In this document: one piece after another, positions 1 to 64,000 of the stretch
Position numbering within the stretch: position 1 is the stretch's first letter
Layout of the letters: each line of letters begins with the position of its first letter
Sequence record: OZ035810.1
Strand: one strand, 5' to 3'
DNA from: Gamaleyavirus AN24P2
Length of the DNA stretch: 64,000 bases
Program-made: the position numbers and the translations under genes
Notes under the pieces: model-generated
The model's database searches: none
What the model saw: the letters and a program-made list of their open reading frames with translations, nothing else
Told to the model about the DNA's origin: nothing

Positions 1-29
1 AATAGACATAACTTTGTAGCGAGATAAGT

Positions 30-719
30 ATGAGTGAACTAACTAAGCAGCAGATTGTTAATGCCCTACCTGCTAACTTCAAGAATAGTGTAACCCAGGA
101 ATTGGTGGACACAATTAACAACATAACCCAAGACCAACTGGTTGCTGAGTCCTTCCGTGAAAACTTTATCTCCTACTCTGGTGTAATGAAGGAGGGTAAG
201 TTTAAGACCCAGGACTACATGAATGCAGTTCAGTATGTGACTTACAAACACATGGGCTATTCCAATAAGGAAGCCTACTTCAAAACATTCCCTAACCGAC
301 AAGCAGAACTTGTGGCACGAGGAACCAGTGAAAAAGATATTAGTGCTTATGTATCTGCTTATCACAGAGGTAAGTTAGTTAACCTCATCATGGAACAAAG
401 TTTGGTTCCAGTGTGGATTGTGAACCAGGACAATTATCAGAAGGCAATCAATGTTCAGGTTGAACTAATGACCACAGCAGCAAGTGAAAAGGTAAGATGT
501 GATGCAGCTAACTCTATCCTTACTCACTTGGCTAAACCAAAAGACCAGGTAACGAATATCAATCTGGACTTGAGAGAGAACTCTGGATTGACCGACCTCA
601 AGGCAACACTTGCTGCATTAGCTGAACAGCAAATCAATGCAATCAATAGTGGAGTTCCTACTAAAGAGATTGCTGGTTCTAAACTAGTACGTGCAGATGA
701 GGACATTACAGATGTCTGA
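30..719 (+). CDS. hypothetical protein; possible terminase small subunit (directly upstream of and overlapping terL)
   Basis: 229-aa ORF with ATG at 30; stop overlaps the ATG at 712 of the terminase large subunit (ATGTCTGA). Function inferred from position only. Confidence 0.35.
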   Translation: MSELTKQQIVNALPANFKNSVTQELVDTINNITQDQLVAESFRENFISYSGVMKEGKFKTQDYMNAVQYVTYKHMGYSNKEAYFKTFPNRQAELVARGTSEKDISAYVSAYHRGKLVNLIMEQSLVPVWIVNQDNYQKAINVQVELMTTAASEKVRCDAANSILTHLAKPKDQVTNINLDLRENSGLTDLKATLAALAEQQINAINSGVPTKEIAGSKLVRADEDITDV

Positions 720-2301
720 GTTAATTAAGCAGGAACTTGATGAATGGCTGGACCAGGTAGACTACTCCTACCTTAATTCATCTAACTATGTTCCTAGTCA
801 GTTTGCTCTTACCTTTGCCAACTTTATTAAGTTGGTTAATGGCAAGGAAGGTGAATCCAACAAAACACCTCCAGTTCACTTGAAGATGCTGGATAAGATG
901 ATTAGTCCGAACCAGTATGTAGTTAATCTGTGTTTCCGTGGTGCAGGTAAGACTGCTGTGTTCATGGAATACTTTACTTTATTCCTGGCAGTGTTTGGTC
1001 ACTTGCCTAGTCTGGGTAAAGTAGAAGGAATGATTTACGTATCCGACTCAATGGATAACGGTGCTAAGTCTGCACGTAAGAACATTGAGTTTCGATACAA
1101 GAATAGTGAGTTCCTTCAGCAGTGGATACCTGAAGCTATCTTTACGGATAACCTGTTAGAGTTCCGTAATGCAGAAGGTCATCGACTGGGTGTTAAGTTA
1201 TTTGGTGCTAAGACCGGTCTTCGTGGTACGAAGATATATGGTAAGCGTCCTACACTTTGTATACTGGATGACCTGATTAGTGATAGTGATGCTAACTCTA
1301 AGACAAGCATGGAAGCCATTAAGGATACTGTCTATAAAGGGGTGAACCATGCTCTTGACCCTACCCGTCGTAAAGTAATTTTTAATGGTACTCCTTTTAA
1401 TAAGGAAGATATTATTATTGAAGCAGTTGAGTCCGGTGCATGGGATGTCAACGTATGGCCTGTATGTGAGAAGTTCCCTTGCAGTAGAGAAGAATTTCAG
1501 GGTGCATGGGATGACCGTTTCTCTTACGACTACATCAAAGCCCAATACGACATGGCAGTTAAGACCGGTAAGCTGGCAGGTTTCTATCAGGAACTTATGC
1601 TTCGTATTAGTTCTGAAGATGAACGACTTGTTCAGGATAGCGAAATTAAATGGTATAGCAGACAACAGCTACTAAGAATGAAGTCCTGCTACAACTATTA
1701 CATTACAACTGACTTTGCTACTTCGGAGAAACAGACCAGTGATTATAGTGTCATATCAGTTTGGGCTTATAGTTCTAATGGAGATTGGTTCTGGGTTGAT
1801 GGTGTGGCTAATCGTCAGCTTATGGATAAAAACTTTGATGACTTGTTCCGTCTGGTTCAGGAATACCAACCACAAAACGTTGGTGTCGAAATCACAGGGC
1901 AGCAGAATGGATTCATATCTCTTCTTCAGAAAGAAATGATTAATCGTAATGTCTTCTTTAACTTTGCAACCTCTGAGGGTGGTAAGCCAGGCATACGTCC
2001 TGTAACCTCTAAGCTGTCACGTTTTAACCTGGTAGTTCCCTGGTTCAAGGCTGGTAAGATGTACTTCCCGGAAGAGTTGAGAGATACAACTATTATGGGT
2101 CTGTTTATGGGCCAGATTAAACTAGCTACCATTAATGGAATAAAGGGTAAAGATGACTGTATTGATACCATCTCCATGCTGGGTTATCTCAATCCTTGGA
2201 AACCACAGGCAGGTATGACCATGGTGGATAACAAGGGTGATCCAATGTGGGATGATGAAGAGGAAGATAGCATTAATCCACTACGTTCATACATTGTGTG
2301 A
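712..2301 (+). CDS. terminase large subunit
   Basis: Walker A-like P-loop NLCFRGAGKTAV near the N-terminus and a C-terminal nuclease-like region. ORF-track start 691 is GTG; in-frame ATGs at 697 and 712, and 712 has a GAGGA RBS and overlaps the upstream stop. Confidence 0.75.
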   Translation: MSELIKQELDEWLDQVDYSYLNSSNYVPSQFALTFANFIKLVNGKEGESNKTPPVHLKMLDKMISPNQYVVNLCFRGAGKTAVFMEYFTLFLAVFGHLPSLGKVEGMIYVSDSMDNGAKSARKNIEFRYKNSEFLQQWIPEAIFTDNLLEFRNAEGHRLGVKLFGAKTGLRGTKIYGKRPTLCILDDLISDSDANSKTSMEAIKDTVYKGVNHALDPTRRKVIFNGTPFNKEDIIIEAVESGAWDVNVWPVCEKFPCSREEFQGAWDDRFSYDYIKAQYDMAVKTGKLAGFYQELMLRISSEDERLVQDSEIKWYSRQQLLRMKSCYNYYITTDFATSEKQTSDYSVISVWAYSSNGDWFWVDGVANRQLMDKNFDDLFRLVQEYQPQNVGVEITGQQNGFISLLQKEMINRNVFFNFATSEGGKPGIRPVTSKLSRFNLVVPWFKAGKMYFPEELRDTTIMGLFMGQIKLATINGIKGKDDCIDTISMLGYLNPWKPQAGMTMVDNKGDPMWDDEEEDSINPLRSYIV

Positions 2302-2307
2302 GGAAAC

Positions 2308-3015
2308 ATGATTAAGTTAACAGAGTTATATAAGAGTCTGGCTCTGTCTGTCTTGAATAACACCAGTGTGATAACTGATGACAAGAAAGACATTGAACCA
2401 GATAAAAAGGAATACATCCTTGAGTTTATTAATGAGGGACTAACTCGTTTACATGGACGGTTCCCATTAAAGACACGCAATGTATTCGTTGAAATGCGTG
2501 AGGGCAGAACTGAGTACCCTTTACTGGCTCGCTATTCCTTTACTGGATTTGACCCTACACTAGCACAGTACCCATACATTATGGATTCTGCTAGTAACCC
2601 TTTTAAGGAAGACGTTATTAAAATCCTGGTAGTGTATGATTCAAAAGGACACAGACGTGGGTTGAATGATAATCACAATCCGCATGGATTGTTTACTCCA
2701 CGTCCCGATACGTTACAGTGTATTCGTCCTCGTCATTGCGAAGTACTTACGGTAACCTATCAAGCGAAACACCCAACTGTTACTGTAGATGGTGAGGACC
2801 AGGAGATTGATTTACCTGATACCCTACTGCCTGCTTTAAAGTACTGGGTAGCATATAGTTACTACACTGGACTCAATACTGCCGAAAGTACTAGCAAAGC
2901 TACGGAGTATCTACAAATGTACGAATCAATATGTGGAGAGGTTAAGGATTACGACCTTGGAAGCAGCAGTGAGTCCAGTACCAATACACTATTTGAAATA
3001 AGAGGATGGATATGA
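2308..3015 (+). CDS. virion structural protein (N4 gp67-like by position)
   Basis: 235-aa ORF with AGGAAA RBS, between terminase and tail fibre genes. Confidence 0.4.
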   Translation: MIKLTELYKSLALSVLNNTSVITDDKKDIEPDKKEYILEFINEGLTRLHGRFPLKTRNVFVEMREGRTEYPLLARYSFTGFDPTLAQYPYIMDSASNPFKEDVIKILVVYDSKGHRRGLNDNHNPHGLFTPRPDTLQCIRPRHCEVLTVTYQAKHPTVTVDGEDQEIDLPDTLLPALKYWVAYSYYTGLNTAESTSKATEYLQMYESICGEVKDYDLGSSSESSTNTLFEIRGWI

Positions 3016-5282
3016 ATTCTCATAACCCATTTAATACGGGCAGTAACGGTTACTCCAATGACTTTTGTTCTGCTGACTCATTAGTAGATCGAATCATTGG
3101 GGATGCCTACCACGTAGTTAAGGAAGTTTACTTAGCACTGGATAACCTTACCTACATCTATAATTACCTACAGAAGTATGGCTTGATTATTACTGTAGAT
3201 AGTGAAGAGGCAATCAAGGATATCCCTTTATCAATTGGGAAGTTTGCTCGTGTCTACAATAAGTCTGAGTCAGTTGGTTACTACTTTACTGACTATCTTT
3301 ATGTAGATGATGATACCAGTGGCATTAGACCAAATGAACCAGGTGCTACTGGTTCTTGGGTTAGTACCAAAGCTACTGGTTCCAATGCCTCGTTTGTTCG
3401 CATTTGGAAATATCGGGCTAAGACTGATGGTGTTACGTCTATAAAGCTACCCACGGATGTTCCAATTGTTGGGGTGCAGACTATTTACGTGGAGGGGGTA
3501 AGACAGGATATCAATGAAGGTTTTTCCTACAATGAGGGTACTGCTACAATCACACTGGCTGACTCCTTAGAAGTTGGTAATCTGGTTACAGTTATTATAG
3601 GTGTAAATGACCCAGATATGGATGTGGATGTTTTCGCTATACTTAAGAATAGTGATGGTGCATCTAATATCGGTACTCAGTCTGGGGAAACTGTACAACA
3701 AGTTATCGACAGAAATTATGCGAATTTACGTGAGCATTGGCGTCGTCAACTTGCAGAAGCTGGCCTTAACCTTGTCGATGGTAGTTTTGAATACGGGGCT
3801 GAAGTGAGTACCCCCACGGATGCTGTTTGGTATATTGCTGAGGGTCAGTGCTATACGTGGGGGGGTTCACTGCCTAAATCTGTACCTGTAAATTCTAATC
3901 CAGAGAACTCTGGTGGAATTTCAGAAGACGGATGGAATAGTGTGACCTCTCAGTCAACACTGACGGTACTGGCTAAGTCTACTGGTGCACAGAAATCTGG
4001 GTATCGTTATAGTGATGTTTACTCCGTACTCTCCCGGTTTATGGCATACCAGGATCATAATATAGCTCAACCGGCACTAGGCCGTGATGAATCAACAAAC
4101 CAAACCATTTGGGATGCACAATCACAACTTGACTTAAAGCATCGTGGGGGTATTTTCGCAGGCAAGGAAACATATGGTATCCGTGAAAATTCTACCGTAG
4201 CATCATTCAGGGCTAACACAGGTACTGGTAGTGCATTTGTCCCTCAAGTAGCTGGAAGCGACGACCTTGCTGTGCTTGCACAAGCAGGTGCTATGGATAG
4301 CGTAGCTGTTTTCGCTGACACATGGTTAGGCGAATATAACTCATGGGAAGATATTGCTACAGCAAACTATACCGCAACTAGTTTTACCGTTAGCGATGCT
4401 TCATTGCTTGAAAAGGTGAAAGTTGGGCAATTTCTAATGACCAAACATTCATCTAGATATGTTGGCCTAGTAACTGGTATTTCAGGTGCTACTGTAACCG
4501 TCCAGAAGTGGGTTATTTATGGAACTTCAACAGTTGGAACGCCAGCTGATGGTGTCGGCTTATATGTAAACCCTGTTATAAAAGGCTGGGCAGTAAATGC
4601 TAATGTCCTTATAGGTCCCAACAGTAGAGCAGAGAAATGTGCATTATTTGAGTTTGGTCTTCAGAATAATGGAATACCTGATACTGCTCTCATTACTGGG
4701 GGGGACATAGTAGCTCTCAATGCGACTTATGGGGGTGGGGATGGTCTGCGAGTGAGAGGGACTTCAGCGACAGGAAGATGGACCAACGGTGTAAGTGCAT
4801 CTGGGGGTAGCTCTACAAATTTCCGGTCTTCTACAGGGCAAGGCCCTAGTAGTCTAGCTGCATTTTTAGAAGAGTCTGATTCTGCTACAGGGTTTCTTTT
4901 CAAGGGTAAGAACACTTCCCGATCAATTTCATGGCAGAATGCGTCTGGTGTTGAACAAGCTGCCTTAGCTCCTTATGGATTTGAGATTAAAGGTGGGAAG
5001 GGATTGAGTACCGCAGTGTCTGGAAATGCAGTCACTGCTGGTGGTAAGGTTGTAGTACAAAATTCATCGGCGTTTGCTTTAGTACTGCCGGACGCCAGTA
5101 ATTTCACGGCTGGTCGAGAGATTCACTTTATCGCTACTGGTGTTAGCCCTATCACTATTACTAGTGCACAACCAGGGGGTACTGTTAATGGTAACTCTAG
5201 CGTAATTATTACACCTACTTATGGCTTCTCAGAAATGACAGCTACATATGCAGGTGGTGGATTATGGTATGTTACAAGGTAA
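3006..5282 (+). CDS. tail fibre / appendage protein
   Basis: 758-aa protein rich in Gly/Ser/Thr, with an N-terminal ~150-aa region typical of a virion-attachment domain; precedes a second spike gene. Confidence 0.5.
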   Translation: MDMNSHNPFNTGSNGYSNDFCSADSLVDRIIGDAYHVVKEVYLALDNLTYIYNYLQKYGLIITVDSEEAIKDIPLSIGKFARVYNKSESVGYYFTDYLYVDDDTSGIRPNEPGATGSWVSTKATGSNASFVRIWKYRAKTDGVTSIKLPTDVPIVGVQTIYVEGVRQDINEGFSYNEGTATITLADSLEVGNLVTVIIGVNDPDMDVDVFAILKNSDGASNIGTQSGETVQQVIDRNYANLREHWRRQLAEAGLNLVDGSFEYGAEVSTPTDAVWYIAEGQCYTWGGSLPKSVPVNSNPENSGGISEDGWNSVTSQSTLTVLAKSTGAQKSGYRYSDVYSVLSRFMAYQDHNIAQPALGRDESTNQTIWDAQSQLDLKHRGGIFAGKETYGIRENSTVASFRANTGTGSAFVPQVAGSDDLAVLAQAGAMDSVAVFADTWLGEYNSWEDIATANYTATSFTVSDASLLEKVKVGQFLMTKHSSRYVGLVTGISGATVTVQKWVIYGTSTVGTPADGVGLYVNPVIKGWAVNANVLIGPNSRAEKCALFEFGLQNNGIPDTALITGGDIVALNATYGGGDGLRVRGTSATGRWTNGVSASGGSSTNFRSSTGQGPSSLAAFLEESDSATGFLFKGKNTSRSISWQNASGVEQAALAPYGFEIKGGKGLSTAVSGNAVTAGGKVVVQNSSAFALVLPDASNFTAGREIHFIATGVSPITITSAQPGGTVNGNSSVIITPTYGFSEMTATYAGGGLWYVTR

Positions 5283-5317
5283 TATTAACTCATAACTACC
5301 CAATTCATTATGAGCAA

Positions 5318-5341
5318 ACCCCCGCTTCGGCGGGGTATTTT
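5318..5341 (+). terminator. rho-independent terminator-like hairpin between the two tail fibre genes
   Basis: CCCCGC-TTCG-GCGGGG stem-loop followed by ATTTT. Confidence 0.4.
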
Positions 5342-5366
5342 AAAACTACAACATGAGGAATAACCC

Positions 5367-7670
5367 ATGAATAAGACTTTTACGCAGCCTACTGGCCCAG
5401 TGGCCAAGCAGACTAACAAACAAGCTATAGCTAGATTGCTTGGAATAAAAACAGCACAGGTAGGATATTTAAACACATCTACCCCTACTGAAGCATACTC
5501 TGTGCTATATGATGAAGTTTCACAGTTGCCTTTTTATAGGGGCAATGCTACGGGTACTCCTATTTCGTGGTTATACAATGCTACCCTGAATGTGCTGGAT
5601 ATAACAACTACAGCTGGGTCTTACTCATTAGTGTTGGCTAATAAAGTCATAGAGTTAAAAAATGACTTAGCATCTGAAGATGCAGGTAAAGGGGCTGATA
5701 CAATTAAAGTTCGCAAAGGCAGGGCAAGCGTTACACCCAGTCGCACAGTAGCAGAAATGCTTCTGGATGGTATGGCAGGTTTACGTAAAAACTTCGGAGC
5801 AATCGGTAATGGTATAGCTGATGATACTAACGCTATCAACGATATGTGGGAATGTATGTATGATGCATCCTACAAAAGATTTGGAGCACTTACTGATGAG
5901 GCAGCCATCGGTTTTATGCTTCAAAAAGGTCCAGCCTGCTTGGTTGAAAATGGGGTGTATGTCTACTCTGGTCCTGGTTTAACTTTACCTAGTGGTTCTG
6001 CATTTGTAATGAATATCCATGGTGAAAGCGCTCTTTCATCTAAGTTCCTTATTACCTCAGATGCTTATCTTTTTGATTTGGATAATAACCCAGTACATAG
6101 TTATTTGGGTAAATTAACTATCCATGGGGGAAGAGGGGCTGTACGAATGAAATCCAATGCCCGAACTACGGCGGGTATTCATCTATTTGAGCATCTACGC
6201 TTATCTCGTTTTAGTGAATGTGGTATCAGTAATAACTCCATAGATATGCCATACTTTCGTGTAAGGGATTCAATTTTTTATGGTGGCTTATCTTCCCAGG
6301 CTATCGGTGTTTGCGTATCAGGGTTATCCGCTGGGGGTTATATCAGGGATAACTTATTTTCTGATTTACGTTATGGAATTAAATTAGCTATTGGTCGCCA
6401 AGGTACTAGCGTAGTTAATGGACCGGCTACACCATATAATATTGAAGGTAACGATTTTTATCGTACCGGTAATCGTGGTGCCATAGACCCAGATACGCAA
6501 GAATTTGTTCAGTATGCATCTTATGATGTATGGATTGAACCAGGAGCTACTGCAACCAACTCTGGCCGTGCTATTAGATTTGCAGGCAATAAGTTTGGTC
6601 AGGAATACTTAGTATCCCCAGATTCGCATGTACTTATTGCAGATGCTGCTACCCTGGGTGCTACAGACTCCCTCAATGGGGATAAGGCCCATGTTGAGAC
6701 ACTAAGTACTGGATTTGTATCTGGTTTGCTTTTTGAGGGCAATAACGTTAATTCAGCCAATGGTTCTTATATTGCTCCCTTTATAAGGTCATTCACTCCT
6801 AACGTTGGTAACTGTTATGTTGGTGATTTATATGACAATGATATGCCATCCCGCATTATTGAATACTCACCGTTAGTAACCCAAGCATCGATTACTAATC
6901 TGGCTCGTACTAACATTTTTGCTCCTAAATCTTGTTTGGGTTTGCAAAAGGGTGTAGAGCCTAAGCTAATTTCTAACTTAAATGATGTATTCAAAGTTCT
7001 GGATACTAATAACTGGTACGCCGGGCATCCGCAAGTACCCACCCCATTGGTAGGTGCTCAGCAGTCTAACTTTGTGTCTCTGTATGCGGGACCAACTAGT
7101 GGGTTAACTGTGGCAGATGCTACTAAAACATCTGTTAATAACTCTTACGGAGGTGTATACGAAGCTTCTGAAATAACCCTGGCTTCGGGTGGGCGAGCTT
7201 ATACTGTTGTTTCTGGTATGGTAGCTGGGCAGCAACACTACATTGATTTTGAACTAAAACGCGGAAGCTCTAACCCAGTGCAGAGTGTTAAAGTTGAAAT
7301 TCTCAGCACAGATACTACAGTTCTGTACCTTCGCAGAATAATCCTTATCGATACAATCTCCCGGTGGCAAAGGGTAATATTACCATTTATCCCTTCGGTA
7401 TCTGGTCAAGTAATTGTAAGATTCACTTCTTCCACTTTTATCGAGGGCTCTGCTACTAACTTCATAGTAGGTAATCTTAATGTTTATATAAACAATAACC
7501 CCATCAATACAGGGCACAATGGTGGGTTAGGTGGAACTTGGTCTATTCAGCACACTGTGCGAGGTAATCGCCATGAATGGTATGATGCTTCAGGCAATTT
7601 ACGTGCTAAAGTAGGTGCCCCAACTTCAGCAACTGATGGAGTTATCATTAGTGCTAATCCTGTAATTTGA
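5367..7670 (+). CDS. tailspike protein with pectate-lyase-like beta-helix (putative polysaccharide depolymerase)
   Basis: 767-aa protein; motif NFGAIGNGIADDTNAINDMWE matches the N-terminal signature of pectate-lyase-3-type tailspikes (FGAxGDGxxDDTxAIQ); repetitive beta-rich composition. Confidence 0.6.
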   Translation: MNKTFTQPTGPVAKQTNKQAIARLLGIKTAQVGYLNTSTPTEAYSVLYDEVSQLPFYRGNATGTPISWLYNATLNVLDITTTAGSYSLVLANKVIELKNDLASEDAGKGADTIKVRKGRASVTPSRTVAEMLLDGMAGLRKNFGAIGNGIADDTNAINDMWECMYDASYKRFGALTDEAAIGFMLQKGPACLVENGVYVYSGPGLTLPSGSAFVMNIHGESALSSKFLITSDAYLFDLDNNPVHSYLGKLTIHGGRGAVRMKSNARTTAGIHLFEHLRLSRFSECGISNNSIDMPYFRVRDSIFYGGLSSQAIGVCVSGLSAGGYIRDNLFSDLRYGIKLAIGRQGTSVVNGPATPYNIEGNDFYRTGNRGAIDPDTQEFVQYASYDVWIEPGATATNSGRAIRFAGNKFGQEYLVSPDSHVLIADAATLGATDSLNGDKAHVETLSTGFVSGLLFEGNNVNSANGSYIAPFIRSFTPNVGNCYVGDLYDNDMPSRIIEYSPLVTQASITNLARTNIFAPKSCLGLQKGVEPKLISNLNDVFKVLDTNNWYAGHPQVPTPLVGAQQSNFVSLYAGPTSGLTVADATKTSVNNSYGGVYEASEITLASGGRAYTVVSGMVAGQQHYIDFELKRGSSNPVQSVKVEILSTDTTVLYLRRIILIDTISRWQRVILPFIPSVSGQVIVRFTSSTFIEGSATNFIVGNLNVYINNNPINTGHNGGLGGTWSIQHTVRGNRHEWYDASGNLRAKVGAPTSATDGVIISANPVI

Positions 7671-7677
7671 GGTGATT

Positions 7678-7932
7678 ATGGCTCTAAAATTTACTTTTGA
7701 CTTTAATGGTATTATGGTAACCGATGGGGTACTTACTGTAAGCAAACCCATGATTGATGAGGAATCTGGAACAATTACCTTTGGGCTACTGTTCCAAGCA
7801 ACTAGTGCAGACCCGCTACTGAAATCAGTAACGCTTAGTTGTCCCTATGATCCTTTTGGAGCTGACCCATTCACTCAGGCATACGCCTATATAAAATCCT
7901 TACCAGATTATAAATCTGCCGAGGAAATTTAA
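7678..7932 (+). CDS. small hypothetical protein downstream of tailspike (possible assembly chaperone)
   Basis: ORF-track start 7672 is GTG; ATG at 7678 has a GAGGTG RBS. Followed by a terminator. Confidence 0.35.
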   Translation: MALKFTFDFNGIMVTDGVLTVSKPMIDEESGTITFGLLFQATSADPLLKSVTLSCPYDPFGADPFTQAYAYIKSLPDYKSAEEI

Positions 7933-7958
7933 TAAAAGCCCCTTACGGGGCTTTTCTT
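7933..7958 (+). terminator. rho-independent terminator
   Basis: AAAAGCCCC-TTAC-GGGGCTTTT hairpin followed by CTTCT. Confidence 0.6.
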
Positions 7959-8054
7959 CTACCCCACTCTACTATAAATAAGTATTATCTTTTGGTCAGA
8001 CTCTTCTGATACGTCCCAAATGGGTATCATTAAAGAAACATTAAGGACTTTCTC

Positions 8055-8387
8055 ATGAGCGATGAATCGACTTCGGTTCTTCTTGCCCGATTGGAGGAAA
8101 GACTGGAAACATTATTTAAGAACCAAGAAAAGGAGGAGCGTTCCAAAGATAAACTGGAACAAACTCTATCTGGTTTAAGGGAGTCTGTTCAGCAAATGGA
8201 AGGCAGACTTAAAAACGTAGAGGATAGCCTTGCTAAGTCTGAACCTACTATCGAAGAGTTTATTACCATAAAGCATAAAGTTGCTGGTGCTGGAATTTTT
8301 GGTAAGTGGGTATGGGCTATAGCAGGTGCAATCATTGGTGTATTGGCTGCTGCAAGACGGGAGATATTCGCATGGTTCGCAGGTTAA
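8055..8387 (+). CDS. membrane-anchored coiled-coil protein (first gene of lysis region)
   Basis: 110 aa; N-terminal charged helical region and C-terminal hydrophobic segment WVWAIAGAIIGVLAAA; AAGGA RBS. Confidence 0.4.
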   Translation: MSDESTSVLLARLEERLETLFKNQEKEERSKDKLEQTLSGLRESVQQMEGRLKNVEDSLAKSEPTIEEFITIKHKVAGAGIFGKWVWAIAGAIIGVLAAARREIFAWFAG

Positions 8388-8632
8388 AAAGAAAGATAGA
8401 GCTAGTACCTAATTGGAAGAAGTCCTGGAAATGGGCATCTGTTCAGATTAGTACGTTTGGTTTAATTCTGTTTTCTGCTGTAGATATCATCCAACCAATG
8501 GTGACGGGACTACCTCGTCACATCCTGGAAGATATTCCTCATGGTTCCAATATTGCAATCGCACTGTTTGCCTTAAACATCATGGGTAGATTGATACGAT
8601 TCCGTCCAAAGGAAGATTCACATGAAAGCTAA
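8372..8632 (+). CDS. putative holin (two transmembrane segments)
   Basis: In-frame ATG at 8372 inside ORF 8306..8632; two hydrophobic stretches (ISTFGLILFSAVDII and IAIALFALNIMG); immediately upstream of and overlapping the endolysin. Confidence 0.4.
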   Translation: MVRRLKRKIELVPNWKKSWKWASVQISTFGLILFSAVDIIQPMVTGLPRHILEDIPHGSNIAIALFALNIMGRLIRFRPKEDSHES

Positions 8633-9257
8633 ACAGAAACTTGCTGCAAAAGGTGGTGCAGTGGGAGGGGTTATCGCTGCTATTCTGGGGGCAGTGTTTT
8701 ATATGGAAGGAGGGTATGTAAATAATCCTCGTGACCCAGGTGGTGAAACTAATCATGGTATTACCCAAGCTGTAGCTAAATCCCATAAAGAAGTTCTGGC
8801 TACTGAGTATGGTTGGGATGGTTCTATGAAGGGTTTATCTAAAGAGATGGCTGCTGAGATATACATTGATGACTACGTACTTAAGCCTAATTTCGTAGCC
8901 TTCGCTAATATATCTCCTGCTATAACACACAAACTGGTTGATGCTGGTGTTAACACAGGTGTAACCAGACCAGCTAAGTGGTTGCAGCAATCCCTCAATG
9001 AAATGTCCCGTAATGGCAAAGACTACCCTAAAATACAGGTTGATGGTAAAGTCGGTGCAAGTACTGTTAATGCATATAAAGCATTACAGAAAAAGCGAGG
9101 CAAAGTTGCAGCATGTCGGGTAATGATTAAGTTACTTGATGCTAAACAACTGAACCATTACACCTCATTAAACATGCCGGATTTTACGTATGGTTGGGTA
9201 GCTAACCGAATTGGCAATGTGCCACTGGAGGCATGTAATGAAGATGCTAATCTCTAA
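8622..9257 (+). CDS. endolysin, GH108-type muramidase with C-terminal peptidoglycan-binding region and SAR-like N-terminus
   Basis: Motif EGGYVNNPRDPGGETNHGITQ is the GH108 catalytic signature; preceded by a Gly/Ala-rich weakly hydrophobic stretch GGAVGGVIAAILGAVF. Confidence 0.75.
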   Translation: MKAKQKLAAKGGAVGGVIAAILGAVFYMEGGYVNNPRDPGGETNHGITQAVAKSHKEVLATEYGWDGSMKGLSKEMAAEIYIDDYVLKPNFVAFANISPAITHKLVDAGVNTGVTRPAKWLQQSLNEMSRNGKDYPKIQVDGKVGASTVNAYKALQKKRGKVAACRVMIKLLDAKQLNHYTSLNMPDFTYGWVANRIGNVPLEACNEDANL

Positions 9258-9744
9258 AGGTTGGCCTTATCTTCTGGTGGTGGTCCTTGGGGCCACCATG
9301 TACTTTTGGGGTAATTCCAACGGACAGTCTACTGTTCAAAAGAAGTGGGATGACCAAAAGGCTGAAGACCTAAAGACAACGCAAAAATTGCAGGATAAAT
9401 ACAATGCTCTCCAAAGAAACCATAGTTATGAAGTCGGGATACTCACTTCACGGTTGCAGACGGCTGAAAGTAATTACGCAAGCGAGCTTGCTCGCGTTAG
9501 CAGTGATTACGACAGCCGGATGCAACAGTCTGAAAGACGAGCATCGGTATATAAACGTCAAGCCGAAGCCGGAACCCTTGAGTGCAGAAGTCTTGCAAGC
9601 TATGCAGCCAGACTCGACAACAGTCTTGAAGAAGGCAGACGTTTGGTTGAAGAACTCCAGGCAACTGTTAGACTCCGTGACAACCAACTAATTGAGTTGG
9701 GTAAACAAATTCAGGCTGACCGTAAACTTTTTGAACAGGAATAA
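9238..9744 (+). CDS. i-spanin (Rz-like)
   Basis: ATG at 9238 with GGAGG RBS; N-terminal TM helix [22 protein letters not shown] then a coiled-coil-prone periplasmic domain. Confidence 0.6.
9428..9691 (+). CDS. o-spanin (Rz1-like lipoprotein) embedded in the i-spanin gene in another frame
   Basis: ATG at 9428; signal peptide with RR n-region, hydrophobic [10 protein letters not shown] and lipobox-like TAGC, followed by a Pro-rich segment KPKPEP. Confidence 0.55.
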   Translation: MKSGYSLHGCRRLKVITQASLLALAVITTAGCNSLKDEHRYINVKPKPEPLSAEVLQAMQPDSTTVLKKADVWLKNSRQLLDSVTTN

Positions 9745-9746
9745 CT

Positions 9747-12017
9747 ATGGAACACCAAGACACTTTTAAGCCTTTACCAGACCCGGCTCAATCAGAGAAG
9801 TTAACGGACTGGAAGAAGGAACCAAGTATCCAATTACTGAAGGGTGATTTGGAATCAGCTAAACCTGCTCACGATGCAATCATGGCACAGATTCGTGAGT
9901 GGAATGATCTTATGGAAGTTAAGGGTAAGGCTAAGCCACCAAAGGTGAAGGGACGGTCACAAGTCCAACCTAGACTGGTTCGCCGTCAGGCAGAATGGAG
10001 ATATGCTCCATTGTCTGAACCATTCCTCTCTTCTAACAAACTCTTTAAGGTAACTCCGGTTACTTTTGAAGATGAATTAGCTGCACGTCAAAATGAACTG
10101 GTTCTTAACTACCAATTCCGTACCCAGCTTAATAGAGTAAAGCTGGTAGATGATTACGTGCACAGTGTTGTGGATGATGGTACTGGTATTGCTCGTATTG
10201 GCTGGGAACGTAAGACTGTTAAGATTAAAACAGAAACTCCAGTATTCCAGTTGTATCCAATTGAGAACCAGGAACAAGCAGATGTTCTTCAACAGGCTCT
10301 ACAGCTTCAGGCAGAAAATCCCCGTGAGTATGACGAGACAATGCCAGAGGATATTAAGGAAGCTGTTAACTACTTTAATGAAACTGGTGAAGCTACTTAT
10401 GCAATCCAGACTGGGGTTACTGAAGTAGAAGTAGAGAAAGCACTGGTTAACAGACCTACCGTTGAAATGCTTAATCCTAATAACGTAGTTATTGACCCAA
10501 GCTGTAATGGTGATTTGGATAAGGCTCTGTATGCAGTTATCTCCTTTGAGACATGCAAAGCAGACCTTATGAAAAACAAAGACCGTTATCACAACCTAGA
10601 TAAAATTGACTGGGAAAGTTCTAGTCCTATTACTGACCCAGACCATGAAAGTAAAACCCCTAGCGACTTCCAGTTTAAGGATGCACTACGTAAGAAAGTA
10701 GTTGCTTATGAGTACTGGGGATTCTATGACATTAATGATGACGGTTCACTGGAACCAATTGTTGCTACCTGGATTGGTTCTACTCTTATTCGTATGGAGA
10801 AAAACCCATTCCCTGATGGTAAGTTACCTTTGGTAGTTGTTCCCTACATGCCCCGTAAACGTGAACTCTTCGGTGAAGCTGATGCTGAATTGTTAGGAGA
10901 TAACCAAGCAATTCTCGGTGCAACTATTCGTGGAATGATTGACCTGCTGGGTCGTAGTGCAAATGGTCAACGTGGTTATCCTAAGGGAATGTTAGATACA
11001 CTTAACCGTCGTCGATATGATGATGGACAAGACTATGAATATAACCCAATGCAAGGTAACCCTAGTCAGGCCATTATGGAACATAAGTTCCCCGAGTTAC
11101 CTCAATCAGCAATAGTAATGACTCAGATGCAGAACCAGGAAGCTGAATCACTAACTGGTGTTAAAGCATTTTCCGGTGGTGTAACTGGTTCAGCTTATGG
11201 TGATGTAGCTGCTGGTATTCGAGGTGCACTTGATGCAGCATCCAAACGGGAGATGGCAATTCTTCGTCGATTAGCTAAAGGTATGGCAGACATTGGTACT
11301 AAGATTTGTGCAATGAATGCTGTGTTTTTATCTGAGAAAGAAGTAGTACGTATTACCAATGAGCAGTATGTAGAAATTAATCGTGAAGACCTTAAAGGTA
11401 ATTTCGACATTGAGGTTGATATTAATACTGCTGAAATTGATAACCAGAAATCTCAGGATTTGAGCTTCATGGTTCAAACATTGGGTAATACGGTTGACCA
11501 AACTATTACATTATCTCTTGTAGCAAAGATTGCAGAGCTTAAACGTATGCCAGACCTTGCTCATGAGTTACGTAATTGGAAACCACAGCCAGATCCTATG
11601 GAAGAACAGCTTAAGCAGTTAGCAATTCAGAAAGCACAACTAGAGAATGAAGAGTTGAAAAGTAAGATTGCACTTAATAATGCTAAGGCTAAAGAAGCTG
11701 CTTCCAGTGGTGACCTTAAAGATTTGGATTATCTGGAACAGGAATCTGGTACTAAACATGCCCGAGATATGGAAAAACAAAAAGCACAATCTCAAGGAAA
11801 CCAAAACCTTCAGATAACTAAGGCATTGACAACACCCGTTAAAGAAGGGGAAACTACCCCCAACATATCTGCTGCTGTTGGATATAATACTTTGACTAAC
11901 GGGAACTCTATACCAGAACGTGATTTAGCTGCTCAACAAGACCCGGCTTACTCACTTAGTTCCCAATACTATGACCCTAGCCAAGACCCAGCATCGGCTC
12001 TTGGTATGAACCTATAA
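9747..12017 (+). CDS. portal protein
   Basis: 756-aa protein (N4 portal is of similar size); follows the lysis cassette and precedes scaffold/capsid genes; acidic C-terminus. Confidence 0.7.
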
Positions 12018-12030
12018 GGCAGACCTTCAC

Positions 12031-12375
12031 ATGAGTAAAGAATCAACAATCGCTGGACTGGAACATCGACTAGAAGCTGCTAAAGGTGCAGTTGCACATG
12101 CAGAAGATGTACGTAAACTTCTGGAGAATCCACTGTTCCGTAAAGTAATTCTTCGCCAATTCTGTGTAGAAGATTGTGCACGTTACGTACAAGAGTCTGG
12201 TGACCCACTGCTTGAACCTAATAACCGTGCAGATGCACTAAACATGGCTCAGGCTGCTGGTCACTTACGTCGTTGGCTCGACCTCGCCATTCGTATGGGC
12301 GAAAACGAAGCTGACGTTATTCTACAGGTAGAAGAAGAACTCGATGCAGTTCGTGCTGAACCTGAAGACGAATAA
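12031..12375 (+). CDS. hypothetical protein (head module)
   Basis: 114-aa ORF with ATG start between portal and scaffold-like gene. Confidence 0.4.
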   Translation: MSKESTIAGLEHRLEAAKGAVAHAEDVRKLLENPLFRKVILRQFCVEDCARYVQESGDPLLEPNNRADALNMAQAAGHLRRWLDLAIRMGENEADVILQVEEELDAVRAEPEDE

Positions 12376-12394
12376 TTAACCGGAGATATTTCCT

Positions 12395-13615
12395 ATGACT
12401 ACGGAAGCTGCAACCACAGCTTCCGACATTCTCGCAATGTCGGATGATGAGATTCTGAATATGGAAGCCCCAGCAGTTATCGCTGAGGAAGACACTTCCA
12501 CTCAGAACAACCCTGAAACCAACGGCGTACAGACTCCTGATGAAGAAGTTGACCCACCTGCTGTTGAAGACCTACCAACCGAAGAAACCTCCCCAGAAGC
12601 CGAACCAGATGCAGAAGATTCAGCAAATACTTTAACTTCTGATAAAGTTGATGATAAAGTTATTGACACAGAAGTTGATAGTAACGGCGAGCCGATTACT
12701 AAAGCTGAACCTTCTACTACTGAACCAGGCCAGGAACAGAAAGAAGAAGGCAAACAGTCTGAAGGTCTGCCTGCTGACTTCAACTATAAGGAAGGTTATG
12801 AGAAGTTGATGGCTCCTTTTAAAGCTAACGGCAAAATGATTACTCCCCGTTCACCGGAGGAGGCCATTAGCCTGATGCAGATGGGTGCTAACTATACTCG
12901 TAAGATGCAAGAACTTCAGCCATACCGTAAGGTAATGCTGATGTTACAGAACAACGGCTTAATGGATGAGGACAAACTTTCTTTCCTGATTGATCTGGAT
13001 AAAAAGAATCCGGAAGCCATTAAGAAGTTGCTCAAAGACTCTGGTACAGACCCTCTGGACTTTAACCCAGATGAGGAAATTAACTACCAGGGTGGCAATC
13101 ACCGTGTTACCGACACCGAAGCAGATTTTGCAACCGAAATTGACGACTTAAAGTCTACTCAAGAAGGACAAGCTACATTAGGTGTTATTAGTTCGACATG
13201 GGATGCTGCCAGTAAAGATGCTCTTTACCAGAACCGTGGCCTACTTCAGACTATTCACGAACAACGTGAGAATGGTATTTATGACACCATTGCAAACGAA
13301 GTGAATCGTCTCCAGATGTTAGGTCAGATTCCGGTTGGTACTCCGTTTATTCAGGCTTACAACCACGTCGGTAACCTTCTTGCACAGCAAGGAGCATTTA
13401 ACCGAGTGGCTAAGCCTGAACCGGTACAAACAGTTAAACCAGTGGTTCAGCCGGTAGTGCGTGTAGCACAGCCTAAGCAGACTCTGGCTAACAGTGAGCA
13501 AGCTAAGGCAGCTTCCCTTAATCGAGCTGCTACACGTAAAGCAACACCTATTGTAAACCCACTCGCTATGAGTGATGAAGATTTCGCTAAACTCCCAGTA
13601 CCGGGTAGTCTTTAA
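12395..13615 (+). CDS. putative scaffolding protein
   Basis: 406-aa protein with a highly acidic, low-complexity N-terminal third, directly upstream of the major capsid gene. Confidence 0.45.
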   Translation: MTTEAATTASDILAMSDDEILNMEAPAVIAEEDTSTQNNPETNGVQTPDEEVDPPAVEDLPTEETSPEAEPDAEDSANTLTSDKVDDKVIDTEVDSNGEPITKAEPSTTEPGQEQKEEGKQSEGLPADFNYKEGYEKLMAPFKANGKMITPRSPEEAISLMQMGANYTRKMQELQPYRKVMLMLQNNGLMDEDKLSFLIDLDKKNPEAIKKLLKDSGTDPLDFNPDEEINYQGGNHRVTDTEADFATEIDDLKSTQEGQATLGVISSTWDAASKDALYQNRGLLQTIHEQRENGIYDTIANEVNRLQMLGQIPVGTPFIQAYNHVGNLLAQQGAFNRVAKPEPVQTVKPVVQPVVRVAQPKQTLANSEQAKAASLNRAATRKATPIVNPLAMSDEDFAKLPVPGSL

Positions 13616-13631
13616 ACAGGAATAAGATGAT

Positions 13632-14834
13632 ATGTTAAACTATAACGCTCCAGTTAACGGTCAGAAATCTAGCATTGATGGTGCTGGTTCCGACCAGATG
13701 AATACCTTTTATTGGCTGAAGAAAGCTATTATTCAGTCCCGTAAAGACCAGTACTTCATGCCACTGGCTAACACTATTAACATGCCTAAGAACTACGGTA
13801 AGACTGTTAAGGTGTATGAGTACGTTCCACTGCTTGATGATAAGAACATTAACGACCAGGGTATCGATGCTAATGGTGCTACCATCGTTAATGGTAACCT
13901 GTATGGTTCTTCTAAAGACGTCGGTAACATCACTTCTAAACTGCCTCTGCTGACAGAGAATGGTGGTCGTGTTAACCGTGTAGGTTTTACTCGTCTGTCT
14001 CGTGAAGGTTCCATCCATAAGTTCGGTTTCTTCTACGAATTTACTCAAGAGTCTCTGGACTTTGATTCCGATGACCAACTGAAAGAACATCTGTCACGCG
14101 AACTGATGAATGGTGCTGTGCAGTTGACTGAAGCCGTTCTCCAGAAAGACCTGCTGGCTGCTGCTGGTACTGTACTGTATGCAGGTGCTGCTACCTCCGA
14201 TGCCACCATCACTGGTGAAACTTCTACCCCGTCTGTAGTTTCTTATAAGAACCTGATGCGTCTTGACCAGATTCTCACTGAGAACCGTACCCCGACTCAG
14301 ACTACTATCATCACTGGTTCTAAACTGACTGATACTAAAGTACTTGGTGGTACTCGTGTAATGTATGTTGGTTCTGAATTGGTTCCAGAATTGAAAGCGA
14401 TGAAAGACCTGTTCGGTAACAAAGCATTCATTGAAATTCAGCACTATGCTGATGCTGGTACTCTGATGAATGGTGAAGTTGGTTGTATCGATAAGTTCCG
14501 TATTATCCAGGTTCCAGAGATGCTGCATTGGGCAGGTGCAGGTGCTCAAGCTACTTCTAACCCGGGCTACCGTTCCTCTATGGTTAATGGTCAGGAACAC
14601 TACGACGTATTCCCGATGCTGGTAGTTGGTGATGATTCCTTCTCTACCATTGGCTTCCAGACTGACGGTAAGTCCGTTAAGTTCTCTATTATGACTAAGA
14701 TGCCTGGTCGAGAAACTGCTGACCGTAATGACCCGTATGGTGAAACTGGCTTCAGTTCCATCAAGTGGTACTACGGTATCCTGGTTAAACGCCCAGAACG
14801 TCTGGCTATGATTAAGACTGTTGCTCCTCTGTAA
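13632..14834 (+). CDS. major capsid protein
   Basis: 400-aa ORF (N4 major capsid protein is about 400 aa); AGGA RBS; strongly biased codon usage; followed by a hairpin. Confidence 0.75.
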
Positions 14835-14851
14835 TAGTCCGAAATAAAACA

Positions 14852-14875
14852 AGGGGGACATTAGTCCCCCTCTTA
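14852..14875 (+). terminator. terminator/attenuator-like hairpin after the capsid gene
   Basis: AGGGGGAC-ATTA-GTCCCCCT stem-loop; the 3' T-tract is weak. Confidence 0.35.
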
Positions 14876-14907
14876 ACAAAATTAGTTGAACCACAGGAAA
14901 TATTAAC

Positions 14908-15543
14908 ATGAGCATTAACGATAAACCGACCGCTGGCGTAGACGTGAACGTGCAGGGCAACGAAGATACCGTTAACGATATTGCAATGCCTAGTGAACTT
15001 GAGGTTCTTAAGCAACGTGCAACATTGATGAATATTAAGTTCTCTAACAACATCTCCGTTGAAAAACTCCGTGAGAAGATTGAAGCTGCACAAGCAAAAG
15101 ATGAACCAGTAGTAGAAGAAGCTGCTATTAACCCATTGGGTGAAAAACAAGAAGCAGGTGTTAAGAAGATGACTCTGGGTCAGAAGATCCGTGCAGAACA
15201 GACTCGACTGATTCGTGTACGTATTCAAAACCTTGACCCTAAGAAGAAAGACCTGCCTGGTGAGATTATCACCGTAGCTAACGAATATATGGGTACTGTA
15301 CGTAAGTTTGTACCGTTCGGTGAAGTCACTGACAACGGTTATCATATTCCGTACTGTATCTATGAGTTCCTTAAAGAGCGTAAGTTCATCAACATTACGA
15401 CTCGCAAAGGTAAGAATGGCTTACCGGATATCCGTGCAACAGAAGCACGAGAGTTCTCCATTGAAGTACTGCCACCGCTGACTGAAGCAGAACTGGCTCA
15501 ACTGGCTCAAGCACAGATTGCTGCTGGTAGCCTGAACGATTAA
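14908..15543 (+). CDS. virion structural protein
   Basis: 211-aa ORF with AGGAAA RBS in the structural gene block. Confidence 0.45.
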   Translation: MSINDKPTAGVDVNVQGNEDTVNDIAMPSELEVLKQRATLMNIKFSNNISVEKLREKIEAAQAKDEPVVEEAAINPLGEKQEAGVKKMTLGQKIRAEQTRLIRVRIQNLDPKKKDLPGEIITVANEYMGTVRKFVPFGEVTDNGYHIPYCIYEFLKERKFINITTRKGKNGLPDIRATEAREFSIEVLPPLTEAELAQLAQAQIAAGSLND

Positions 15544-15563
15544 CGTATAAGCTACAGTTCAAC

Positions 15564-15601
15564 ACGGCTCACTGGGGTAACTCCGTGGGCCGTTTCTTTT
15601 T
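15564..15601 (+). terminator. terminator-like hairpin
   Basis: Imperfect inverted repeat ACGGCTCAC...GTGGGCCGT followed by TTCTTTTT. Confidence 0.35.
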
Positions 15602-15613
15602 GAACCAAGAGGA

Positions 15614-16456
15614 ATGATTATGTCTTGTTCTGCTGAGGTAGAAGCTAACCGACTCCTAGTAGAGTTAACTAAGGGTGATGACTTTACTCTGCCCAATGTT
15701 GATATGTCCGGTCCTGCATGGGATATCCCAGGTGGAGATACTTCCCCAATCTTTGGTGCTATTGATAAAGTAACCAATGAGTCACTCACTACTCGTGAAG
15801 TAGGTGGTAGTGGTACGTTTGATGCATTAATGGAATCTGCACACAATCATCTCAAAGCCGAGTTTAAAGCTAACCGTATTACTGGTGGTGAATATACCAA
15901 AGCGTACATTGCTATGATGGAAGCCTGTATGAGTAATGCTGTTCAGTTCTTACTTGGGCGTGACCAAGCATACTGGGCTGCTGCTATGGCACAGATTCAG
16001 GCAGTTACTGCACGTGTTGGTTTAGCAACGGCTAAGGCTCAGTTTGTACTTGCTAAGGTACAGGCACTGTCTACTAAGTCTGAGTATGCCTTAACTAAGC
16101 TGAAGCTCTCTAATGAGGGTCAAAATTACTGTGCTGCAAAATTCAATGTGGATGAGATTCTTCCAGCTCAGGAACGTTTACTTAAAGAACAGTATGAAGT
16201 ACAGCGTGCACAGACCATGGAAACACGTTCAGACTCATTGCCTATTGCTGGTTCTATTGGTAAACAGAAAGAATTGTACTCTCAACAGATTACTTCTTAT
16301 CAACGGGATGCAGAAGTGAAGGCATCCAAGCTGTTTACTGATGCATGGATTACTCAGAAGACTATTGATGAAGGTTTGAATCCACCTAATGGTTTTACTA
16401 ACGCAAGTATTGATACCATCTTGGACAAGCTGAAATCTAACAACGGGCTGAACTAA
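15614..16456 (+). CDS. virion structural protein
   Basis: 280-aa ORF with ATG and RBS, in the structural block between capsid and vRNAP. Confidence 0.45.
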
Positions 16457-16457
16457 T

Positions 16458-19112
16458 ATGGGCTTATTCAGTGGGAAGACTAAAGTATACGTAGCATCCT
16501 CTGTCTACAATATGGCAGGGGATATACATAAGCGTCCAAACTATATGAAGACTGTAGTTATCGGTAAGATTGTTGCTGATACTGGATTTACTATGGCAGA
16601 TACTATCTCTGATAGTTACCTGAACGGACCGGGTACTCGTATGCGATTGTTCTCTAGCTGGAGTAAGAATCACTATGACTCTATCGTTGGTATGGCTGGT
16701 TCCTCATTGGGTGTATTAGCCAAGATTGACCCTGCTGTTATAGAGGGTCAAATTACCCCTCCTGCCGGGGAATCTGTCTATGTTCAGGCAGCAAATATTG
16801 GCTTTGCTGATTTTGAGCAGTGGTGTGACCAGTATCTTTATGAGAATGCCCCAAGTCGAATCATGGAACGATTCGACATAGACATTAACGAGGACACTAA
16901 TGAAATTACTATGACCTCCTTAGATGGAGGCTCTACTATTACATTTACACCTACCAACTTTGAACCAGGTGCTCTGTATCTCTATGCTGATTACACATTC
17001 TATAAGTCACCTACTACCTACCCACCCGTAGAAGGTCCGACTACTGTCTATGATAATGAAGATGATTTACCGTCTACCTTGTTGTGGACTACTGTCTCCA
17101 GTGATACGACAGCTAATACAACTAACCTTACTAAGACTATACAGACTCATTCGGTTTATTCTGACGGTAGACCGGATGAGGACAGTACTGTTACTGAACC
17201 AAGTGTGGATAACTGGAACTCTTACGTTAAGGTTTATCGTAGGGGATTCACTGAGAAACCAGATGGTGTAACTGTAGTTGTATCTGACAGGGTAATGACT
17301 CATAAAAAGTTTGGTGAGATTCAATCCAGTACTTCTGTAACTACTAATGTAGTTGATATAGGTAATGGTGTTACTCGTACAGATACGATCACCACTACTA
17401 CTGAGACACTGGTTCGTAAGTATTCCTCCCAGACTACTCATACTGACACTGAAATGACTGCTGTTAGTACTCCCAAGATGCTCATCTATAAGCATAACTC
17501 TGGCAATACTGTACTAGACTCATTATTTGAGACTGAAGCTACTGATAACCGATTCTATCCATTTATTCCAATCAGGAATGATAAACAATGGGTAGAGAAT
17601 GACCCAATTTACCCACACTGTAAAAAGGCTCTTTATAAAGCCACTGGGGGTAAACTTAATAAAGTAACAGCAGAGCTTAAGAAAAATAATGATATAGGGG
17701 ATATACAGTACATCTACGGTACATTTGGTGTATCTCTTAATACTCCAGAGGATACTGCTAAGGAATACATCTATCGTTTTTTTCAGATGGCTACCGAAGC
17801 GTTTCCACCTGACCCAACATACCCAACTCTGGAATCAGTAATTGCAGGATACCAGGCAGCCAATGATGCAGTTGATGCATATGTAGAATGGTGGAACAGG
17901 CAGGAAGGTCATATTGTTGGAACACCTCCCCCCTTGCCAGAATACCCTGTCATACCTAAGCGAGAGTTTAGGGTACATAGTAATAAGCAGTACAAATACG
18001 ACATGACTATTAGCTGGAATTATGTATTTGAAACTACTCACTCAGGTAAAGCATGGTCTGGTGCTAAACAAGGGCAACTTCGAGCCAGGTATGCAGGGGA
18101 TATAACTCTTACACGCAAGAACATACGTACAGCTAGTAACTCTGGTTCAGCTAAAAGATTAGAAGTTACTCCTACGTTTTACTCTATGCAGGAATATGAG
18201 TTGCTTTGGCAAGATGGTAATAACACCTATCGTAAACTTAGGGTGCTGGGCTTACACCATAGCAACAGGGTTTATAAAAACAAGTCAGTGAATATTGATG
18301 TTGCTGAAGCTATGGGTGATGCAGAGGAGAGTGGATTCATAATCCCCCTACATACTAATATCTATCGTTCTATGTCACTGGTTCGTGGTACTCAGTTATC
18401 TACTGCTTGCTCCTACTTAGTGATGAACTCATACAAAAAGGTTAAGAAGAAGTGGTATCAAACTTCTGCCTTTAAGATTGTGGTGGTTGTGGTTGCTGTA
18501 GTTGCATCCGTATTTACTATGGGTGCAGGTGGTGCTGGTATTCTTGGAGCTTACGGTGCAGTCGGTGCATCACTCGGTTTTGTTGGATTGGCTGCCGTAA
18601 TAGTAGGTGCTGTAGCAAACACCATTGCTGCAATGATTCTGATATCCATCACTACTAAAGTAGCTACTTCACTGTTTGGCGATAAGCTAGGTTTTATCAT
18701 TGCTGCTATTGCCTCGATGGTAGCCATGAATGTTGGTACTGCTTTATCTACTGGTACGTCCTTATCTTCTCTAGCCGGTGAAATGATGAATGCCCAAAAC
18801 ATCATGCAGCTTACTAGTTCGGTTGGTAATGGTATTAGTCAGTATATTAATGCATCCACGGCTGCTACTATTCAGAAAGCTGAGAAAGTAATGCAGCAGT
18901 ACAATACTGATATGATGGCAATCAATAAGCAGTATGAAGAGATGTTTGGTACTGCTGGGCAGGGTGTAATTGACCCTATGCAATTCGTGTCAATGGAGTC
19001 GTTGGATTCATTCCTTTCACGTACTCTTATGACTGGTTCGGATATAGCTGACATGTCCTTAAGCATGATAGGTAACTACTCCGATATGACTCTCAATACT
19101 GACCTTGTTTAA
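16458..19112 (+). CDS. large virion protein with C-terminal Gly/Ala-rich membrane-spanning segments (candidate ejection/channel protein)
   Basis: 884 aa; C-terminal region contains consecutive hydrophobic glycine-zipper-like stretches (VVVVVAVVASVFTMGAGGAGILGAYGAVGASLGFVGLAAVIVGAVANTIAAMILI). Confidence 0.45.
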   Translation: MGLFSGKTKVYVASSVYNMAGDIHKRPNYMKTVVIGKIVADTGFTMADTISDSYLNGPGTRMRLFSSWSKNHYDSIVGMAGSSLGVLAKIDPAVIEGQITPPAGESVYVQAANIGFADFEQWCDQYLYENAPSRIMERFDIDINEDTNEITMTSLDGGSTITFTPTNFEPGALYLYADYTFYKSPTTYPPVEGPTTVYDNEDDLPSTLLWTTVSSDTTANTTNLTKTIQTHSVYSDGRPDEDSTVTEPSVDNWNSYVKVYRRGFTEKPDGVTVVVSDRVMTHKKFGEIQSSTSVTTNVVDIGNGVTRTDTITTTTETLVRKYSSQTTHTDTEMTAVSTPKMLIYKHNSGNTVLDSLFETEATDNRFYPFIPIRNDKQWVENDPIYPHCKKALYKATGGKLNKVTAELKKNNDIGDIQYIYGTFGVSLNTPEDTAKEYIYRFFQMATEAFPPDPTYPTLESVIAGYQAANDAVDAYVEWWNRQEGHIVGTPPPLPEYPVIPKREFRVHSNKQYKYDMTISWNYVFETTHSGKAWSGAKQGQLRARYAGDITLTRKNIRTASNSGSAKRLEVTPTFYSMQEYELLWQDGNNTYRKLRVLGLHHSNRVYKNKSVNIDVAEAMGDAEESGFIIPLHTNIYRSMSLVRGTQLSTACSYLVMNSYKKVKKKWYQTSAFKIVVVVVAVVASVFTMGAGGAGILGAYGAVGASLGFVGLAAVIVGAVANTIAAMILISITTKVATSLFGDKLGFIIAAIASMVAMNVGTALSTGTSLSSLAGEMMNAQNIMQLTSSVGNGISQYINASTAATIQKAEKVMQQYNTDMMAINKQYEEMFGTAGQGVIDPMQFVSMESLDSFLSRTLMTGSDIADMSLSMIGNYSDMTLNTDLV

Positions 19113-19125
19113 CAGGAGAATCCTC

Positions 19126-19569
19126 ATGGATTTGTCATTCTTTACGGGCAACCCAACTCCACAGCCAGCGGCTATGTCTTGGATGCCCAATAATAATCAG
19201 AACTTTAATACCCCTGCTATGAATTACATCCCAGGTGCATCCATTGGTATGGGTACAAATGCAGGAGTATCTTCTCCTACTTCTTTCTTGTCTGGTTCAG
19301 CTAATCAGTTGGGAATGAACGTACCTACCTTCCAGTTAGGGCTTGGTGCACTTGGTTCATTGGCTAATATCTATAGTGGTTTCCAGGCCAATAAGTTAGC
19401 CAAAGACCAGTTGAACTTTGCTAAGAGTGTTACTAACACTAACCTGAATAACCAGATTAAGTCTTATAACACTGCTCTGGAAGATCGTGCTCGTAGCCGT
19501 GCTACAGCAGAGAACCGTGACCAGTCTACTGCTGATGCTTATATTGCAGCTAATAAATTAACTCGTTAA
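19126..19569 (+). CDS. virion structural protein
   Basis: ORF-track start 19105 is TTG; ATG at 19126 has an AGGAGA RBS. Confidence 0.4.
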   Translation: MDLSFFTGNPTPQPAAMSWMPNNNQNFNTPAMNYIPGASIGMGTNAGVSSPTSFLSGSANQLGMNVPTFQLGLGALGSLANIYSGFQANKLAKDQLNFAKSVTNTNLNNQIKSYNTALEDRARSRATAENRDQSTADAYIAANKLTR

Positions 19570-19581
19570 TAGGAAACCATC

Positions 19582-21546
19582 ATGGCTCAAATTACATGGC
19601 GTAATGTTGATGCACCTAACTTCTCTGGAGTTGGTGACAGCATTCGCACATTTGGAAGCATGATTGGTAACGCCACCTCCGGCTTAAGTGATGCACTGGG
19701 TAATTTCCAGAACGCTGCCAAGCAGGAGGCTGGCAATGCCGTCATGATGAATGCTATGCAGTATCAAGACCCAACTGAGTATCGTAATGCTTTGGCGTCT
19801 GGTGCACTGTTTCAGGGTGTTGACCCTTCTCTGATAAGCCAACGTACTCTCCAGAATCTGGATGAACGAGCAGGTACATTATTGAGTCAGCAAGGTCAAC
19901 AAGGAACCAATGACTACAATAACTATCGTTTTGGTCGATTACAGAAAAATGATTCTGCGTTAGATAATGCTTCTCCCGCTATTCGTTTATTGTCTGAAGC
20001 TTACCAGTCTGGTGACCAGAATCGTATTAATACTGCATTGGGTCAGACTCGTGAGGCATTATCTACGCTCCCAGCTGACCAACAGTTAGAATTGTTAGGT
20101 AGTTTACAAGGACAGGGTAGTGCTGCTATTAATCAGGCGAGCAATCGTTTTGATTTGGGTGTTGCTCAACGTAATGATGCCGATAGTCAGGCAGCTATGG
20201 GTGTAATGGCACAGATTACCCGTGGTGCTGAGAACCCTAATGATGCCCGTCTGTTGGCAGAAGCATACAGTAAGAACCTGTCTCCAGTTGCACAGGCACG
20301 CTTGCAGGGATTACTGGCTAATGCTTACCCGGGTGTTTACGGTAATGGTGTAGGTGCTACGTCTGCTCCTGGTACTGCTGGTACTCGTCAGGGTTCACCT
20401 TACGATGTTACTTATCAGTTTGCTGGTACATCTACTCCTATTACTCAAATGAGTATTGGTGATGTAATTAAACACCAGGATGGTATGAAATCGAACCAGG
20501 GTGCTTCCCCTGTTGGTGCATTCCAGATTAACCAAGCTACTCTGAAAGACTTCGCTCCCAAAGTTCTTGGTTCAGATTGGCAAAGCCAGCCTCTTTCTGC
20601 TGAGAACCAGGATAAGATTGGTAAGGCTATCTTCGAGTCTCGTAAGAATGGCAACCTTAAAGATACCTGGGCTGCTCTTCCTAACTCTACCCCAGGTGCT
20701 TATAAGGACATGACTTGGGAAGAGATTAAACCTGTTATTGCCCAAGCTGAAGTAGGGGCTGACCCACTCGCTATGGTTCAGAATAATCAAGGCAATCAGG
20801 CAGTATCTACCTTGGCTCAGGGTATGATTGGTACACGTTCTATGCAGGATAATACCGGTAGTCTTAATACTGACTTCCTTGGTACTGTCACTGATAATAC
20901 CCCAGTAGGTGAGATTGCTAACCGTCTGTTGGAAGGTGATTTTAAAGGTGCTGACCGTAACTGGGTACTGAACCGACTGAACGATATTTCTCAACGTGGA
21001 AATATGTCACCAGCTATGGCTGCTGCTGTTATGCAACGTGCACAGACTGGTGTACCAGAAGGTTATATTAGTCGTGCTATTGATGCAGTTAACCCATTCA
21101 TTACCAACGAAGCCGGTAATGGTATGCGTCTTAATGACCGTCAGGTAGAACAGTTAATTGAGGGTGTGAAACGGGGAGAACCACTGGAAGGTAGTGTTCG
21201 TAACCTAGGTCGTGCTCAGGCTATGCAGAATATTCAGGCAGCACAGACTGCATATGATGCTGCTGTAGCTGCACTGACAAATACCCAGAATAAGATTAAC
21301 ACCGGGCAAAGTGGTCTTACTGCACTGTTACCTGCACGTCAGGAAGCTGTTAATAAAGCTGCTGCAATGCTACAAGCTGCACAGGCACAAGTACAGGCTG
21401 ACCCAGCTAACCTGGCTCCAAAAGGTTTTCGGTCACAGGCTAGTGTGGACAGGGCACGAGCAAAGGAAGATGAAGAACGTGCTGCACGTTACCTACGTCA
21501 GGCACAAGGATTGCCTGAGTATATGCAACCAAGACAAAATCGGTAA
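19582..21546 (+). CDS. virion structural protein (N4 gp51-like by position)
   Basis: 654-aa ORF immediately upstream of the vRNAP gene; AGGAAA RBS. Confidence 0.45.
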   Translation: MAQITWRNVDAPNFSGVGDSIRTFGSMIGNATSGLSDALGNFQNAAKQEAGNAVMMNAMQYQDPTEYRNALASGALFQGVDPSLISQRTLQNLDERAGTLLSQQGQQGTNDYNNYRFGRLQKNDSALDNASPAIRLLSEAYQSGDQNRINTALGQTREALSTLPADQQLELLGSLQGQGSAAINQASNRFDLGVAQRNDADSQAAMGVMAQITRGAENPNDARLLAEAYSKNLSPVAQARLQGLLANAYPGVYGNGVGATSAPGTAGTRQGSPYDVTYQFAGTSTPITQMSIGDVIKHQDGMKSNQGASPVGAFQINQATLKDFAPKVLGSDWQSQPLSAENQDKIGKAIFESRKNGNLKDTWAALPNSTPGAYKDMTWEEIKPVIAQAEVGADPLAMVQNNQGNQAVSTLAQGMIGTRSMQDNTGSLNTDFLGTVTDNTPVGEIANRLLEGDFKGADRNWVLNRLNDISQRGNMSPAMAAAVMQRAQTGVPEGYISRAIDAVNPFITNEAGNGMRLNDRQVEQLIEGVKRGEPLEGSVRNLGRAQAMQNIQAAQTAYDAAVAALTNTQNKINTGQSGLTALLPARQEAVNKAAAMLQAAQAQVQADPANLAPKGFRSQASVDRARAKEDEERAARYLRQAQGLPEYMQPRQNR

Positions 21547-21553
21547 TACTAAT

Positions 21554-21577
21554 AAAAGCCCTTCGGGGCTTTTTTCT
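21554..21577 (+). terminator. rho-independent terminator
   Basis: AAAAGCCC-TTCG-GGGCTTTT hairpin followed by a T-run; same family as the hairpin at 7933. Confidence 0.6.
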
Positions 21578-21640
21578 TACACTGGCTTACTGTAGAGTAA
21601 GCTTCTTATATACGATATAAGTTTGAACAGGAAACATGCT

Positions 21641-24600
21641 ATGTCAACATTTGACCGTCTGGCAGGTTTCGCAGACAGCATCACTAATGCTAAGCAAGTC
21701 GATGTCTCTACTGCTACCTCTCAGAAGCAAGCTGCACAAGGGCAAAGCCCTTTCCAATTAACCCCAGAGAATGCTTACAATCTCCAAACTGGACGAGTAG
21801 GTAATTTAGGAATCGGTGCGTTCGAACCAGGTTCCCTCCAAGCTGATTTCACTCAGGCTTCCCCATTAGAAATTCTTAATAAATATGGTAATGAGCAAGG
21901 TCTACAGATTCTTAATAGCCGAGCTAATGCTGCTGATGCTGTACGTCAGGACTTATCTAAACAACGTACTAACGCAGAAGCATTTGGTGATACTCTTTCT
22001 GGTGTTGGTCTTGGTGTTGCTAATACCCTGGGGGGCATTGCTGCTCTTGGCACAGGTTTGGTCAATGATAATGCCGGGGCATCCATTGCTTCCGGGATGG
22101 ATTGGTTGAATGAAGGTGTGCACAATCTCCAGTCTGATGCACTGAATGTTACCCGTAAGGTTGTTCAGAATCAGAACCAGATTTCTGCTCAAAAGAACCA
22201 GAAACTTTACGAACAAGACATCAAAAATGGGGAGAGCAGCTTGGTTGCCTCCCTGTCTCGCATTGGTCGTGATGCTTTTGATTCTGTTGCTAATACACTT
22301 GATAACGGTATGGCTGCTACTGATGGGCTAAGTGAAGGTGTTGGTTCCCTCTTTACTGGTGGTCCACTTATCCGTGGTGTATCTGCACTCGGCAAAGTAA
22401 TGGTAGGTGGTGATAAAGCCGTTAAGGGTATTACCTTAGCTGCTGAGTTAGGTTCTCGTCCTGCACAGGTTGCATTGTCTGCTGGTCGTGTTGCTGCACC
22501 TGCTATTGCAATTGGTGGTATGGAAGCTGGTGGTGCATACCAACAGACTGCTTCTGAAATCATGAAGATGTCACATCAAGAATTAGCAAGTAAGTCTCCT
22601 GTTTATCAACAACATATTGCTGATGGTTTATCTCCTGATGAAGCTCGTCGTCAGACTGCATCTGAAACAGGTATCATTGCTGCTGGCTTAACTGCTCCGG
22701 TTGCTGCTGCTACTGGTCCACTGGTATCTAAATTTGAACTTAATCCACTTAAGGTAGGTTCACTGGTTGGTGCTGGTTCTAACATGCTGCGTGAAACTGT
22801 AGAAGAAGGTATCCAGTCTGGTACTAGTCAGTTTGCACAGAACAAAGCAATTCAAGGTAATGTAGATGCTAAACGTGACTTGCTTAAAGGTGTTGGTGAA
22901 CAAGCAGGTCTTGGTGCACTTTACGGCTTCGGTAGTGCTGGGGTTGCTCAAGCTCCAGGTGCAACTGTTAAAGCTGTTGGTGCTACTGCTGGTCCAGCCC
23001 TTCGTACTACTTTAGCCGGTGCTTCCCTGGTTGGTAGTGCACTAGCAAAAGCTGCATCTCCTCTTACTAACATCCTGGTTCAACGTGGTGAAGAAGTTGC
23101 TAAACGAAATGAACAAGCATCCCCTGTAGCTGATGCTACGGTTAATGCTGCTGCACAGGAAGCTGCTGCTCAGGCAGAACAAGCACAAGCAACTGTACAG
23201 GAAGCAGTAGATGCAATGGATATTTCTCCGGAAGAGAAAGCTGCTGCTACCCAGTATGCTGCTGACTTAACTCAGGCAATGAAGTTTGACCCGGTAGAAT
23301 TGGAACAAACTAACCCAGCAATCCGTGAAGCTGTTTCTGGTTCCACTAACCGTGTTGAAGCTATTCAGAAGATGGCTGACCTGGTTAATACTGCTGAGGA
23401 TCCTAACGTTCAAATGGAAGCTGCAATCCAGATGTATGACAATATCATGTCTATGGATAGCTTCATTAACCGTGACCCGGGTGCTCTGGCTAATCTGGAA
23501 CAAGGTTCTCCTGCTGCTGCGATTGTAGACCAGTTCTCCGGTCTGATGGCTAACGTACAGAATACTCCGAAGGTACTCCGTGCATTTCGTGCCATCCATT
23601 CCATGATTCAGGAACAGGCTGAAGCGGGTAAATTGAAAGCTACTGAAGAAGCTAACCAAGCTCAGGCAAACAACATTGCTATGGCTGCTGATGTGTCTCC
23701 AGAAGTTCTGGATGTAGAATCAGTGAACATGGTTCTGAAGCACGCAAGTGAAGGTAAGATTACATTAGGGAATCGTCAGCGTGCTGCCCTGCAATCTGCT
23801 GCTGCTCTATTGCAAGGAGCACGAGAATTTGACGCTAAAGCAGAAGAACTGGGCTTACGTCCTCAAGACATTGTTAGTAAACAAATTAAAACCGACGAAT
23901 CTCGTTCTAATGAAGGCCAGTACTCTGCGTTGCAACATGCTAAACGCATTCGTTCTGCGTACAACTCTGGTAACTTCGATTTGGCTTCCGCTTATCTCGA
24001 CGACTTTATGAAGTTCGCCCAGCACATGCAGAATAAGGTCGGAGCGTTGAATGAGCATTTGATTTCTGGGAATGCGGATAAGAATAAGTCTGTCCATTAT
24101 CAGGCTCTTACTCCCTCCCGTGAATGGGTACGTAGTCGTACTGGCCTCGGTGTCAATCCGTATGATACCAAGTCTGTTAAGTTTGCCCAGCAAGTAGGAC
24201 TGGAGGCCAAAACCGTAGCTGATATTGTTAATGCACTTGCTACGGCTTACCCGGAGCTTAATGTTTCTCATGTTAAAGTTACTCCATTAGATTCACGTCT
24301 GGACAAGCCTGCTGCCCAGGTGGTTAAAGAGTTCCGTCAGGGCAATCTTGATGCTGCTCAATCCCAACAGACCAATGAACCAGTGAATCAGGTTGATGAA
24401 ACTCCTGTTACAAAACAGGAACCAGTTACCCCTACTGTACAGACTAAACCCTCTGTTAGTGAAGCTGTTAAAACAGAACCTACTATTAAAGAGTCTAAAC
24501 CACAGTCTGTAAAAGAACCTGAGAACCAGTCCGAAAAGCAGGATGCTGCCATCACTAATGAGGATACCACTCAGGAAGTAGCTGAAACTAAAACGGAAAT

Positions 24601-27600
24601 GGAAGCAGTGTTCCCTGTCTATAACAATGACAAGACACCGAGCCAGTTCCTTAAAGCATTTGCTCTGCCGGAAGAACCTAAGACTCGTACCATTGGTTCT
24701 GAATCTCCTTTGACTGATGTTAAGCAAGCACTGTCTTCTGCTGCTCGCTTTGAAGCATTCACACAAAAAGAAAATAACGCTCTCACAAGTGATGTGATGA
24801 AACGTTATCAGGACTTACTGGGCTTTGGTGAAACTCTGAAGACTACTCTTTCTGACCGTCTGGCTAAGTTCCTTGCTAACAAAAATGTTGGTAAACGTTT
24901 TGCAGAAGGTACTGAAGCTAACCGTTGGGTAGGTGGTAAACTGCTGAATATCGTTGAACAAGACGGTGACACCTTTAAGTTCAATGACCAGTTGTTAGAG
25001 ACTGCTGTACTTGCTGGTCTGCAATGGCGACTAACTGCTACACAGAATGCTGCTGTTAAAGACATGAAAGACATAGCTGCTATTACTGGTGTAGAAGCAT
25101 CCCTGTTACCTGAAGGTATTCTGGCTGAATTTGAGAATGCTCAGACTCTGGTTGAAGCTACTAGCTCACTGGCTCAAAAGATTGAATCCTACTGGGGTTT
25201 GAATCGTAATCCTAATGCACCACTGGGCTATACCAAGGGTATCCCAATGGCAATGGCTACAGAGATTCTGTCTTCCCTTATTGAGATGGGTGAAGTTAAA
25301 GAGTCTATGCTGGATGTGTCTGAAATTGACCCAGCCTCCGATAAGACTGTAGGTCTGTACACCATTGAGAAGCTGGATGATAACGATGCCATTAACAATT
25401 TCCCTACTGCTATTGAGGAAGCTGTCCTCGTAGAACCAGAAGAGAAAATGTACTTTGGTGATGATATTCCTTCCGTGGCTCAAACTCAGTTACGTAATCC
25501 GGCTGTTAAGAATACCCCTGAACAGAAAGCTGCTCTTAAAGCAGAACAGGCTACTGAGTTCCGTGTACACATGCCTATGGTTAACTTCTATGAAGCATTA
25601 GGTCGTGACAACATTCTGGAACTGATGGGTGCTGGTACGCTTAATCCTGAACTACTGAACGTAAACACTGCTAAATCACTGGAAGGTAAGAACCTGTCAG
25701 TGTCTATGGCATATGATTCCTTGTTTGGGGTAATCAATCAGGTTCAGGAACAGGAGAATGGACTGGATACTCCTATTCACTATGGTTATAACATGACCCG
25801 TGTAGGTCGTATGCAGATGCTTGGTAAGAATAACCCACAATCCAGTAAGCTGGTGCGTGAAGCAATTCTGCCAACCTTCTCTACTATTGACTTGAGTAAT
25901 GAAAACAGCCAAACGTTCTCAGACTTCCAGTTAGGTCTGGCTCAGGCATTAGGCATCAAGGTACATAACATGTCCCGTGAAGCTATGTCTGAAAAGCTGA
26001 CTAAAGCTCTGGAAGGTAACCTGAAACCTGCTGTTGATATGATGGTTGAGTTTGATAAGTCTGGTCACTTACCAGTTGATGCAGTGGATATTCTGAAGAC
26101 GTCTCTTGGTGGCGATAAATCCTTCGTAGCTCTTATGGCTCTTATGGAATATGCCCGTTACCTGAACAGTGATGACCGTGCCAACTTTAATACCCCACTG
26201 TACGTTGAAGCCGATGGTGTAACTAACGGACCAATCAACGCAATGGTATTAATGACGGGTGGTAAGTTCACTTCAGACTGGGTTAAGAATACTGCTAAAG
26301 GTGGTCTGTTCTTTGGTAAAGCTGGTAAGACTATGAATGAACACCGTTCACAGGATGACAGTGTTGACTTGTATGAAGCATCTACCAACAGTCTGCAACA
26401 AGCTCTGAATGAGTTACGTACTACTTACCGTAACAACGTTCCGGTTATGAACCAGATGAATCATCTCCAAAAGTTAATGGACCTGTTCATTAAAGACTTT
26501 AACCTGAACGAAGACGGTACTCTGGACCTGAAGCGTGGTATCGCTAAAAACCCACTGACTATTACCATCTATGGTTCCGGTGCTCGTGGTATTGCAGGCA
26601 AGATGGTTAGTGCAATTACTGATACCATCTATGAACGCTTCAGTGACGTTCTGCAAGCTCGCGCTGCTGACCCTAGCATTTCCCCAGCTATGGCAATGTT
26701 TGGTAAAGAGGCTGCGTCTGAGACTGATGCTCAGGCTATGCTGGATACTTTCCTTACATCTATGGAAGCACTGACTGGTAATGTTCCAGTTATGCGTAAA
26801 GGTGAGCTGTCTATTCAACAAGTAGAAGGTGCTCTGACTGGTAAGTTAGACCCCCAGAAGTTTACTGTATCTGGTAATGCTCTGAAGAACCTGCAAGAGA
26901 ACATGCTTCACTTGTTCGTTGAACCAATGCGTACTGGTATTCGAAATACTGTTGGTGAAGGTCTAATGCACTCTACTGAGAACTTGCAGAAGGCTACCCA
27001 GATTCAGTCTCTGGTATTGCAAGACATGTTCCAGCAAGCAGTACAGACTAAGCTGGCAGAAAAAGAAAAAGACCCAACATGGAAGAAGGGTGATTTCTTA
27101 ACTCAGAAAGAACTGAACGAAATCCAGGAATCATTGTCTCCACTGGCTCCAATGATTGAGACTGGTTCGCAGACTTTCTACATTGCTGGTAGTGAGAATA
27201 CTGACGTTGCTAACCAAGTACTGGCTACCAACTTAGATGACCGTATGCGTGTGCCAATGAGCATCTATGCTCCTTCACAGGCAGGTGTTGCAGGTATTCC
27301 ATTTATGACCATTGGTACTGGCGATGGCATGATGATGCAGACCCTTTCTACTATGAAAGGTGCTCCGAAGAATACCCTGAAAATCTTTGATGGTATGAAC
27401 ATTGGTATCAATGACATCACTGATGCAAGTCGTAAAGCTAACGAGGCTGTATATACTTCCTGGCAGGGGAATCCTATCAAGAATGTTTATGACTCCTTTG
27501 CTAAGTTCATGAAGAACGTAGACTTCAGCAAACTGTCCGATGAAACTAAACAGGCTATCGCTAAGTCTGCTTTGGAATATGACCAGCGTGAGGGTGCTAC

Positions 27601-30600
27601 TGATGCCTTATTACGTGCAGGTGCTGAACAGATTGAGCGTAACTTGCGTAACATTGCTCTTGGTGTAGATATTCGCCATAAAGTAATGAACCAGGTACAG
27701 ACTACTGTTGACCAGATGGCTGCTGTAGGTGCTCCTTATGTGAACAACGGTAAAATCTCTCTGGAAGGTCTGACTGTAGACCAGCAAGTAGCTAAGCTGA
27801 ACGAATTGTTTGATGCTGAATTAAACAAACGTCGTGATGCAGTACGTGCTGCTAAAGCAGAACCAGTGAAAGAAGTACCAGCAATTGAGCAGGTTGGTCG
27901 TGTACTGAAGTCTGGTGTACGTCTGCTGTCTAATACTGCTATCTCTAAGCTGGCTAAAGAGATGTCTCAGGAACAACAAGCAGTACTGAAAGAAGTACAG
28001 AAATCCCCTGCTGCTAAAGACTACAAGGTTGTCTATGGTACACCTGCCCAACTGGATGCTTACGCTATTGAGAAGAACATTACTCGCCCAGCACCGGAAG
28101 ATATTGAAGCTGCTGAAGCAGGTAATGCATACGGCTGGACTAACTTCGAAGATAAGACCATTTATCTAGTTACCCCTTCCTTAGAAACTCTGGTTCATGA
28201 ATTGGTACATGCTTCTACTTTTGAATCTGTACTGACTCACTATGAAGGTACTCCTAATGAAGCAGTTCAGAACATTGAAGACCTGATGAACCAGTTCCGT
28301 GCTCTGGATGTTAAGGATGAATCTCCGGCAGTACGTGAAGCGTATGCTGATGCACTTAATACCATTAATGGTCACTTGTCCAATGGATTCATTGAGCCAT
28401 CAATGGCTAAAGCTGCTGCACTTAACGAGTACATGGCTTGGGGCTTAACCAACCGTGAACTGATTAGTAAGCAGAAGAAAACCACTGCACTTAAGACTAT
28501 GGTTCAGGCTGTGTATGAAGCAATCAAGCGTCTGGTATTTGGGCGTAAGAAAGCACCAGCTAATGCAGATGATATGTTCTCCGGCTTACTGTTTAACTCT
28601 GCTGTAGTAATGCGAGGACAAGCTCCTACTGCTGCTGTAGCTAAAGATACTACCCTGTTCCATAACAAAGCATACGGTGATAATACTCGTCTGGAAGAAT
28701 TAGGAAAAACCTTCGATAAGTTAATTACTGACTACATTGGTTCAGAACCAGTACAACAAGTAATTCGTAAAGGTAAGTTCTCTGATGCAGTAGTGAATGC
28801 AACTAAAGTAACCCGTGATGTTCAGGCTCATGGCTTCGCTATGAATATGCAGGAACAGCGTCTCTTTACTAACATTGTTGCTGCTCTGGCTACTGAGGCT
28901 GCTATTAACCCTGCTGCTTTGGCTCGTGCACAGGAATACTACACGCATGTTACTAAGAACCTGACTGTTGAAGCATTTATGGCTGACCCAGATAGTACTA
29001 ACCCTGCTGACCGTTATTACGCTCAACAGAAGTTCGATACCATCATGGGTGCTAACAATATTGAGTTTGATGCACAGGGACGTTCTTCCTTACTGCCTAC
29101 CTTTGTTGGGCTGGCAATGGTAAGTGAAGAAGTACGTAAGGTACTGGCTGATATTCCTGTTATGAAAGCAGATAAGCAATCCGGTAATACAGTTGATGCA
29201 ATGCTGACTAACATTGGTACTGCTGCAATGGCTAGTCTGAATGCTCGTGTAGCAGGTGATACCAAAGCTACTAATGTACAGGAAGGTATGGATGCACTGG
29301 CTCAAACAATCATGCAGACTAGCCTTAATGCACAGTCCTTTTATGATTCTGTTGCTACTCCTAGTGGTAATGCTATTGACCGTGCTAACCAGTATCTGGT
29401 GGACTCTATTGATGTATTGTCTACCCGTGCTTTAGAAGGTGCTCGTGAAGTTGCAGCTAATACCAAGAACCCGTTGGTTAAAGGTGCTGCTCATGCTGCA
29501 CAACTGATTGCTGCTATTGCTACAGAGAAGAATGGTGAAATCGTAGCCGAAGGAGTTATGGCTGCAATGAACCAGGGTAAGGTATGGCAACCTTTCCATG
29601 ACCTGGTTAATGACTTAACTGGTCGTACTAAGAGCAATGCTTCTGTGTATGATTTGATTAAGGCAGTTCGTGCACAGGTACAGGCTGACCGTCAACAATT
29701 CCGTGAACATTTGCCTACTACTATCGCATCTAAGTTCAGCCGTAAGCTGACTAATGATGAGTGGAAAGCAATGCACACTGGCATGGGTAAAACTGACTTG
29801 GCTGTCCTGCGTGACACTATGTCTTTGGCTGAAATCCGTGATTTGCTGTCGGACCAAAAGATTGTTGACCGTGAAGTGAATAAGCTGGAAGCAGATTTGC
29901 AGAAGCAAGCTGGACGTAACTGGCCTCTGATTAGTCGTAAATCTAAGCAACTGGCTCAGTTTATGATTAATGGTACAGTTGGTAATAACTTGCTGCGTAA
30001 TGCTACTGCAATTTCTCGTTTACTGGGTGAACGTAAGACTACTAGTTCTATTGTAGATGTAGCTAAACTGGATAAACTGATTACCCTGTATGCACTGGAA
30101 GCAATGAGTAATACTGACCGTGAGATGCTATCTTCACTGGCTCAAACAGAAGTTGATGGGATTGATTTTGCTACTTCTTACCTGGTTGGTCAGCGTAAAG
30201 ATGAAATGGCTAAAGCTAAGTCTGACATGCGTGCAACCCTGAACCAGTACAAAGGTTACATTCCTGGTGAGACTAAACAAGGTGTTAACCTGATTGTTGC
30301 TGAAGACAGTCAATTTGCTGATTTGATTGAGAAGTCCTATGTGCGACTGGGTACTTATCAGGGTAGCTCTGCTAATCGTGGTCCAGCACGTAGTTACTAC
30401 TTTGCACCAGTACAGGCACAGGCTCCATTCTCACAGGGTATCTTACAGAACGTTCGTAATACTGCTGGTGGTGTAGACCTTGGTACAGGCTTTACGATGG
30501 GTACAATGGTAGCTGGTCGTATCACTGACAAGCCTTCCGTAGACCGTATCACTAAAGCACTGGCTCGTGGTGAACGTGGTAATGAACCACTGCTGCCTGT

Positions 30601-31999
30601 GTATGATGACAAAGGTAATGTAGTTGCCTATGAGCAATCTATTGACCCTAACATGCTGAAGCACATTGAGGGTGAGAACCATCTTGCTCGTGCAATTGGT
30701 GTATGGCGTGGTCGTCAGGTAGAGGAAGCTAAGGCCCAGCGTTTCAACGATATGCTGATTGAAAATCTGCATAGCATGTACGAGAACGACATTAAAATGT
30801 CTGCCTCTAATAAGTCCCAGTATGTGAACCTTCTTGGTTCTAAACTGGACCCAGTAACTGCTGATGCTCTTAAACTGATGAACACTGAAACACGTCAGAA
30901 AGCAGAAAGCCTGTTTGGACCCGGTGAACTGTGGGTTCGTCGTGATATGCTGAATGATGCACTAGGCTATCGTGCAGCTTCTGTAGGTGATGCCTGGTCT
31001 GGCAATTCTCGTTGGTCCCCAGAAACACTGGATACCTTCAAGAAAGCTATGTTAGGTGTATTTGGCAACCGTGCTTACAAGTACGTAATGGGTGGTGAGA
31101 ACCTGGTTCAGAACTTAGTTAAAGAAGCTAAGACTCTGATTGTAGTTAAGTCAGTAGTTGTACCTGCTGTTAACTTCTTAGCTAACCTTTACCAGATGGT
31201 TGGTCGTGGTGTACCTGTTAAGAACATTGCTAAGAGCATTCCACAGAAGACTGCTGAGATTAACCAGTACCTGAAATCTCGTCTGCGTCAGGTAGATGCA
31301 GAAGCAGAATTACGAGCAGCTACTAATCCGAACCAGATTCGTAAACTTAAAGCTGAGATTCAGTCCATTACTGATAGTCATAAGCGTATGAGTATCTGGC
31401 CTCTATTAGAAGCTGGGGAGTTCTCTTCAATTGCAGATGCTGGTATTGGACGTGATGATATCCTGATTACTGAGGGTAAACTCCATGAATACATGGATAA
31501 GCTGGCTGATAAGTTACCTAAGTCAGTACGTACTGCTGGTCGTTATGCACTTATCACTAAGGATACTGCTTTGTTCCAGGGTATCCAGAAAACGGTTGAG
31601 TACTCTGACTTTATCGCTAAAGCAATCATCTATGATGACTTAACTCAGCGTAAAGGTAAGACACGTGAAGAAGCACTTGGACGTGTAACTGAAGAGTTCA
31701 TTAACTATGACCGTCTGCCGGGACGTTTCCGTGGCTATATGGAAAGTGTTGGTCTTATGTGGTTCTACAACTTTAAGATTCGTTCTGCAAAAGTTGCAGT
31801 GTCCATGATTCGTAATAACCCGGTCCATGCAGCAATGGCGATGTTGGCTCCAACTCCTACCATGTTTGGTAACGTTGGCTTACCTATTCAGGACAACATC
31901 TTTAGCATTGCTGCTAAGGATAGTCTGGATTACTCTTGGGGCTTTGGACAAGGGCTTCGTGCTCACAACCTGAACCCTTGGATGAACCTGGTAAACTAA
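21641..31999 (+). CDS. virion-encapsidated RNA polymerase (vRNAP, N4 gp50-like)
   Basis: Single uninterrupted ORF of about 3,452 aa from the ATG at 21641 (ORF-track start 21623 is TTG); size and position match N4 vRNAP; AGGAAA RBS. Confidence 0.8.
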   Translation: MSTFDRLAGFADSITNAKQVDVSTATSQKQAAQGQSPFQLTPENAYNLQTGRVGNLGIGAFEPGSLQADFTQASPLEILNKYGNEQGLQILNSRANAADAVRQDLSKQRTNAEAFGDTLSGVGLGVANTLGGIAALGTGLVNDNAGASIASGMDWLNEGVHNLQSDALNVTRKVVQNQNQISAQKNQKLYEQDIKNGESSLVASLSRIGRDAFDSVANTLDNGMAATDGLSEGVGSLFTGGPLIRGVSALGKVMVGGDKAVKGITLAAELGSRPAQVALSAGRVAAPAIAIGGMEAGGAYQQTASEIMKMSHQELASKSPVYQQHIADGLSPDEARRQTASETGIIAAGLTAPVAAATGPLVSKFELNPLKVGSLVGAGSNMLRETVEEGIQSGTSQFAQNKAIQGNVDAKRDLLKGVGEQAGLGALYGFGSAGVAQAPGATVKAVGATAGPALRTTLAGASLVGSALAKAASPLTNILVQRGEEVAKRNEQASPVADATVNAAAQEAAAQAEQAQATVQEAVDAMDISPEEKAAATQYAADLTQAMKFDPVELEQTNPAIREAVSGSTNRVEAIQKMADLVNTAEDPNVQMEAAIQMYDNIMSMDSFINRDPGALANLEQGSPAAAIVDQFSGLMANVQNTPKVLRAFRAIHSMIQEQAEAGKLKATEEANQAQANNIAMAADVSPEVLDVESVNMVLKHASEGKITLGNRQRAALQSAAALLQGAREFDAKAEELGLRPQDIVSKQIKTDESRSNEGQYSALQHAKRIRSAYNSGNFDLASAYLDDFMKFAQHMQNKVGALNEHLISGNADKNKSVHYQALTPSREWVRSRTGLGVNPYDTKSVKFAQQVGLEAKTVADIVNALATAYPELNVSHVKVTPLDSRLDKPAAQVVKEFRQGNLDAAQSQQTNEPVNQVDETPVTKQEPVTPTVQTKPSVSEAVKTEPTIKESKPQSVKEPENQSEKQDAAITNEDTTQEVAETKTEMEAVFPVYNNDKTPSQFLKAFALPEEPKTRTIGSESPLTDVKQALSSAARFEAFTQKENNALTSDVMKRYQDLLGFGETLKTTLSDRLAKFLANKNVGKRFAEGTEANRWVGGKLLNIVEQDGDTFKFNDQLLETAVLAGLQWRLTATQNAAVKDMKDIAAITGVEASLLPEGILAEFENAQTLVEATSSLAQKIESYWGLNRNPNAPLGYTKGIPMAMATEILSSLIEMGEVKESMLDVSEIDPASDKTVGLYTIEKLDDNDAINNFPTAIEEAVLVEPEEKMYFGDDIPSVAQTQLRNPAVKNTPEQKAALKAEQATEFRVHMPMVNFYEALGRDNILELMGAGTLNPELLNVNTAKSLEGKNLSVSMAYDSLFGVINQVQEQENGLDTPIHYGYNMTRVGRMQMLGKNNPQSSKLVREAILPTFSTIDLSNENSQTFSDFQLGLAQALGIKVHNMSREAMSEKLTKALEGNLKPAVDMMVEFDKSGHLPVDAVDILKTSLGGDKSFVALMALMEYARYLNSDDRANFNTPLYVEADGVTNGPINAMVLMTGGKFTSDWVKNTAKGGLFFGKAGKTMNEHRSQDDSVDLYEASTNSLQQALNELRTTYRNNVPVMNQMNHLQKLMDLFIKDFNLNEDGTLDLKRGIAKNPLTITIYGSGARGIAGKMVSAITDTIYERFSDVLQARAADPSISPAMAMFGKEAASETDAQAMLDTFLTSMEALTGNVPVMRKGELSIQQVEGALTGKLDPQKFTVSGNALKNLQENMLHLFVEPMRTGIRNTVGEGLMHSTENLQKATQIQSLVLQDMFQQAVQTKLAEKEKDPTWKKGDFLTQKELNEIQESLSPLAPMIETGSQTFYIAGSENTDVANQVLATNLDDRMRVPMSIYAPSQAGVAGIPFMTIGTGDGMMMQTLSTMKGAPKNTLKIFDGMNIGINDITDASRKANEAVYTSWQGNPIKNVYDSFAKFMKNVDFSKLSDETKQAIAKSALEYDQREGATDALLRAGAEQIERNLRNIALGVDIRHKVMNQVQTTVDQMAAVGAPYVNNGKISLEGLTVDQQVAKLNELFDAELNKRRDAVRAAKAEPVKEVPAIEQVGRVLKSGVRLLSNTAISKLAKEMSQEQQAVLKEVQKSPAAKDYKVVYGTPAQLDAYAIEKNITRPAPEDIEAAEAGNAYGWTNFEDKTIYLVTPSLETLVHELVHASTFESVLTHYEGTPNEAVQNIEDLMNQFRALDVKDESPAVREAYADALNTINGHLSNGFIEPSMAKAAALNEYMAWGLTNRELISKQKKTTALKTMVQAVYEAIKRLVFGRKKAPANADDMFSGLLFNSAVVMRGQAPTAAVAKDTTLFHNKAYGDNTRLEELGKTFDKLITDYIGSEPVQQVIRKGKFSDAVVNATKVTRDVQAHGFAMNMQEQRLFTNIVAALATEAAINPAALARAQEYYTHVTKNLTVEAFMADPDSTNPADRYYAQQKFDTIMGANNIEFDAQGRSSLLPTFVGLAMVSEEVRKVLADIPVMKADKQSGNTVDAMLTNIGTAAMASLNARVAGDTKATNVQEGMDALAQTIMQTSLNAQSFYDSVATPSGNAIDRANQYLVDSIDVLSTRALEGAREVAANTKNPLVKGAAHAAQLIAAIATEKNGEIVAEGVMAAMNQGKVWQPFHDLVNDLTGRTKSNASVYDLIKAVRAQVQADRQQFREHLPTTIASKFSRKLTNDEWKAMHTGMGKTDLAVLRDTMSLAEIRDLLSDQKIVDREVNKLEADLQKQAGRNWPLISRKSKQLAQFMINGTVGNNLLRNATAISRLLGERKTTSSIVDVAKLDKLITLYALEAMSNTDREMLSSLAQTEVDGIDFATSYLVGQRKDEMAKAKSDMRATLNQYKGYIPGETKQGVNLIVAEDSQFADLIEKSYVRLGTYQGSSANRGPARSYYFAPVQAQAPFSQGILQNVRNTAGGVDLGTGFTMGTMVAGRITDKPSVDRITKALARGERGNEPLLPVYDDKGNVVAYEQSIDPNMLKHIEGENHLARAIGVWRGRQVEEAKAQRFNDMLIENLHSMYENDIKMSASNKSQYVNLLGSKLDPVTADALKLMNTETRQKAESLFGPGELWVRRDMLNDALGYRAASVGDAWSGNSRWSPETLDTFKKAMLGVFGNRAYKYVMGGENLVQNLVKEAKTLIVVKSVVVPAVNFLANLYQMVGRGVPVKNIAKSIPQKTAEINQYLKSRLRQVDAEAELRAATNPNQIRKLKAEIQSITDSHKRMSIWPLLEAGEFSSIADAGIGRDDILITEGKLHEYMDKLADKLPKSVRTAGRYALITKDTALFQGIQKTVEYSDFIAKAIIYDDLTQRKGKTREEALGRVTEEFINYDRLPGRFRGYMESVGLMWFYNFKIRSAKVAVSMIRNNPVHAAMAMLAPTPTMFGNVGLPIQDNIFSIAAKDSLDYSWGFGQGLRAHNLNPWMNLVN

Positions 32000-32002
32000 A
32001 AT

Positions 32003-32035
32003 AAAAAAGCCCCTCTATGAGGGGCTTTGCTTTTA
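32003..32035. terminator. bidirectional terminator between convergent vRNAP and minus-strand genes
   Basis: AAAAAAGCCCCTC-TATGA-GGGGCTTTGCTTTT: hairpin with an A-run on one side and a T-run on the other. Confidence 0.6.
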
Positions 32036-32039
32036 GAAG

Positions 32040-32270
32040 TTAAGGTGTTTTCCACATTTTAGGCTTACGCCCTTCACTTAAAAATTTACCAGTCTCCTTA
32101 ATCTTTCGTAGTGTTTCTTCAGATGGGAACCACAGGAATGCGAAGTAAAGCTTCTTAGCTACGTAACGAGTTACTCCTAACTTCTCTGCGATTTCATCAA
32201 ATGAATATGTACGAACGGTATTGTTGAGAATGGCTTCACGAACAACAGAGGTAATAGATACTTGTGCCAT
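32040..32270 (-). CDS. small HTH DNA-binding protein
   Basis: 76 aa; ATG with AGGAAAA RBS; helix-turn-helix-like segment SFDEIAEKLGVTRYVAKKL. Confidence 0.4.
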   Translation of the reverse strand: MAQVSITSVVREAILNNTVRTYSFDEIAEKLGVTRYVAKKLYFAFLWFPSEETLRKIKETGKFLSEGRKPKMWKTP

Positions 32271-32290
32271 GCTATTTTCCTATAAATGAG

Positions 32291-32322
32291 AAAGCCCTCA
32301 CTAAGAGGGCTTGTTTTGTTTT
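32291..32322 (+). terminator. second plus-oriented terminator hairpin
   Basis: AGCCCTC-ACTAA-GAGGGCT stem-loop followed by TGTTTTGTTTT. Confidence 0.4.
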
Positions 32323-32392
32323 GGCTTCTAGAGCCTTACCACTTGTCGGGTAGTTTGATACCTTTCGGTAAAAACTACCTTATACCTATTTA

Positions 32393-41195: not shown

Positions 41196-41500
41196 TATTC
41201 CCCCTTGGGAATCATGTTTGCTTGGAACTCAGGTTCAGACATCAGACCCAGGTTGTTAATAGACAGATAAACAATGTCTTTCAAATCAACCGAAGTGTCG
41301 AAACGCTGGTCCAGACTAATCTTCAAGGAATGATTGGCACGGGCCAAGTCTTTATAGGTCACATGAGGTTCGTCAGTGAGCAACATTGTGTTCATGGTAA
41401 GCAGAGAGCCATCATCCACTTTAGGAAGCTGGAAGATTACCTGTGCTGCTATCATCCAATGATGTTTTCTGACGACGGTTTCTTTAGTACTTTTAGTCAT
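41195..41500 (-). CDS. hypothetical protein
   Basis: 101-aa ORF between the DNA polymerase and the 157-aa ORF, with overlapping stop/start. Confidence 0.35.
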   Translation of the reverse strand: MTKSTKETVVRKHHWMIAAQVIFQLPKVDDGSLLTMNTMLLTDEPHVTYKDLARANHSLKISLDQRFDTSVDLKDIVYLSINNLGLMSEPEFQANMIPKGE

Positions 41501-44076
41501 GCGAATGCCTTTTGAATTGTTTGATGAACTTCTTCTGGGGTAGCGTGATTTGGAATTTCAATCTCGTTAGCCCACGTTGGGTAGAACAAGGATAGTTCCC
41601 CACCCAAACCAACTTCTGGATGAGCAATATCAGGATGGTCTTGCCAGTTAACAGCCTCAACCAAGTGCTTGTTCGTATACTGCAGGGTATCCATGTTGTC
41701 ACGAATCATGAAGTATTGGGCATCATGAATGTGAATACAAGGGCGTATATCTAACCTGAACTCACTGGTTCTGACTTTACGCATAAACTCTGAGCCAGCA
41801 CGGTTATTCAGTAGACACCAGCTTTGACCTAATGCATTACCAGCAGTCCTGCCTTCAGCTTCTGCTTCATACGGAGTCTTACATGTCCCACGTAAAACCT
41901 GAGCCAGTAAAGGAGTACGCACTCTCAAACCAAATGCAGCAGTTACATAACCAGTCTTAGCAGCTTCATCTAGCTTAGCCTGAACCCACATATCACTAAC
42001 TACATAGAGATCGTGATAACGTTTCTCTGTGAGCTTTGCTTTCTCTTCCGGGAAGCCACAGTTTTTCATTAAGCCCATATAAGTACCACCATAGGTAAGC
42101 AGGAAGGTTGGAGCCTTCGAGTCACTACGTAATGATTTGTACTTATGCTGAATGGAGTTAATAGATTCTACAGTGTCTTCTATATCTGGCATCTGCTCAC
42201 CGAAGTAAGCATACGCACGAAGACTGTGCCCATCATAGCCATCGGTATACACCTTAAGCTTCTGTGGGTCTTTGGTAGTTAAAGCTGAGATACGGTCTTC
42301 AAGGCTTGCAAAGTCCAGTCCACAAAATATCCAACCTGGTGGTGCTTCGAAGCATTTCTTAATCTTCTTGGCGTATTTGGAACCACTGGGGATGGTCTGT
42401 AGATTAGGCTCGGACGCTGAGAGACGTCCTGATACTGTGCCTCCAAGATTGAGGTTACCGAACAGGTAGTGCCATCCATCTGGTCCAGGTTGTGCATTAC
42501 GGAAAGCTGGGATGAATGAAGTGATAATCTTATCCACGAGCTTATAGTCGATAAGTGCATTGAGCAGTTCCTTAACATCTTCACTCTGCGTATGTGTACG
42601 TAGTGCTTTAATAGTGTCACCGTCAGTAGCAGGTTGCTTGCTCTTAGTAAGACCAAGAACCGGTAAGCCGATATAATCAAATAACAACTTCTGTAGTTGT
42701 GGACCAGAGTTAGGATTAAACTCTATGTCACAATCAGCCAATGTTACCTGCTTCTTCTTAAGCTTAGCATTCTTATCATCTACCCATTCCTGACGAAGCA
42801 TCTGAGTGAAGTTCTTCATGAGATTGGACTCACGAATAGTTTTCAGAGCCTGGTTCCTGTCAGTTTCCATTTCTTCAGCTACTTGGTTAACGGTTTCCAT
42901 ATTCATGGGCATACCGGTTAACTGCATCTGAATAATGTCTTCACAGGCTGGTTTAAAGATGTTGTTATAAACATCTAGTTGGTTATCAGCTATCAGGGTA
43001 TCCCAGTGCTTCTCATAGGTGTACCAAGTACACAAACCGTCAATGAGGTTGTAACGTAATAGCTGCTCATTAGGAATAAGACGAATGTCTTTAATGTCAT
43101 CCTGAGCATAGTTACCAGCATATTCCTGAGCCTGGTCTTTCAGACTAAGGTGATTGCCAGCACAACTGTTAGTAGCCAGATAGGTAATTAACTTAGTACA
43201 GTCCCAGTTACGAAGCATAATGTCCATGCCATGCAGCAGTCCTTCTGTATCAATCAGGTTATCCATAAATAACTGATAGATAAGTATGTATACGTCATAG
43301 CTAATGTTGTGATACATCTGCCGTTGAGTGTACTTAATGAAGAACTCACGTAACAGGTTTCGAACAATATCATTCCTGTTGATACGCCCATAGGGTGCTT
43401 CAGTAGCACCCTTAATTGGCTCGTAGTCCACATTAAAGGCTATGCCTTGTGTCTTACTCCAACAGAACGTAATTGTTCCTATACCTGCGTTATAGTGCTT
43501 TAAACCGAATGCTTCAATGTCTATAGCCAAGGGCTTATTCATCTCAAGCAACTGGTCTAGCCAGGCTTTAATCTTCTCTGGAGTATCCGGATAGGCTTCA
43601 AACTCAATGATTCCCTGACCTGGTTCAGCATACTGTCCTCGTATGTGGTTAAGCAATGCATCCATACCTTGAGCAATCTTGGCTCTCACTACAGGTGGGT
43701 CATAAAAGACCTGTCTGTAGTTAGGCGTATAGATAACCTTCTGTTTACCCCATACTGAGTCACAAACATAGCCTAGGTTGGCCTCTGCTTTAGCTTCTTT
43801 AGTCAGTATTTTGAAGTAATCAGAATCGGTACAGATGATGTACTGAGTCTCTGCATCATCCAGTACTTGTTGCAATTCCTGCTGTATGAACTCCTTAATC
43901 TCCCTTGCAGGAGTCTTCTTCTTGCCAGGGGCAGAATGAAGCTCAATGAAGATGAAATCTTCCATGCTTAGGTCATAAGGCAGCAGGTAGGTTTTAATCA
44001 TCTCCTCCCTTCGGATTTGATGACCAAGGATAGCAATAGGATACTTACCCGTATCTTGAGAGGTGATGTAACGCAT
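41497..44076 (-). CDS. family A DNA polymerase with 3'-5' exonuclease domain
   Basis: 859 aa; exo motif IDIEAFGL; motif A GLDFASLEDRISAL; motif B KAPTFLLTYGGTYMGL; motif C IHIHDAQY. Confidence 0.8.
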   Translation of the reverse strand: MRYITSQDTGKYPIAILGHQIRREEMIKTYLLPYDLSMEDFIFIELHSAPGKKKTPAREIKEFIQQELQQVLDDAETQYIICTDSDYFKILTKEAKAEANLGYVCDSVWGKQKVIYTPNYRQVFYDPPVVRAKIAQGMDALLNHIRGQYAEPGQGIIEFEAYPDTPEKIKAWLDQLLEMNKPLAIDIEAFGLKHYNAGIGTITFCWSKTQGIAFNVDYEPIKGATEAPYGRINRNDIVRNLLREFFIKYTQRQMYHNISYDVYILIYQLFMDNLIDTEGLLHGMDIMLRNWDCTKLITYLATNSCAGNHLSLKDQAQEYAGNYAQDDIKDIRLIPNEQLLRYNLIDGLCTWYTYEKHWDTLIADNQLDVYNNIFKPACEDIIQMQLTGMPMNMETVNQVAEEMETDRNQALKTIRESNLMKNFTQMLRQEWVDDKNAKLKKKQVTLADCDIEFNPNSGPQLQKLLFDYIGLPVLGLTKSKQPATDGDTIKALRTHTQSEDVKELLNALIDYKLVDKIITSFIPAFRNAQPGPDGWHYLFGNLNLGGTVSGRLSASEPNLQTIPSGSKYAKKIKKCFEAPPGWIFCGLDFASLEDRISALTTKDPQKLKVYTDGYDGHSLRAYAYFGEQMPDIEDTVESINSIQHKYKSLRSDSKAPTFLLTYGGTYMGLMKNCGFPEEKAKLTEKRYHDLYVVSDMWVQAKLDEAAKTGYVTAAFGLRVRTPLLAQVLRGTCKTPYEAEAEGRTAGNALGQSWCLLNNRAGSEFMRKVRTSEFRLDIRPCIHIHDAQYFMIRDNMDTLQYTNKHLVEAVNWQDHPDIAHPEVGLGGELSLFYPTWANEIEIPNHATPEEVHQTIQKAFA

Positions 44077-44085
44077 AGCTTTACC

Positions 44086-44616
44086 TTAGAAAATCAGATG
44101 GGAAGCTGCATAGTACTCAATAGAAGGAAGAATCTTCTCATACTGTTTGATTGCCATAGCATCACCAGCAAGAGTCCAGGCTGCTTCACGAGTACGTGGC
44201 AGTTCCTTGTACTTACCAGTTTGGTCCTGGGCTACCAGACATTCAGGTAAAGCATCACGTACATCCTGATAGGACATACAACCCCGAACCAGGCGATATA
44301 CAGTCTGGTTCACAAGGTGTACTTCCATGATCAGACGACTGGAGGCTTTCAGATACTTGTCTATTGCAGGCCATAGTTCTGGATTAAGTGTTAATCGTTC
44401 ACCGTAGGTTGGGGGTCTGGTAGCATTAGAACGCTGATAGAACTCCCCTTGATAAAGGAATCCAGCCGATACATCAATACCATTGATACGGTCGTTCTTA
44501 TCAATGATACCGTTTAACACACTATCAAGACGAACCAGTTCTGCTAAGAACAGGTGTTTGACTATCTCACTGCTATTGGCAACCTGACCAATAGTCGTTG
44601 AACCAATCTGAGGCAT
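44086..44616 (-). CDS. hypothetical protein
   Basis: 176-aa ORF between the helicase and the DNA polymerase. Confidence 0.4.
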   Translation of the reverse strand: MPQIGSTTIGQVANSSEIVKHLFLAELVRLDSVLNGIIDKNDRINGIDVSAGFLYQGEFYQRSNATRPPTYGERLTLNPELWPAIDKYLKASSRLIMEVHLVNQTVYRLVRGCMSYQDVRDALPECLVAQDQTGKYKELPRTREAAWTLAGDAMAIKQYEKILPSIEYYAASHLIF

Positions 44617-44626
44617 ATATCCTCCC

Positions 44627-45937
44627 TTAGAAAGTTAGACCACCATACTTACTGGCAAGATTGCCATAGAACACTACTCGCTTACGTGCACGAGACACAG
44701 CGACGTAAAGCAGACGGGCAACCATATCAGGTTGGCGACAGCTTGAGAGGTCATTTGCATCAATGAAGATTGTGTCGTAAGTAGAGCCTTGTGATTTATG
44801 GACAGTACATGCATGAGTAGCACGCAGATCTGGAATGGTTTCTTTAAGACGGAAGTAAGGTTCCCAGTTCTTCTCTTTACCCAGCCACTTAACCAAGCGG
44901 TTAAAGTAGTCTGGGTCAGTAGGTACTGGAACCTCACTTACGATACCACCATAGCCAAGGTCAAGAGTACTATCACGAACTTCCAGTTCCAGGTCACCTG
45001 TAACCTTAACCATGCGAGTACTACTATCCTGGTCAATGAGTTTTACGTCTTGCTCAATAGACAGACGATTATCCACACCTAAGCGAACAGCAGAGTTAGA
45101 TACTAGTTGTTCACCAATGGAGTACTCACCCACGTAGCCATTGGCTTCACGAATGTAGTTATTGTAATTAATAACCTGGTCATTTGTGTAAGCAACAATA
45201 CGGCTATTGGTGGGTTGAGTGAAGTGACTGAGAACCAGTTTCTCCATCTCTTCCCCTTGTACCCAGTCAATGATGCCTGGAATACACTTAATAGGCAGGA
45301 AGCCTGTCTTACCTTCCACCGTATCACGCAATTGCTGGTGCAATGCTTTGAGTTCCGGTGCATCGGTACGCATCTGTTCAGTCAGATAGTGTGTTGGGAT
45401 ATTACCTGCATATACCGGAGACTTATTCTCTTTAACAGGCAGAAGCTGAGAAGCATCGCCTACGAATACCAGCTTACACTGGTGAGTGCCTTCACGAGCA
45501 TACTTAAGTAACTGACGGTCAATCATGGATGCTTCATCTACGAAGATGATTTTGTTCTTCTTAATATTGAATGATTTGGACGGTACGACATTAGCCTCGC
45601 CAGTCTTAAAGTCATTCTTAACAATCAGTCCCTGGAAGGAATGATAGGTAGATGTTGGACGTCCAGTAGCCTGAGCCAGAACTTCAGCAGCTTTGTTCGT
45701 GGTCGCAGTCATAACAACCTCGTTATACAGAGGCTTGGTTCCCATAAGGGAGCAAGTTTCCATATATGCAGGCATAGTGTCATCAATGAGGTGCGACATC
45801 AGGAATGTCTTACCAGTACCACCTGGGCCTGAAATTCCAAATTCGGTAGCATTAGGGTCGAGCAGGAAGTCGAAGAACTCCTTCGCAACCGCTTCTTGCC
45901 CCTTGTTCAGTGGGGCTTTGGTAGGTTTGGAAAACAT
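44627..45937 (-). CDS. SF1 DNA helicase (Dda/RecD-like)
   Basis: 436 aa; Walker A GPGGTGKTF, Walker B IIFVDEASMI, C-terminal VHKSQGSTYDTIFID typical of Dda/RecD helicases. Confidence 0.75.
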   Translation of the reverse strand: MFSKPTKAPLNKGQEAVAKEFFDFLLDPNATEFGISGPGGTGKTFLMSHLIDDTMPAYMETCSLMGTKPLYNEVVMTATTNKAAEVLAQATGRPTSTYHSFQGLIVKNDFKTGEANVVPSKSFNIKKNKIIFVDEASMIDRQLLKYAREGTHQCKLVFVGDASQLLPVKENKSPVYAGNIPTHYLTEQMRTDAPELKALHQQLRDTVEGKTGFLPIKCIPGIIDWVQGEEMEKLVLSHFTQPTNSRIVAYTNDQVINYNNYIREANGYVGEYSIGEQLVSNSAVRLGVDNRLSIEQDVKLIDQDSSTRMVKVTGDLELEVRDSTLDLGYGGIVSEVPVPTDPDYFNRLVKWLGKEKNWEPYFRLKETIPDLRATHACTVHKSQGSTYDTIFIDANDLSSCRQPDMVARLLYVAVSRARKRVVFYGNLASKYGGLTF

Positions 45938-45970
45938 TAAAATCTCCAGTAAAAAACCCTCCGTAGAGGG

Positions 45971-46438
45971 TTAGATGTAATGGGTTAAATCCGGGGGAGT
46001 GTAGTCTTTCCCTTTCATAACTTTCTTATTCTCATTAAAGACAGGTTCTCCATCTTCAAACTTAGAATAGTTTGAGCGATTGACCTCAGCCAATGCTCCG
46101 GGGACATTCATCCCAAGGAAAGTACCGACGCCAGTTGCTGTAACAATCTGGTCAGCCAGTGAATCCAGAAAAGCTAAGCGATTGCTTTTTGCTGGGAAGA
46201 TCGCCATGTGGTTTGTTTTCATCAGCAGTGATAATTTACCCAAAGCAGCCTGTGCATCGGCTAGCACTTGTATACTTTCCTCACAGGATGGGGTCAACTC
46301 ATCTAACATTTCACATACTTCTTCCAGATGGCAACCAATCTGGGTACTAATGTTCTTACTCGTCGGATTTGCTACTGCTTTCCGGAACCAGGCTTCCGTA
46401 TTTGCCAGCGTACAAACGGATGAACTTTTCATGCTCAC
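45971..46438 (-). CDS. hypothetical protein (weak MazG-like nucleotide pyrophosphohydrolase resemblance)
   Basis: 155-aa ORF; acidic helix HLEEVCEMLDEL; 5' end overlaps the upstream HTH gene by about 80 nt. Confidence 0.3.
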   Translation of the reverse strand: MSMKSSSVCTLANTEAWFRKAVANPTSKNISTQIGCHLEEVCEMLDELTPSCEESIQVLADAQAALGKLSLLMKTNHMAIFPAKSNRLAFLDSLADQIVTATGVGTFLGMNVPGALAEVNRSNYSKFEDGEPVFNENKKVMKGKDYTPPDLTHYI

Positions 46439-46751
46439 TCTCTTGGTTAAGGCGGCGATTATTATATGCCTCCAGAATCAAGTCTCTTACATATGAGCGA
46501 ATCTCATAAGCAGGGCCAACTTGTTCTGACAGCCAATCAGCCACATGGGTTGGTAAAGGACGTAATACGTTTTCCATGAACGTCCGACGTGTGTCGGCTG
46601 GTTCAATATTTAAAGAACGCAATCGCAGAGTAACTGTAGTGGGGTGAACCCCCAACGTCTTAGCGATAGTTGCGAGGGACAGACCAACAGCATTCATACG
46701 AATGATGTCTTCATCAGTTGCTTTGCGATTACTTCTGAATACTTTAGACAT
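46356..46751 (-). CDS. HTH DNA-binding protein
   Basis: 131 aa; helix-turn-helix LSLATIAKTLGVHPTTVTLRL. Confidence 0.45.
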   Translation of the reverse strand: MSKVFRSNRKATDEDIIRMNAVGLSLATIAKTLGVHPTTVTLRLRSLNIEPADTRRTFMENVLRPLPTHVADWLSEQVGPAYEIRSYVRDLILEAYNNRRLNQESEHEKFIRLYAGKYGSLVPESSSKSDE

Positions 46752-46813
46752 AGCTTATTTCCTCTTCAAAGATAGCCTCACTTTATTATAAGTGAGGCTA
46801 TTTGAACAGGCTA

Positions 46814-48859
46814 TTACTTAGCAGCTTTGACCAGCTTGGTAGCTAACTTAGCTTCTTCTTCAGTCAGACCCATTGCAGTGAATGACTTCTTGGCATGACG
46901 CTTATAGTCTTGCAGAGCATGACCTTTCTGATAGTCAGAGTACGTCGTATCGTTCAGTATGCTACGCAGATTATCAGCATGTTTACCAGACGGAGCTACT
47001 TTAGAGGCAGTAGCAGAACGCATAGGTTTAGTTTTCTTCACTGACTTAGCTTTTGGTGCAGGAATACGAGTACTACGAATAGTAGCAATTGCATCCACCA
47101 CATCGGAACTAACTCCTAAAGCAGCCCATGGCTTACGAGCCTTGCCTCGCATTTCCACAAGTAAATCAGCAGCAGCTAACTTATCTTCTGGTGTTGTTGC
47201 ATTGAGGAACTCTCTAATCAGTTCCTGGATTTGTTCTTTCACAGTAGGAGCCTTCTTAGTAACAGGTTTGAGGTCAGTAGCCTTCACTGGTTCAGCAGCT
47301 ACAGCTTCATTCAGTGACTCTTCCATGTTCAGTGCTTCTTTACTAGCAACTGTACGGAATTGTTCTACAGAACCAGATGTGAGATTAGTGTATTTGAGGT
47401 TAGTACCACGATGTCCACCAACCATAATAAGTGTGGTAGGTGAACTATGGTTCCCAACGATGGCATCATTAAGCAGTTTCTTACCTACTTCTGTTTTAGA
47501 CAGGTAGATACCGTTGTTAACGTTATTACGTTCTTCTTCCGGCAGTTCAGCAATAATATGATATGCAGATACACGCATCTTATTGGTGCTGTACTGAGGA
47601 ACAGCAAATACATCTTCCGGTGCTACTTTACCAAGGATAGTTACGTTACCGCCGAAGCTACGGATATAGCTCATGGATGCTACATGCAAACCGTTAGAGC
47701 AGTCCTGACGACGGTCAGGGTCTACCAGGTCTTCACGTACCTGCACTTTACAGCCTACCCATTGACGAATGTTGCCTGAGTGACAATCAACGAATACACG
47801 TTTACCATCTTCTTTATCTTTATACTGAAGACGTTTCAGGAACAGGATTGAACCATCATCAGCAATAGGTAGCTCAGCAGTTTCCATGAACTTCATCAGA
47901 TCTTCTACTGAGTGCAGGCGGTCTTTAATAACCGGAGCCAGACGCTCAAGGAACTTGGTAAATCCCTTGTAGTCTTTCAGCTGGGCAGACTGACGCAAGT
48001 GACGCTGTAGGTTTTCAACTCCAGGTATAACCCCATTGTTGGTAACAGCAACAACCACTTCATCTTCTTTCACTTCAGTGTGGAAGTTAGCGTCATCGGT
48101 ACTAATAGCACCCAATGCAGCTAACTTATCAGAGACGGCAGCCAGCTTATCCTGGTTCGTAACTTTAACCTCTTCTACATATGGAAATGGCGTTACATCA
48201 CGACTGGTAAATACAATGTGTACTCCTTTGATGTGCTTGGCTTGTTTAATAAACTCACCCATTTCATCATCGGATACTGCACGGATTCCAATAGGCCATT
48301 CCCGTGCAAGGATGCGATTAGTATGGTCATAGCCCCAACCCAGTACGTCGTTAATAAAACGAACCAGTGCAGGATGGTTATGGTCCTTACCCCAGCCAGT
48401 AACCCACATCAGATTGTCACGTCTGTCGTAAAAACCATCAGATACTATTACTTCTGGTTCATTAGCCTGTACAGCCAGGAAAGTATCCATAGCTTTAGAT
48501 ACTAATGTCTTAGTAGGATTACCCAGCTTAATATCTGAAACGATACGGGCAGGAGGAGCACCTGTACCATCTTCGAAGAACTCTTTGAGTTTAGCTTTAG
48601 CTACCTTGAAGAAACGGACGAATCCGTTAGTGTTCTTCTCTGCTTCCAAGTATTCAGTACGCAGAGCTACTTCTGGTGCAATGTTTACTTCTATCTGGTC
48701 TTTGGTAGTTCCCAGACCTTTGGTTTGTGCTTCAGATACAATGCGAGCAACCCGTAGGTCGCTCTGAGGATATACAATCGTGGAGCCATCAGGCTTCCAC
48801 AGTGTAAGGTTACGACTGTCAACTGCCAGTGCGATGATAGAAATCAATTCGATTTTCAT
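46814..48859 (-). CDS. rIIB: rIIB-like protein
   Basis: 681-aa ORF immediately downstream of and co-oriented with the rIIA-like gene; assignment by synteny with N4-like phages. Confidence 0.45.
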   Translation of the reverse strand: MKIELISIIALAVDSRNLTLWKPDGSTIVYPQSDLRVARIVSEAQTKGLGTTKDQIEVNIAPEVALRTEYLEAEKNTNGFVRFFKVAKAKLKEFFEDGTGAPPARIVSDIKLGNPTKTLVSKAMDTFLAVQANEPEVIVSDGFYDRRDNLMWVTGWGKDHNHPALVRFINDVLGWGYDHTNRILAREWPIGIRAVSDDEMGEFIKQAKHIKGVHIVFTSRDVTPFPYVEEVKVTNQDKLAAVSDKLAALGAISTDDANFHTEVKEDEVVVAVTNNGVIPGVENLQRHLRQSAQLKDYKGFTKFLERLAPVIKDRLHSVEDLMKFMETAELPIADDGSILFLKRLQYKDKEDGKRVFVDCHSGNIRQWVGCKVQVREDLVDPDRRQDCSNGLHVASMSYIRSFGGNVTILGKVAPEDVFAVPQYSTNKMRVSAYHIIAELPEEERNNVNNGIYLSKTEVGKKLLNDAIVGNHSSPTTLIMVGGHRGTNLKYTNLTSGSVEQFRTVASKEALNMEESLNEAVAAEPVKATDLKPVTKKAPTVKEQIQELIREFLNATTPEDKLAAADLLVEMRGKARKPWAALGVSSDVVDAIATIRSTRIPAPKAKSVKKTKPMRSATASKVAPSGKHADNLRSILNDTTYSDYQKGHALQDYKRHAKKSFTAMGLTEEEAKLATKLVKAAK

Positions 48860-48863
48860 CAGA

Positions 48864-51431
48864 TTAGTTACCTTTCAGTTTATTTAGACGATTACGGTAG
48901 AGGGACTTAAACCCAGGAATATCCTCTGGATTCTTCTTGAGATGTTTAACTAAACTACCTAAGTCCAGCGTCTGTAGGATGTCATTTTCATACCAGCTAT
49001 AACTGAATAATTCTTTGTAATCATTAAGTATTTTAAAGTACTTATGATTACGTGGATTAGTCATCACTATATATGGCTCTAGGTCATCAACTGACTTAAT
49101 ACAACCCATTTCAACAAGTTTTTCTTCGTTGTCGTGTGGTCGATTTCGTAAAAAGTCATATGCCCATTCATATTCTGGTTTAAAAATCAGATTCTGTAAT
49201 GGTTTGAATGTTAGACCAAGAATATCTAGGATTTCCCAATACTCTCTGTCATCTAGTCCTACGTATTCCAGAATACCAATACGGTGTTCAGTGACATACT
49301 TCTTGAATCCCTTACTGGTAATGACTGACATCAGTTCCCTAAAGCGAACATCATCAATGTGGATAGCACCCCGTCGTTTGGCCTTGTTAGCTTCGATTTG
49401 ATTGCGGCAGACAACTGTCTCTGCTTTCATCTCATCGGACAACTCATACCATTTCCACATGGTTCCAATACTGGCAGTTACTGGGCTACCTGAACCAACC
49501 TGATTAGCCAGTACATAGTACTTTGGCTTCTCTACTTCAACGAAACCAGATTTATCATGGCGGCTTGGGTCAGCAAACTCCTTCTGAATATAAGGCTTAG
49601 ATAACCAATCACCATTTTTATCCCGTACAATAGTAGTACCATTAACTGCATTCAATGAAATCAGAGCATTAGTTTTACCTCCTGCTTTGGTTTTATTGGT
49701 AGCTATTGTCTTAGCTCGTTTCTCAGCAGCTATCTTAGCCTGTTCCCTACGGAAGTTAGTTGGTTTGTCCCACTCATTGTATTGAGTAAGGTCAATTACC
49801 CGATAACCCATAGCAGTGAACTTAGCTACAGCTTCCTCTGCCGCACCCTTCTTAGGTCCAACGACGTGAACAAAAGCTGTACGCTCCAAGTCACCTCTGT
49901 TGTACTCAGGGAAGTATGAGAAGGAATCTGCACAGTCAGATAAACGTCGTGTAACTACAACGTTCTTGGTGGTGAATATGCCAATACTCTGGTGGGAGTT
50001 ATGGTAAATTCTAAAGTAGTCAGTAAGTTTACCTTTTACCAGGTCTACAGAGTTACCCTGGTTCATTATGTAACCAGACCACTTAATACCAGTAGCTTTT
50101 AAAGCAGCAAGCTGGGGTAAGTGCAGATGACGATATACAAATTCCTGGAATGGGGAATATGTATTTTCCTCACGGGTATCCTTAAGAGCACGCATAGCCT
50201 TACCATACAGTTTCTTAAGTCCTGTATATTCAGGGCGAGCTAATAATGCCTTATTAGATAAGTTGCGCCAGTGTTTTATGCAATGCTTACGTTGCTTAGC
50301 CCACAAGCTAGAGGACATATAGCGTTGAACAATGGGGTCTGTAACAGCACCCAGAAAAGACGGATAGGTCCAGAAGCGAACAGATGCTTGAGAGGCATAT
50401 TCTTCAATCTGCTTAACAGCTTCAGGAATCTTGGCCTTAATCTCCTTCTCCATACGGTCTACTAAATCTACACACAGAGTAGTAATACCATCGTCGGTTA
50501 ACTTCTGGTTAGACAGCGTTTCTCGACTAGGGGCAATAGCTAAGGTGTCTGGTGCAGCCTGAACTACTAAATTGACAGCACCGATGATATTCATGAAGTT
50601 GAGAATAAGACCTACAGCTTCTTCACTAGCTGGACTAGATACTATTGGGTACATTACGTTACCGTAGCGAATGAATATGTTACTGTTACCCATATAACCC
50701 TTATACCAGCTATCAGACATATCATATGAACCGGGTTCAAATGACATACCTAACGTATCCAGTAGGATGTAGTCACCTTGTTGAATACTATTGCCTTCCT
50801 CTATTCTAACTAGTTTAGGAATACTAAGCTCAGCCTTAATTTCACCGTTAAATACGATTGATGTGATGTAATGTACAAAGGTATTTATATCATGCTTGCC
50901 TAACTGGAATTTAACTTCCAGACCAGATTCCTCAGTGGGAATATTAGTAACAATAGGAACAATACCCGGTTTACCGTCATTCTCAATCGCAGCCTTAGCT
51001 ACGTTATATACCGACATCTTTCCTTGGTTCCATGAAGTAACCTGGAAACTATCTGTATAAGCGAATGGGGATTTACATCCCAGACCAAAGCCACCAGTAA
51101 CACTACTGTTGGACTTTTTAGTTGATGCACCATAGACACCGTAAATGGAACCAATGAGTTCATCCGGGATGCCGTTACCGTAGTCACGGAAGGTAATAAA
51201 ATTGTCTTTATCAATGGTGATACGAATAGGGGTATCAGTCTTACCTGCTTCAATATGAGCATCCCAACTATTACAGATAGTCTCACGGACTACTGCCAGA
51301 GTAGGATTGTTATACAGGGATGTACTTAATACATGGAAGAATGCCGGGTCATCGGAGATGCCAAAGGCAATTGTTTCTTTGCCACCCAGTGTCGCTGAGG
51401 TAGCTACTTCATTGGTATCTGCAACTAACAT
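48864..51431 (-). CDS. rIIA: rIIA-like protein with N-terminal GHKL ATPase fold
   Basis: 855 aa; N-box-like ETICNSWDAH, G1 box FRDYGNGIPDE, G2 box GGFGLGCKS. Confidence 0.55.
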   Translation of the reverse strand: MLVADTNEVATSATLGGKETIAFGISDDPAFFHVLSTSLYNNPTLAVVRETICNSWDAHIEAGKTDTPIRITIDKDNFITFRDYGNGIPDELIGSIYGVYGASTKKSNSSVTGGFGLGCKSPFAYTDSFQVTSWNQGKMSVYNVAKAAIENDGKPGIVPIVTNIPTEESGLEVKFQLGKHDINTFVHYITSIVFNGEIKAELSIPKLVRIEEGNSIQQGDYILLDTLGMSFEPGSYDMSDSWYKGYMGNSNIFIRYGNVMYPIVSSPASEEAVGLILNFMNIIGAVNLVVQAAPDTLAIAPSRETLSNQKLTDDGITTLCVDLVDRMEKEIKAKIPEAVKQIEEYASQASVRFWTYPSFLGAVTDPIVQRYMSSSLWAKQRKHCIKHWRNLSNKALLARPEYTGLKKLYGKAMRALKDTREENTYSPFQEFVYRHLHLPQLAALKATGIKWSGYIMNQGNSVDLVKGKLTDYFRIYHNSHQSIGIFTTKNVVVTRRLSDCADSFSYFPEYNRGDLERTAFVHVVGPKKGAAEEAVAKFTAMGYRVIDLTQYNEWDKPTNFRREQAKIAAEKRAKTIATNKTKAGGKTNALISLNAVNGTTIVRDKNGDWLSKPYIQKEFADPSRHDKSGFVEVEKPKYYVLANQVGSGSPVTASIGTMWKWYELSDEMKAETVVCRNQIEANKAKRRGAIHIDDVRFRELMSVITSKGFKKYVTEHRIGILEYVGLDDREYWEILDILGLTFKPLQNLIFKPEYEWAYDFLRNRPHDNEEKLVEMGCIKSVDDLEPYIVMTNPRNHKYFKILNDYKELFSYSWYENDILQTLDLGSLVKHLKKNPEDIPGFKSLYRNRLNKLKGN

Positions 51432-51458
51432 TTATTTACTCTCCAGATTAAATGTTGC

Positions 51459-51650
51459 TTACATTAGGACTTGTTTACATTTATCAAAAATAGCCTTACG
51501 AAGTTCAGCTTCTTCCCGTGGCTCATCATTAGGATGGTGACCCAGTGGACTATTTTGAAAAGCATTCATTAGGAATAAGACCTGATACTCGGTTAAACCA
51601 TTAATCTGAATGTTATACGTTTTCTCTGAGGCGATATTTACATTAGCCAT
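51459..51650 (-). CDS. small hypothetical protein
   Basis: ORF 51459..51722 trimmed to the internal ATG at 51650 to avoid an 80-nt overlap. Confidence 0.25.
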   Translation of the reverse strand: MANVNIASEKTYNIQINGLTEYQVLFLMNAFQNSPLGHHPNDEPREEAELRKAIFDKCKQVLM

Positions 51651-51972
51651 TGCGTTTACCTGCCATTGCTTGTAGTACAAATACAGCCAGATCTGCTGCT
51701 TGGTCATCACTAACTGGATCATTACCGTGCCCTAATTGAATGTGACCTTCATCATCCCATTCATCAAGCATACGCTGTACTTCGGACAAACCGGCTTGAA
51801 CCATTTCCTTGCTTGGTTCCAGCCATAACTTACGCTCTTCTGCCAGTGCAGCAATGCACATACATAGAGAGGCAATGTTAGCTGGACAAGCAGCAATATC
51901 CCCAGTTACTGCAATCTCACTAAGTGGGACAGCTTTACCGGTTTTACTATGAATTACTTCAGGGTTAATCAT
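51643..51972 (-). CDS. small hypothetical protein
   Basis: ORF 51643..52020 trimmed to the internal ATG at 51972. Confidence 0.3.
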   Translation of the reverse strand: MINPEVIHSKTGKAVPLSEIAVTGDIAACPANIASLCMCIAALAEERKLWLEPSKEMVQAGLSEVQRMLDEWDDEGHIQLGHGNDPVSDDQAADLAVFVLQAMAGKRNG

Positions 51973-52177
51973 GAATTTGCTCCAGGTTGTGGGCAGGAAT
52001 AGGGAAGCATGGATAGTCACCGGTAGGGTCCAGTGTTACTGATACATGCAGTGTATTTGTCATTTGGGTTAGCATCTGAGCAGCATTGAAATCATCCTGT
52101 ATACAGGCATATACAATGTCACCCTTCTCACCCTCACACATTACGGGTGTGTCTTTGATACGGTATTTAGCAGGCAT
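51965..52177 (-). CDS. small hypothetical protein
   Basis: 70-aa ORF in a tightly packed minus-strand run. Confidence 0.3.
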   Translation of the reverse strand: MPAKYRIKDTPVMCEGEKGDIVYACIQDDFNAAQMLTQMTNTLHVSVTLDPTGDYPCFPIPAHNLEQIHD

Positions 52178-52186
52178 ATTGTTTCC

Positions 52187-52441
52187 TTATTTTTTACTGA
52201 TAATGGGGTTTTTGTAATTCCAGGCTCTATTAAGCTTTTCCAGCTTAAATCCTGCATACCCTGTTTCTTTAGACAGGATTTCTTCCGCAGTGTCTATTGC
52301 GTTAATTTTGCATAAACGCCCATCTATACAGATGTTTTTAAAACTGCCTGTAGATTCTCTGTATATTCCATTGGAATCTTTCTCCAGCATAGTTGCATAC
52401 CAACTTGCCATAAGTCCTCCTGGGACAGTAATTGAAACCAA
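52187..52441 (-). CDS. small hypothetical protein
   Basis: 84-aa ORF, minus strand. Confidence 0.3.
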   Translation of the reverse strand: MVSITVPGGLMASWYATMLEKDSNGIYRESTGSFKNICIDGRLCKINAIDTAEEILSKETGYAGFKLEKLNRAWNYKNPIISKK

Positions 52442-52470
52442 AAAAAGACCTCCCGGAGGAGGTCTTAGGT

Positions 52471-52710
52471 TTACTTACTATTCTCTTCAATGAAGCGTCT
52501 CATACGTTCCTTTGCTTCATCATGTTCACGAATTGCTTCATAGTCACGAGCAAAGTAGTAAACACACCACAAACCAATTTCACTTACAAAGAACAGAATA
52601 CTAGCTCGAATGAACTGCATATCTGTTTCTACGACAAAGGCAACTTTGTATGCGTAGGTTAGTGTAAGTAAGGTACTAATTAGCATTGCGTACAGAGCTA
52701 GTTTTTTCAT
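52471..52710 (-). CDS. small membrane protein
   Basis: 79 aa with two hydrophobic helices (LALYAMLISTLLTLTYAY; FFVSEIGLWCVYYF); overlaps the thyX stop. Confidence 0.35.
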   Translation of the reverse strand: MKKLALYAMLISTLLTLTYAYKVAFVVETDMQFIRASILFFVSEIGLWCVYYFARDYEAIREHDEAKERMRRFIEENSK

Positions 52711-53651
52711 TCAGTAATAGTCTCACCGGGGATTAATTTACGGAATTGGATAAAGTGAAGCAGGTTACCTGAGTACAGATTTCCTTCTTTATCCATGGAT
52801 GTAACACCTTGTTCCCATGTAACTGGGTTCATGTTATTTATATACTTCCCACCAATATTCATAGGCGTAGCCTGATGTTCCGTTGGGGAAGCATGAATAG
52901 GTTGGTTTTCCACTAGCTTAGCAAATAAGCCAAGATCTTCTTCTATAGTAGATGGACGTCCCTCAAAGTTGTTATAGGAAGCACGGGCACAGCGTGCAGC
53001 ACTTACTTTGAGAAGTAAGCCATACACTTCTGCACCACTTGGTTCATCACGTGTAATTCGATTGTGTTTGCAGAAATCGTAAGCAGCAAAACGGTCATTA
53101 GCAGTGATATACGGCAAATGCCAGTGTCCTTGTATGAGTTTAGATGGAACACTTTCTTCGTGTGCCTTACGCATTGCCTGAGCCAGTTCACGAATTTCCG
53201 GTTGTGCATCTTTGTGGTCACGTAAGCCATAGAAATTAGCCCAGCTAGTTGAAGTTACCACTACACGGATATGTGTGAAGGGTTCCAGAATACGGTTAAC
53301 AATCTGCTTATGTACTTGTCCACGACGTAGCATTTCTGCATAGGTAGCAACACTGGATGCAGCCTGTTCCCAGATAAAGATTGCATCACTGCGTTGGTCT
53401 TCAGACAGTTCTTCAAATGCTTGCATACCTTTCTGGTTCTTACCCCAGTGACTTGGCATCACTGGTTCATTACGAACTTGTTCGATGAACTTAGCGGTGG
53501 GAATAGCACGACTGCTTGAAGCATTGCGGTTGAATACACGGTGGGTCATAAACTCACTGTGAATGAATCGGGGATAAACCAATTCAAAAGTAGTAATACG
53601 AGTTCCTGTTTCTGGGTGAACGGAATCTGCAATGACAGTTGCCTTAATCAT
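52707..53651 (-). CDS. thyX: flavin-dependent thymidylate synthase (ThyX-like)
   Basis: 314 aa; motif FMTHRVFNRNASSSR resembling the ThyX RHRx7S signature; N-terminus typical of ThyX. Confidence 0.55.
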   Translation of the reverse strand: MIKATVIADSVHPETGTRITTFELVYPRFIHSEFMTHRVFNRNASSSRAIPTAKFIEQVRNEPVMPSHWGKNQKGMQAFEELSEDQRSDAIFIWEQAASSVATYAEMLRRGQVHKQIVNRILEPFTHIRVVVTSTSWANFYGLRDHKDAQPEIRELAQAMRKAHEESVPSKLIQGHWHLPYITANDRFAAYDFCKHNRITRDEPSGAEVYGLLLKVSAARCARASYNNFEGRPSTIEEDLGLFAKLVENQPIHASPTEHQATPMNIGGKYINNMNPVTWEQGVTSMDKEGNLYSGNLLHFIQFRKLIPGETITE

Positions 53652-54094
53652 TAGAATGACCTTAAATAGTTGGTGATACCACTTCTCGTCTCTGTGATTC
53701 TCTTAACCTGAACGTATACCAGCTTAAACTCACTACGAGGTAGTTCTTGTAATACTGCCACACCTTCAGTAAGAGCCACAGAACACGCTACAGCGGTTTC
53801 TTCTTTAAAGGAGTACAAGTCTTCATACATGAGGGCTTCATACTCTTTACGGAGCATACAGAGAGCATGTCTTGCTTTATCACTTACTTCTTGTGAACCA
53901 GCAGACATAGCTAAGCTGTATATGATAAAGACTTGTTCAAAAACAAAGTCCAGTAATCTATCAGGGGTATTAGTACCCATGAATAATTTTGTTGTGTAGG
54001 AACGAGCTTTACGGTTGAGTTCATACTCATCCTCTATGCCTTTATTATAAAGAACAGGATTTCGTTCCCTTTTTCTTAGGAATGGGATACGCAT
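53651..54094 (-). CDS. hypothetical protein
   Basis: 147-aa ORF with overlapping start/stop codons with its neighbours. Confidence 0.35.
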   Translation of the reverse strand: MRIPFLRKRERNPVLYNKGIEDEYELNRKARSYTTKLFMGTNTPDRLLDFVFEQVFIIYSLAMSAGSQEVSDKARHALCMLRKEYEALMYEDLYSFKEETAVACSVALTEGVAVLQELPRSEFKLVYVQVKRITETRSGITNYLRSF

Positions 54095-54480
54095 TAGTAT
54101 TTACTACCTCTTCTATACCAGGGGTAGTGGTGAGTAGTGCTTTTACCCTTGAACAAGTCACGAGTAATGGGATTCTTTCGTAACTGCTCCAGGTATAGGT
54201 ACATGTGACCTTCTCCCGGATATGCCCAGAACTTATCTATGATTTGGTCTACCTTAGATTTCAGATGAGGTTCTGGGGGAATGTATGAGGTGGTATTAAA
54301 AGGTCTTCCAGTAGTCCATCCTTTCTGAACAAGAACCTGCATTGTTGTATAAAGATCTAATTCACTTTCATTCTCTACTTGGTCATGAATAGTTTTACCC
54401 AAAGTAAGCATTGCAGTTTGTTCCAGCTTACTTAAGTCCAGCCCATACAAGATAGACTTACCATTTCGTCTGTTTGACAT
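54094..54480 (-). CDS. hypothetical protein
   Basis: 128-aa ORF, minus strand. Confidence 0.35.
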   Translation of the reverse strand: MSNRRNGKSILYGLDLSKLEQTAMLTLGKTIHDQVENESELDLYTTMQVLVQKGWTTGRPFNTTSYIPPEPHLKSKVDQIIDKFWAYPGEGHMYLYLEQLRKNPITRDLFKGKSTTHHYPWYRRGSKY

Positions 54481-54595
54481 ACGAGTACCTGTAATTAAAA
54501 AAGCCCACGGGTTAGGTGGGCTTGGATTAGGAGAAGGATAAGCAATGAGCTGGAAGCAACTTCCAGAAGTACCCTCTTATGGATACTTCGGTTAG

Positions 54596-54874
54596 TTACT
54601 CTGCTTTACTGCCACCATTGGTTTGAACAACAGTTACATTTGTAACCTGGTTCTGACCTTTGTTGGACAGTGACCAAATCAGTGCCACTACCCAGAATAC
54701 CAGTGACCAGCCTAATACGATATTAAGCACACCAATACCCCACTTAGAGGCATGGCCTCGTGCAAAAGCAATGATAGTAGGGATAAGGTACACAGCTAAT
54801 ACAAATAACAGAACAAGGATTGCTGCTAAAGATTCCATGATGGTTCCTATGTGAGGTTGAGTTAGTTTCTTCAC
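54596..54874 (-). CDS. superinfection-immunity-type membrane protein (Imm-like)
   Basis: 92 aa; YLIPTIIAFARGHASKWGIGVLNIVLGWSLVFWVVALIWSL matches the Imm superinfection-immunity family signature. Confidence 0.55.
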   Translation of the reverse strand: MKKLTQPHIGTIMESLAAILVLLFVLAVYLIPTIIAFARGHASKWGIGVLNIVLGWSLVFWVVALIWSLSNKGQNQVTNVTVVQTNGGSKAE

Positions 54875-54911
54875 AAATAGCCCAACTATGCTGGGCTATT
54901 TAGGCAGCTAC

Positions 54912-55115
54912 TTACTCAGAATCTTTGCTTGCAGGAGCAATGGCTTTTTTCAGGTAACCACGTACAGAACGATAGCTTTCTTTTACTGGCACAGTACGAC
55001 CATCAATCAGATGGATTACAGCACCGACCGATGTTTCATCTACGTCTACTACGTTAGATGCAACAATAGTTTTACGCACGGTACTGCCAACAGGAGTTAC
55101 TTGAAATACTGACAT
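54912..55115 (-). CDS. small hypothetical protein
   Basis: 67-aa ORF, minus strand. Confidence 0.3.
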   Translation of the reverse strand: MSVFQVTPVGSTVRKTIVASNVVDVDETSVGAVIHLIDGRTVPVKESYRSVRGYLKKAIAPASKDSE

Positions 55116-55145
55116 GTTGTTTCCTTAATTAAGCCGGATAGCCTT

Positions 55146-55652
55146 TTATTTTGAAGGTCTAGCGGCTACTGGTTTGTTTTCCTGGTCCTGATACTTGCCA
55201 TTGTAATTAGCAGGTTCCTGAACCAGATGAAATAATACTTGAGCTATCCCAGCACCAGCCGGGATATGCAATTTCTTACGACCATGATAGACCAGTTCGA
55301 GAGTAAGATACCCTTTCCATCCTGGTTCTATTACAGTATTGAACACTGATAATGCACGTCTTGCCCAGGTAGACTTATCGTGAACGATAGCTACACAGGA
55401 CGGGGACATGTTGAACTTCTCAATTGCTGAAGCCAAGGCGAACTTACCGAGATGGCGTGATACTTGATTCCCATCAATGACTTTCACCATTGGAATCAAC
55501 CCAAATAAGCGATAGAAGGTAATATCTTGTTTGATACGAATATCGTAACCAGCTTCACCCAATCCATAGCTTACGCCATGCTCTGATACCTTACGGTCTG
55601 GGACATCCAGCAACTGAGATGAACGGTATAGGGAATTACCATTAACAACCAT
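55146..55652 (-). CDS. dCTP deaminase / dUTPase-superfamily protein
   Basis: 168 aa; motifs GYDIRI, VIEPGWKGYLTLEL and C-terminal YNGKYQDQ resemble the dCTP deaminase signatures. Confidence 0.55.
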   Translation of the reverse strand: MVVNGNSLYRSSQLLDVPDRKVSEHGVSYGLGEAGYDIRIKQDITFYRLFGLIPMVKVIDGNQVSRHLGKFALASAIEKFNMSPSCVAIVHDKSTWARRALSVFNTVIEPGWKGYLTLELVYHGRKKLHIPAGAGIAQVLFHLVQEPANYNGKYQDQENKPVAARPSK

Positions 55653-56827
55653 TATTTCATTCCTTTAGGGATATGAACTACCTCCCCAAAAGGTACGGTA
55701 GCATTGGGATTATTCAGAACACACCAGATGACGGGGATATCAAATGGTAATTCTTCCATTGGATGAACATACATATCAGAGAATATGATTGCAGCGGTTG
55801 GCTTATTCTTAATAATCCAATCGCGTACTGGTTCTAGGTTTGTACCACCCCGACCGGTAATCTTAATTTCCTCAAAAGTATCTTCTTCAGTGATGTCTAT
55901 TTCTTCCTGGATAACATCGTCGAAGGTAATTAGGGACATCTTCTTAGGGTTGAATTGGCTCTTAACGTAGGCAACCTCTGAGTTAAAACGCAGAGAGTCT
56001 GCACTACTAATAGAACCAGATACATCTTCAAAGTAAGCCAAGTGTCGTAAACGTCCTTCATCATCTTCCATGGAAGGTAGGTAGATGTCAGTGTAACGAC
56101 GGTTAGGTCTGGCCCACGTATAATGAGTATCGTCGATGTCAGTAAAGAAGTTCATCAGGACTTCTTGCCAAGGAACTACTGGTTTAAGGAATTGGGTAAT
56201 AACCTCTTCCATACGCCCAGCACCTTTACCGGGCATCATTCCACCAGCCATCTTCTGGCTTTGCATCGCACGTACTACGTTGTTGACGACAGCACCCTGG
56301 GACTGCCCCGAAGAGGGGGATTTCATGTCGCCAGCAAGACCTGCTCCAGCACCCCCTGACGGCTTCTGCCTTTTCTGAGGATTCTTCATCAGGTCATCGT
56401 AGATGTCTTCTTCGACCCATCCTTTATATTGGGGGTCTTTGCAAATGCCTTCATTGATACCAGTGAACTTGTAACCATCTTCTTCTAACTGAAGGTTAAT
56501 GAAGTGGTCACATGCCTGGTTCCAGACTTCTGGGTCACGGCTTCCACGACGAATGCCATGCAGATATGCCACATGCCAGAGTTCGTGCATTAACACTGTT
56601 TCTCTGGCATCTGGACACATCCAGATAAAGAAATCTGGATTGAAATGGAGTTCTATCCCATCAGTACATGCAGTGGGGCAATCCTCACGTTTCCATGAGA
56701 ACTTAAGGCTACATAGTAATGAACCAAAGAACGCAGCAGACTTGCCTAGGAAAGCCTGAGCTTGAATACGATCATATTCGCGCATTAGTTGTTCATCACT
56801 AAGGGAGTGCTGAGGAAATTGGTTCAT
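55652..56827 (-). CDS. vWA-domain protein with N-terminal HExxH metallopeptidase-like motif
   Basis: 391 aa; HELWH motif near the N-terminus; MIDAS-like FEDVSGSIS in the C-terminal half; directly downstream of an AAA+ ATPase. Confidence 0.5.
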   Translation of the reverse strand: MNQFPQHSLSDEQLMREYDRIQAQAFLGKSAAFFGSLLCSLKFSWKREDCPTACTDGIELHFNPDFFIWMCPDARETVLMHELWHVAYLHGIRRGSRDPEVWNQACDHFINLQLEEDGYKFTGINEGICKDPQYKGWVEEDIYDDLMKNPQKRQKPSGGAGAGLAGDMKSPSSGQSQGAVVNNVVRAMQSQKMAGGMMPGKGAGRMEEVITQFLKPVVPWQEVLMNFFTDIDDTHYTWARPNRRYTDIYLPSMEDDEGRLRHLAYFEDVSGSISSADSLRFNSEVAYVKSQFNPKKMSLITFDDVIQEEIDITEEDTFEEIKITGRGGTNLEPVRDWIIKNKPTAAIIFSDMYVHPMEELPFDIPVIWCVLNNPNATVPFGEVVHIPKGMK

Positions 56828-56831
56828 TGTT

Positions 56832-57884
56832 TTATCCGTGAATGTAGCGAGAGATGTTAGCAGCAGCCTTACGCCATTCAGGGGTAGCCTGAAGTTCTGG
56901 TAATGCTCTGCCTACTGTACGGAAGTACAGAATCTTATGGGTGAACGTTTTAAAACGCTCAATGTACTGAAGAACATCAGCGAAGTTTTCTTCAGTGGTT
57001 TTGTTAGCCAGATGGTTAACGGTAGCCCAACACAGGTTATTATCTTCCGGTAGTGCACAGCCCAGCGGGTCTTTGACTACTTTCTCAATCGTAATCATAC
57101 GATTATACACCTGTGTAAACTGAACAAACTCTGTAGCCTTACCGGCAGTAACGTGGCCTGCATAGTAGATAGAATCTTCATCTGGCAGAGCACCTTCAGG
57201 ACGGTTCTTGAGGTCTTTGTTAACAAAGTCCCAGGTACGAGGGCAGCAGAACGTTTTGTTCTTATGGGCTGGGTCGAAGTCATGCAGATAACCAGGGTTA
57301 GCATGTAGGAATGCAACCAGACGTTCATCCCATTCTTGAGGAATCATTACGTCTTCAACAAAGATGTCGAAGTTAAGTTCCATTTCGAAGTGGACAACAC
57401 GAGACTGCATTGCAGTACCCAGTGGGTTAACAATTGCACGGTCAGTAGCTTTGTTACCTGCACAGATAATCATCACATTAGGATGAAGTTTTTTCTGACC
57501 AGTCATACGGTCTAGAATCAGTTTGTATGCAGCAGCTATTACTTCTTTGCGAGCAGATGGGAACTCGTCAAGGAATAAGAGCCAGCCATTATACCCTTCT
57601 GGTATTTCATCCCCCTCAATAGGGAATAAGTCAGCGAATGGGATAAACTCTGCACGGTCACCATTACGGAATGGTAAACCAGATAAGTCTTCCGGGGCAG
57701 AAGTAGACAGACGATGGTCTATCAGCTTCATACCAAATTCTTCTGCAACAGAACGAATAATTGCAGATTTACCCATGCCTGGTGATGAAGTCAGGAACGG
57801 TACGTTACCTGCTTGTAGGGCACGAATAATAAAGTTACGGGCCTGACGTGTATTACATACGGTCAGTGAGTCAATGCTCGCCAT
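56832..57884 (-). CDS. AAA+ ATPase (MoxR-like)
   Basis: 350 aa; Walker A TSSPGMGKSA, Walker B LLFLDEF; operonic with the vWA protein. Confidence 0.6.
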   Translation of the reverse strand: MASIDSLTVCNTRQARNFIIRALQAGNVPFLTSSPGMGKSAIIRSVAEEFGMKLIDHRLSTSAPEDLSGLPFRNGDRAEFIPFADLFPIEGDEIPEGYNGWLLFLDEFPSARKEVIAAAYKLILDRMTGQKKLHPNVMIICAGNKATDRAIVNPLGTAMQSRVVHFEMELNFDIFVEDVMIPQEWDERLVAFLHANPGYLHDFDPAHKNKTFCCPRTWDFVNKDLKNRPEGALPDEDSIYYAGHVTAGKATEFVQFTQVYNRMITIEKVVKDPLGCALPEDNNLCWATVNHLANKTTEENFADVLQYIERFKTFTHKILYFRTVGRALPELQATPEWRKAAANISRYIHG

Positions 57885-57918
57885 TTACTTACTCTCCTAA
57901 AGTTAATGGAATTATTAA

Positions 57919-58245
57919 TTAAGATTTAATACATGGGTATGCTGTATCAATCGCCAACAGAACCATGTCTGATGGTACTTTTACTGCATTAACCTTTCGG
58001 TCGTACAGAATAATAGTGGCTACTTTGTCAAAGACATTTCCCAGCTTCATATTATCTGGTACGCAGTTTTTACCTGCTTCTACACCCATAGTAACCATAC
58101 CCATGAAGTAACCCTGGTTCACAAAGTTTGAATTATTAGCTTTGTAGTCAGCAGCAGCTTCCAACAAAGTTGCACGACTGGATGCTTGAGCACCGAATGA
58201 CAAAACTGATAAAGCTACTAGGACAACAGCAATTAAAGTTTTCAT
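57919..58245 (-). CDS. secreted/periplasmic small protein
   Basis: 108 aa; N-terminal signal peptide MKTLIAVVLVALSVLSFGAQA; two Cys in the mature part. Confidence 0.45.
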   Translation of the reverse strand: MKTLIAVVLVALSVLSFGAQASSRATLLEAAADYKANNSNFVNQGYFMGMVTMGVEAGKNCVPDNMKLGNVFDKVATIILYDRKVNAVKVPSDMVLLAIDTAYPCIKS

Positions 58246-58430
58246 TTAGTTACCTTTGATTCGTTGAGTTGAAGTACTCCGGTAGGGGTTAATGACCACC
58301 CAATACCAGTATTGAATTGCACTAAGCCCAGTTTTTTAAGAGACTGTGCGGTTTTGTTATTACGGTTGCTGGTGGCAGAACCACCTTGAACCATACGAAG
58401 GAAGATTGCTTGGGACTGAGTAAGTTTCAA
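58242..58430 (-). CDS. small hypothetical protein
   Basis: 62-aa ORF, start/stop overlapping its neighbours. Confidence 0.3.
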   Translation of the reverse strand: MKLTQSQAIFLRMVQGGSATSNRNNKTAQSLKKLGLVQFNTGIGWSLTPTGVLQLNESKVTK

Positions 58431-58636
58431 AGATAGTATCCTTCCAGGTTTATTGGAGTTACAAATGTACTTGCTGACAGACAGAAAGACTTGCCAGTCT
58501 CTACAGCAACAGCAGCAGGTTTACCATCAGGTAAGGTAACTTTTAGGCATACCGTCTGCATATAAATAAAACCATTGGCAGGTTGTACATCGCCAAAAGT
58601 TACCTCATTGTTTTCAGAACGATTTGTTACTTTCAT
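58427..58636 (-). CDS. small hypothetical protein
   Basis: 69-aa ORF, overlapping start/stop codons. Confidence 0.3.
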   Translation of the reverse strand: MKVTNRSENNEVTFGDVQPANGFIYMQTVCLKVTLPDGKPAAVAVETGKSFCLSASTFVTPINLEGYYL

Positions 58637-58821
58637 TTCTTCTCCGGTACGAACTGCATTACGCAGTTTTGATTACGAGGGATATTCAATTCACATTCAT
58701 GCTTGAGGGTTTGCGTTACAGAATTTGGTGTAGAACCAAAGTAGGTATTAGAAATAGCTACAAATCCTGCACCTATTAAACCACCCAGTAAGAATGAGAA
58801 GAATGCAATCTCTTTATACAT
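58633..58821 (-). CDS. small membrane protein
   Basis: 62 aa with N-terminal TM helix IAFFSFLLGGLIGAGFVAI. Confidence 0.35.
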   Translation of the reverse strand: MYKEIAFFSFLLGGLIGAGFVAISNTYFGSTPNSVTQTLKHECELNIPRNQNCVMQFVPEKK

Positions 58822-58925
58822 TTCCTGGTTCCAGAATGTTTAAGCCAAAAAAAGACCTCCCTTCAATAGGGAGGTCAATAGATATCAAAGGAATGTTATG
58901 GGTTTTATCAACCCAAATAAAGCAA

Positions 58926-59240
58926 TCAGGATTGCGTAGCAAGCCAATCCAGATATTCTTCTGGGTCATCGAAGTATTCATTACCATCTTCATAGAACCA
59001 GTCAACCCAACGGTCTTCTAGTTCCATATCGACTAGGTCTTGGTCAGTGAGGGACTCATCCCACATCTCAATACCGTTAGCATTAGCATAATCGCCTTTG
59101 ACATTGTTCTCATACTGAAATAGGTCATAGTCTGCTAATGCATTCTTAATCTTAACAGCTTCCTGAAGACTGTCTGTTTCTACATGAAATGCCTTCATTG
59201 GCACTTGAGGAATGTGCCATACACGCAATTTTTGTGTCAT
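58926..59240 (-). CDS. acidic aromatic-rich small protein
   Basis: ORF-track start 59315 is TTG; ATG at 59240 has an AGGAG RBS; C-terminus DWFYEDGNEYFDDPEEYLDWL. Confidence 0.4.
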   Translation of the reverse strand: MTQKLRVWHIPQVPMKAFHVETDSLQEAVKIKNALADYDLFQYENNVKGDYANANGIEMWDESLTDQDLVDMELEDRWVDWFYEDGNEYFDDPEEYLDWLATQS

Positions 59241-59304
59241 TTTTACTCTCCTATAAATACAAGAAGCCCTCACAAGGAGGGCTTTAACCAAATAAAGACT
59301 ACTA

Positions 59305-60138
59305 TTATTCTGCAACAGTAATAGCGATGGTTACATCGACCTTACCATTGGTAACTACTACAGAAGTAGCTTCCCCAGCAGCCACAGGTTTAACTGTTAG
59401 TACGTTACCAGCAATTGTAGCTGTAGCACGGGCAGAATCCGGAGCAGTCTTGATAGACAAAGTACCAGCAGAAGAACCAACAGGCATAGTAGCAATGGTT
59501 ACAGTCTTACCGGCAGCAGTATCAGCAGCAACAGACAGAGCCAGTGAATCTGGGGTAGCTACCAGAGAGCTTGCTTCGTAGTAGCCTACAGCCAGCAGTG
59601 ACTCATCTTCTACCGTGGTTCCATTAGCATCAGTAACAATCACTTTATAAGTACCAGCAGAAGCAGCTGTTACGTTATTAAGTGTCAATGTTGCAGTAGC
59701 AGCAGATGCGTTATCACCAGAATCAATATCAGTGAATACTGCACCAGCAGTATCAGCTTTGAATTGCCATTTATAAGTAAATGGAGCTTTACCACCTGCT
59801 ACATCAACATGCCAGTTAACATCTTCACCTTCGATAGTGGAGACTAAACGAGGCAGTTTGGTAGCAATAGTCAGTTGTGGAGTAGCTTTCATATCAATAG
59901 AGATGGCTTGCATATCCACAATGTTGTTAGGCCAGAAGCCTGCTTTAGAAGGGTCTTTAGCAGAACGTTTGTACAGCAGATCACGAACCCCATGAAAGAT
60001 AACTAAGCTATCTGGGTAAGTGGCATCTGGATGTACAAAAGTACCTACTTCTACTGAACCACCTGGAATAGAACCACCTGCATCCAGTACAGTTGCAACA
60101 TTGGTGGTTTTGTTAAAACCTACTTTTAAAGTTGGCAT
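59305..60138 (-). CDS. Ig-like domain protein (possible capsid decoration protein)
   Basis: 277 aa; Thr/Ala/Val-rich beta-strand repeats (ATATLTLNNVTAASAGTYKVIVTDANGTT) typical of bacterial Ig-like domains. Confidence 0.4.
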   Translation of the reverse strand: MPTLKVGFNKTTNVATVLDAGGSIPGGSVEVGTFVHPDATYPDSLVIFHGVRDLLYKRSAKDPSKAGFWPNNIVDMQAISIDMKATPQLTIATKLPRLVSTIEGEDVNWHVDVAGGKAPFTYKWQFKADTAGAVFTDIDSGDNASAATATLTLNNVTAASAGTYKVIVTDANGTTVEDESLLAVGYYEASSLVATPDSLALSVAADTAAGKTVTIATMPVGSSAGTLSIKTAPDSARATATIAGNVLTVKPVAAGEATSVVVTNGKVDVTIAITVAE

Positions 60139-60212
60139 ATGAATTTCCTCTTAAGTAAATAGCAGGGTTAGTATACACGATGGGTAAAAATAAAAACCCT
60201 CCATTAGGAGGG

Positions 60213-60479
60213 TTAGATAATTACATAGTAGATAGCAAAAGCTATCCATCCTGCCATTACAAAGCAGCCAAGTGAGTATGCTCCATAGTAACAGTAAGCA
60301 AACTTAGACTTGTGGGCACGAACTATCGTAGCCAGAACCAGTACAGATAAAACTATCAGTATTATCTGAGAGATTACTTCAAAAGGGATTAGCATAGTTA
60401 TTACCTCCAAGCAAAAAATAAAGCCCCACTCCCGAAGGAATGAGGCTAGTTTATTAATACACTTGCACAGTCCAGCCAT
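60213..60479 (-). CDS. small membrane protein
   Basis: 88 aa; two hydrophobic helices. Confidence 0.3.
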   Translation of the reverse strand: MAGLCKCINKLASFLREWGFIFCLEVITMLIPFEVISQIILIVLSVLVLATIVRAHKSKFAYCYYGAYSLGCFVMAGWIAFAIYYVII

Positions 60480-60580
60480 TGTAAGAATCTACAAAGACAA
60501 TCCAGTCATCTTCTGCCCATAGTCTAGAACAAACTCCTGGGACTTTGAATCTGTATAAACCTTGTCTATAAGCTTCTTTT

Positions 60581-61798
60581 TTAGCTAAGGGCATAATCGG
60601 CCTCCAGAATGTCTTGCCAGAGGCTGTCATCCAGCTTACCAGCAGAGAACTCTTGTCCAAGTACCTGGGACAGGATGAATCCCAGTAGGTCACTCTTCGC
60701 AATGTCAGACAGAATCTGATTGTACTGACGACGTAGGTCATTACCATAGTTAGGGTGGCAACGGAAGCAGTCATGTACAGTCATTACAGGGAATGGCTTC
60801 TTAGGCATAGTGTCAATCATATCTGCTACTACTTGACGGTCTACCAATGCAATAGTATTCGGGTCAAGGAAGTCTAGGATAGACAGCGACAGGAATCCAG
60901 ATTTCTCATAATGATTCCAGATTTCCATAGTTTTCTCTTGGTTCCCTTCAATAACAGGGTATTCACTTGGTCCGATATCGCACAGTTCACGTACATAGGC
61001 AACCAGTTTAGGATCGAAGTTACAACGACGCAGCATCTCACGTACCACCATTCCATCAATAGAGTGAGTGATGTTAGCAGAAAGCATACGGGTCTTCTCT
61101 TCAGTACCCTGAACCATACGAGTGATGTCAAATGGCTTACCTAAGAAGTTAACAGTTTGTACTTCTGGAACCATGACCTTAATGACAGCATGGAAGTTGT
61201 CAGGTAATACCCATACGTAACGGTTAGCATCCGGGTTACCACATTGCAGTAAGAACTTGTTCAATGCCCAAGGACCACTAGCAACAGTTTCCATTACATT
61301 CTCAAAAGTCTTGAGACGAATACCTTCACCGAATACTTCTTTAGGCTTGGCTTCTGAACCGTAGAATGCAGTCATAACTGCCTGCTTAGTGTCACTACGT
61401 TTAATACGAGATGCTTCACCAAGGATGTCCAGCATCTTATGATAGATAACTGTATAAGCATCACGACGTAATGGCTTACCATTCTCTCCCATGTAATTAA
61501 CTACGTTACACAGTTCAGCAGCAGAACGGTCACCAGTCAGGCAAGCCAGTAACTGCAATCCTGACGATGTAGCATCCAGAGCCACGGCATACCCAATAGG
61601 CTTACCTGCTTTCATGTCTTTCCATGCGTTTAAGCCAGCATAGAACAGTGCAGATTCTTCAGCTTCATCTACCAGATTAAGTAGGTTAGCCTCATTCTCA
61701 TCGAACCAAGTAATACGTTCATCCCAGGTCTTTTTATCCAGACCATAGTTATTGGCGATGTCTACTTTCAAGTATTCTTTAGCGGTTAACAGTTGCAT
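60581..61798 (-). CDS. phage RNA polymerase II large subunit (T7-like catalytic subunit, N4 gp16-like)
   Basis: 405 aa (N4 gp16 is 404 aa); T7 RNAP motif A-like ALDATSSGLQLLA, motif B-like TAFYGSEAK, motif C-like VHDCFRC; AAGGA RBS. Confidence 0.7.
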   Translation of the reverse strand: MQLLTAKEYLKVDIANNYGLDKKTWDERITWFDENEANLLNLVDEAEESALFYAGLNAWKDMKAGKPIGYAVALDATSSGLQLLACLTGDRSAAELCNVVNYMGENGKPLRRDAYTVIYHKMLDILGEASRIKRSDTKQAVMTAFYGSEAKPKEVFGEGIRLKTFENVMETVASGPWALNKFLLQCGNPDANRYVWVLPDNFHAVIKVMVPEVQTVNFLGKPFDITRMVQGTEEKTRMLSANITHSIDGMVVREMLRRCNFDPKLVAYVRELCDIGPSEYPVIEGNQEKTMEIWNHYEKSGFLSLSILDFLDPNTIALVDRQVVADMIDTMPKKPFPVMTVHDCFRCHPNYGNDLRRQYNQILSDIAKSDLLGFILSQVLGQEFSAGKLDDSLWQDILEADYALS

Positions 61799-61855
61799 CT
61801 TATGTTCCTTTTGCTTCTTGGCTCCTCACTATGGAGAGCCTGCTTATTGGATGAA

Positions 61856-62095
61856 TTAGCCAGCATTAAATGATGACAATACTATTCCTGGTTCCACACC
61901 TTCGGTGGCAATACCTAGGTACTCGATGTGCACTCTCTCAGGAGAGGAACACCAGGCGGAAGACAGATTCCATTCTCCGTCTGGATTAATAAGGCGAGCT
62001 TCTTCTTTAGTTTTGGCCGCTACAACGGCAGAATCGTATGTATCCCACCCTGTGTTCTCTTCCTGGCTAATAAGCCATAGTTTTAATCTACTCAT
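61856..62095 (-). CDS. small hypothetical protein between the RNAP II subunits
   Basis: 79-aa ORF overlapping the stop of the RNAP II small-subunit gene. Confidence 0.3.
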   Translation of the reverse strand: MSRLKLWLISQEENTGWDTYDSAVVAAKTKEEARLINPDGEWNLSSAWCSSPERVHIEYLGIATEGVEPGIVLSSFNAG

Positions 62096-62906
62096 CGTTT
62101 ACTAACTCCTTATTAGCGAACTCCAGTACAGCTTTGTTGTAGCTGGTTCCCTGATAGTTAATGTGATAGCCCTGAGCGTAAGTACGCCCACGTTTGTCAT
62201 ATTTGTGACCTAGTGAGAAGTTATTACCTTCTTTGGACACTAACTCCATTACTTCCTTAGCAGTACGGCTGTACTTCTCAAAGGCTTTAACACGTTTCTC
62301 ATAATCCTGACGGGTTTCGCCCTCTTTGGGCTTATCCATATTAGGACGGGAGTCTTTTACATAGTTAGCAACGTCCCAGTTAATGCTTAGACGTTGATTA
62401 TTCATACGGTTGATGTGGTCAAGACAGACATCCATCTCATGATGGTTCTTCTTGAGGATGATACTTCCTCTGCTCTCGTAGTAACCTGTATCACGGTTAC
62501 ACAGAACAGGCTTAGGAGCACTTACGATAGGTAATGGATATTGGAATGCTTCCAGTTCCATCTGTACATCTTCACTAATCTCATAGATAACACCGAATTT
62601 GTCGATGGTAGGGTCATAGTTGAAGCAGTCATTCTCTGCCATTTTATACAGACAGTCGGCGATGTACTGAGCATCATCTGAGTGGTTCATGAGAGAGCCA
62701 ATCATAGTCTGAAGGTCAGCACGTTTATGTAGGGCAATCTGCACCATTGCATCAATGAGCAGCTTATAATCAATTTCCAAATAGGCAGCGAATGCCTTAA
62801 AGTCAATTTCTTCGGAGTCCTCAAATTCCTTCCTCATACGAGGGAGTAACTGGCATTTATTAAACAGTGTTTCTAAAGTCTTTTGATGCTCAATGGATGC
62901 GTACAT
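62088..62906 (-). CDS. phage RNA polymerase II small subunit (N4 gp15-like)
   Basis: 272 aa (N4 gp15 is about 269 aa); directly upstream of the catalytic subunit. Confidence 0.6.
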   Translation of the reverse strand: MYASIEHQKTLETLFNKCQLLPRMRKEFEDSEEIDFKAFAAYLEIDYKLLIDAMVQIALHKRADLQTMIGSLMNHSDDAQYIADCLYKMAENDCFNYDPTIDKFGVIYEISEDVQMELEAFQYPLPIVSAPKPVLCNRDTGYYESRGSIILKKNHHEMDVCLDHINRMNNQRLSINWDVANYVKDSRPNMDKPKEGETRQDYEKRVKAFEKYSRTAKEVMELVSKEGNNFSLGHKYDKRGRTYAQGYHINYQGTSYNKAVLEFANKELVNDE

Positions 62907-62929
62907 AGCTTCTTTCCTATATGAGTTAA

Positions 62930-63406
62930 TTATTTACCGTGATTCGGATGATAGCCGAGAAGATACATAGCTCTTTCTCGTGCTTTACTGGCTTCTTCTA
63001 TAGTATCGAAGTAGCCTAGGTGTTTTAGCTTACCGTCTATACTTATTCGTGCACTCCACTTCTGTAACTTTGCATACCACCCGACACCAGTAACACCGGA
63101 TTTGTTTCTTTTATCTTTGGATTTATTCTTCATGTTTCCTGCATGAGTGGTTAAATTAAGATTACTTAGTAGATTGTTGGCTCTGTTCCTGTCGTCATGG
63201 TCTATTACCATTCCAGGAGGAACTGGGCCATTATGCATCTCCCATATGATTACATGGACACGGTATTGCTTTGCTTTATACATGAAGGTGAGATAGCCGG
63301 TATGATGCATACTTCCTGCTTCATCCCCTATTTTTACTCGTACTGCTGGTTTAATCTTCCAGTATATTCTGCCATTGGCATACTCAAAGATTTCATGCCA
63401 ATTCAT
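62930..63406 (-). CDS. HNH homing endonuclease with AP2 DNA-binding domain
   Basis: 158 aa; HNH_3-like VIDHDDRNRANNLLSNLNLTTHAGN; AP2-like SGVTGVGWYAKLQKWSARISIDGKLKHLGYFDTIEEASKAR; ATG with AGGAG RBS. Confidence 0.7.
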   Translation of the reverse strand: MNWHEIFEYANGRIYWKIKPAVRVKIGDEAGSMHHTGYLTFMYKAKQYRVHVIIWEMHNGPVPPGMVIDHDDRNRANNLLSNLNLTTHAGNMKNKSKDKRNKSGVTGVGWYAKLQKWSARISIDGKLKHLGYFDTIEEASKARERAMYLLGYHPNHGK

Positions 63407-63430
63407 CGCATATTCTCCTAAATGTGATTA

Positions 63431-63455
63431 ATAACCAAAAGCTGCGGAGCAGCTA
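63431..63455. promoter_or_regulatory. hairpin with 3-nt GGA loop preceded by AAAAG: candidate vRNAP-type early promoter and/or minus-strand terminator
   Basis: Plus strand CCAAAAG-CTGC-GGA-GCAG-CT; on the minus strand the same hairpin is followed by TTTTGG. It lies in the only sizeable intergenic gap in the early region. Confidence 0.4.
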
Positions 63456-63459
63456 TTAC

Positions 63460-63735
63460 CTAACGTTTAGTCCAAAAGGTAATACGAATACTGTTCTCTT
63501 GACCAAGGTAGTCAATACGTACATATAAACCATTACCGCTAAACTCGTTATTTTTCTTCTGGTAAGGCCATACCAGACTACGCATAGGTATTTTAATTAA
63601 ACCAGATATATGACCTAGTTTAGTACGACCCTTTAGTTCGTTTTGTAATGCACAATAGATATCATGCCGTGTAAGTGCCCTGGCTCTGACTTGAGCAGCC
63701 CATAGTTCTTCATATGTCATTTGGTAGTCTCCCAA
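63460..63735 (-). CDS. hypothetical early protein
   Basis: 91-aa ORF, minus strand. Confidence 0.35.
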   Translation of the reverse strand: MGDYQMTYEELWAAQVRARALTRHDIYCALQNELKGRTKLGHISGLIKIPMRSLVWPYQKKNNEFSGNGLYVRIDYLGQENSIRITFWTKR

Positions 63736-63980
63736 TAGTTGAAGGCATCACCTAAGTGTTTACGCCATGCTTCAGGTAACAATACGTTGCCTGTAACATT
63801 AATGAACTGATATGGGTCTAGATAGTCATTACTCATGACTTTGAAATCCCATTGTGGATTGGCAGATGCATAGGCAATGAAGCCTTCAATGAAGCCATAG
63901 ATAGCACCCTCTTTGATACGGTTACCATTGCCATCTCTTACTGGGATAGCAAAGCTATTACCATAATGACCATAGGCCAT
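63717..63980 (-). CDS. hypothetical early protein
   Basis: 87-aa ORF; reading frame is open to the window edge, so the true start may lie beyond 64000. Confidence 0.3.
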   Translation of the reverse strand: MAYGHYGNSFAIPVRDGNGNRIKEGAIYGFIEGFIAYASANPQWDFKVMSNDYLDPYQFINVTGNVLLPEAWRKHLGDAFNYWETTK

Positions 63981-64000
63981 ACCCCAACGAGCACCGTGCT

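Follow-up and report, generated by a model that had tools for sequence, protein, structure and literature searches.

The question raised by the locus is whether one or two of its proteins recognise the host surface. It concerns two consecutive large genes in the window, i.e., the whole stretch of 64,000 nucleotides from Gamaleyavirus AN24P2 (OZ035810.1) that was analysed, the products of which are called here RBP1 and RBP2. Both open reading frames were found, as predicted, on the + strand at 3006-5282 (758 aa) and 5367-7670 (767 aa); homologues of both proteins are numerous, and the two are real genes and not chance reading frames. The window is 100% identical, with equal coordinates, to OZ035740.1, an unannotated record of Gamaleyavirus AN24P2, and 88.8% identical to Escherichia phage 24-32N, in which gene 1 is annotated as 'tailspike protein' and gene 2 as 'tail fiber protein'; on AN24P2 itself nothing was found in the literature search. 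The order of terminase, adaptor, RBP1, RBP2, lysis genes and portal is that of 24-32N, and the module lies behind the terminase and head-to-tail adaptor genes, an arrangement shared with the G7C-type N4-like phages. The setting is the N4-like one of a branched receptor-binding complex, with the terminase and the adaptor adjoining the module and, elsewhere in the genome, a 3458-aa reading frame that, by its size and position, is putatively the giant virion RNA polymerase. In the literature, Gamaleyaviruses have a branched pair of RBP1 and RBP2, the receptor-binding domains of which can be exchanged (PMC10408124; PMC11640937), and such a G7C-type (Gamaleyavirus) branched tailspike pair, with two glycan-recognising spikes as exchangeable cassettes, is very probably what is encoded here (Table 1).

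Table 1. Coordinates of the receptor-binding module and the associated features in the window
Feature	Position	Strand	Basis or remark
TerL	691-2301		
Head-to-tail adaptor, ring protein, 235 aa	2308-3015	+	Pfam, PHROG and PDB matches
RBP1 aa 1-~230, virion-binding anchor and first gp10-like beta domains	3006-3695	+	PHROG, PDB
RBP1 aa ~231-330, Tail_spike_N (TSP1/gp66-type) domain and the helix before it	3696-3995	+	Pfam PF18668
RBP1 aa 331-758, probable receptor-binding domain, 428 aa, Solidus_gp83 type	3996-5282	+	Homology to PDB 24qj
Intergenic element, GC-rich hairpin terminator and RBP2 ribosome-binding site	5320-5366	+	Terminator scan and sequence
RBP2 aa 1-~96, anchor predicted to dock RBP2 onto RBP1	5367-5654	+	PHROG, PDB
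RBP2 aa ~97-568, linker and predicted right-handed parallel beta-helix (pectin-lyase fold)	5655-7070	+	
RBP2 aa ~569-767, C-terminal beta-sandwich similar to those of carbohydrate-binding modules	7071-7670	+	AF2, Foldseek
orf84, 84 aa	7678-7932	+	Also listed as GTG ORF 7672-7932
3458-aa ORF	21623-31999		

The first part of RBP2 is an anchor of the gp63.1, TSP1/TSP3 and gp48 type. The matches to PHROG 22037 and 12 further tail families are confined to aa 1-~100, as are the PDB matches within the first ~100 residues to CBA120 TSP1 (4oj5, E 2.7e-8), B2 gp48 (9d84_A, E 3.3e-6), G7C gp63.1 (4qnl, E 1.1e-5) and CBA120 TSP3. About 40 proteins match RBP2 only in aa 1-~90/110 and have unrelated C-termini, and aa 21-90 were modelled by AF2 with pLDDT of 77-91. 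The beta-helix signature that the original prediction had assigned to the N-terminus of this protein exists but lies further in: the first ~97 residues are the docking (anchor) domain, and the pectate-lyase-type motif NFGAIGNGIADDTNAI is found at aa 142-157, where the helix begins. The structure prediction proposed as a check of the fold returned a right-handed parallel beta-helix with a mean pLDDT of 85, which places the central domain in the parallel beta-helix fold, with pectin-lyase-fold glycanases, lyases and phage tailspikes as the top structural matches. At the sequence level, no Pfam or NCBIfam match to RBP2 was obtained at E<=0.1, including the curated beta-helix families PF12708, PF13229 and PF27114, and the GDG..DDT start motif was the sole match of RBP2 to pectin-lyase-like PDB chains (E ~1e-3). 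Towards the C-terminus, long antiparallel strands were predicted by AF2 for aa 581-708 with pLDDT >90, and in the Foldseek search this part resembled CBM4 1gui (TMt 0.59), 3p6b (0.58) and the hyaluronan-binding module 4d0q. A C-terminal motif in common with the PDP46 tail fibre was set aside at a weak 7.9 bits.

RBP2 aa ~97-568 is probably a glycan-binding and glycan-cleaving domain. A helix serving as an adhesin-like spike, which binds the glycan reversibly and lacks catalysis, seems unlikely, since the proteins closest to it in structure are mostly active enzymes (glycanases, lyases or tailspike depolymerases), and many acidic and basic residues of the helix (D293, D363, D387, E413, K339, R366 and K409) do not vary among 53 homologues of 50-60% identity. 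Binding only is also at odds with what is known of enterobacterial phages, in which the characterised beta-helix tailspikes are mostly enzymes. The choice of catalytic residues by conservation was abandoned, too many residues being invariant at the 50-60% identity of the family.

RBP1 probably starts at ATG 3012, giving 756 aa instead of the 758 aa counted from 3006, because the Shine-Dalgarno sequence AAGAGG is located 6 nt upstream, the ATGA overlaps with the adaptor stop codon, and the homologues start with MNSHNPF. The virion-binding N-terminus of the gp66, Moo19 gp82 and B2 gp49 type is present in this protein, as aa 3-197 match PHROG 12242 'tail protein' (E 6.7e-51), aa 1-197 Moo19 gp82 (9d80_D, E 5e-42), and aa 23-204 B2 gp49 (9d83_D, E 2e-34). 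The RBP1 family profile also matched the N-terminal fragment of CBA120 TSP4 (7rej, TSP4 1-335) at positions 127-201, and Kp9 gp42 (7xy1). About 30 proteins, many of them on ~72-kb contigs, are 74-86% identical to RBP1 aa 3-~232 and have unrelated C-termini. The next segment contains Tail_spike_N (PF18668) at aa 260-314, with E 3.6e-10 and 40.2 bits (cut-off, 25), and was modelled by AF2 with pLDDT of 82-92; with it, RBP1 possesses the T4 gp10-like and Tail_spike_N domains of a docking platform, and the segment is part of the branching platform. Many RBP1 matches are restricted to aa ~213-345, and over 152 nt the segment shares 88.8% identity with the 144-kb Klebsiella phage KP13-26 (Stephanstirmvirinae). 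The segment is common to Ackermannviridae-like and other large phages.

The structural adaptor is a separate third gene (2308-3015) and not RBP1. Its product matches Pfam SU10_adaptor (E 2.8e-10) and PHROG 2125 (E 3.6e-87) and, among the PDB chains, Moo19 gp83 over the full length (9d80_B, E 1.8e-96), the N4 30 kDa protein (9lc0_J, E 8.8e-83) and the B2 head-to-tail adaptor gp50 (E 1.3e-30). In the tail machines of Moo19 and B2, the adaptor ring has been modelled together with the tailspike N-terminal residues 10-74 (PMC11654681). The adaptor gene lies outside the coordinates of the original prediction, yet is part of the attachment chain.

Behind the platform, aa 331-758 of RBP1 are homologous to the tailspike depolymerase Solidus_gp83 of Acinetobacter phage Solidus (24qj), with E 2.7e-14 in the single-sequence phmmer search and, for 24qj against the profile of the domain family, with E 1e-88 across chain residues 36-484. 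The AF2 monomer of RBP1 reached pLDDT of 61 overall and <50 for aa 372-449 and 524-666; because the query was this poor monomer model of the domain, the Foldseek comparison with 24qj (E 5e-15) gave a low TM of 0.18-0.26, and the fold therefore rests on the sequence homology to 24qj. No Pfam or NCBIfam model matched the domain, for which 291 cluster representatives were found at E<=1e-3, with P513, N531, E549, D567 and G658 invariant in the family and E549 and D567 present also in 24qj. Klebsiella quasipneumoniae prophage proteins are 78% identical to the domain, and the point at which their homology to RBP1 breaks is exactly aa 331. No publications on the Acinetobacter phages Solidus and Belisarius were found in the literature search. 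Judged by these homologies, aa 331-758 are probably an independent receptor-binding domain and a predicted depolymerase; as RBP1 would hold a receptor-binding domain of its own, the phage would carry two receptor-binding proteins.

This bears on the role given to RBP1 in the original prediction, that of a mere attachment adaptor without receptor function, with RBP2 as the sole host-range determinant. The attachment half of that claim stands, as the virion-binding N-terminus and the docking domains for RBP2 do occur in RBP1, and a genuine adaptor-only homologue is known in B2 gp49, a protein of 410 aa without its own receptor-binding domain that pairs with the tailspike gp48. However, RBP1 has 758 aa, the homology of aa 331-758 to 24qj extends across almost the whole chain, the same domain recurs on different anchors in tail proteins of phages and prophages, among them the RBP2-type anchors of P0109 and P0110, and a receptor-binding region is given to each of the two proteins in the Gamaleyavirus papers (PMC10408124, PMC11640937), all of which makes the adaptor-only role highly improbable.

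In the branched pair preferred here, RBP1, expected to be a homotrimer, would attach by its N-terminal ~70-200 residues to the tail, around the ring of the 235-aa adaptor, its gp10-like and Tail_spike_N domains would form a side platform, and its C-terminal 428 residues of the Solidus_gp83 type would be the first receptor-binding domain, probably an enzymatic one. RBP2 would dock onto the platform via its ~96-residue anchor, a contact that is suggested by homologous systems, and would present the beta-helix tailspike together with the C-terminal CBM-like sandwich. It would most likely bind and cleave or modify the O-antigen or the capsular polysaccharide of Escherichia/Klebsiella-type hosts. 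If both RBP1 and RBP2 contribute a glycan-recognising spike, each virion would therefore carry two different spikes, as we propose, and these would set the host range. What follows each anchor is an exchangeable cassette, the likely recombination sites being the conserved ends of the anchors and the conserved terminator-like motif between the genes.

Several solved systems share parts of this design. In G7C, with an alike genus-level genome and two-gene layout, the virion-bound gp66 and the esterase tailspike gp63.1 are the RBP1 and RBP2 of PMC10408124, in which IME11 is not covered. The gp66-like proteins of the P0165 type (1063 aa) are 36% identical to RBP1 at aa 3-198 and 62% at aa 242-319, whereas RBP1 lacks ~180 residues found in them between the anchor and Tail_spike_N, and differs from gp66 by its receptor-binding domain of the Solidus_gp83 type. 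For RBP2, the homology to gp63.1 is that of the N-terminal anchor, the SGNH esterase being replaced by the beta-helix and the CBM-like sandwich. The closest solved template for the RBP1-RBP2 docking is B2 gp48/gp49, the two proteins having been co-purified and solved as a complex, with the tailspike N-terminus modelled on the tail (PMC11654681). In the Shigella phages Moo19 (gp82, adaptor gp83) and B2 (gp49/gp48, adaptor gp50; PDB 9d80-9d84), the N-termini of gp82 and gp49 are homologous to that of RBP1, and the N-terminus of gp48 to the RBP2 anchor, but their spikes are esterases resembling gp63.1, unlike RBP2. That RBP2 itself would be a gp63.1-like SGNH esterase, deacetylating the O-antigen and leaving the chain uncut, is rejected as scarcely credible, because the SGNH/GDSL hydrolase domain (lipase_GDSL; PF13472, PF00657) was not found by Pfam in RBP1 or RBP2, whereas other RBP2-type proteins among the matches carry PF13472, the homology to gp63.1 ends at ~residue 90, and the body is a beta-helix and not an SGNH fold, the homologous anchor, the equal place of the gene in a congeneric phage and the esterase spikes of Moo19 and B2 being what speaks for it.

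The branched TSP1-4 complex of the Kuttervirus CBA120 (4oj5, 5w6f, 5w6h, 6w4q, 7rej) offers likenesses on both sides, as the N-termini of TSP1 and TSP3 resemble the RBP2 anchor, the gp10-like and Tail_spike_N domains of TSP4 and TSP2 resemble those of RBP1, and TSP2 and TSP4 are structurally close to the RBP2 beta-helix, with sequence identity there of only ~10%; however, CBA120, a myovirus, bears four spikes on a baseplate, unlike the two-spike module considered here. The homology of Solidus gp83 (24qj, released 2026) to RBP1 covers aa ~394-754 and takes in the Glu and the Asp that are invariant in the family, but the identity is ~25-30%, and the anchor and the host genus are different. Two proteins are 60% identical to RBP2 aa 97-767, i.e., over both the beta-helix and the C-terminal sandwich, namely the RP180 tail spike (Raoultella phage, Kagunavirus) and a protein of Acinetobacter phage LAPP1 annotated as 'endo-N-neuraminidase'; their anchors are of the siphovirus type or of other kinds. 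The branched RBP1/RBP2 design, the anchors and the cassette exchange have already been published for Gamaleyavirus, so that the module is a well-understood one and adds no new principle.

The horizontal exchange anticipated for the module is borne out by the mosaic homology, whereas the compositional comparison with the rest of the genome yielded nothing, both genes being typical in GC, GC3 and tetranucleotide distance. In the Klebsiella oxytoca phage BaqKoxi, RBP2 and the following orf84 are 95-97% identical at the nucleotide level against 73-79% for the backbone and flanks; in 24-32N, the backbone is 92-94% identical, and the adaptor and RBP1 just 77-84%. The homology breakpoints fall at two places in RBP1 (aa ~232 and 331) and at aa ~81-97 in RBP2. 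Homologues of the RBP2 domain with 50-60% identity were found in Kagunavirus, Vectrevirus and Ulipvirus records, in several ~41-kb phages, in an Acinetobacter phage and in a Klebsiella phage of 252 kb. In P0109 and P0110 the scaffold is swapped, an RBP2-type anchor bearing the RBP1-type receptor-binding domain, and near-identical copies of RBP2 are carried by phages isolated on E. coli and on K. oxytoca. From such sequence comparisons, the module is mosaic and clearly a product of horizontal exchange, its sugar-binding parts having been swapped in from other phages.

The intergenic element between the two genes is a candidate recombination joint. It contains a terminator at 5320-5345, made up of the hairpin CCCCGCTTCGGCGGGG and the T-run after it, and its 47 nt are identical by 95.7% to KP13-26, by 89% to BaqKoxi and by 95% to 24-32N. 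It matches the terminator-like conserved 'motif three' described downstream of RBP genes (PMC10408124). The element is kept across phage genera.

The module decides which strains the phage can adsorb to. Knowledge of its two independent receptor-binding domains, each bounded by a clean point of exchange (aa ~331 in RBP1 and aa ~97 in RBP2), helps both in predicting host range and in equipping a Gamaleyavirus chassis with engineered spikes.

Downstream of RBP2 comes orf84, with a terminator hairpin after it (7934-7955); the gene travels together with the RBP2 receptor-binding domain. In prophages of E. coli and K. quasipneumoniae, a homologue of orf84, also of 84 aa, is located 7 nt 3' of the homologue of that domain, and in Acinetobacter phage LAPP1 one lies directly 3' of it. 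No PHROG function, Pfam or PDB match was found for orf84, and the word-indexed search with it gave only two close clusters. The role of an obligate chaperone is weakened because Raoultella phage RP180 has the 60%-identical domain without such a gene downstream. A joint reading is offered tentatively, as a possibility of less than even weight: orf84 may represent an undescribed small-protein family that moves with tailspike receptor-binding cassettes as a trans-acting spike partner (e.g., by helping the spike to fold or trimerise, or by capping its C-terminal sandwich), and, separately, the RBP1 C-terminal domain may be a Pfam-less depolymerase family of ~290 cluster representatives with a conserved Glu549/Asp567 pair. 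The orf84 family, so understood, would range over podo-, sipho- and myovirus-like phages and the prophages of Escherichia, Klebsiella and Acinetobacter.

By analogy with described systems, the two-gene module encoding the receptor-binding proteins RBP1 and RBP2 would be the typical branched two-tailspike complex of Gamaleyavirus, both receptor-binding domains of which are recognisable, though uncharacterised; the module is useful for host-range annotation and will not surprise a specialist. The original prediction of two consecutive large genes was confirmed to the nucleotide, while its overall interpretation of the module was right in part. The 4.7-kb stretch of the two genes is found with 100% identity and at the same coordinates in the unannotated Gamaleyavirus AN24P2 record OZ035740.1 (71,225 bp), and with 88.8% identity in Escherichia phage 24-32N, where the counterparts of RBP1 and RBP2 are annotated as 'tailspike protein' (Gp76) and 'tail fiber protein' (Gp75), respectively. 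The genome setting is that of an N4-like podovirus, with the gene order small and large terminase, 235-aa structural protein, RBP1, RBP2, small ORF, lysis genes and portal; further along the window, an ORF of 3458 aa presumably encodes, to judge from its size and position, the giant virion RNA polymerase of the N4-like phages. RBP1 most likely starts at ATG 3012 (756 aa) and not at the longest-ORF ATG 3006, because a well-spaced AAGAGG Shine-Dalgarno sequence lies 6 nt 5' of the former, which also forms an ATGA overlap with the stop codon of the upstream adaptor gene, and because the RBP1 homologues have the N-terminus MNSHNPF.

Features of the two-tailspike module, its surroundings and the compared phage and prophage loci (L)
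Feature	Coordinates	Strand	Description
RBP1 ORF	3006-5282	+	758 aa
Terminator hairpin and RBP2 ribosome-binding site	5320-5366		47 nt, 3' of RBP1, GC-rich
RBP2 ORF	5367-7670	+	767 aa
RBP2, small anchor	aa 17-100		AlphaFold2 model
RBP2, long ladder of short strands	aa ~190-500		AlphaFold2 model; preceded by low-confidence linker
RBP2, sandwich of long strands	aa 581-708		AlphaFold2 model
orf84	7678-7932	+	ATG start, 84 aa, directly 3' of RBP2
Terminator hairpin	7934-7955		3' of the RBP2-orf84 pair, GC-rich
3458-aa ORF	21623-31999	+	listed with TTG start
orf84 homologues	L007:5684-5938, L010:5450-5704, L005:4001-4255		
orf84 homologues	L004:4001-4264, L006:3980-4240		

The 758-aa protein had been proposed as the virion-attachment adaptor, which holds for its N-terminal part only. 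RBP1 residues 1-~200 share homology with the N-termini by which Moo19 gp82 and B2 gp49 bind the virion (E 5e-42 and 2e-34), similarity to the gp10-like domains in the N-terminal fragment of CBA120 TSP4 is seen at residues 127-201 (profile positions), and Pfam Tail_spike_N scores above its cut-off at residues 260-314. Residues 331-758 form a separate domain that matches PDB 24qj, deposited as the tailspike depolymerase Solidus_gp83 of Acinetobacter phage Solidus, with E 2.7e-14 as a single sequence and 1e-88, over nearly the whole chain, with a family profile built from 42 members. These homologies, taken together, point to two roles for RBP1, as adaptor of the branch and as second receptor-binding protein. 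The family of the C-terminal domain comprises 291 cluster representatives (exhaustive search, E<=1e-3) and has five invariant columns, including Glu549 and Asp567, both also found in 24qj; no Pfam model covers the domain, the Pfam matches of family members falling on anchors or extra domains, and the monomer structure model of the domain is poor. The structural head-to-tail adaptor is, to judge from homology, the 235-aa protein directly before RBP1 (Moo19 gp83, E 1.8e-96; further matches to the N4 30-kDa protein and B2 gp50).

In RBP2, a beta-helix signature had been placed at the N-terminus, where the sequence points instead to a docking anchor: known tail proteins are matched by the first ~100 residues only, among them 13 PHROG tail families, CBA120 TSP1 and TSP3, B2 gp48 and G7C gp63.1. 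The beta-helix as such is supported as a confident prediction by the strand ladder of the AlphaFold2 model (62 sequences, mean pLDDT 85). A pectate-lyase-type GDG..DDT motif at aa 142-157 matches pectin-lyase-like PDB chains (E ~1e-3, family profile), and no Pfam or NCBIfam model matches the protein. RBP2 may be a hydrolase, a lyase or a binding-only spike, all three readings being kept because its many invariant acidic and basic residues have no assignment to an active site. The reading as an SGNH esterase of the G7C gp63.1 kind is ruled out, since the match to gp63.1 is confined to the first ~100 residues.

In the solved tails of Moo19 and B2, the structural models include tailspike N-terminal residues 10-74 along with the portal, tail tube and adaptor, and the complex of B2 gp48 and gp49 was solved after co-purification of the two (PMC11654681); RBP1/RBP2 of Gamaleyavirus have already been described (PMC10408124, PMC11640937). 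By analogy with these, RBP1 trimers would bind the tail, RBP2, probably also as trimers, would dock via its anchors on the RBP1 platform, and each protein would present its own glycan-recognising domain, with a putative enzymatic step.

That the module is a site of horizontal exchange is strongly borne out by mosaic homology; the compositional comparison with the rest of the genome, suggested along with the original prediction, gave no horizontal-transfer signal. In Klebsiella oxytoca phage BaqKoxi, the backbone genes are 73-79% identical to those of the window, identity is 95-97% from the intergenic hairpin to the end of orf84, RBP2 included, and the two RBP1 proteins have unrelated receptor-binding domains. 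In phage 24-32N, the adaptor and RBP1 (window 2308-5282) show 77-84% identity against 92-94% in the flanking and backbone genes, and exchange or divergence appears to have affected the head-to-tail adaptor and its binding partner, the RBP1 anchor, jointly. The hairpin element preceding RBP2 recurs with 95.7% identity over 47 nt between two large genes of Klebsiella phage KP13-26 (L003:5947-5993), a 144-kb member of Stephanstirmvirinae. A conserved, cross-genus, terminator-like 'motif three' has been proposed as a recombination joint (PMC10408124), and the element fits it.

The gene orf84 is part of the exchanged block and was inherited with the RBP2 receptor-binding domain. In prophages of K. 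quasipneumoniae and E. coli, a homologue of orf84 lies 7 nt 3' of a homologue of this domain, and in Acinetobacter phage LAPP1 one follows the domain homologue directly; phages PDP46 and Bullseye have more distant orf84 homologues 3' of different tailspike genes. No orf84 homologue follows the tail spike of Raoultella phage RP180, which is 60% identical, and orf84 is thus not obligatory for this domain. Among the invariant residues of orf84 is a YD..G......QA motif, and database searches found no known function. In unrelated phages, and in E. coli, Klebsiella and Acinetobacter prophages, members of the orf84 family directly follow tailspike genes.

At the protein level, the homology breakpoints in both RBP1 and RBP2 are sharp. 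RBP1 residues 3-~232 are common to ~30 proteins with unrelated C-termini, many on ~72-kb contigs, and residues 331-758 have 78% identity with proteins of Klebsiella quasipneumoniae prophages. Similarly, RBP2 residues 1-~96 are shared by ~40 proteins with other bodies, and residues 97-767 have 50-61% identity with prophage tail proteins from Klebsiella, Raoultella and E. coli. This domain is also present in records of Kagunavirus, Vectrevirus and Ulipvirus, in several ~41-kb phages, in a 252-kb Klebsiella phage and in an Acinetobacter phage. Two metagenomic proteins, P0109 and P0110, carry an RBP2-type anchor (~46-52% identity; window 5367-5640) on an RBP1-type receptor-binding domain (64-71%; window 3996-5282), a combination showing that either branch position can accommodate the same domain. 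In Klebsiella phage YC1 (OR493421.1, 252 kb), homologues of both receptor-binding domains lie within ~8 kb (236050-243843), with 31% identity for the RBP1-type and 53% for the RBP2-type.

Follow-up and report, generated by a model that had tools for sequence, protein, structure and literature searches.

Results

Gene layout of the locus

The window analysed here is the first 64 kb (64,000 nucleotides) of Gamaleyavirus AN24P2, a G7C-group N4-like coliphage and podophage, and is 100% identical to OZ035740.1, a record that carries no annotation. No mention of AN24P2 was found in the literature. The window includes a vRNAP-sized ORF of 3458 aa at 21623-31999. Five translationally coupled genes occupy positions 8055-9744 on the + strand, an interval that runs exactly from the first start codon to the stop codon of the i-spanin gene. 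Successive genes overlap by 16, 11 and 20 nt, and an SD of its own was found for every gene of the cassette. All five frames are open and conserved across 17 related loci, and both this conservation and the openness of the frames are far beyond chance.

A preliminary description of this DNA had proposed an overlapping-gene lysis cassette here, and each of the genes it listed was recovered on the + strand with the same boundaries. We consider the interval very probably the usual set of five host-lysis genes of an N4-like coliphage. Cassettes of this kind are already known, the N4 counterpart having been dissected in a 2025 preprint whose experiments identified a pinholin, a holin that acts late, a SAR endolysin and embedded spanins that are functional (Awuah et al., 10.1101/2025.11.12.688109). 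For AN24P2, gene structure, domains, motifs, orthology and conservation were obtained directly, and topology calls were based on hydropathy, pattern rules and orthology.

A putative terminator-like hairpin at 7934..7957 on the + strand (stem AAAAGCCCC-TTAC-GGGGCTTTT, then a U-rich tail) sits between the upstream tail-fibre module and the lysis cassette; it was reported on the - strand because its stem is symmetric. The RNA fold of this element is -13.9 kcal/mol (z = -4.1), and none of 200 shuffled sequences folded as well. A sigma-70 promoter scan of 7600-10000 returned 4 sites against 4.9 expected, with no + strand site from the hairpin to 8055, and the Rfam and tRNA scans gave no match in the cassette region.

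Pinholin homologue and holin

The first gene (8055-8387, + strand, 110 aa; SD AAGGA 7 nt 5' of the start) had been described as encoding a coiled-coil membrane protein. Its product does combine a coiled-coil N-terminal part, predicted to be cytoplasmic, with a single C-terminal hydrophobic segment or TMD at residues ~78-102 (nt 8286-8354 for ~78-100, from hydropathy), and the assignment can be refined. The protein matches phrog_5211 (E=8e-50) and shares 64.5% global identity with the N4 pinholin gp63, being near-identical to it from residue 59 onward. The conserved 'LIN domain' lies at residues 62-72 (nt 8238-8270), where S62, T65, I70, T71 and I72 of N4 are all identical, and the TMD/LIN region is kept in the 17 related loci. 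On this homology we assign the protein as the gp63 pinholin homologue and not as an accessory component.

N4 gp63 is the protein that times lysis in N4, and it complements a defect in the S21 pinholin but not one in S105 (Awuah et al.). By analogy, the AN24P2 homologue is likely the lysis timer, small-hole formation by a gp63-type protein being known only for N4 gp63 itself. In S21 the first of two TMDs is a SAR domain that leaves the membrane; proteins of the gp63 type instead have a long coiled coil in the cytoplasm and a single TMD at the C-terminus. With one C-terminal hydrophobic segment in place of two TMDs, the AN24P2 protein falls outside the S21 family of pinholins, and it may nonetheless work in a pinholin-like way. 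The internal Met17 start of N4 gp63 is a Leu codon (CTG) in AN24P2.

The second gene (8372-8632, + strand, 86 aa) encodes a homologue of the N4 gp62 holin (57.5% global identity), with a GGAG SD 8 nt 5' of ATG 8372. It carries PF25612 DUF7940 (49.1 bits against a cut-off of 27) and matches phrog_1356 'holin' (E=5e-29). Hydrophobic stretches at residues 21-48 and 59-77 correspond to two TMDs, in agreement with the two-TM holin candidate of the earlier reading, and the basic N-terminus is predicted to be cytoplasmic, giving an N-in/C-in topology. DeepTMHMM placed the TM segments of the 86-aa holin of UE-M6, a Gamaleyavirus that shares 94.3% identity with AN24P2 in its cassette DNA, at 22-37 and 61-71.

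A longer holin frame of 108 aa opens at GTG 8306 (also ATG 8312). We do not favour this form as a lambda-like dual-start antiholin, since no SD precedes 8306 or 8312; the long starts are by-products of the conserved GKWVW codons in the overlapping pinholin frame, and the extension is shut by a stop in L012 and L013. NCBIfam gave no match for the holin or the spanins.

Endolysin and its N-terminal segment

The third gene (8622-9257, + strand, 211 aa) encodes a homologue of the N4 SAR endolysin gp61, with 66.4% global identity and a match to phrog_315 (E=5e-42). The GH108 assignment made beforehand is upheld by PF05838 at residues 24-113 (72.5 bits, cut-off 21.2), followed by PF09374 PG_binding_3 at residues 117-196 (33.3 bits, cut-off 24.6). 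The protein begins with the Lys-rich MKAKQKLAAK (residues 1-10) and continues with GGAVGGVIAAILGAVFYM. Residues 11-28 (nt 8652-8705) form the hydrophobic segment, a run of 18 uncharged residues that includes 9 Gly/Ala (50%) and has a peak 17-mer of KD 2.02 and 47% G+A. This stretch is kept in the 17 related loci.

We aligned the endolysin to the solved GH108 structures 6v3z, 6v40 and 7dnp. The catalytic triad E29/D38/T43 (nt 8706-8750) aligns with E17/D26/T31 of SagA at the same spacing (E29-x8-D38-x4-T43), and residues 16-28 align to SagA 4-16, the helix preceding the catalytic Glu. The hydrophobic stretch leads directly into the catalytic EGGY motif (E29), with no polar c-region between them. 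As aligned, the SAR segment also serves the muramidase fold as its helix alpha1; this placement is taken from the alignment to solved homologues only, because the single-sequence AlphaFold2 model (mean pLDDT 36.9) was unusable.

The N-terminus could instead be read as an ordinary cleavable Sec signal peptide, from which a secreted and processed enzyme would result that is restrained only by the membrane potential; the Lys44-type endolysins of Oenococcus fOg44 are the model for such an enzyme. The layout of an n-region with 4 Lys and an h-region is signal-peptide-like, and the small residues of L-G-A24|V25 could loosely fit a -3/-1 rule. However, no polar c-region precedes Glu29, and cleavage at this site would remove part of the fold, given that residues 16-28 align to the pre-Glu helix. 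In N4, adding negative charge to the segment hastens lysis and does not block export: SAR charge substitutions in gp61 such as G12E, the position of G15 in the AN24P2 endolysin, lead to rapid lysis, and gp61, which is membrane-associated, causes gradual cell rounding when expressed alone (Awuah et al.). A cleavable signal is highly improbable on this evidence.

In a second reading the muramidase is soluble and cytoplasmic, and the stretch is simply its first helix, which is buried. The two-TMD holin would then make the large holes needed for release, with the coiled-coil protein in the role of an antiholin or regulator. The C-terminal part of the stretch is indeed homologous to alpha1 of soluble GH108 proteins. 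The nearest NCBIfam model is 'holin-associated N-acetylmuramidase' (59.7 bits, below its cut-off of 240), and the gp63 homologue of Stenotrophomonas phage Piffle was called a 'putative antiholin' by CPT annotators. Yet the soluble homologues are charged or polar in that helix (GTFAKAMPHVFSD in SagA), whereas the AN24P2 segment has 18 consecutive uncharged residues. TtsA (6v40), Sen1395 (6v3z) and Brucella SagA (7dnp) have the same catalytic and PG-binding domains (E=9e-28 to 9e-12) and the same Glu-Asp-Thr triad spacing, but they have neither the Lys-rich n-region nor the Gly/Ala-rich extension (GGAVGG) that makes alpha1 a membrane segment, and they serve secretion systems, not phage release. 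The N4 experiments also speak against a soluble enzyme: gp61 lyses with the phage 21 pinholin, which is impassable to folded proteins, gp63 itself acts as a pinholin, and the canonical holin gp62 triggers late and is dispensable (Awuah et al.). Pinholin-supported lysis is known for N4 gp61 with S21 and would be expected of the AN24P2 endolysin by orthology, and we regard a soluble muramidase as very unlikely.

Composition bears on the remaining alternative, a permanent type II signal anchor with an endolysin that acts while tethered and is never released. The segment's peak Kyte-Doolittle value of 2.02 is not below that of the i-spanin TMD (1.57), so hydropathy by itself does not discriminate an anchor from a SAR segment. 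A Gly+Ala content of about 50% is, however, typical of SAR segments, and the catalytic Glu lies at the membrane boundary with the segment forming part of the fold. N4 genetics furthermore tie endolysin release to lysis timing (Awuah et al.), and we rate permanent anchoring the least likely of the three alternatives.

A SAR endolysin is the reading that is supported, and we expect the AN24P2 enzyme to be tethered in an inactive state, to stay uncleaved and to be freed on depolarisation. The SAR N-terminus first suggested as a possibility agrees with the Lys-flanked, Gly/Ala-rich segment and has the support of orthology, because N4 gp61 is experimentally a SAR endolysin. Earlier gp61 work, as cited by Awuah et al., is that of Stojkovic & Rothman-Denes 2007.

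Embedded spanin pair

The fourth gene (9238-9744, + strand, 168 aa) encodes an i-spanin that matches phrog_6197 'Rz-like spanin' (E=2e-75) and shares 53.8% global identity with N4 gp60; a GGAGG SD lies 6 nt 5' of its ATG at 9238. It is predicted to be a type II protein with an N-terminal TMD at residues ~8-25 (nt 9259-9312; the hydropathy scan gave a hydrophobic stretch at residues 3-20) and a helical domain of ~143 residues in the periplasm.

Wholly inside this gene, in the +1 frame, lies the o-spanin (9404/9428-9691, + strand), the homologue of N4 gp60a (60.9% global identity; tblastn E=1.7e-27). The precursor would be 95 aa long from ATG 9404 or 87 aa from ATG 9428. A hydrophobic leader is followed by the lipobox TTAG|C, which fits a PROSITE PS51257-style pattern (Cys codon 9521-9523), and the +2/+3 residues are Asn-Ser, so that +2 is not Asp. 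The mature product of 56 aa (9521-9688), with 4 Pro, is a predicted lipoprotein. The frame is open and the lipobox Cys invariant in 17/17 relatives. ATG 9404 is conserved together with an SD, ATG 9428 is ACG in 6 loci, and comparison of the loci indicates 9404, not 9428, as the conserved start. Synonymous variation in the i-spanin frame fell from 42% outside the o-spanin overlap to 28% within it, and to 21% where the mature o-spanin is encoded, with Fisher p=0.07 for the drop over the whole overlap.

The i-spanin with a lipoprotein o-spanin embedded in another frame, as anticipated, is thus borne out by phrog_6197, the lipobox and homology to N4 gp60/gp60a. The o-spanin itself had no match in Pfam or PHROGs, and its identification draws on the lipobox and the homology to gp60a. 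The further comparison to lambda Rz/Rz1 holds for the nested architecture and not for family membership. As in lambda, an o-spanin gene is nested in the +1 frame of an i-spanin gene, and a type II protein of the inner membrane, helical in its periplasmic part, is paired with a short Pro-containing lipoprotein of the outer membrane. The AN24P2 spanins belong to a different sequence family from those of lambda (phrog_6197) and have no Pfam Rz-family match; the one Pfam hit, DUF2514, scores 19.4 bits and stays below its cut-off of 26. Because the lipidated Cys is the only one in the mature o-spanin, the pair cannot form a lambda-type intermolecular disulfide. N4 gp60/gp60a complement lambda Rz/Rz1 defects (Awuah et al.).

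Comparison with N4 and with annotated relatives

AN24P2 and N4 have the same five genes in the same order, gp63-gp62-gp61-gp60/gp60a, beside the portal gene, with 54-66% global amino-acid identity over the cassette. Overlaps of 16 and 20 nt are found in both, while the holin/endolysin junction is 11 nt in AN24P2 and 14 nt in N4. In both phages the endolysin has the same catalytic region and a SAR segment in which the position of N4 G12 is a Gly, the mature o-spanin is 56 aa long, and its gene is nested in the +1 frame. The differences include ~55 divergent N-terminal residues of the AN24P2 gp63 homologue and an endolysin that, unlike that of N4, starts with ATG and has an n-region 3 residues longer and more Lys-rich. 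The AN24P2 o-spanin is without the third in-frame Met that N4 has near the lipobox, which gives a signal peptide of 31-39 aa.

G7C, IME11, EC1-UPM, UE-M6, Bas96 and Mimir124 are 92-99% identical to AN24P2 in nucleotide sequence over all or most of the cassette. These Gamaleyavirus records annotate the holin, the endolysin and the Rz-like spanin; Bas96 also has an entry for the o-spanin, which Mimir124 gives as a misc_feature. The gp63 homologue is either 'hypothetical' or mislabelled as a 'tail length tape-measure protein', and the records do not mention that the endolysin is of the SAR type. Antibacterial activity has been shown for the cloned holin and endolysin of UE-M6; the UE-M6 and EC1-UPM papers name no lysis proteins beyond a class II holin, an endolysin and a spanin, and report no membrane segment in the endolysin.

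A homology breakpoint, which we call a recombination breakpoint, falls within the pinholin gene at codon ~50-54. To its left, the ~150 nt at 8055-~8205 of the window have no detectable nucleotide similarity in most of the annotated Gamaleyavirus cassettes compared. This N-terminal allele is 94-98% identical to those of IME11, Mimir124 and Klebsiella KP8-like phages, whereas KP8-like endolysins are only ~80% identical.

Discussion

We consider an N4-like mechanism the best explanation of the cassette, with a probability of about 0.85. Export, tethering, release, pinhole formation and spanin function are here inferred from the N4 experiments and from SAR-endolysin biology. The cassette would be expressed late and most likely work as in N4. 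The muramidase would be exported by Sec and held inactive in the inner membrane by its weakly hydrophobic SAR helix. If this helix is GH108 alpha1 and ends one residue before Glu29, the active site could not form for as long as the helix stays in the membrane. Meanwhile the 110-aa tail-anchored gp63 homologue would build up in the inner membrane and, at a set time, form small depolarising holes. Collapse of the proton-motive force would then release the SAR helix, and the enzyme would refold in the periplasm and degrade the murein. The two-TMD gp62 homologue would be a second, late-triggering and dispensable canonical holin. The i-spanin in the inner membrane and the lipoprotein o-spanin in the outer membrane would form a complex across the periplasm, which would disrupt the outer membrane after the murein has been degraded.

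The same logic is seen in S21/R21 of phage 21 and Lyz of P1, where a Sec-exported, tethered and inactive endolysin is freed by small-hole depolarisation, and N4 gp61 and gp63 can replace R21 and S21 (Awuah et al.). R21 and Lyz are GH24 enzymes of the T4-lysozyme type, without sequence relationship to the GH108 and PG_binding_3 endolysin of AN24P2.

The importance of these assignments lies mainly in annotation quality: in many relatives the pinholin is mislabelled, the o-spanin is missing and the endolysin tether is ignored. The SAR tether is also relevant to recombinant antibacterial endolysins, in which the helix will affect toxicity, solubility and activity.

G7C, which belongs to the same genus, is reported not to show the lysis inhibition of N4 (Awuah et al.), and regulation in AN24P2 may therefore differ from that in N4. 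One could suppose that the cytoplasmic coiled-coil half of the gp63-type pinholin is a horizontally exchanged module that sets whether or how lysis inhibition is imposed. If true, the exchanged half would account for the reported absence of N4-type lysis inhibition from G7C, whose 'LIN domain' is identical. We find this proposal doubtful, and a simpler reading of the exchange is that this half hitch-hiked with the neighbouring tail-fibre module, which is often swapped. The pinholins of N4 and of the G7C type have the LIN/TMD region in common and differ in the cytoplasmic half, and a comparison of N4, which has lysis inhibition, with G7C-type phages, for which none is reported in G7C, could help to map the determinant.

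Layout and relatives of the lysis cassette

The overlapping lysis genes that a preliminary description had placed at 8055-9744 were all found on the + strand, with the first start codon exactly at 8055 and the last stop codon ending exactly at 9744. Adjacent genes share 16, 11 and 20 nt, and a Shine-Dalgarno (SD) match lies 6-8 nt upstream of every preferred start. All five frames were open in 17 related IMG/VR loci and in Bas96, Mimir124 and N4, and the signal-anchor-release (SAR) stretch, the transmembrane (TMD) and lysis-inhibition (LIN) region of the gp63 homologue, both holin TMDs and the lipobox Cys were kept across the same set. In phage N4, gp63-gp62-gp61-gp60 adjoin the portal gene gp59 and are collinear with this cassette, with near-identical overlaps; the portal gene of the window lies to the right at 9747-12017. 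The N4 cassette was dissected experimentally by the Ramsey laboratory in a 2025 preprint (Awuah et al. 2025, doi 10.1101/2025.11.12.688109), and identities to N4 proteins are reported here from global amino-acid alignments.

By megablast, 7900-9900 matched at 100% and at the same coordinates in OZ035740.1, a record of Gamaleyavirus AN24P2 without annotation, and 54 more records matched at 90-99% identity. The matching records are G7C-group N4-like coliphages (Schitoviridae, Enquatrovirinae) and related Klebsiella and Shigella phages. The window also contains a 3458-aa ORF (21623-31999) whose size fits the N4-type virion RNA polymerase. Two adjacent tRNA genes were observed at 33226-33383 (-), one being tRNA-Ile (AAT) and the second having an irregular anticodon loop ('tRNA-???' by ARAGORN; Rfam score 42.8 bits).

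To the left of the cassette are a tail-fibre/tailspike-like gene of 767 aa (5367-7670) and an 86-aa ORF (7672-7932), both shared at the nucleotide level only with IME11 (L008) among the loci compared. This region, 5367-7932, appears to be a variable host-range module. Between the 86-aa ORF and the cassette we observed a strong, symmetric, GC-rich hairpin (7934-7957; -13.9 kcal/mol, z=-4.1), flanked by an A-run and a T-run and with a U-rich tail, which could be a two-way transcription terminator. The stretch from this hairpin to 8055 showed no consensus sigma-70 promoter.

Pinholin homologue and holin

The first gene (8055-8387, +) encodes 110 aa with weak matches to many coiled-coil families over residues ~5-70 and a single hydrophobic segment at 78-102, in line with the coiled-coil membrane protein described initially. 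Its product is 64.5% identical to N4 gp63, a pinholin whose only TMD is C-terminal and whose 'LIN domain' is where rapid-lysis mutations cluster (S62, T65, I70, T71, I72; Awuah et al. 2025). All five of these residues are identical in the window; on these sequence grounds the protein is identified as a homologue of the N4 lysis timer gp63. N4 gp63 has an internal Met17 start, whereas the window protein has Leu (CTG) at this position.

Homologues of gp63 in GenBank relatives (e.g. NC_019423 IME11, NC_048700 KP8, PP301343 UE-M6) are widely labelled 'tail length tape-measure protein' or 'tail needle protein', likely a propagated mis-annotation, and ENA record OY979416 carries 'RIIA/RIIB lysis inhibitor' labels across the cassette region. 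Stretches of 44-62 residues that partly match gp63 (66-73% identity) also occur in two large unrelated myophage records, Salmonella phage SKML-39 (NC_019910.1, 1-186, the very start of the record) and Klebsiella phage ZCKP1 (NC_047994.1, 68846-68977); either chimeric assembly or transfer of a fragment might account for them.

A sharp homology breakpoint was located at ~8204-8217, codon ~50-54 of the gp63-like gene, and most Gamaleyaviruses align only rightwards of it. The left side (N-terminal coiled coil, intergenic region and hairpin) is common to IME11, Mimir124, an IMG/VR contig and Klebsiella KP8-like phages, whose gp63 proteins share 94-98% amino-acid identity with the window, while the KP8-like endolysins are only ~80% identical to that of the window. 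A variable N-terminal tail is likewise reported by Awuah et al. (2025). Because the breakpoint borders the tail-fibre module, the simplest explanation is hitch-hiking with host-range swaps; that the swapped cytoplasmic half of this homologue has a regulatory meaning is a less likely possibility.

The second gene (8372-8632, +) agrees with the proposed two-TM holin candidate, encoding 86 aa with two hydrophobic segments and matching PF25612/DUF7940 (49.1 bits, cut-off 27) and phrog_1356 'holin'. It is 57.5% identical to N4 gp62, a canonical, late-triggering and dispensable holin (Awuah et al. 2025) for which a dual start has been discussed. The holin frame does continue upstream for 22 codons (8306-8371), across the pinholin TMD codons, but no SD was found before GTG 8306 or ATG 8312, the starts of the long form. 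Both starts stem from conserved GKWVW codons of the overlapping pinholin frame, and a stop codon interrupts this upstream part in two related loci (L012/L013). For these reasons a lambda-like dual start that yields holin and antiholin is doubtful in this phage, and the 86-aa protein is favoured as the actual product.

Probable SAR endolysin

The third gene (8622-9257, +) encodes the expected GH108 endolysin, a 211-aa protein with GH108 (72.5 bits) and PG_binding_3 (33.3 bits) domains and 66.4% identity to N4 gp61. Its N-terminus, MKAKQKLAAK-GGAVGGVIAAILGAVFYM-E29GGY, consists of four Lys and 18 uncharged residues (9/18 Gly or Ala), with the catalytic motif directly after. The Gly/Ala-rich composition noted previously is therefore present, and the suggested SAR property would follow by orthology with N4 gp61, for which it is established. 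N4 gp61 is functional together with either lambda S105 or the phage 21 pinholin, and on its own it makes cells round up gradually; negative charges put into its N-terminal segment, e.g. G12E, bring about rapid lysis (Awuah et al. 2025). The counterpart of G12 in the window protein, G15, is conserved.

Residues E29, D38 and T43 align to the SagA catalytic triad E17, D26 and T31 (solved GH108 structures 6v3z, 6v40, 7dnp; E=9e-28 to 9e-12), and residues 16-28 align to SagA 4-16, the helix before the catalytic Glu. Since the segment falls on this helix, we infer that it is probably the enzyme's own first helix, devoid of charge and lengthened by a Lys-rich n-region, and not an appended leader. The active site would then be unable to form while the first helix stays in the bilayer. 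The same logic applies in P1 Lyz and R21. The single-sequence AlphaFold model of the endolysin was poor (pLDDT 36.9). An ordinary cleavable signal peptide is disfavoured, as the N-terminus has no polar c-region and cleavage would take away part of the GH108 fold.

Spanin pair

The i-spanin gene (9238-9744, +; 168 aa, N-terminal TMD; phrog_6197 'Rz-like spanin', E=2e-75) wholly contains the o-spanin ORF (9404/9428-9691, +) in the +1 frame, confirming the embedded lipoprotein described earlier. The o-spanin has a lipobox with Cys, Asn at +2 and a mature part of 56 residues with four Pro, in which no second Cys was found. The two proteins are 53.8% and 60.9% identical to N4 gp60 and gp60a, respectively, an embedded pair shown to work as spanins and to complement lambda Rz/Rz1 (Awuah et al. 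2025). The proposed likeness to lambda Rz/Rz1 held for the embedded out-of-frame layout but not for the sequence family, which is that of N4 gp60, with no Rz Pfam match.

Synonymous variation was observed at 28% of i-spanin codons in the o-spanin overlap and 21% in the mature-lipoprotein part, compared to 42% outside, which fits dual coding although it is not significant on its own (whole overlap versus outside, Fisher p=0.07). ATG 9404 was present in 17/17 non-N4 relatives with AGGA 8 nt upstream, while ATG 9428, annotated as the start in Bas96, lacks an SD and is ACG in 6/19 loci. The precursor is thus more likely to have 95 aa, with a lipoprotein signal of unusual length (39 residues), and the mature product is unchanged.

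Discussion

In every respect that can be judged from sequence, the cassette proteins belong to the N4 families. Only the N4 orthologues are known to be exported uncleaved and released on depolarisation, to form pinholes or to complement as spanins, and the window functions would follow from that orthology. Phage 21 is of the same functional type (pinholin, SAR endolysin and two-component spanin), but its proteins are unrelated: its endolysin is GH24 rather than GH108, and its pinholin has two TMDs, whereas the gp63 homologue has one, C-terminal. The EC1-UPM and UE-M6 papers describe a class II holin, a GH108 and PG_binding_3 endolysin and an Rz-like spanin, and are silent on the SAR stretch, on the gp63 homologue and on the o-spanin nested in the i-spanin gene.

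The feature is real and the preliminary description and its interpretation are correct; it is the standard lysis cassette of N4-like phages. As G7C is reported to be without lysis inhibition (Awuah et al. 2025), the regulation of lysis timing may differ from N4 despite the identical LIN domain. This type of cassette is now characterised experimentally in the type phage N4 and partly annotated in sister genomes.

Follow-up and report, generated by a model that had tools for sequence, protein, structure and literature searches.

The open reading frame at 16458..19112 (+) of the window, which is the whole 64-kb stretch (64,000 nucleotides) analysed from the N4-like schitovirus Gamaleyavirus AN24P2, very probably codes for the schitovirus tail plug and is the ortholog of N4 gp53 and DEV gp74. 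This identity is assigned because of a full-length match to N4 gp53, gene synteny, the mapping of the N4 plug "knot" onto the protein and family conservation. The frame opens with an ATG found 2 nt past the stop codon of the tail tube gene and codes for 884 amino acids, exactly as given in the initial annotation. N4 gp53 (PDB 9yft_FA) is matched end to end over aa 1-883 (phmmer, E = 0, 1045 bits), with 54% identity, similar length (884 versus 885 aa) and an alignment that runs from residue 1. The DEV plug (9ze4_M) was also matched in the PDB sequence search (2.4e-14, best over aa 610-867) and the unnamed family PHROG 2220 matches the protein with 1088 bits, while in Pfam the plug was without a match, as were four of the five neighbouring proteins. 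The plug fold, a globular/triangular core to which a beta-feather may be added, is present in the AN24P2 protein, and both sequence and fold searches of the PDB retrieved plug proteins only. Note that the Foldseek PDB set predates the release of 9YFT and the fold was compared with the DEV chain instead. For AN24P2 itself, the present analysis establishes orthology, synteny and fold and maps the knot residue by residue.

The gene is embedded in a module whose order (MCP, gp55, gp54 tube, plug, gp52, gp51, vRNAP) was matched throughout to N4, the neighbours being assigned through sequence searches of the PDB and through tblastn queries with the N4 proteins. The same gene order is found in Vibrio JA-1 and Shigella B2. 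The upstream gene (15614..16456, +) codes for the tail tube protein (N4 gp54 ortholog, 63% identity; PDB 9d80_C "Tail protein", 3.9e-137; N4 Gp54 in 9lc0/9yf4/9yft, 3.4e-121), the component of the dodecameric tube that is sealed by the plug. The plug gene is followed by those of the small ejection protein (N4 gp52 ortholog, 19126..19569, +; PDB 9yf4_OA "16.5 kDa protein", 1.7e-44), which also matches the DEV "N4 gp52-like protein" 8vxq, of the ejection protein (N4 gp51 ortholog, 19582..21546, +; PDB 11mn_A "66 kDa protein", 5.3e-128; 50% identity) and of the virion RNA polymerase (N4 gp50 ortholog, 21623..31999, +; tblastn, 66% identity). N4 gp52 aligns to 19126-19566 and the program-made frame opens at TTG 19105; the true start of the gp52 ortholog is likely the ATG at 19126. 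Residues 1-3500 of N4 gp50 align to positions 21641-31996, starting from the ATG at 21641 (tblastn).

The cryo-EM structure of N4 (PDB 9YFT; Bellis et al., Nat Commun 2026, PMC13434306) defines gp53 as a plug that is present in one copy and lies mostly outside, at the tip of the tail tube made of gp54, in a tube/plug arrangement with a 12:6:1 symmetry mismatch. Its residues 29-56 and 670-716 build a protein-protein "knot" that corks the tube and does not span a membrane, while the last ~160 residues are unmodelled and located inside the tail lumen (PMC13434306). DEV gp74 is likewise the tail plug (PDB 9ZE4 chain M, PMC12892993). By analogy with these N4 and DEV cryo-EM structures, the position, copy number and knot structure of the plug would be the same in AN24P2. 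The proposal of the initial annotation that the protein is a virion structural component of the delivery apparatus agrees with the detection of its orthologs in viral particles, namely N4 gp53 by LC-MS (PMC13434306), Moo19 gp70, which has 69% identity to the AN24P2 plug, by MS (PMC11654681) and LIT1 gp74 by mass spectrometry (PMC3715699). The Moo19 map features a weak density at the tube tip that was not attributed to a protein (PMC11654681).

Several segments can be delimited along the AN24P2 protein. The amino-terminal half of the hydrophobic knot (aa 29-56; 16542..16625, +) maps one to one and without gaps onto N4 29-56, with 64% identity, and is predicted to form short helices at aa 29-40 and 46-55. 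The four-stranded beta "feather", a long protrusion (aa 211-334; 17088..17459, +), has strands modelled by AF2 at aa 211-234, 241-269, 272-302 and 305-334 with pLDDT ~85-93; it is missing from 4 of the 55 homologs and shorter in one more. A conserved basic/aromatic lead-in, NSYKKVKKKWYQTSAFK (aa 657-673; 18426..18476, +), is positioned directly before the apolar run. Two of its residues, N657 and W666, do not vary among the homologs, conservation reaches 90% or more at Y659, K663 and Y667, and the motif is also found in Vibrio JA-1 gp47 and Shigella B2 gp33. The uncharged Gly/Ala/Val run that makes the carboxyl-terminal half of the knot (aa 674-720; 18477..18617, +) corresponds exactly and gaplessly to N4 670-716 (66% identity). 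Two further hydrophobic segments (aa 721-765; 18618..18752, +), with a family mean Kyte-Doolittle hydropathy (KD) of 1.49 and 73% identity to N4, lie mostly past the modelled part of N4 gp53, which stops at residue 724 (AN24P2 728). The polar carboxyl-terminal tail (aa 766-884 and stop codon; 18753..19112, +), for which AF2 predicts helices with low confidence, carries the invariant residues E847, F852, R855, T856 and G860 and is expected, by analogy, to be found in the tail lumen. With AF2, the greater part of aa 688-884 has pLDDT values under 50 (block means of 27-57), and this also applies to most of the stretch 688-728; the knot fold was not reproduced by the AF2 model, and its assignment as a knot and not a TM bundle comes from N4 and not from this model.

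The hydrophobic block of the AN24P2 plug is far from a chance occurrence. KD values of at least 1.6 in 19-residue windows are confined to aa 667-765 (75-87% of the protein length), with a maximum of 2.44, and aa 674-720 form 47 consecutive residues devoid of D, E, K, R, H, Q, N or P, a run length not attained in any of 5000 shuffled versions of the protein (mean 15.4, maximum 37). Ala, Val and Gly account for 19.5%, 14.2% and 13.3% of aa 668-780, compared to 5.8%, 7.0% and 6.4% in the remainder of the protein, which is polar. The initial annotation was thus right in describing a hydrophobic Gly/Ala-rich carboxyl-terminal quarter in an otherwise soluble protein. Its view of this region as a glycine zipper of GxxxG type holds only in part: there are ~23 small-xxx-small motifs, five matches to the relaxed zipper pattern (G/A/S)xxxGxxx(G/A/S) and two strict GxxxG (at G703 and G741) in the block, but the motif search found no GxxxGxxxG, the strict glycine zipper, anywhere in the plug and most glycines are spaced at i+3 (six GxxG). 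The abundance of Gly and Ala would let the short helices of the knot turn and pack tightly.

Each of the 55 homologs in the alignment, whose identities range over 27-93%, has kept the block, with a length of 85-97 aa and a mean KD of 1.3-1.84, and the remote homologs Vibrio JA-1 gp47 and Shigella B2 gp33 carry it as well. Segment 674-720 has 0% charged residues and a family mean KD of 1.97. Residues G707 and N721 are invariant, while conservation is 90% or higher at G694, G697, G703, A713, G717, G741 and G745. Family conservation is highest in the knot segments and their flanks (0.64-0.66 versus 0.40-0.54 elsewhere) and aa 721-765 are conserved to the same degree as the knot. Judged from these alignments, the invariant Gly and Asn residues and the high conservation of the knot would be more consistent with a packed structure of defined shape than with a membrane anchor of a generic kind.

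The hydrophobic stretch is real and its presence is already explained: it is the counterpart of the N4 tube-corking knot and not a DNA channel. The initial annotation had attributed it to an internal protein that is ejected to form a trans-envelope channel for DNA and vRNAP, a role in favour of which the TM-like character of the block, the position of the gene next to the ejection cassette and the luminal location of the N4 carboxyl-terminal part can be cited. Such a role is extremely unlikely. The N4 ortholog is present as one external copy that is kept after DNA release, the plug being still on and re-seated in particles emptied of DNA in vitro, which, as the authors caution, may differ from those of a real infection (PMC13434306). 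The N4 trans-envelope channel is composed of gp52 and gp51, both active in lipid bilayers, to which the roles of outer-membrane complex and periplasmic tunnel are assigned (PMC13434306), and their AN24P2 orthologs are the separate products of the next two ORFs. The abstract and the body of PMC13434306 give the labels of outer-membrane complex and periplasmic tunnel to gp51 and gp52 in opposite ways; the body text was followed here. In addition, neither the sequence nor the fold of the AN24P2 plug matched an ejection protein, and one copy with three to four helices would be too small to line a channel of ~35 Å, the width given for the tail and the ejection proteins.

For the tail plug of AN24P2 we infer a mechanism in which aa 29-56 and 674-720 would fold jointly, their short helices making a compact knot that is pressed cork-like into the tube mouth. 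The knot would hold back the pressurised DNA, the luminal copies of gp52 and the other ejection proteins, while the remaining ~155 residues (the two hydrophobic segments and the polar helical tail) would run up the tail lumen. Engagement of the receptor would shift the plug sideways and draw out its carboxyl terminus as a "ripcord", whose removal would permit the exit of gp52, gp51 and then of the vRNAP and DNA.

The proteins that hold the plug are probably not those of N4. In N4 the plug is clamped by domains D9-D10 of the receptor-binding sheath protein gp65, and gp64 together with gp65 is the plug tether. Eighteen of the 20 N4 genes from gp50 to gp69 were matched in the window, the exceptions being gp64 and gp65, for which tblastn gave no match at E<=1e-3 within the 64-kb window; this search covered the window only, and the genome of 71,225 bp extends 7.2 kb beyond it. 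There is also no ORF of gp65-like size in the window and the gp64/gp65 slot is taken in AN24P2 by two tailspike genes. Since no homolog of gp65 or gp64 is found in the window, other proteins would retain and free the plug and the gating arrangement would differ. G7C-like phages appear to have kept the plug in the absence of the N4 sheath, and receptor binding would be coupled to unplugging in another way.

A helical, TM-like character of the block is supported by the published Phobius prediction of 4 TM helices in KP8 ORF71, a 60%-identical homolog, by the description in the literature of predicted transmembrane domains in N4 gp53 and by three AN24P2 windows (aa 674-692, 711-729 and 744-762) that are near 0 kcal/mol in rough Hessa-scale sums (all three between about -0.6 and +1.9, with -0.6 for 711-729 and +1.9 for 744-762); in the N4 particle, the counterpart is a knot and not a membrane span. 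The Hessa-scale sums include no position terms and are rough figures. On this rough measure, the most favourable windows found in the gp52 and gp51 orthologs reach +7.0 and +10.7 kcal/mol and, among the plug, gp52 and gp51 ORFs, strongly TM-like sequences are found only in the plug. These features, together with the knot-level conservation of aa 721-765 outside most of the N4 model, could reflect a second, membrane-active role of the plug, whose freed aa ~674-765 would enter the outer membrane, where they would serve to anchor the tail or to start insertion of the gp52 pore. A precedent would be phi29 gp9, whose luminal hydrophobic loops are said to enter the membrane at a later stage. This role is compatible with the function as a plug, to which it adds one step, but we consider it unlikely, given that the N4 plug is found re-seated on emptied particles, that the model of the N4 authors requires lateral plug displacement only (PMC13434306) and that the Hessa sums are rough. 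It is also quite doubtful that the plug would be the first membrane-active component in infection, with release in Gamaleyavirus, where the gp65 sheath is missing, triggered by a tailspike and not by a sheath protein, in a third type of gating complex.

An action of the block mainly in the producing cell, by inner-membrane insertion in an assembly intermediate or in lysis/exclusion and with packing in the tail being secondary, is very improbable. The KKVKKK lead-in followed by the 47-residue apolar run does resemble a membrane-insertion signal and several database records name homologs "membrane protein", but the hydrophobic residues have a structural role that is resolved in the N4 virion (PMC13434306), the gene is found in the tail/ejection module with the lysis cassette elsewhere (8055-9744), and N4 gp53 Q98R, which came from a rapid-lysis screen, failed to reproduce the phenotype. 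A role of the plug in lysis was set aside on the basis of the Q98R result. For the AN24P2 plug and 50+ near-identical entries of GenBank, which carry the names "hypothetical protein" or "membrane protein", "tail plug protein (N4 gp53 family)" could serve as the new name, and their hydrophobic region could be annotated as a tube-corking knot and not as transmembrane helices.

The closest known system is N4 gp53, with which the AN24P2 plug shares the gene position, full-length homology, the one-to-one knot residues and the order of domains (amino terminus, core, beta-feather, basic lead-in, apolar run, hydrophobic pair and polar tail). They differ in that the external core and feather share just 38-44% identity and in the partner of the plug, gp65/gp64 in N4, which has no homolog in the AN24P2 window. 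DEV gp74 is more distant: it is 740 aa long, has no beta-feather, shows ~12-13% identity in structural alignments and is held by the gp56-gp55-gp54 receptor-binding fibre; particles of a DEV delta-56 mutant leak DNA. The gp52/gp51/gp50 ejectosome of N4 and its DEV counterparts are related to the plug by their setting, their orthologs being encoded directly downstream and leaving through the same tail, and N4 gp52 and the plug carboxyl terminus are both found in the tail lumen. The ejection proteins are, however, multi-copy, leave the particle, form bilayer channels and have no homology to the plug, to which the initial annotation had wrongly attributed their function. In phi29, the hydrophobic loops of the tail-knob protein gp9 are reportedly stored in the lumen of the podovirus tail, which they block (Xu et al., Nature 2016); they are part of the hexameric tube protein and are reported to leave it, in the proposed model, to make a pore in the membrane, whereas the AN24P2 plug is a separate protein, expected in a single copy, and is not homologous to gp9. 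The transmembrane glycine zipper GxxxGxxxG, reportedly described by Kim et al. (PNAS 2005), shares with the plug block a Gly/Ala-rich apolar helical sequence and many small-xxx-small spacings, but the corresponding N4 segment is composed of short helices packed in a protein tube instead of spanning a bilayer.

The gene at 16458-19112 (+ strand, ATG start) codes for an 884-residue protein, exactly where the initial annotation had placed it. Its DNA is 100% identical, at equal coordinates, to Gamaleyavirus AN24P2 OZ035740.1 (71,225 bp) and ~89% identical to G7C-like coliphages, which belong, like AN24P2, to the N4-like podoviruses in the family Schitoviridae. A Pfam search with the protein gave no match and a PHROGs search led to family 2220, which carries no name. 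Full-length homologs were found by tblastn in 203 phage records from genera known as N4-like, with identities of 54% to N4 gp53 and 69% to Moo19 gp70. Two PDB chains were matched by sequence: N4 "Gp53" (9yft_FA; E = 0, 1045 bits, residues 1-883) and the "N4 gp53-like protein" of Pseudomonas phage DEV (9ze4_M; 2.4e-14), whose best-scoring stretch, aa 610-867 of the AN24P2 protein, takes in the hydrophobic block as well as the C-terminal tail.

The gene order supports the same identity. Matches to 18 of the 20 N4 genes of gp50-gp69 are found in the window by tblastn with their order kept, and the flanking gene identities are also backed by sequence matches to solved structures. The counterparts of gp59 (portal, 9747-12017), gp57 (12395-13615), gp56 (major capsid protein, 13632-14834), gp55 (14908-15543) and gp54 (tail tube, 15614-16456) precede the gp53 counterpart (16458-19112), which is followed by those of the ejection proteins gp52 (19126-19569) and gp51 (19582-21546) and of the virion RNA polymerase gp50 (21641-31999). 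An identical gene order surrounds a homologous protein of equal hydrophobicity in two remote phages, Vibrio JA-1 and Shigella B2. Note that two called ORF starts are probably too early: N4 gp52 aligns from ATG 19126 rather than TTG 19105, which would overlap the stop of the plug gene, and N4 gp50 from ATG 21641 rather than TTG 21623. The gp57 ortholog (406 aa, 56% identical to N4 gp57) falls in PHROG 2120, labelled "tail length tape measure protein", which is implausible because the phage is short-tailed.

The role of gp53 was defined in the asymmetric structure of the N4 tail (Bellis et al., Nat Commun 2026, PMC13434306). One gp53 copy closes the 12-mer gp54 tube, in an assembly with a 12:6:1 symmetry mismatch, and a single copy of gp65, the receptor-binding sheath protein, clamps it through domains D9-D10. 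In the authors' proposed model, the plug is pushed sideways on receptor binding and its C-terminus then serves as a "ripcord" for luminal gp52 copies. The paper assigns the trans-envelope conduit to gp52, as outer-membrane complex, and to gp51, as periplasmic tunnel, each of which forms channels in planar bilayers. This assignment follows the body of the paper (Results, Discussion and Fig. 8 legend); its abstract states the reverse, and the correspondence of DEV gp72/gp73 is inconsistent from section to section.

The only hydrophobic zone of the AN24P2 protein spans aa 667-765, which holds all Kyte-Doolittle 19-residue windows reaching 1.6 or more (maximum 2.44). Ala, Val and Gly account for 47% of the residues in aa 668-780 versus 19% in the remaining protein. 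Within this zone aa 674-720 (IVVVVVAVVASVFTMGAGGAGILGAYGAVGASLGFVGLAAVIVGAVA) are 47 residues devoid of any charged residue, H, Q, N or P; when the protein was shuffled 5000 times, the longest such run had a mean of 15.4 and a maximum of 37. The glycine zipper ascribed to this region is a loose description: strict GxxxG motifs occur twice (G703, G741) and small-xxx-small motifs ~23 times, but GxxxGxxxG is absent from the protein, and glycine spacing is mostly 3, as six GxxG motifs are present.

Global alignment to N4 gp53 places the two segments that form the knot corking the tube mouth, N4 29-56 and 670-716, at aa 29-56 and 674-720, the latter being exactly the uncharged run; the last modelled N4 residue, 724, corresponds to 728. 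Identity to N4 is 89% at the N-terminus (aa 1-28), 64% and 66% in the two knot segments, 77% in the lead-in (aa 601-673) and 73% in the second hydrophobic pair (aa 721-765), and 41% and 44% in the external core (aa 57-200 and 471-600) and 38% in the beta-feather (aa 201-340). In an alignment of 55 homologs (27-93% identity) conservation is highest in the block and its flanks. The block is kept in all 55 (85-97 aa, mean hydropathy 1.3-1.84), as is the uncharged character of aa 674-720; G707 and N721 are invariant, and conservation reaches 90% or more at G694, G697, G703, A713, G717, G741 and G745. Four shorter homologs have no feather, and a further one has a shortened feather. The motif MGLFSxKxK in the amino terminus (aa 1-28, 16458-16541) is common to AN24P2, N4, DEV gp74, B2 gp33 and JA-1 gp47 (L002 1772-3880); in JA-1 the annotated start is apparently 8 codons too early (MDNHPFFIMGLFSK). 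The 775-residue B2 gp33 (L003 1733-4060) has the same hydrophobic block and synteny, despite the "N/A" entered for a gp53-like protein of B2 in the Moo19/B2 structure paper.

Judged by sequence, the hydrophobic region is transmembrane-like. Phobius predicts four transmembrane helices in KP8 ORF71, 60% identical to the AN24P2 protein (PMC6950046), and a study of N4 lysis mentions predicted transmembrane domains in gp53. Rough sums on the Hessa biological scale (19-residue windows, no position terms) are near zero in three windows, with +0.4 for aa 674-692, -0.6 for aa 711-729 and +1.9 for aa 744-762, and at least +8 in all remaining windows. The proposal of transmembrane helices rather than buried beta-structure thus passes on paper, and the region counts as helical. 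In the sole solved homolog the first ~47 hydrophobic residues sit buried inside a protein tube and the remaining ones are absent from the model. Conservation of small residues at specific positions would be more in keeping with a well-defined, closely packed protein fold than with an unspecific anchor facing lipid. The AlphaFold2 model from the 55-homolog alignment (mean pLDDT 75.5) is of high confidence over aa ~10-687, the four very long strands of the feather (211-334) among them, and has 10-residue block means of only 27-57 over aa 688-884; the prediction therefore bears out the plug fold, the conformation of the hydrophobic region lying outside its confident part. By the same rough sums, the gp52 and gp51 orthologs (19126-21546) have best windows of +7.0 and +10.7 kcal/mol, none strongly hydrophobic, even though the N4 proteins form channels in bilayers; the gp51 C-terminus is polar here, versus the hydrophobic one predicted in the N4 paper.

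The initial annotation saw a virion protein of the delivery machinery, which is borne out: gp53 of N4 (LC-MS, PMC13434306), Moo19 gp70 and LIT1 gp74 were detected in virions by mass spectrometry, and the N4 ortholog closes the tail tube. By analogy with N4, the C-terminal part of the AN24P2 protein would be luminal. The N4 ortholog contradicts an internal capsid protein that is ejected and forms a channel, since it plugs the gp54 tube, is still carried in vitro by particles that have lost their DNA, and is present in a single copy, the conduit being assigned to gp52 and gp51. The proposed function belongs to the two ORFs directly downstream. The hydrophobic feature is real, was noticed before by several annotators, and its mechanism is now explained for the family prototype. 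It is conceivable, albeit unlikely, that after withdrawal of the plug next to the cell surface the exposed knot and the conserved aa 721-765 have a part to play in the outer membrane; such a role would be of moderate interest, extending a known system rather than defining a new one.

The plug clamp is where AN24P2 probably departs from the described systems. In N4 the gp64/gp65 sheath combines receptor binding and plug clamping, whereas window positions 3006-8054, compared with N4 28758-35904 (L001), carry two tailspike-like genes (3006-5282 and 5367-7670) in the gp64-gp66 slot. N4 gp66 matches only over its aa 1-100, and tblastn finds no match to gp64 or gp65 in the window, which takes in all of the genome but its final 7.2 kb. 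The clamp must presumably be something else, because gp64 and gp65 have no match there and their slot is held by tailspike-like genes; the external core, whose identity to N4 is low, would agree with this. DEV gp74, the homologous plug, has no feather, and a different receptor-binding fibre keeps it in place. Plug clamping and receptor coupling in AN24P2 would differ from both N4 and DEV, and are most plausibly provided by a tailspike or an adaptor.

Follow-up and report, generated by a model that had tools for sequence, protein, structure and literature searches.

The spacer between the gp51 homologue and the virion RNA polymerase (vRNAP) gene of Gamaleyavirus AN24P2 contains an inverted repeat, hairpin 1, that has kept its pairing in all 17 distinct orthologous spacers from N4, KP8, Moo19 and the G7C-likes. 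The reading that we put forward, with balanced confidence and from sequence comparison, is that this hairpin wraps the -10 hexamer of a sigma70-type late promoter belonging to the vRNAP gene itself and having no -35 element. The gp51-gp50 spacer would then be a terminator-promoter-leader unit, in which a strong intrinsic terminator is predicted to stop the gp53-gp51 transcript and the hexamer TAGAGT would serve as the -10 of a separate late vRNAP promoter, read by the host sigma70 RNA polymerase.

The window analysed, 64,000 nucleotides in length, comprises positions 1-64000 of AN24P2, a G7C-like coliphage of the N4 type in which the late genes occupy roughly the first 32000 positions on the plus strand, the minus strand carrying the middle and early genes. 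The 2-kb stretch around the hairpins is 100% identical, with equal coordinates, to the Gamaleyavirus AN24P2 record OZ035740.1, while about 55 G7C-like coliphages of the N4 family match it at 88-95% identity. The gp51-like open reading frame (19582-21546, plus strand) ends with a TAA stop codon at 21544-21546 and is followed on the same strand by the terminator, AAAAGCCC-TTCG-GGGCTTTT with a T-tract (21554-21575), which reads as a terminator on the minus strand too. All relatives keep it, with compensated stem variants such as AAAGCCCC-ATCC-GGGGCTTT. The corresponding terminator is annotated in the PhAPEC7 record, and the G7C and N4 records carry no annotation at the gp51-gp50 junction. Downstream, a large reading frame, open from 21623 to 31999, has an in-frame ATG at 21641 preceded by the Shine-Dalgarno sequence AGGAA (21629-21633, plus strand), in the order TTTGAAC, AGGAAAC, ATG. 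From this ATG the gene (21641-31999, plus strand; 10.4 kb) encodes the gp50 homologue, a vRNAP of 3452 amino acids with 54% identity to N4 vRNAP over the first 600 residues.

Between the terminator and the vRNAP ribosome-binding site, the preliminary description had placed two adjacent hairpins, and both were recovered by reading the sequence and by an exhaustive hairpin scan. Hairpin 1, given there as CTTACT-GTAG-AGTAAG at 21586-21601, is present, and its stem actually comprises 7 perfect pairs (GCTTACT/AGTAAGC; 21585-21602, plus strand), or 8 as RNA when a G.U pair is counted. Hairpin 2 (CTTATAT-ACG-ATATAAG; 21605-21621, plus strand) has exactly the 7 perfect pairs and the 3-nt loop ascribed to it. 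As RNA, hairpin 1 folds with -9.5 kcal/mol (z = -4.4), a value equalled by none of 200 shuffles, and as DNA with -5.7 kcal/mol, while the RNA fold of hairpin 2 is marginal (-1.9 kcal/mol). An Rfam search assigned no family, the best scores being 13-15 bits (E > 2), where the gathering scores are 41-70.

To follow hairpin 1 through evolution, orthologous gp51-gp50 spacers were drawn from IMG/VR, GenBank and metagenomes, giving 17 distinct sequences from four genera: Gamaleyavirus, Moovirus, Kaypoctavirus and that of N4 itself. Matches without the terminator/vRNAP context, most of them within coding sequence, were excluded (viral contigs L034, L042, L045, L052 and L053; metagenomes L065, L071 and L073). 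The resulting alignment is nearly gap-free, TA.AGT keeps a fixed distance from the terminator in the 17 orthologues, and the invariant parts of the spacer are the terminator, T-A-n-A-G-T and the block GATATAAGTTTGnAyAGGAA. Hairpin 1 reads ACACTA-GGTA-TAGTGT in N4, CACACT-TTGTATAT-AGTGTG in KP8, CTCACT-N8-AGTGAG in Moo19 and L008, TTCACT-N8-AGTGAA in L006, TCACTA-AATGTA-TAGTGA in L009 and GCTTACT-GTAG-AGTAAGC in the AN24P2/G7C clade. Despite these differing arms, the hairpin folds in 17 of the 17 orthologues, with energies of -5.5 to -10 kcal/mol.

Paired cells in this alignment (A1) amounted to 88% in the common register and 83% in the AN24P2/G7C register, against 20-59% in slid controls. Two to three pairs are altered on both sides (CG to UA, UA to AU), and in the AN24P2/G7C clade the register has shifted, with G46 to A turning a U.G into a U-A pair. 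The covariation score, obtained on a small sample of related sequences, was higher than that of all 500 shuffles for one register and of 488 among 500 for the other. Because the arms vary yet always pair, every orthologue folds and the pairs covary, we conclude from this comparison that hairpin 1 is a selected structure, within which TA.AGT is further constrained in sequence. The loop measures 4, 6 or 8 nt across the orthologues, a variability that suits a hairpin better than a protein site of fixed geometry.

It is barely credible, in view of these data, that the two hairpins are chance palindromes devoid of function. Short hairpins are indeed common: shuffles of the whole window yielded 8.7 +/- 2.9 perfect hairpins of at least 7 bp with a loop of 3-4 nt, where the phage has 25, and hairpin 2 is AT-rich, of low complexity and marginal in energy. 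However, only 2 of 300 shuffles produced an adjacent pair of perfect hairpins with 7 bp or more, and hairpin 1 survives the turnover of its arms in four genera and recurs in two further clades. The comparative data thus contradict chance for hairpin 1, while for hairpin 2 chance is largely accepted. Conservation in related phages, which the preliminary description had proposed as a check, holds with covariation for hairpin 1 and does not hold for the structure of hairpin 2.

The hexamer TAGAGT (21593-21598, plus strand), proposed as the -10 of the late vRNAP promoter from the alignment and a position weight matrix (PWM), spans the loop and the 3' arm of hairpin 1. When it is numbered -12 to -7, the 5' arm extends from -20 to -14, the loop from -13 to -10 and the 3' arm from -9 to -3. 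In the 17 orthologues T-12, A-11, A-9, G-8 and T-7 are invariant (columns T40, A41, A43, G44 and T45 of the alignment) while the flanking arm bases vary; position -10 is T, C, G or A among relatives and no other position of the hexamer varies. Position 3 of the hexamer is the least constrained in sigma70 -10 elements. TAGAGT has the marks of such an element, being TATAAT-like with A at -11 and T at -7, and the aligned hexamer scores 4.7-6.6 bits against a textbook -10 matrix in all Enquatrovirinae.

More distant relatives extend this pattern. In every clade sampled, a best or near-best -10-like hexamer lies directly after the terminator, 38-48 nt 5' of the vRNAP ATG. The element is TGGTAAACT in the JWAlpha-type phages of Achromobacter, TGGTAGACT in two Pseudomonas- and Achromobacter-type loci and TGCTATTGT in Stenotrophomonas Paxi, each with the TGn of an extended -10 in register, and the hexamer is TATAGT in Burkholderia HN03, TAAATT in Erwinia Ea9-2 and TACACT in Pollock and KpCHEMY26. 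The seventh base 3' of the hexamer is an A after C or T in 6 of the 9 distant-clade sequences. Since the distant clades keep the hexamer, three of them with TGn, and show these pyrimidine-A starts, the family as a whole seems to have a host-type promoter dedicated to vRNAP immediately downstream of the gp51 terminator. The preliminary description had suggested a promoter structure among other roles; the comparative data favour this for hairpin 1, where the invariant family-wide element is TAnAGT across the loop and 3' arm, and not for hairpin 2.

Other features of the element agree less well with a promoter. The seventh base 3' of the hexamer is C or T in the Enquatrovirinae, not a purine, and a further -10-like hexamer, TAAGTT at -23 from the ATG, is likewise invariant, both of which count against a promoter at TAnAGT. 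Across late intergenic regions, TAnAGT occurs 4 times for 1.4 expected, which is no significant enrichment, and the counts of TATAAG and TGAAC in late intergenic DNA are too low to show any. Neither a TTGACA-like -35 hexamer 16-18 bp 5' nor an in-register TGn (-15/-14) is present here, and a generic consensus promoter scan called no promoter at hairpin 1 because the -35 match is absent. The -35 position is taken by TTTTTT (21570-21575), so there would be no usable -35, this place being occupied by the terminator T-tract. A literature search for 5'-end data at the gp51-gp50 junction, including start-site maps and transcriptomes of N4- or G7C-type phages, found none.

Extended -10 (TGn) sigma70 promoters work without a -35 element. 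The Achromobacter, Pseudomonas and Stenotrophomonas N4-like orthologues are textbook examples (TGnTAnAnT); AN24P2 and its subfamily differ in that their TG is out of register. It lies at -14/-13 (TGTAGAGT), one base too near the hexamer, so the element of the AN24P2 subfamily is not an extended -10 in register. The closest parallel is offered by the late promoters of N4, which use sigma70, resemble its consensus weakly and need the single-strand-binding protein N4SSB (PMC4496689; PMC9163698). Judged by these published descriptions, the present element is alike in lying on the late strand 5' of a late virion gene and in having a hexamer with A-11 and T-7 and no -35; its resemblance to the consensus is weak because the -35 is absent. 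In the N4 orthologue, TATAGT, at about 45071-45066 on the minus strand, is conserved inside the ACACTA-GGTA-TAGTGT hairpin. A TAnAGT without -35 thus fits the published description of N4 late promoters, and the vRNAP promoter would presumably depend on the phage single-strand-binding activator as they do.

Throughout the Enquatrovirinae, TAn always closes the loop and AGT always opens the 3' arm, and a like geometry built from unrelated arms is found in the JWAlpha-type phages (GGGAGT-GGTAA-ACTCCC) and in Burkholderia HN03 (AGGACT-TCAGCTAT-AGTCCT). With its centre at about -11.5, the repeat would put T-12 and A-11 in the loop and A-9 to T-7, together with the discriminator, in the 3' arm. Because several clades keep the hexamer without the hairpin (L014, L016, Paxi, Ea9-2 and Pollock), the repeat is not required for the promoter as such, and on these comparisons it is an add-on outside the core promoter.

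The genomes of this phage and N4 were scanned for other -10 elements embedded in hairpins, with TAn at the loop end, AnT at the start of the 3' arm and a stem of at least 5 bp. Totals were at null level in both genomes, and the sole intergenic, correctly oriented matches lie 5' of gp50 and gp35. A hairpin-embedded -10 as a general feature of late promoters was rejected on these null-level totals and since the other late intergenic regions are without this geometry.

The role of hairpin 1 at the promoter would most likely be to modulate its opening or occupancy at the DNA level. A more specific version, which we regard as speculative and rather improbable, is that the repeat extrudes or breathes under negative supercoiling and thereby presents T-12 and A-11 unpaired to the host sigma70 holoenzyme. 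Expression of vRNAP would then depend on topology or replication, the arrangement would have arisen independently in the Enquatrovirinae, the JWAlpha-type phages and HN03, and it may have been reused at gp35.

The main rival to a promoter role places hairpin 1 in RNA. According to this alternative, which is unlikely but deserves serious attention, the vRNAP mRNA arises by read-through of the gp51 terminator and hairpin 1 keeps vRNAP low, whether by weakly terminating or attenuating transcription a second time, by signalling RNase processing or by stabilising a 3' or 5' end. Indeed, vRNAP could be expressed purely by such read-through: in LUZ7 more than 60% of terminators permit substantial read-through (PMC9163698), and vRNAP need be present in only 4 +/- 1 copies per virion (PMC13434306). 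A permissive scan lists 21584-21603 as terminator-like (8 pairs including a G-T, 3 G:C pairs, 5 T in 8), relatives retain a T-rich tail (TTCTCTAAT, GATTTCTAAT, TCTTCTTAT), and G.U pairs lengthen the plus-strand stem in the AN24P2/G7C clade and in N4. The layout also recalls the tandem terminators and terminator-promoter insulators that stand between phage operons: here too a strong terminator comes first, a second hairpin whose tail is T-rich begins no more than 10 nt beyond it, and a proposed new start signal comes last. A canonical terminator lies 12 nt 5' of hairpin 1. Unlike terminators, however, hairpin 1 has constrained loop and arm bases, only 2-3 G:C pairs and an interrupted T-tract.

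A purely RNA-level role leaves unexplained the invariance of the loop T and A and of the first three 3'-arm bases while the other pairs vary, as well as the TGn-extended hexamer that occupies this spot without a hairpin in distant clades. AU pairs prevail in the stems (-5 to -10 kcal/mol), and the run of U is broken. When plus- and minus-strand stabilities of hairpin 1 were compared across the orthologues, no consistent asymmetry emerged; the minus strand even folds better than the plus strand in L008, L006 and Moo19, which speaks against an RNA function. With no strand asymmetry, a DNA cruciform and an RNA hairpin are therefore not distinguishable by this comparison. The attenuator or insulator role and the promoter role may coexist, in that hairpin 1, when transcribed by read-through, may form a further weak stop and insulate vRNAP from the upstream operon.

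Hairpin 2 behaves differently. Its perfect 7-bp form exists in AN24P2 only: the commonest left arm among G7C-type phages is CCTATAT, with a C.A mismatch, and other left arms (TCTATAT, TCTATGT, CTCATA, CTAATA) face the invariant right arm. Because the right arm is invariant opposite altered left arms, no change is compensated, and across the relatives we found no pairing maintained by compensatory change. The minimum free energy of the RNA is 0 in 5 of the 8 relatives folded and -0.9 kcal/mol in two others. Hairpin 2 is not a conserved structure, and we read it as largely an incidental palindrome of the AT-rich start of the leader, perfected in this phage only. By sigma70 spacing rules, transcription is predicted to start at 21604-21607 on the plus strand, the seventh base after the hexamer being 21605, so that hairpin 2 would open at +1 or +2 of the transcript, like the 5' stabilising stem-loops of the ompA type. 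The gp69 late leader has a conserved GGGGT-loop-ACCCC hairpin just after its own predicted start. In contrast with such stem-loops, hairpin 2 reaches only -1.9 kcal/mol and is unfolded in most relatives, and a stabilising role is for these reasons not supported.

A start near 21605 would give a leader of about 36 nt, whose predicted structure does not exceed that of shuffles (z = -0.16). An alternative fold, in which GAUAUA pairs with the start codon region UAUGUC in the minimum-free-energy structure of 121 nt, was also considered and rejected, as it is uncompensated in relatives carrying CCAUGUC. The last 27 nt of the leader (21614-21640), from GATATAAGTTTGAACAGGAA to the ATG, would constitute the translation-initiation region. 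The invariant block GATATAAGTTTGAACAGGAA itself (21614-21633, plus strand) takes in the right arm of hairpin 2 and the Shine-Dalgarno sequence and, as GATATAAGTTTGnAyAGGAA, is identical save for n and y in N4, KP8, Moo19 and all G7C-likes. Related arrangements precede other genes: TTGAAC-N0-6-AGGAA lies 5' of four late genes (0.37 expected), TTGAA-N-GGAAA-N-ATG 5' of the middle-region gene gp35, and an ATAGAyATAAsTTTG block 5' of the first late gene, gp69. The invariant block, which lies on the late strand, had 7 matches for 7.9 expected and thus does not recur, nor did the motifs CTTACTNNNNAGTAAG, CTTATATNNNATATAAG and GATATAAGTTTG exceed chance in the window as recurring elements. A look-alike at 53002 falls within a gene. 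We read the invariant block as a shared translation-initiation or leader signal.

Inside hairpin 2 lies TATAAG (21616-21621, plus strand). The preliminary description was right that this -10-like hexamer overlaps the hairpin; as an actual -10, by contrast, it lacks the critical T at -7 and would put the start about 14 nt before the ATG. The corresponding alternative, in which TATAAG is the -10, transcription starts in TTTGAAC and hairpin 1 is an upstream element in the -35 region, seems to us improbable. It draws on the invariance of GATATAAGTTTG from N4 to the G7C-likes, on the similar block 5' of gp69, on several late genes that carry a -10-like hexamer a few bases 5' of TTGAAC, and on a distant locus (L021) with TATAAT 15 nt before the ATG. 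Yet TATAAG has a G at -7, the most conserved position of a -10, scores only about 3.2 bits by PWM arithmetic against 4.7-6.6 for TAnAGT, and falls outside the top three hexamers in every Enquatrovirinae sequence. Its spacing to hairpin 1 varies by 13-15 nt, and the distant clades have no equivalent near the ribosome-binding site. The block around it makes better sense as a shared signal for translation initiation, since TTGAA-N-GGAAA-N-ATG is found 5' of gp35 as well.

The gp35 locus carries an inverted repeat of its own (46772-46801, minus strand), with a stem of 10-12 bp, clear covariation between the G7C-likes, N4 and KP8, TAAAGT or TATACT where loop and arm meet, and a leader much like that of vRNAP. 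Since the stem reaches about 17 bp through TTCAAA...TTTGAA, and since Burkholderia HN05 has no such site and Erwinia Kuerle carries an ordinary terminator instead, the repeat may belong to another class of element, and we give it little weight.

Its sequence nevertheless bears on whether the vRNAP repeats are operators, bound by a dimeric phage protein such as the helix-turn-helix (HTH)-like gp35 that would repress or time the vRNAP promoter. The arms of L008 and Moo19 (CTCACT-N8-AGTGAG) match the core and spacing of the gp35 repeat of this phage and G7C (CCTCACT-N8-AGTGAGG), gp35 has weak HTH matches, and hairpin 2, of negligible folding energy, is symmetric at 5-7 of 6-7 positions in all relatives. 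Set against this are the half-site spacing of hairpin 1, which is not fixed (4, 6 or 8 nt), the N8 register, which is non-palindromic in the AN24P2/G7C clade, and the HTH matches of gp35, which are all under the Pfam cut-offs. Moreover, the core of the gp35 site became CAGT/ACTG in N4 and KP8 while the vRNAP site stayed CACT/AGTG; because only the former changed, the pair lacks the co-variation expected of sites bound by one protein. An operator therefore has a slim prospect of being the explanation.

A promoter for a phage RNA polymerase is the remaining possibility raised by a hairpin in this family. The early promoters recognised by N4 vRNAP carry the GC-rich heptamer GCGRAGC on the template strand, with a 3-nt GRA loop closed by a G:C pair, and have G at -8 and C at +1 (PMC4496689). 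The N4 early promoters P1-P3 are like hairpin 1 in being short inverted repeats with 5-7 bp stems, about 11 nt 5' of the (predicted) start, in the same phage family, but they have GCGRAGC and the GRA loop and lie on the template strand at the early genome end, whereas hairpin 1 is AU-rich, with a loop of 4-8 nt and a sigma70-type hexamer. Negative supercoiling is already exploited by N4-type phages at these early promoters.

That hairpin 1 or 2 would serve vRNAP or RNAPII, like the N4 early or the LUZ7 middle promoters, is very unlikely. Its attraction lies in geometry: the centre of hairpin 1 is about 11-12 nt 5' of the predicted start, N4 early hairpins are centred at -11 (PMC4496689), the LUZ7 middle promoters are hairpins about 15 bp 5' of the transcription start (PMC9163698), and the loop of hairpin 2 has 3 nt. 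Genuine vRNAP promoters of the form CCAWAA-stem-GC-GGA-GC-stem, however, lie at 63444, 67931 and 68768, where they occupy the template strand of the early genes, and once these GC-GGA-GC hairpins had been found elsewhere in the phage the vRNAP-promoter reading was dropped. On either strand, hairpins 1 and 2 have no GC-rich heptamer, GRA loop or G:C closing pair. The N4 RNAPII promoters are short AT-rich elements from -7 to +2 and occur only in the other genome half, the invariant block is not recurrent, and virion proteins require the rifampicin-sensitive host enzyme (PMC4496689).

A host-type promoter for vRNAP would by itself be ordinary, and so would hairpin 1 if it were merely a back-up terminator; hairpin 2 alone is of little interest. 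The unusual part is a conserved, repeatedly evolved hairpin round a -10. The design is testable, in that the 5' arm can be altered while the hexamer stays intact, and both N4 genetics and in vitro systems with E-sigma70 and N4SSB exist.

N4 serves as the textbook example both of promoters made of DNA hairpins and of transcription activation by single-strand-binding proteins, yet descriptions of its late promoters go no further than weak sigma70-like sites. If the proposed reading is true, it would offer a concrete means of studying how the 380-kDa virion polymerase comes to be made separately from the products of the upstream ejection-protein genes, and DNA structure would matter in late as well as early transcription of N4-type phages.

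The terminator downstream of the gp51-like gene (21554-21573) can also be read as a terminator on the minus strand, where AAAAGCCCCGAAGGGCTTTT is followed by ATTAGTATTA. Because of this terminator-like character on both strands, it could, judging from its sequence, stop antisense transcription as well. Between two late genes, a long composite hairpin on the plus strand (15559-15592), formed by CGGCTCAC and GTGGGCCG with an inner GGGG-TAA-CTCC and followed by TTTCTTTTT, is probably a terminator; TATAAG and TACAGT are found immediately upstream of it. Past the vRNAP gene, a long non-coding stretch harbors two neighboring tRNA-like genes on the minus strand (33226-33383), called by ARAGORN as a tRNA-Ile(AAT) and a tRNA-like gene with an irregular anticodon loop.

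Canonical early promoter hairpins for vRNAP, of the N4 type, were found at three sites on the strand that serves as template of the early genes: at 63440-63454 (plus strand) in the window and at positions 3931 and 4768 of sequence L031 (record 67931 and 68768). Their sequences are AGCTGC-GGA-GCAGCT, GACGC-GGA-GCGTC and CATGC-GGA-GCATG, and each has CCAWAA ahead of it. Separately, an AT-rich hairpin without terminator character, AAAGTAGAT-AAAT-ATCTACTTT, directly adjoins an early-gene RBS on its upstream side (L031 4322-4343, record 68322-68343, minus strand).

The divergent gp70/gp69 region (L031 7040-7225 joined to window 1-32) spans a join at which the record is circularly permuted. The first late gene is gp69, which is small terminase-like, and its leader contains a block, TTCTnCAAGGGGT-loop-ACCCCAAGAAAAGAATC, that is kept from N4 to the G7C-like phages and folds into a hairpin at -8.2 kcal/mol. 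Upstream of this hairpin are TAnnGT hexamers (TATGGT, TAGAGT and TATCGT) and an invariant CTAAAGT, and farther upstream an inverted repeat, ATACT-ATTT-AGTAT, whose N4 version is CTTAC-TATT-GTAAG. The block is followed by AATAGACATAACTTTG, which is similar to the vRNAP leader.

On the minus strand, a long hairpin, ATAGCCTCACT-TATAATAA-AGTGAGGCTAT (46772-46801), lies between the rIIB-like gene (46814-48859) and the gp35 homologue (117 aa, ATG at 46751), whose HTH matches are sub-threshold. If the pairing of TTCAAA...TTTGAA is included and a TC bulge allowed, its stem can reach about 17 bp. Its arms covary, being TAGCTCCAGT/ACTGGAGCTA in N4 and TAGCCTCAGT/ACTGAGGCTA in KP8. The boundary of the loop and the 3′ arm carries a -10-like hexamer, TAAAGT or TATACT. 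No T-tract is present at this hairpin, and the G7C record annotates it only as 'stem_loop'.

On the plus strand, four late genes carry the motif TTGAAC-N0-6-AGGAA(A) directly ahead of their start codons, at 9731-9741, 14886-14899, 15600-15614 and 21623-21633 (4 matches versus 0.37 expected). A close variant, TTTGAAGAGGAAATAAGCTATG (46749-46769, minus strand), is located upstream of the middle-region gene gp35. Together, the motif and its gp35 variant suggest a common signal for translation initiation or regulation.

Follow-up and report, generated by a model that had tools for sequence, protein, structure and literature searches.

A 10.4-kb gene of Gamaleyavirus AN24P2 predicted to encode an N4-type virion RNA polymerase

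The virion RNA polymerase (vRNAP) of coliphage N4, gp50 (YP_950528), is a remarkable enzyme, since a protein of 375 kDa passes through a channel of ~30-35 Å, reads DNA hairpins and serves as a motor of DNA import. Its packaging in the virion and its injection into the host have been demonstrated. The system has already been described, including structures of the polymerase domain (PDB 2PO4, 3C2P, 3Q0A), which has a right-hand fold, and the full-length cryo-EM structures of 2026 (9PNQ/9PNR, 11GP/11FW/11GO). The N-terminal domain (NTD) has a role in membrane insertion and injection; the C-terminal domain (CTD) is needed for encapsidation and autoinhibits the polymerase. The cryo-EM papers of 2026 likewise report that the NTD goes into membranes and that the CTD is autoinhibitory. 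The virion-packaged RNA polymerase of crAss-like phages is also encapsidated and delivered with the DNA. As discussed in Nat Commun (2026), it has domains resembling multisubunit bacterial RNA polymerases within a single globular domain, whereas the N4-type enzyme is T7-like and modular.

Here, we analyzed a window of 64,000 nucleotides, which corresponds to the first 64 kb of OZ035740.1 (100% identity), the record of Gamaleyavirus AN24P2, an N4-like coliphage of the Schitoviridae; N4 itself belongs to the genus Enquatrovirus. The record was deposited without annotation, and a literature search for the strain name 'AN24P2' found no mention of it. The 10.4-kb gene of the window, in this G7C/N4-like coliphage, is almost certainly the orthologue of gene 50 and would encode a 375-kDa single-chain virion RNA polymerase. 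This gene and its kind are already well known, and there is nothing new in reading it as an N4-type vRNAP. The product shares with N4 gp50 the NTD-linker-polymerase-linker-CTD layout, the residues for catalysis and promoter reading, a plug module and the lack of cysteine. Also shared are the gene position after gp53-gp52-gp51, an identical upstream terminator hairpin and homologous P1-P3 hairpin promoters. The coordinates of all features are listed in Table 1.

Table 1. Features of the predicted vRNAP gene and its surroundings (nucleotide positions in the window)
Feature	Position	Strand	Basis or remark
gp53 homologue	16458-19112	+	tblastn with PhAPEC7 proteins; tail plug in N4
gp52 homologue	19126-19569	+	tblastn with PhAPEC7 proteins
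gp51 homologue	19582-21546	+	tblastn with PhAPEC7 proteins
Terminator-like hairpin AAAAGCCCTTCGGGGCTTTT + T-run	21554..21579	+	between gp51 homologue and vRNAP gene; RNA fold
Shine-Dalgarno-like AGGAAA	21629..21634	+	6 nt before ATG 21641
Predicted vRNAP gene (N4 gp50 orthologue)	21641..31999	+	ORF listing and homology
NTD, aa 1-914 (N4 1-919)	21641..24382	+	boundaries mapped from N4 by pairwise alignment
NTD stretch aa 224-274	22310-22462		aligned to predicted membrane-spanning helices of N4 (224-278)
Linker 1, aa ~902-986	24344..24598	+	low-complexity, P/T/E/K/Q-rich; joins NTD to polymerase
Polymerase (mini-vRNAP) domain, aa 986-2073	24596..27859	+	Pfam and PDB matches; 71.1% identity to N4 998-2103
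Predicted -11G-reading R1086 (N4 R119), W1096 (N4 W129)	24896..24928	+	conserved with N4
vRNAP_dom_2	25520-25867	+	Pfam
T/DxxGR motif R1390 (N4 mini-vRNAP R424)	25808-25810	+	
vRNAP_plug	25916-26161	+	Pfam
Motif A D1525 (N4 mini-vRNAP D559)	26213-26215	+	
N4_RNAP_helical	26393-27043	+	Pfam
Motif B K1636, Y1644 (N4 mini-vRNAP K670, Y678)	26546-26572	+	
vRNAP_dom	27287-27721	+	Pfam
Motif C D1917 (N4 mini-vRNAP D951)	27389-27391	+	
CTD, aa 2084-3452 (N4 2123-3500)	27890..31996	+	alignment; 69.3% identity to N4
Terminator-like hairpin with T-run on - strand	32006..32028	.	7 nt past vRNAP stop, between convergent units
Weaker counterpart of downstream hairpin	32012-32024	+	
RNAP2 homologue	60581-61798	-	
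RNAP1 homologue	62088-62906	-	
Putative vRNAP-type early promoter hairpin CC AAAA GCTGC-GGA-GCAGC	63435..63453	+ (template)	identical to N4 P3

The vRNAP gene and its neighbourhood

In the ORF listing, the frame is open from 21623 to 31999 on the + strand when counted from the first possible start, a TTG. Translation from the ATG at 21641 to the stop codon at 31997-31999 yields a product of 3,452 amino acids (3,453 codons including the stop) with a mass of 374.7 kDa and a pI of 5.5. This product starts with MSTFDRLAGFADS and aligned to residue 1 of N4 gp50 (MSVFDRLAGFADS), and an 'aggaaac' is also present upstream of N4 gene 50. Since AGGAAA precedes this ATG and the alignment begins at residue 1 of N4 gp50, the original prediction of a single uninterrupted ORF of 3,452 amino acids at 21641-31999 was exact. 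The protein contains not a single cysteine, whereas about 22 would be expected from the other proteins of the window; the 3,500 residues of N4 gp50 are also free of cysteine, a noted hallmark of the vRNAP family.

The gene order portal-gp58-gp57-MCP-gp55-gp54-gp53-gp52-gp51-vRNAP is the same as in PhAPEC7 and N4, running from gp59 to gp51 and on to vRNAP, and the synteny with PhAPEC7 is identical. In tblastn searches, the gp53, gp52 and gp51 homologues showed 90-94% identity to those of PhAPEC7. Directly behind them, the vRNAP gene closes the late operon as the last + strand gene ahead of a strand switch; the genes beyond it are convergent and lie on the - strand, and the GC skew changes its sign at ~32 kb. 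Thus, the assignment to an N4-like phage and the location at the end of the structural operon, both contained in the original prediction, agree with the gene order, the latter with the refinement that a conserved terminator-like hairpin separates the vRNAP gene from the structural genes.

A hairpin identical to this one is found upstream of N4 gene 50, and PhAPEC7 carries a near-identical one at the same place, where it is annotated as a terminator. The intergenic region around it is otherwise diverged between the two genera. Scanning for promoters revealed no σ70-like one in the stretch from gp51 to the start of the vRNAP gene. The hairpin may act as an attenuator which keeps vRNAP far below gp51-gp53 and thereby sets a level of ~4 copies per virion. 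A palindrome at 21608-21624 (7-bp stem, 3-nt loop) was considered as a vRNAP-type hairpin and rejected; as it lacks conservation in N4, we regard it as unremarkable. Downstream of the vRNAP gene, terminators are annotated on both strands at the equivalent site of PhAPEC7. In PhAPEC7 and N4, the next gene after vRNAP is gp49 (DUF2829); AN24P2 has a 76-aa ORF in its place.

Domain organization and relation to other polymerases

A phmmer search against the PDB matched residues 1-3451 to residues 1-3499 in the chains of full-length N4 vRNAP, 11GP/9PNQ (E=0, 5,082.7 bits), and residues 1000-2071 to the mini-vRNAP crystal chains (E=0). In agreement with this, PHROG 2206 'virion RNA polymerase' spans residues 25-3451, and within residues ~986-2073 all four Pfam vRNAP families (PF21867, PF21624, PF21894, PF21769) were matched with E values of 1e-28 to 1e-100, far above the gathering score. 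In the pairwise alignment, the overall identity to N4 gp50 was 67.4%, with 60.8% for the NTD and the values given in Table 1 for the other domains; it reached 94% around motif C and fell to just 42-45% in the NTD segments of residues ~100-300 and 600-700. Compared to N4 gp50, the AN24P2 protein is 48 amino acids shorter. The alignment maps the shortening to the two linkers, linker 1 being 21 amino acids shorter when the mapped boundaries are used. Within the genus, the vRNAP genes of PhAPEC7 (gp81), IME11, PGN829.1, phi G17, U1G and others showed 92-94% nucleotide identity, and the amino acid identity to the annotated PhAPEC7 vRNAP was 95%. VTCCBPA_322 and U1G have extra sequence within the gene which is missing from AN24P2; in VTCCBPA_322 it is an in-frame insertion of ~120 amino acids in linker 1. 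It may be the weakly conserved NTD segments, together with linker 1 and its tolerance for insertions, that co-evolve with a genus-specific ejection channel. We consider this proposal and the attenuator role of the upstream hairpin, taken jointly, rather unlikely.

The original prediction had placed a highly diverged T7-like core in the central third of the protein. Such a core of ~1,090 amino acids was indeed located there by the Pfam vRNAP domains, the mini-vRNAP structures and profile-profile comparison; its high divergence is evident relative to T7, but not relative to N4. The 71% identity to the solved N4 domain suggests that the polymerase domain of AN24P2 adopts the same right-hand fold with palm, fingers and thumb. 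In the phmmer search, this region matched the N4 mini-vRNAP with E=0, and the comparison of 10 vRNAP polymerase domains with nine T7-like RNA polymerases by hhalign gave a probability of 86.3% (E 4.8e-6, 421 columns). The latter match covers T7 residues 166-650 with motifs T/DxxGR, A and B. Against T7 alone, hhalign gave a probability of 4% and aligned only the T/DxxGR motif. In the Pfam search of vRNAP, the T7-type RNA_pol family (PF00940) was absent among the matches at E ≤ 0.1. At E ≤ 10, a PDB search with an HMM built from the 10 vRNAP sequences matched no chain of a T7 or mitochondrial RNA polymerase; besides the N4 chains, there was a chance match to T4 lysozyme (E=0.8). Single-profile searches thus miss T7, and it takes a comparison of two profiles, or the solved structure of the N4 enzyme, to establish the link.

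The catalytic and promoter-reading residues examined were those listed in the N4 literature. The order of the motifs T/DxxGR, A, B and C and the catalytic residues Arg, Asp, Lys, Tyr and Asp are the same as in T7-like RNA polymerases (T7 gp1, mitochondrial POLRMT). YNMTRVGR aligned to YNMDWRGR of T7, with the catalytic arginine corresponding to T7 R425, and EADGVTNG of motif A to AFDGSCSG, with the catalytic aspartate corresponding to T7 D537. Motif B has the form K-x7-YGS in both enzymes (K631 and Y639 in T7). For motif C, IFDGMN resembles IHDSFG, D1917 being paired with T7 D812 by inspection only. The five catalytic residues were identical in 10 of 10 diverse schitoviruses, down to 23% sequence identity. 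R1086 and W1096 lie in the same local context as in N4 (GKRFA.GTEANRWVGGKLLN), where R119 and W129 contact the promoter base -11G. The AN24P2 protein is four times larger than T7-like RNA polymerases and, by analogy to N4, would also differ from them in being packaged and injected and in reading a single-stranded DNA hairpin promoter, whereas the T7-like enzymes use a duplex promoter.

With respect to the flanking domains, hydropathy analysis revealed two hydrophobic, Gly/Ala-rich segments in the NTD (residues 118-142 and 343-363). A homologue search with residues 1-905 returned three near-identical matches, presumably because Ala/Gly-rich words saturated the candidate filter. The CTD showed a PHROG match to phrog_19273 and a tblastn match in the 249-kb record of Enterobacter phage SonariX. 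The idea of a CTD module outside the schitoviruses was dropped, as the SonariX protein is a complete, divergent vRNAP (phrog_2206, E=0). The roles that had been anticipated for the two domains, injection for the NTD and encapsidation for the CTD, agree with the N4 literature and would by analogy apply to AN24P2.

Early promoters and proposed mode of action

Cognate promoters were defined as early-region hairpins on the template strand whose stem has 5-7 bp and whose 3-nt loop has G in its centre. Three such hairpin promoters were found, all on the correct template strand and all within the final 13 kb of the record; the number expected there by chance is 0.2. The P3-identical hairpin sits upstream of the RNAPII genes and would direct leftward transcription on the - strand from a predicted +1 at 63436; a Shine-Dalgarno sequence and an ATG (63406) follow 30 nt downstream. 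The homologues of N4 P1 (position 68765 in the full record) and P2 (position 67928) lie beyond the window. In N4, RNAP1 and RNAP2 form RNAPII, the second polymerase of the transcription cascade, whose expression depends on vRNAP. Besides its subunits, AN24P2 also encodes an SSB homologue. The conserved residues and promoters suggest that transcription by the AN24P2 enzyme is rifampicin-resistant and starts at single-stranded hairpin promoters.

Packaging, ejection, autoinhibition and transcription-driven DNA entry can be proposed for AN24P2 from what is known of N4. In Moo19, a relative from the same subfamily (Enquatrovirinae), the vRNAP orthologue was detected by virion mass spectrometry. 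According to this proposal, a few copies of vRNAP would enter the capsid, for which the CTD would be required. At adsorption, the gp52 and gp51 homologues might build a trans-envelope channel, and the cysteine-free vRNAP might thread like beads on a string through a tail channel of ~30-35 Å, its NTD inserting in the inner membrane or becoming tethered to it. The T7-like polymerase, presumably silenced by its CTD, plug and motif-B loop, would then bind hairpins extruded from the supercoiled early promoters, a step that would require host gyrase and SSB and in which R1086 and W1096 could read the loop base -11G. Transcription of the early genes, including those of RNAPII, would help to pull the genome into the cell.

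Alternative explanations and significance

Since two thirds of the protein consist of the NTD and CTD, whose roles are in ejection and packaging, the gene product might be a giant internal or ejection protein devoid of polymerase activity, i.e., a structural relic, with the host RNA polymerase transcribing the early genes. This is very improbable in our view, as the residues for catalysis and promoter binding are all intact and do not vary within the family, the cognate hairpin promoters have been conserved, one of them being identical to N4 P3, and the polymerase domain is the best-conserved part of the protein. Even more remote is an artefact, either an assembly join or a fusion of adjacent genes, for which nothing speaks except the unusual length of the frame in an unannotated source record. 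The frame runs collinear with N4 gp50 at the level of single residues, and 58 other, independent phage genomes contain it uninterrupted in a match spanning at least 80% of the query; the probability of 3,452 stop-free codons at the base composition of the window is ~10^-89, and the other two forward frames contain 186 and 472 stops.

In GenBank, the matches in relatives stand under product names such as DNA polymerase, translation initiation factor 2, RNase E and Gram-positive anchor protein. That one of these labels describes the true function can practically be dismissed, because none of them is supported by a match in Pfam, PHROG or PDB and these genomes encode the true DNA polymerase (the N4 gp39 homologue) in a different gene at another location. 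The labels are annotation errors, which the low-complexity linker has likely triggered. The assignment as an N4-type vRNAP, which the original prediction had made, is in accord with full-length homology to N4 gp50 (E=0).

Beyond correct annotation, the significance of this assignment is small. In several close relatives the vRNAP gene bears a wrong label (DNA polymerase, IF-2 or RNase E), and the AN24P2 record has no annotation at all; curation therefore benefits from a firm call that includes the domain boundaries, the catalytic residues and the P3 promoter.

Reading frame and genomic setting of the vRNAP gene

A single open frame was found by the mechanical ORF list at 21623-31999 on the plus strand. 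Since AGGAAA (21629-21634) lies just upstream of the ATG at 21641, and the product from this ATG, starting with MSTFDRLAGFADS, shares its start with residue 1 of the aligned N4 gp50, the gene comprises 21641-31999 including the stop codon and encodes 3,452 aa. ATG 21641 is the biologically sensible start. The probability of a stop-free run of this length is about 10^-89 at the base composition of the window; read in the other two forward frames, this DNA is interrupted by 186 and 472 stops. The original prediction had described an uninterrupted ORF with exactly these coordinates and this length. By megablast, the window is 100% identical to positions 1-64,000 of the 71,225-bp record OZ035740.1 (Gamaleyavirus AN24P2). 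Matches that span at least 80% of the gene were obtained for 58 other phage genomes, mostly of Escherichia and Shigella Gamaleyavirus phages, the nearest relatives with 92-94% nucleotide identity.

The upstream plus-strand genes, located by tblastn with the proteins of the annotated Gamaleyavirus PhAPEC7, follow the order of the N4 late genes. The tail plug of N4 is gp53; gp51 and gp52 are its ejection proteins of the membrane channel. As had been proposed, vRNAP closes the structural operon: it is the final plus-strand gene after gp53-gp52-gp51, and the following genes converge on the minus strand. The vRNAP stop codon is followed after 7 nt by a terminator-like hairpin (32006-32028) that has T-runs on both strands, and the sign of the GC skew switches at the end of the gene. 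To this description a conserved terminator in front of the gene can be added. The hairpin between gp51 and vRNAP is identical to one ahead of N4 gene 50, although the remaining intergenic sequence has diverged between the two phages, and the PhAPEC7 annotation lists it as a terminator. It may limit vRNAP expression by attenuating read-through from gp51, resulting in a low vRNAP copy number.

Features of the vRNAP gene, its product and associated loci (nt, window positions; aa, residues of vRNAP)
Feature	Position	Strand	Basis or context
Portal (gp59)	nt 9747-12014	+	tblastn
gp58, gp57	between portal and major capsid protein	+	tblastn
Major capsid protein	nt 13632-14831	+	tblastn
gp55, gp54	between major capsid protein and gp53	+	tblastn
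gp53	nt 16458-19109	+	tblastn
gp52	nt 19126-19566	+	tblastn
gp51	nt 19582-21543	+	tblastn
Terminator-like hairpin AAAAGCCCTTCGGGGCTTTT with T-run	nt 21554-21579		between gp51 and vRNAP gene
vRNAP	nt 21641-31999	+	after gp51
RNAP2 homologue	nt 60581-61798		after RNAP1 homologue
RNAP1 homologue	nt 62088-62906		after 158-aa ORF
NTD	aa 1-914		mapped from N4
Linker 1, low-complexity	aa ~902-986		mapped from N4
Polymerase domain	aa 986-2073		mapped from N4
vRNAP_dom_2	aa 1294-1409		Pfam, central third
vRNAP_plug	aa 1426-1507		Pfam, central third
N4_RNAP_helical	aa 1585-1801		Pfam, central third
vRNAP_dom	aa 1883-2027		Pfam, central third
Linker 2	aa 2074-2083		mapped from N4
CTD	aa 2084-3452		mapped from N4

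Downstream, no homologue of gp49 (DUF2829), which follows vRNAP in N4 and PhAPEC7, was found within the window; at its site, a 76-aa ORF (32040-32270, minus strand) lies between the terminator-like hairpins 32006-32028 and 32292-32312. Two adjacent tRNA genes (33226-33383, minus strand) are located in a stretch of about 1.9 kb (~33000-34900) without a convincing ORF. One is a tRNA-Ile with anticodon AAT; the second has an irregular anticodon loop and was left unassigned by ARAGORN, but matches the Rfam tRNA family with 42.8 bits. The homologue of the single-stranded DNA-binding protein SSB (N4 gp45; 36056-36742, minus strand) differs from that of PhAPEC7 at its C-terminal end, since only 229 of 267 residues align. 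In PhAPEC7, the neighbouring genes for gp44 and DNA polymerase carry introns with homing endonucleases.

Domains, functional residues and relation to T7-like polymerases

A phmmer search of all PDB sequences aligned residues 1-3451 with residues 1-3499 of full-length N4 vRNAP chains (11GP, 9PNQ, 9PNR and others; E = 0, 5,082.7 bits) and residues 1000-2071 with the mini-vRNAP crystal chains 2PO4, 3C2P and 3Q0A. PHROG 2206 "virion RNA polymerase" covers residues 25-3451, and these matches, together with four vRNAP-specific Pfam domains, bear out the predicted N4-type identity. In a global alignment, the protein shares 67.4% identity with N4 gp50 with only 50 gapped columns (NTD 60.8%, polymerase domain 71.1%, CTD 69.3%); with the annotated vRNAP of PhAPEC7 it shares 95%. 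Domain boundaries were transferred from the published N4 map through pairwise alignment.

The catalytic residues of N4 mini-vRNAP, R424 (T/DxxGR), D559 (motif A), K670 and Y678 (motif B) and D951 (motif C), correspond to R1390, D1525, K1636, Y1644 and D1917, and R119 and W129, which read -11G in the promoter hairpin loop, to R1086 and W1096, all within near-identical local sequence. The five catalytic residues are invariant across ten aligned schitovirus polymerase domains, down to 23% identity. Because catalytic and promoter-reading residues are kept and the surroundings of motif C are 94% identical to N4, the enzyme is, judged by its sequence, almost certainly active. Its 3,452 residues include no cysteine, compared to about 22 expected from the other window proteins; N4 gp50 likewise lacks cysteine, a feature noted in the literature as possibly important for host entry. 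The NTD contains Gly/Ala-rich hydrophobic segments (aa 118-142 and 343-363) conserved with N4, whose NTD is predicted to span the membrane and inserts into nanodiscs.

The T7-type RNA_pol family was absent from the Pfam matches of the protein, and an HMM of ten vRNAP sequences retrieved no T7 or mitochondrial RNAP chain from the PDB. With hhalign against T7 RNAP alone, only the T/DxxGR motif was aligned (4% probability). Comparison of the vRNAP profile with a profile of nine T7-like RNAPs gave 86.3% probability (E 4.8e-6) over 421 columns, spanning T7 residues 166-650 and pairing YNMTRVGR with YNMDWRGR, EADGVTNG with AFDGSCSG and KNPLTITIYGS with KRSVMTLAYGS; motif C (IFDGMN versus IHDSFG) was matched by inspection only. 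The divergence is extreme, in line with the "highly diverged T7-like polymerase core" of the original prediction, and the link to T7 needs profile-profile comparison or the solved N4 structure. A right-hand fold is predicted from the solved N4 polymerase domain, which is 71% identical to that of AN24P2.

Hairpin promoters and proposed mode of action

In N4, promoter P2 (GAAGC-GGA-GCTTC) is located on the template strand at 559-571. A scan for CC-AWAA preceding a 5-bp stem with a GGA loop gave exactly one site within the window, CCAAAAGCTGCGGAGCAGC at 63435-63453 on the plus strand, which is the template for minus-strand early genes. It is identical in sequence to N4 4548-4566, i.e., P3 just upstream of RNAP1 (gp15). 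Two further sites are present in the last 7 kb of record OZ035740.1, outside the window, at 67928 and 68765, with flanks homologous to N4 P2 and P1, respectively. The final 13 kb of the record contain three sites, compared to 0.2 expected by chance. Counting the loop-centre G as -11, transcription is predicted to start at the C at 63436, and the RNA would begin with GGUUAUUAAUCACAUUUAGGAGAAUAUGCGAUG. Downstream of this position lies a Shine-Dalgarno sequence, followed by the ATG that opens a 158-aa ORF (62930-63406, minus strand); unlike in N4, this ORF separates P3 from the RNAP1 homologue. The polymerase and its target hairpins thus occur together and are co-conserved.

According to 2026 studies of N4, about four vRNAP copies are packaged, with NTD, polymerase domain and CTD loosely linked as "beads on a string". 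This linkage is proposed there to permit passage through the ~30-35 A tail/ejection channel, in which gp51 and gp52 take part. By homology, the NTD would tether the enzyme to the inner membrane, and CTD, plug and motif-B loop would keep the active site closed until promoter engagement. Transcription from the early promoters would then help to pull the genome in and express RNAPII. Extrusion of the promoter hairpins requires host gyrase and SSB. In Moo19, a phage of the same subfamily, the vRNAP orthologue was confirmed in virions by mass spectrometry.

Variant vRNAPs and annotation of relatives

In Escherichia phage VTCCBPA_322 (PP989839.1; 301-11013 of locus L014), vRNAP has 3,570 aa because of an in-frame insertion of about 120 aa in linker 1 after aa 980 (AN24P2 numbering). 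The megablast match of the U1G gene shows an extra stretch of similar size. Linker 1 apparently accommodates an additional module. The C-terminal half of the AN24P2 CTD (aa 2655-3399; window 29600-31840) also matches PHROG 19273 (E 2e-23), a family of unknown function with a profile length of 4,846, which may bring together giant vRNAP-like proteins that are still larger or more divergent. This match is much stronger (E 1e-126) in the complete divergent vRNAP of Enterobacter phage SonariX (PQ898399.1; 2265-13136 of locus L015), a protein of 3,623 aa with a PHROG 2206 match at E = 0 and 21% identity over the CTD. Its gene adjoins tailspike-like genes in a 248.7-kb "partial genome", which represents either a phage of unusual size that encodes a vRNAP or a record combining sequence from two or more phages.

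Correctly annotated relatives name the product "virion RNA polymerase". The gene is mislabelled as DNA polymerase in the GenBank records of PBM-2, PBM-3, U1G, UE-M6 and HK2, as translation initiation factor 2 in phi G17, as Gram-positive anchor domain protein in ECBP1, as ribonuclease E in Vibrio JSF3 and as lysozyme domain protein in a Vibrio phage. OZ035740.1 was deposited without annotation.

In summary, the observation of the giant ORF is confirmed and its interpretation as an N4-type vRNAP is supported. The gene, known beforehand and part of a genome that was already public, is a textbook hallmark of the Schitoviridae with a 67%-identical orthologue of solved structure. The value of the assignment lies in the correct annotation of OZ035740.1 and of several mislabelled relatives.
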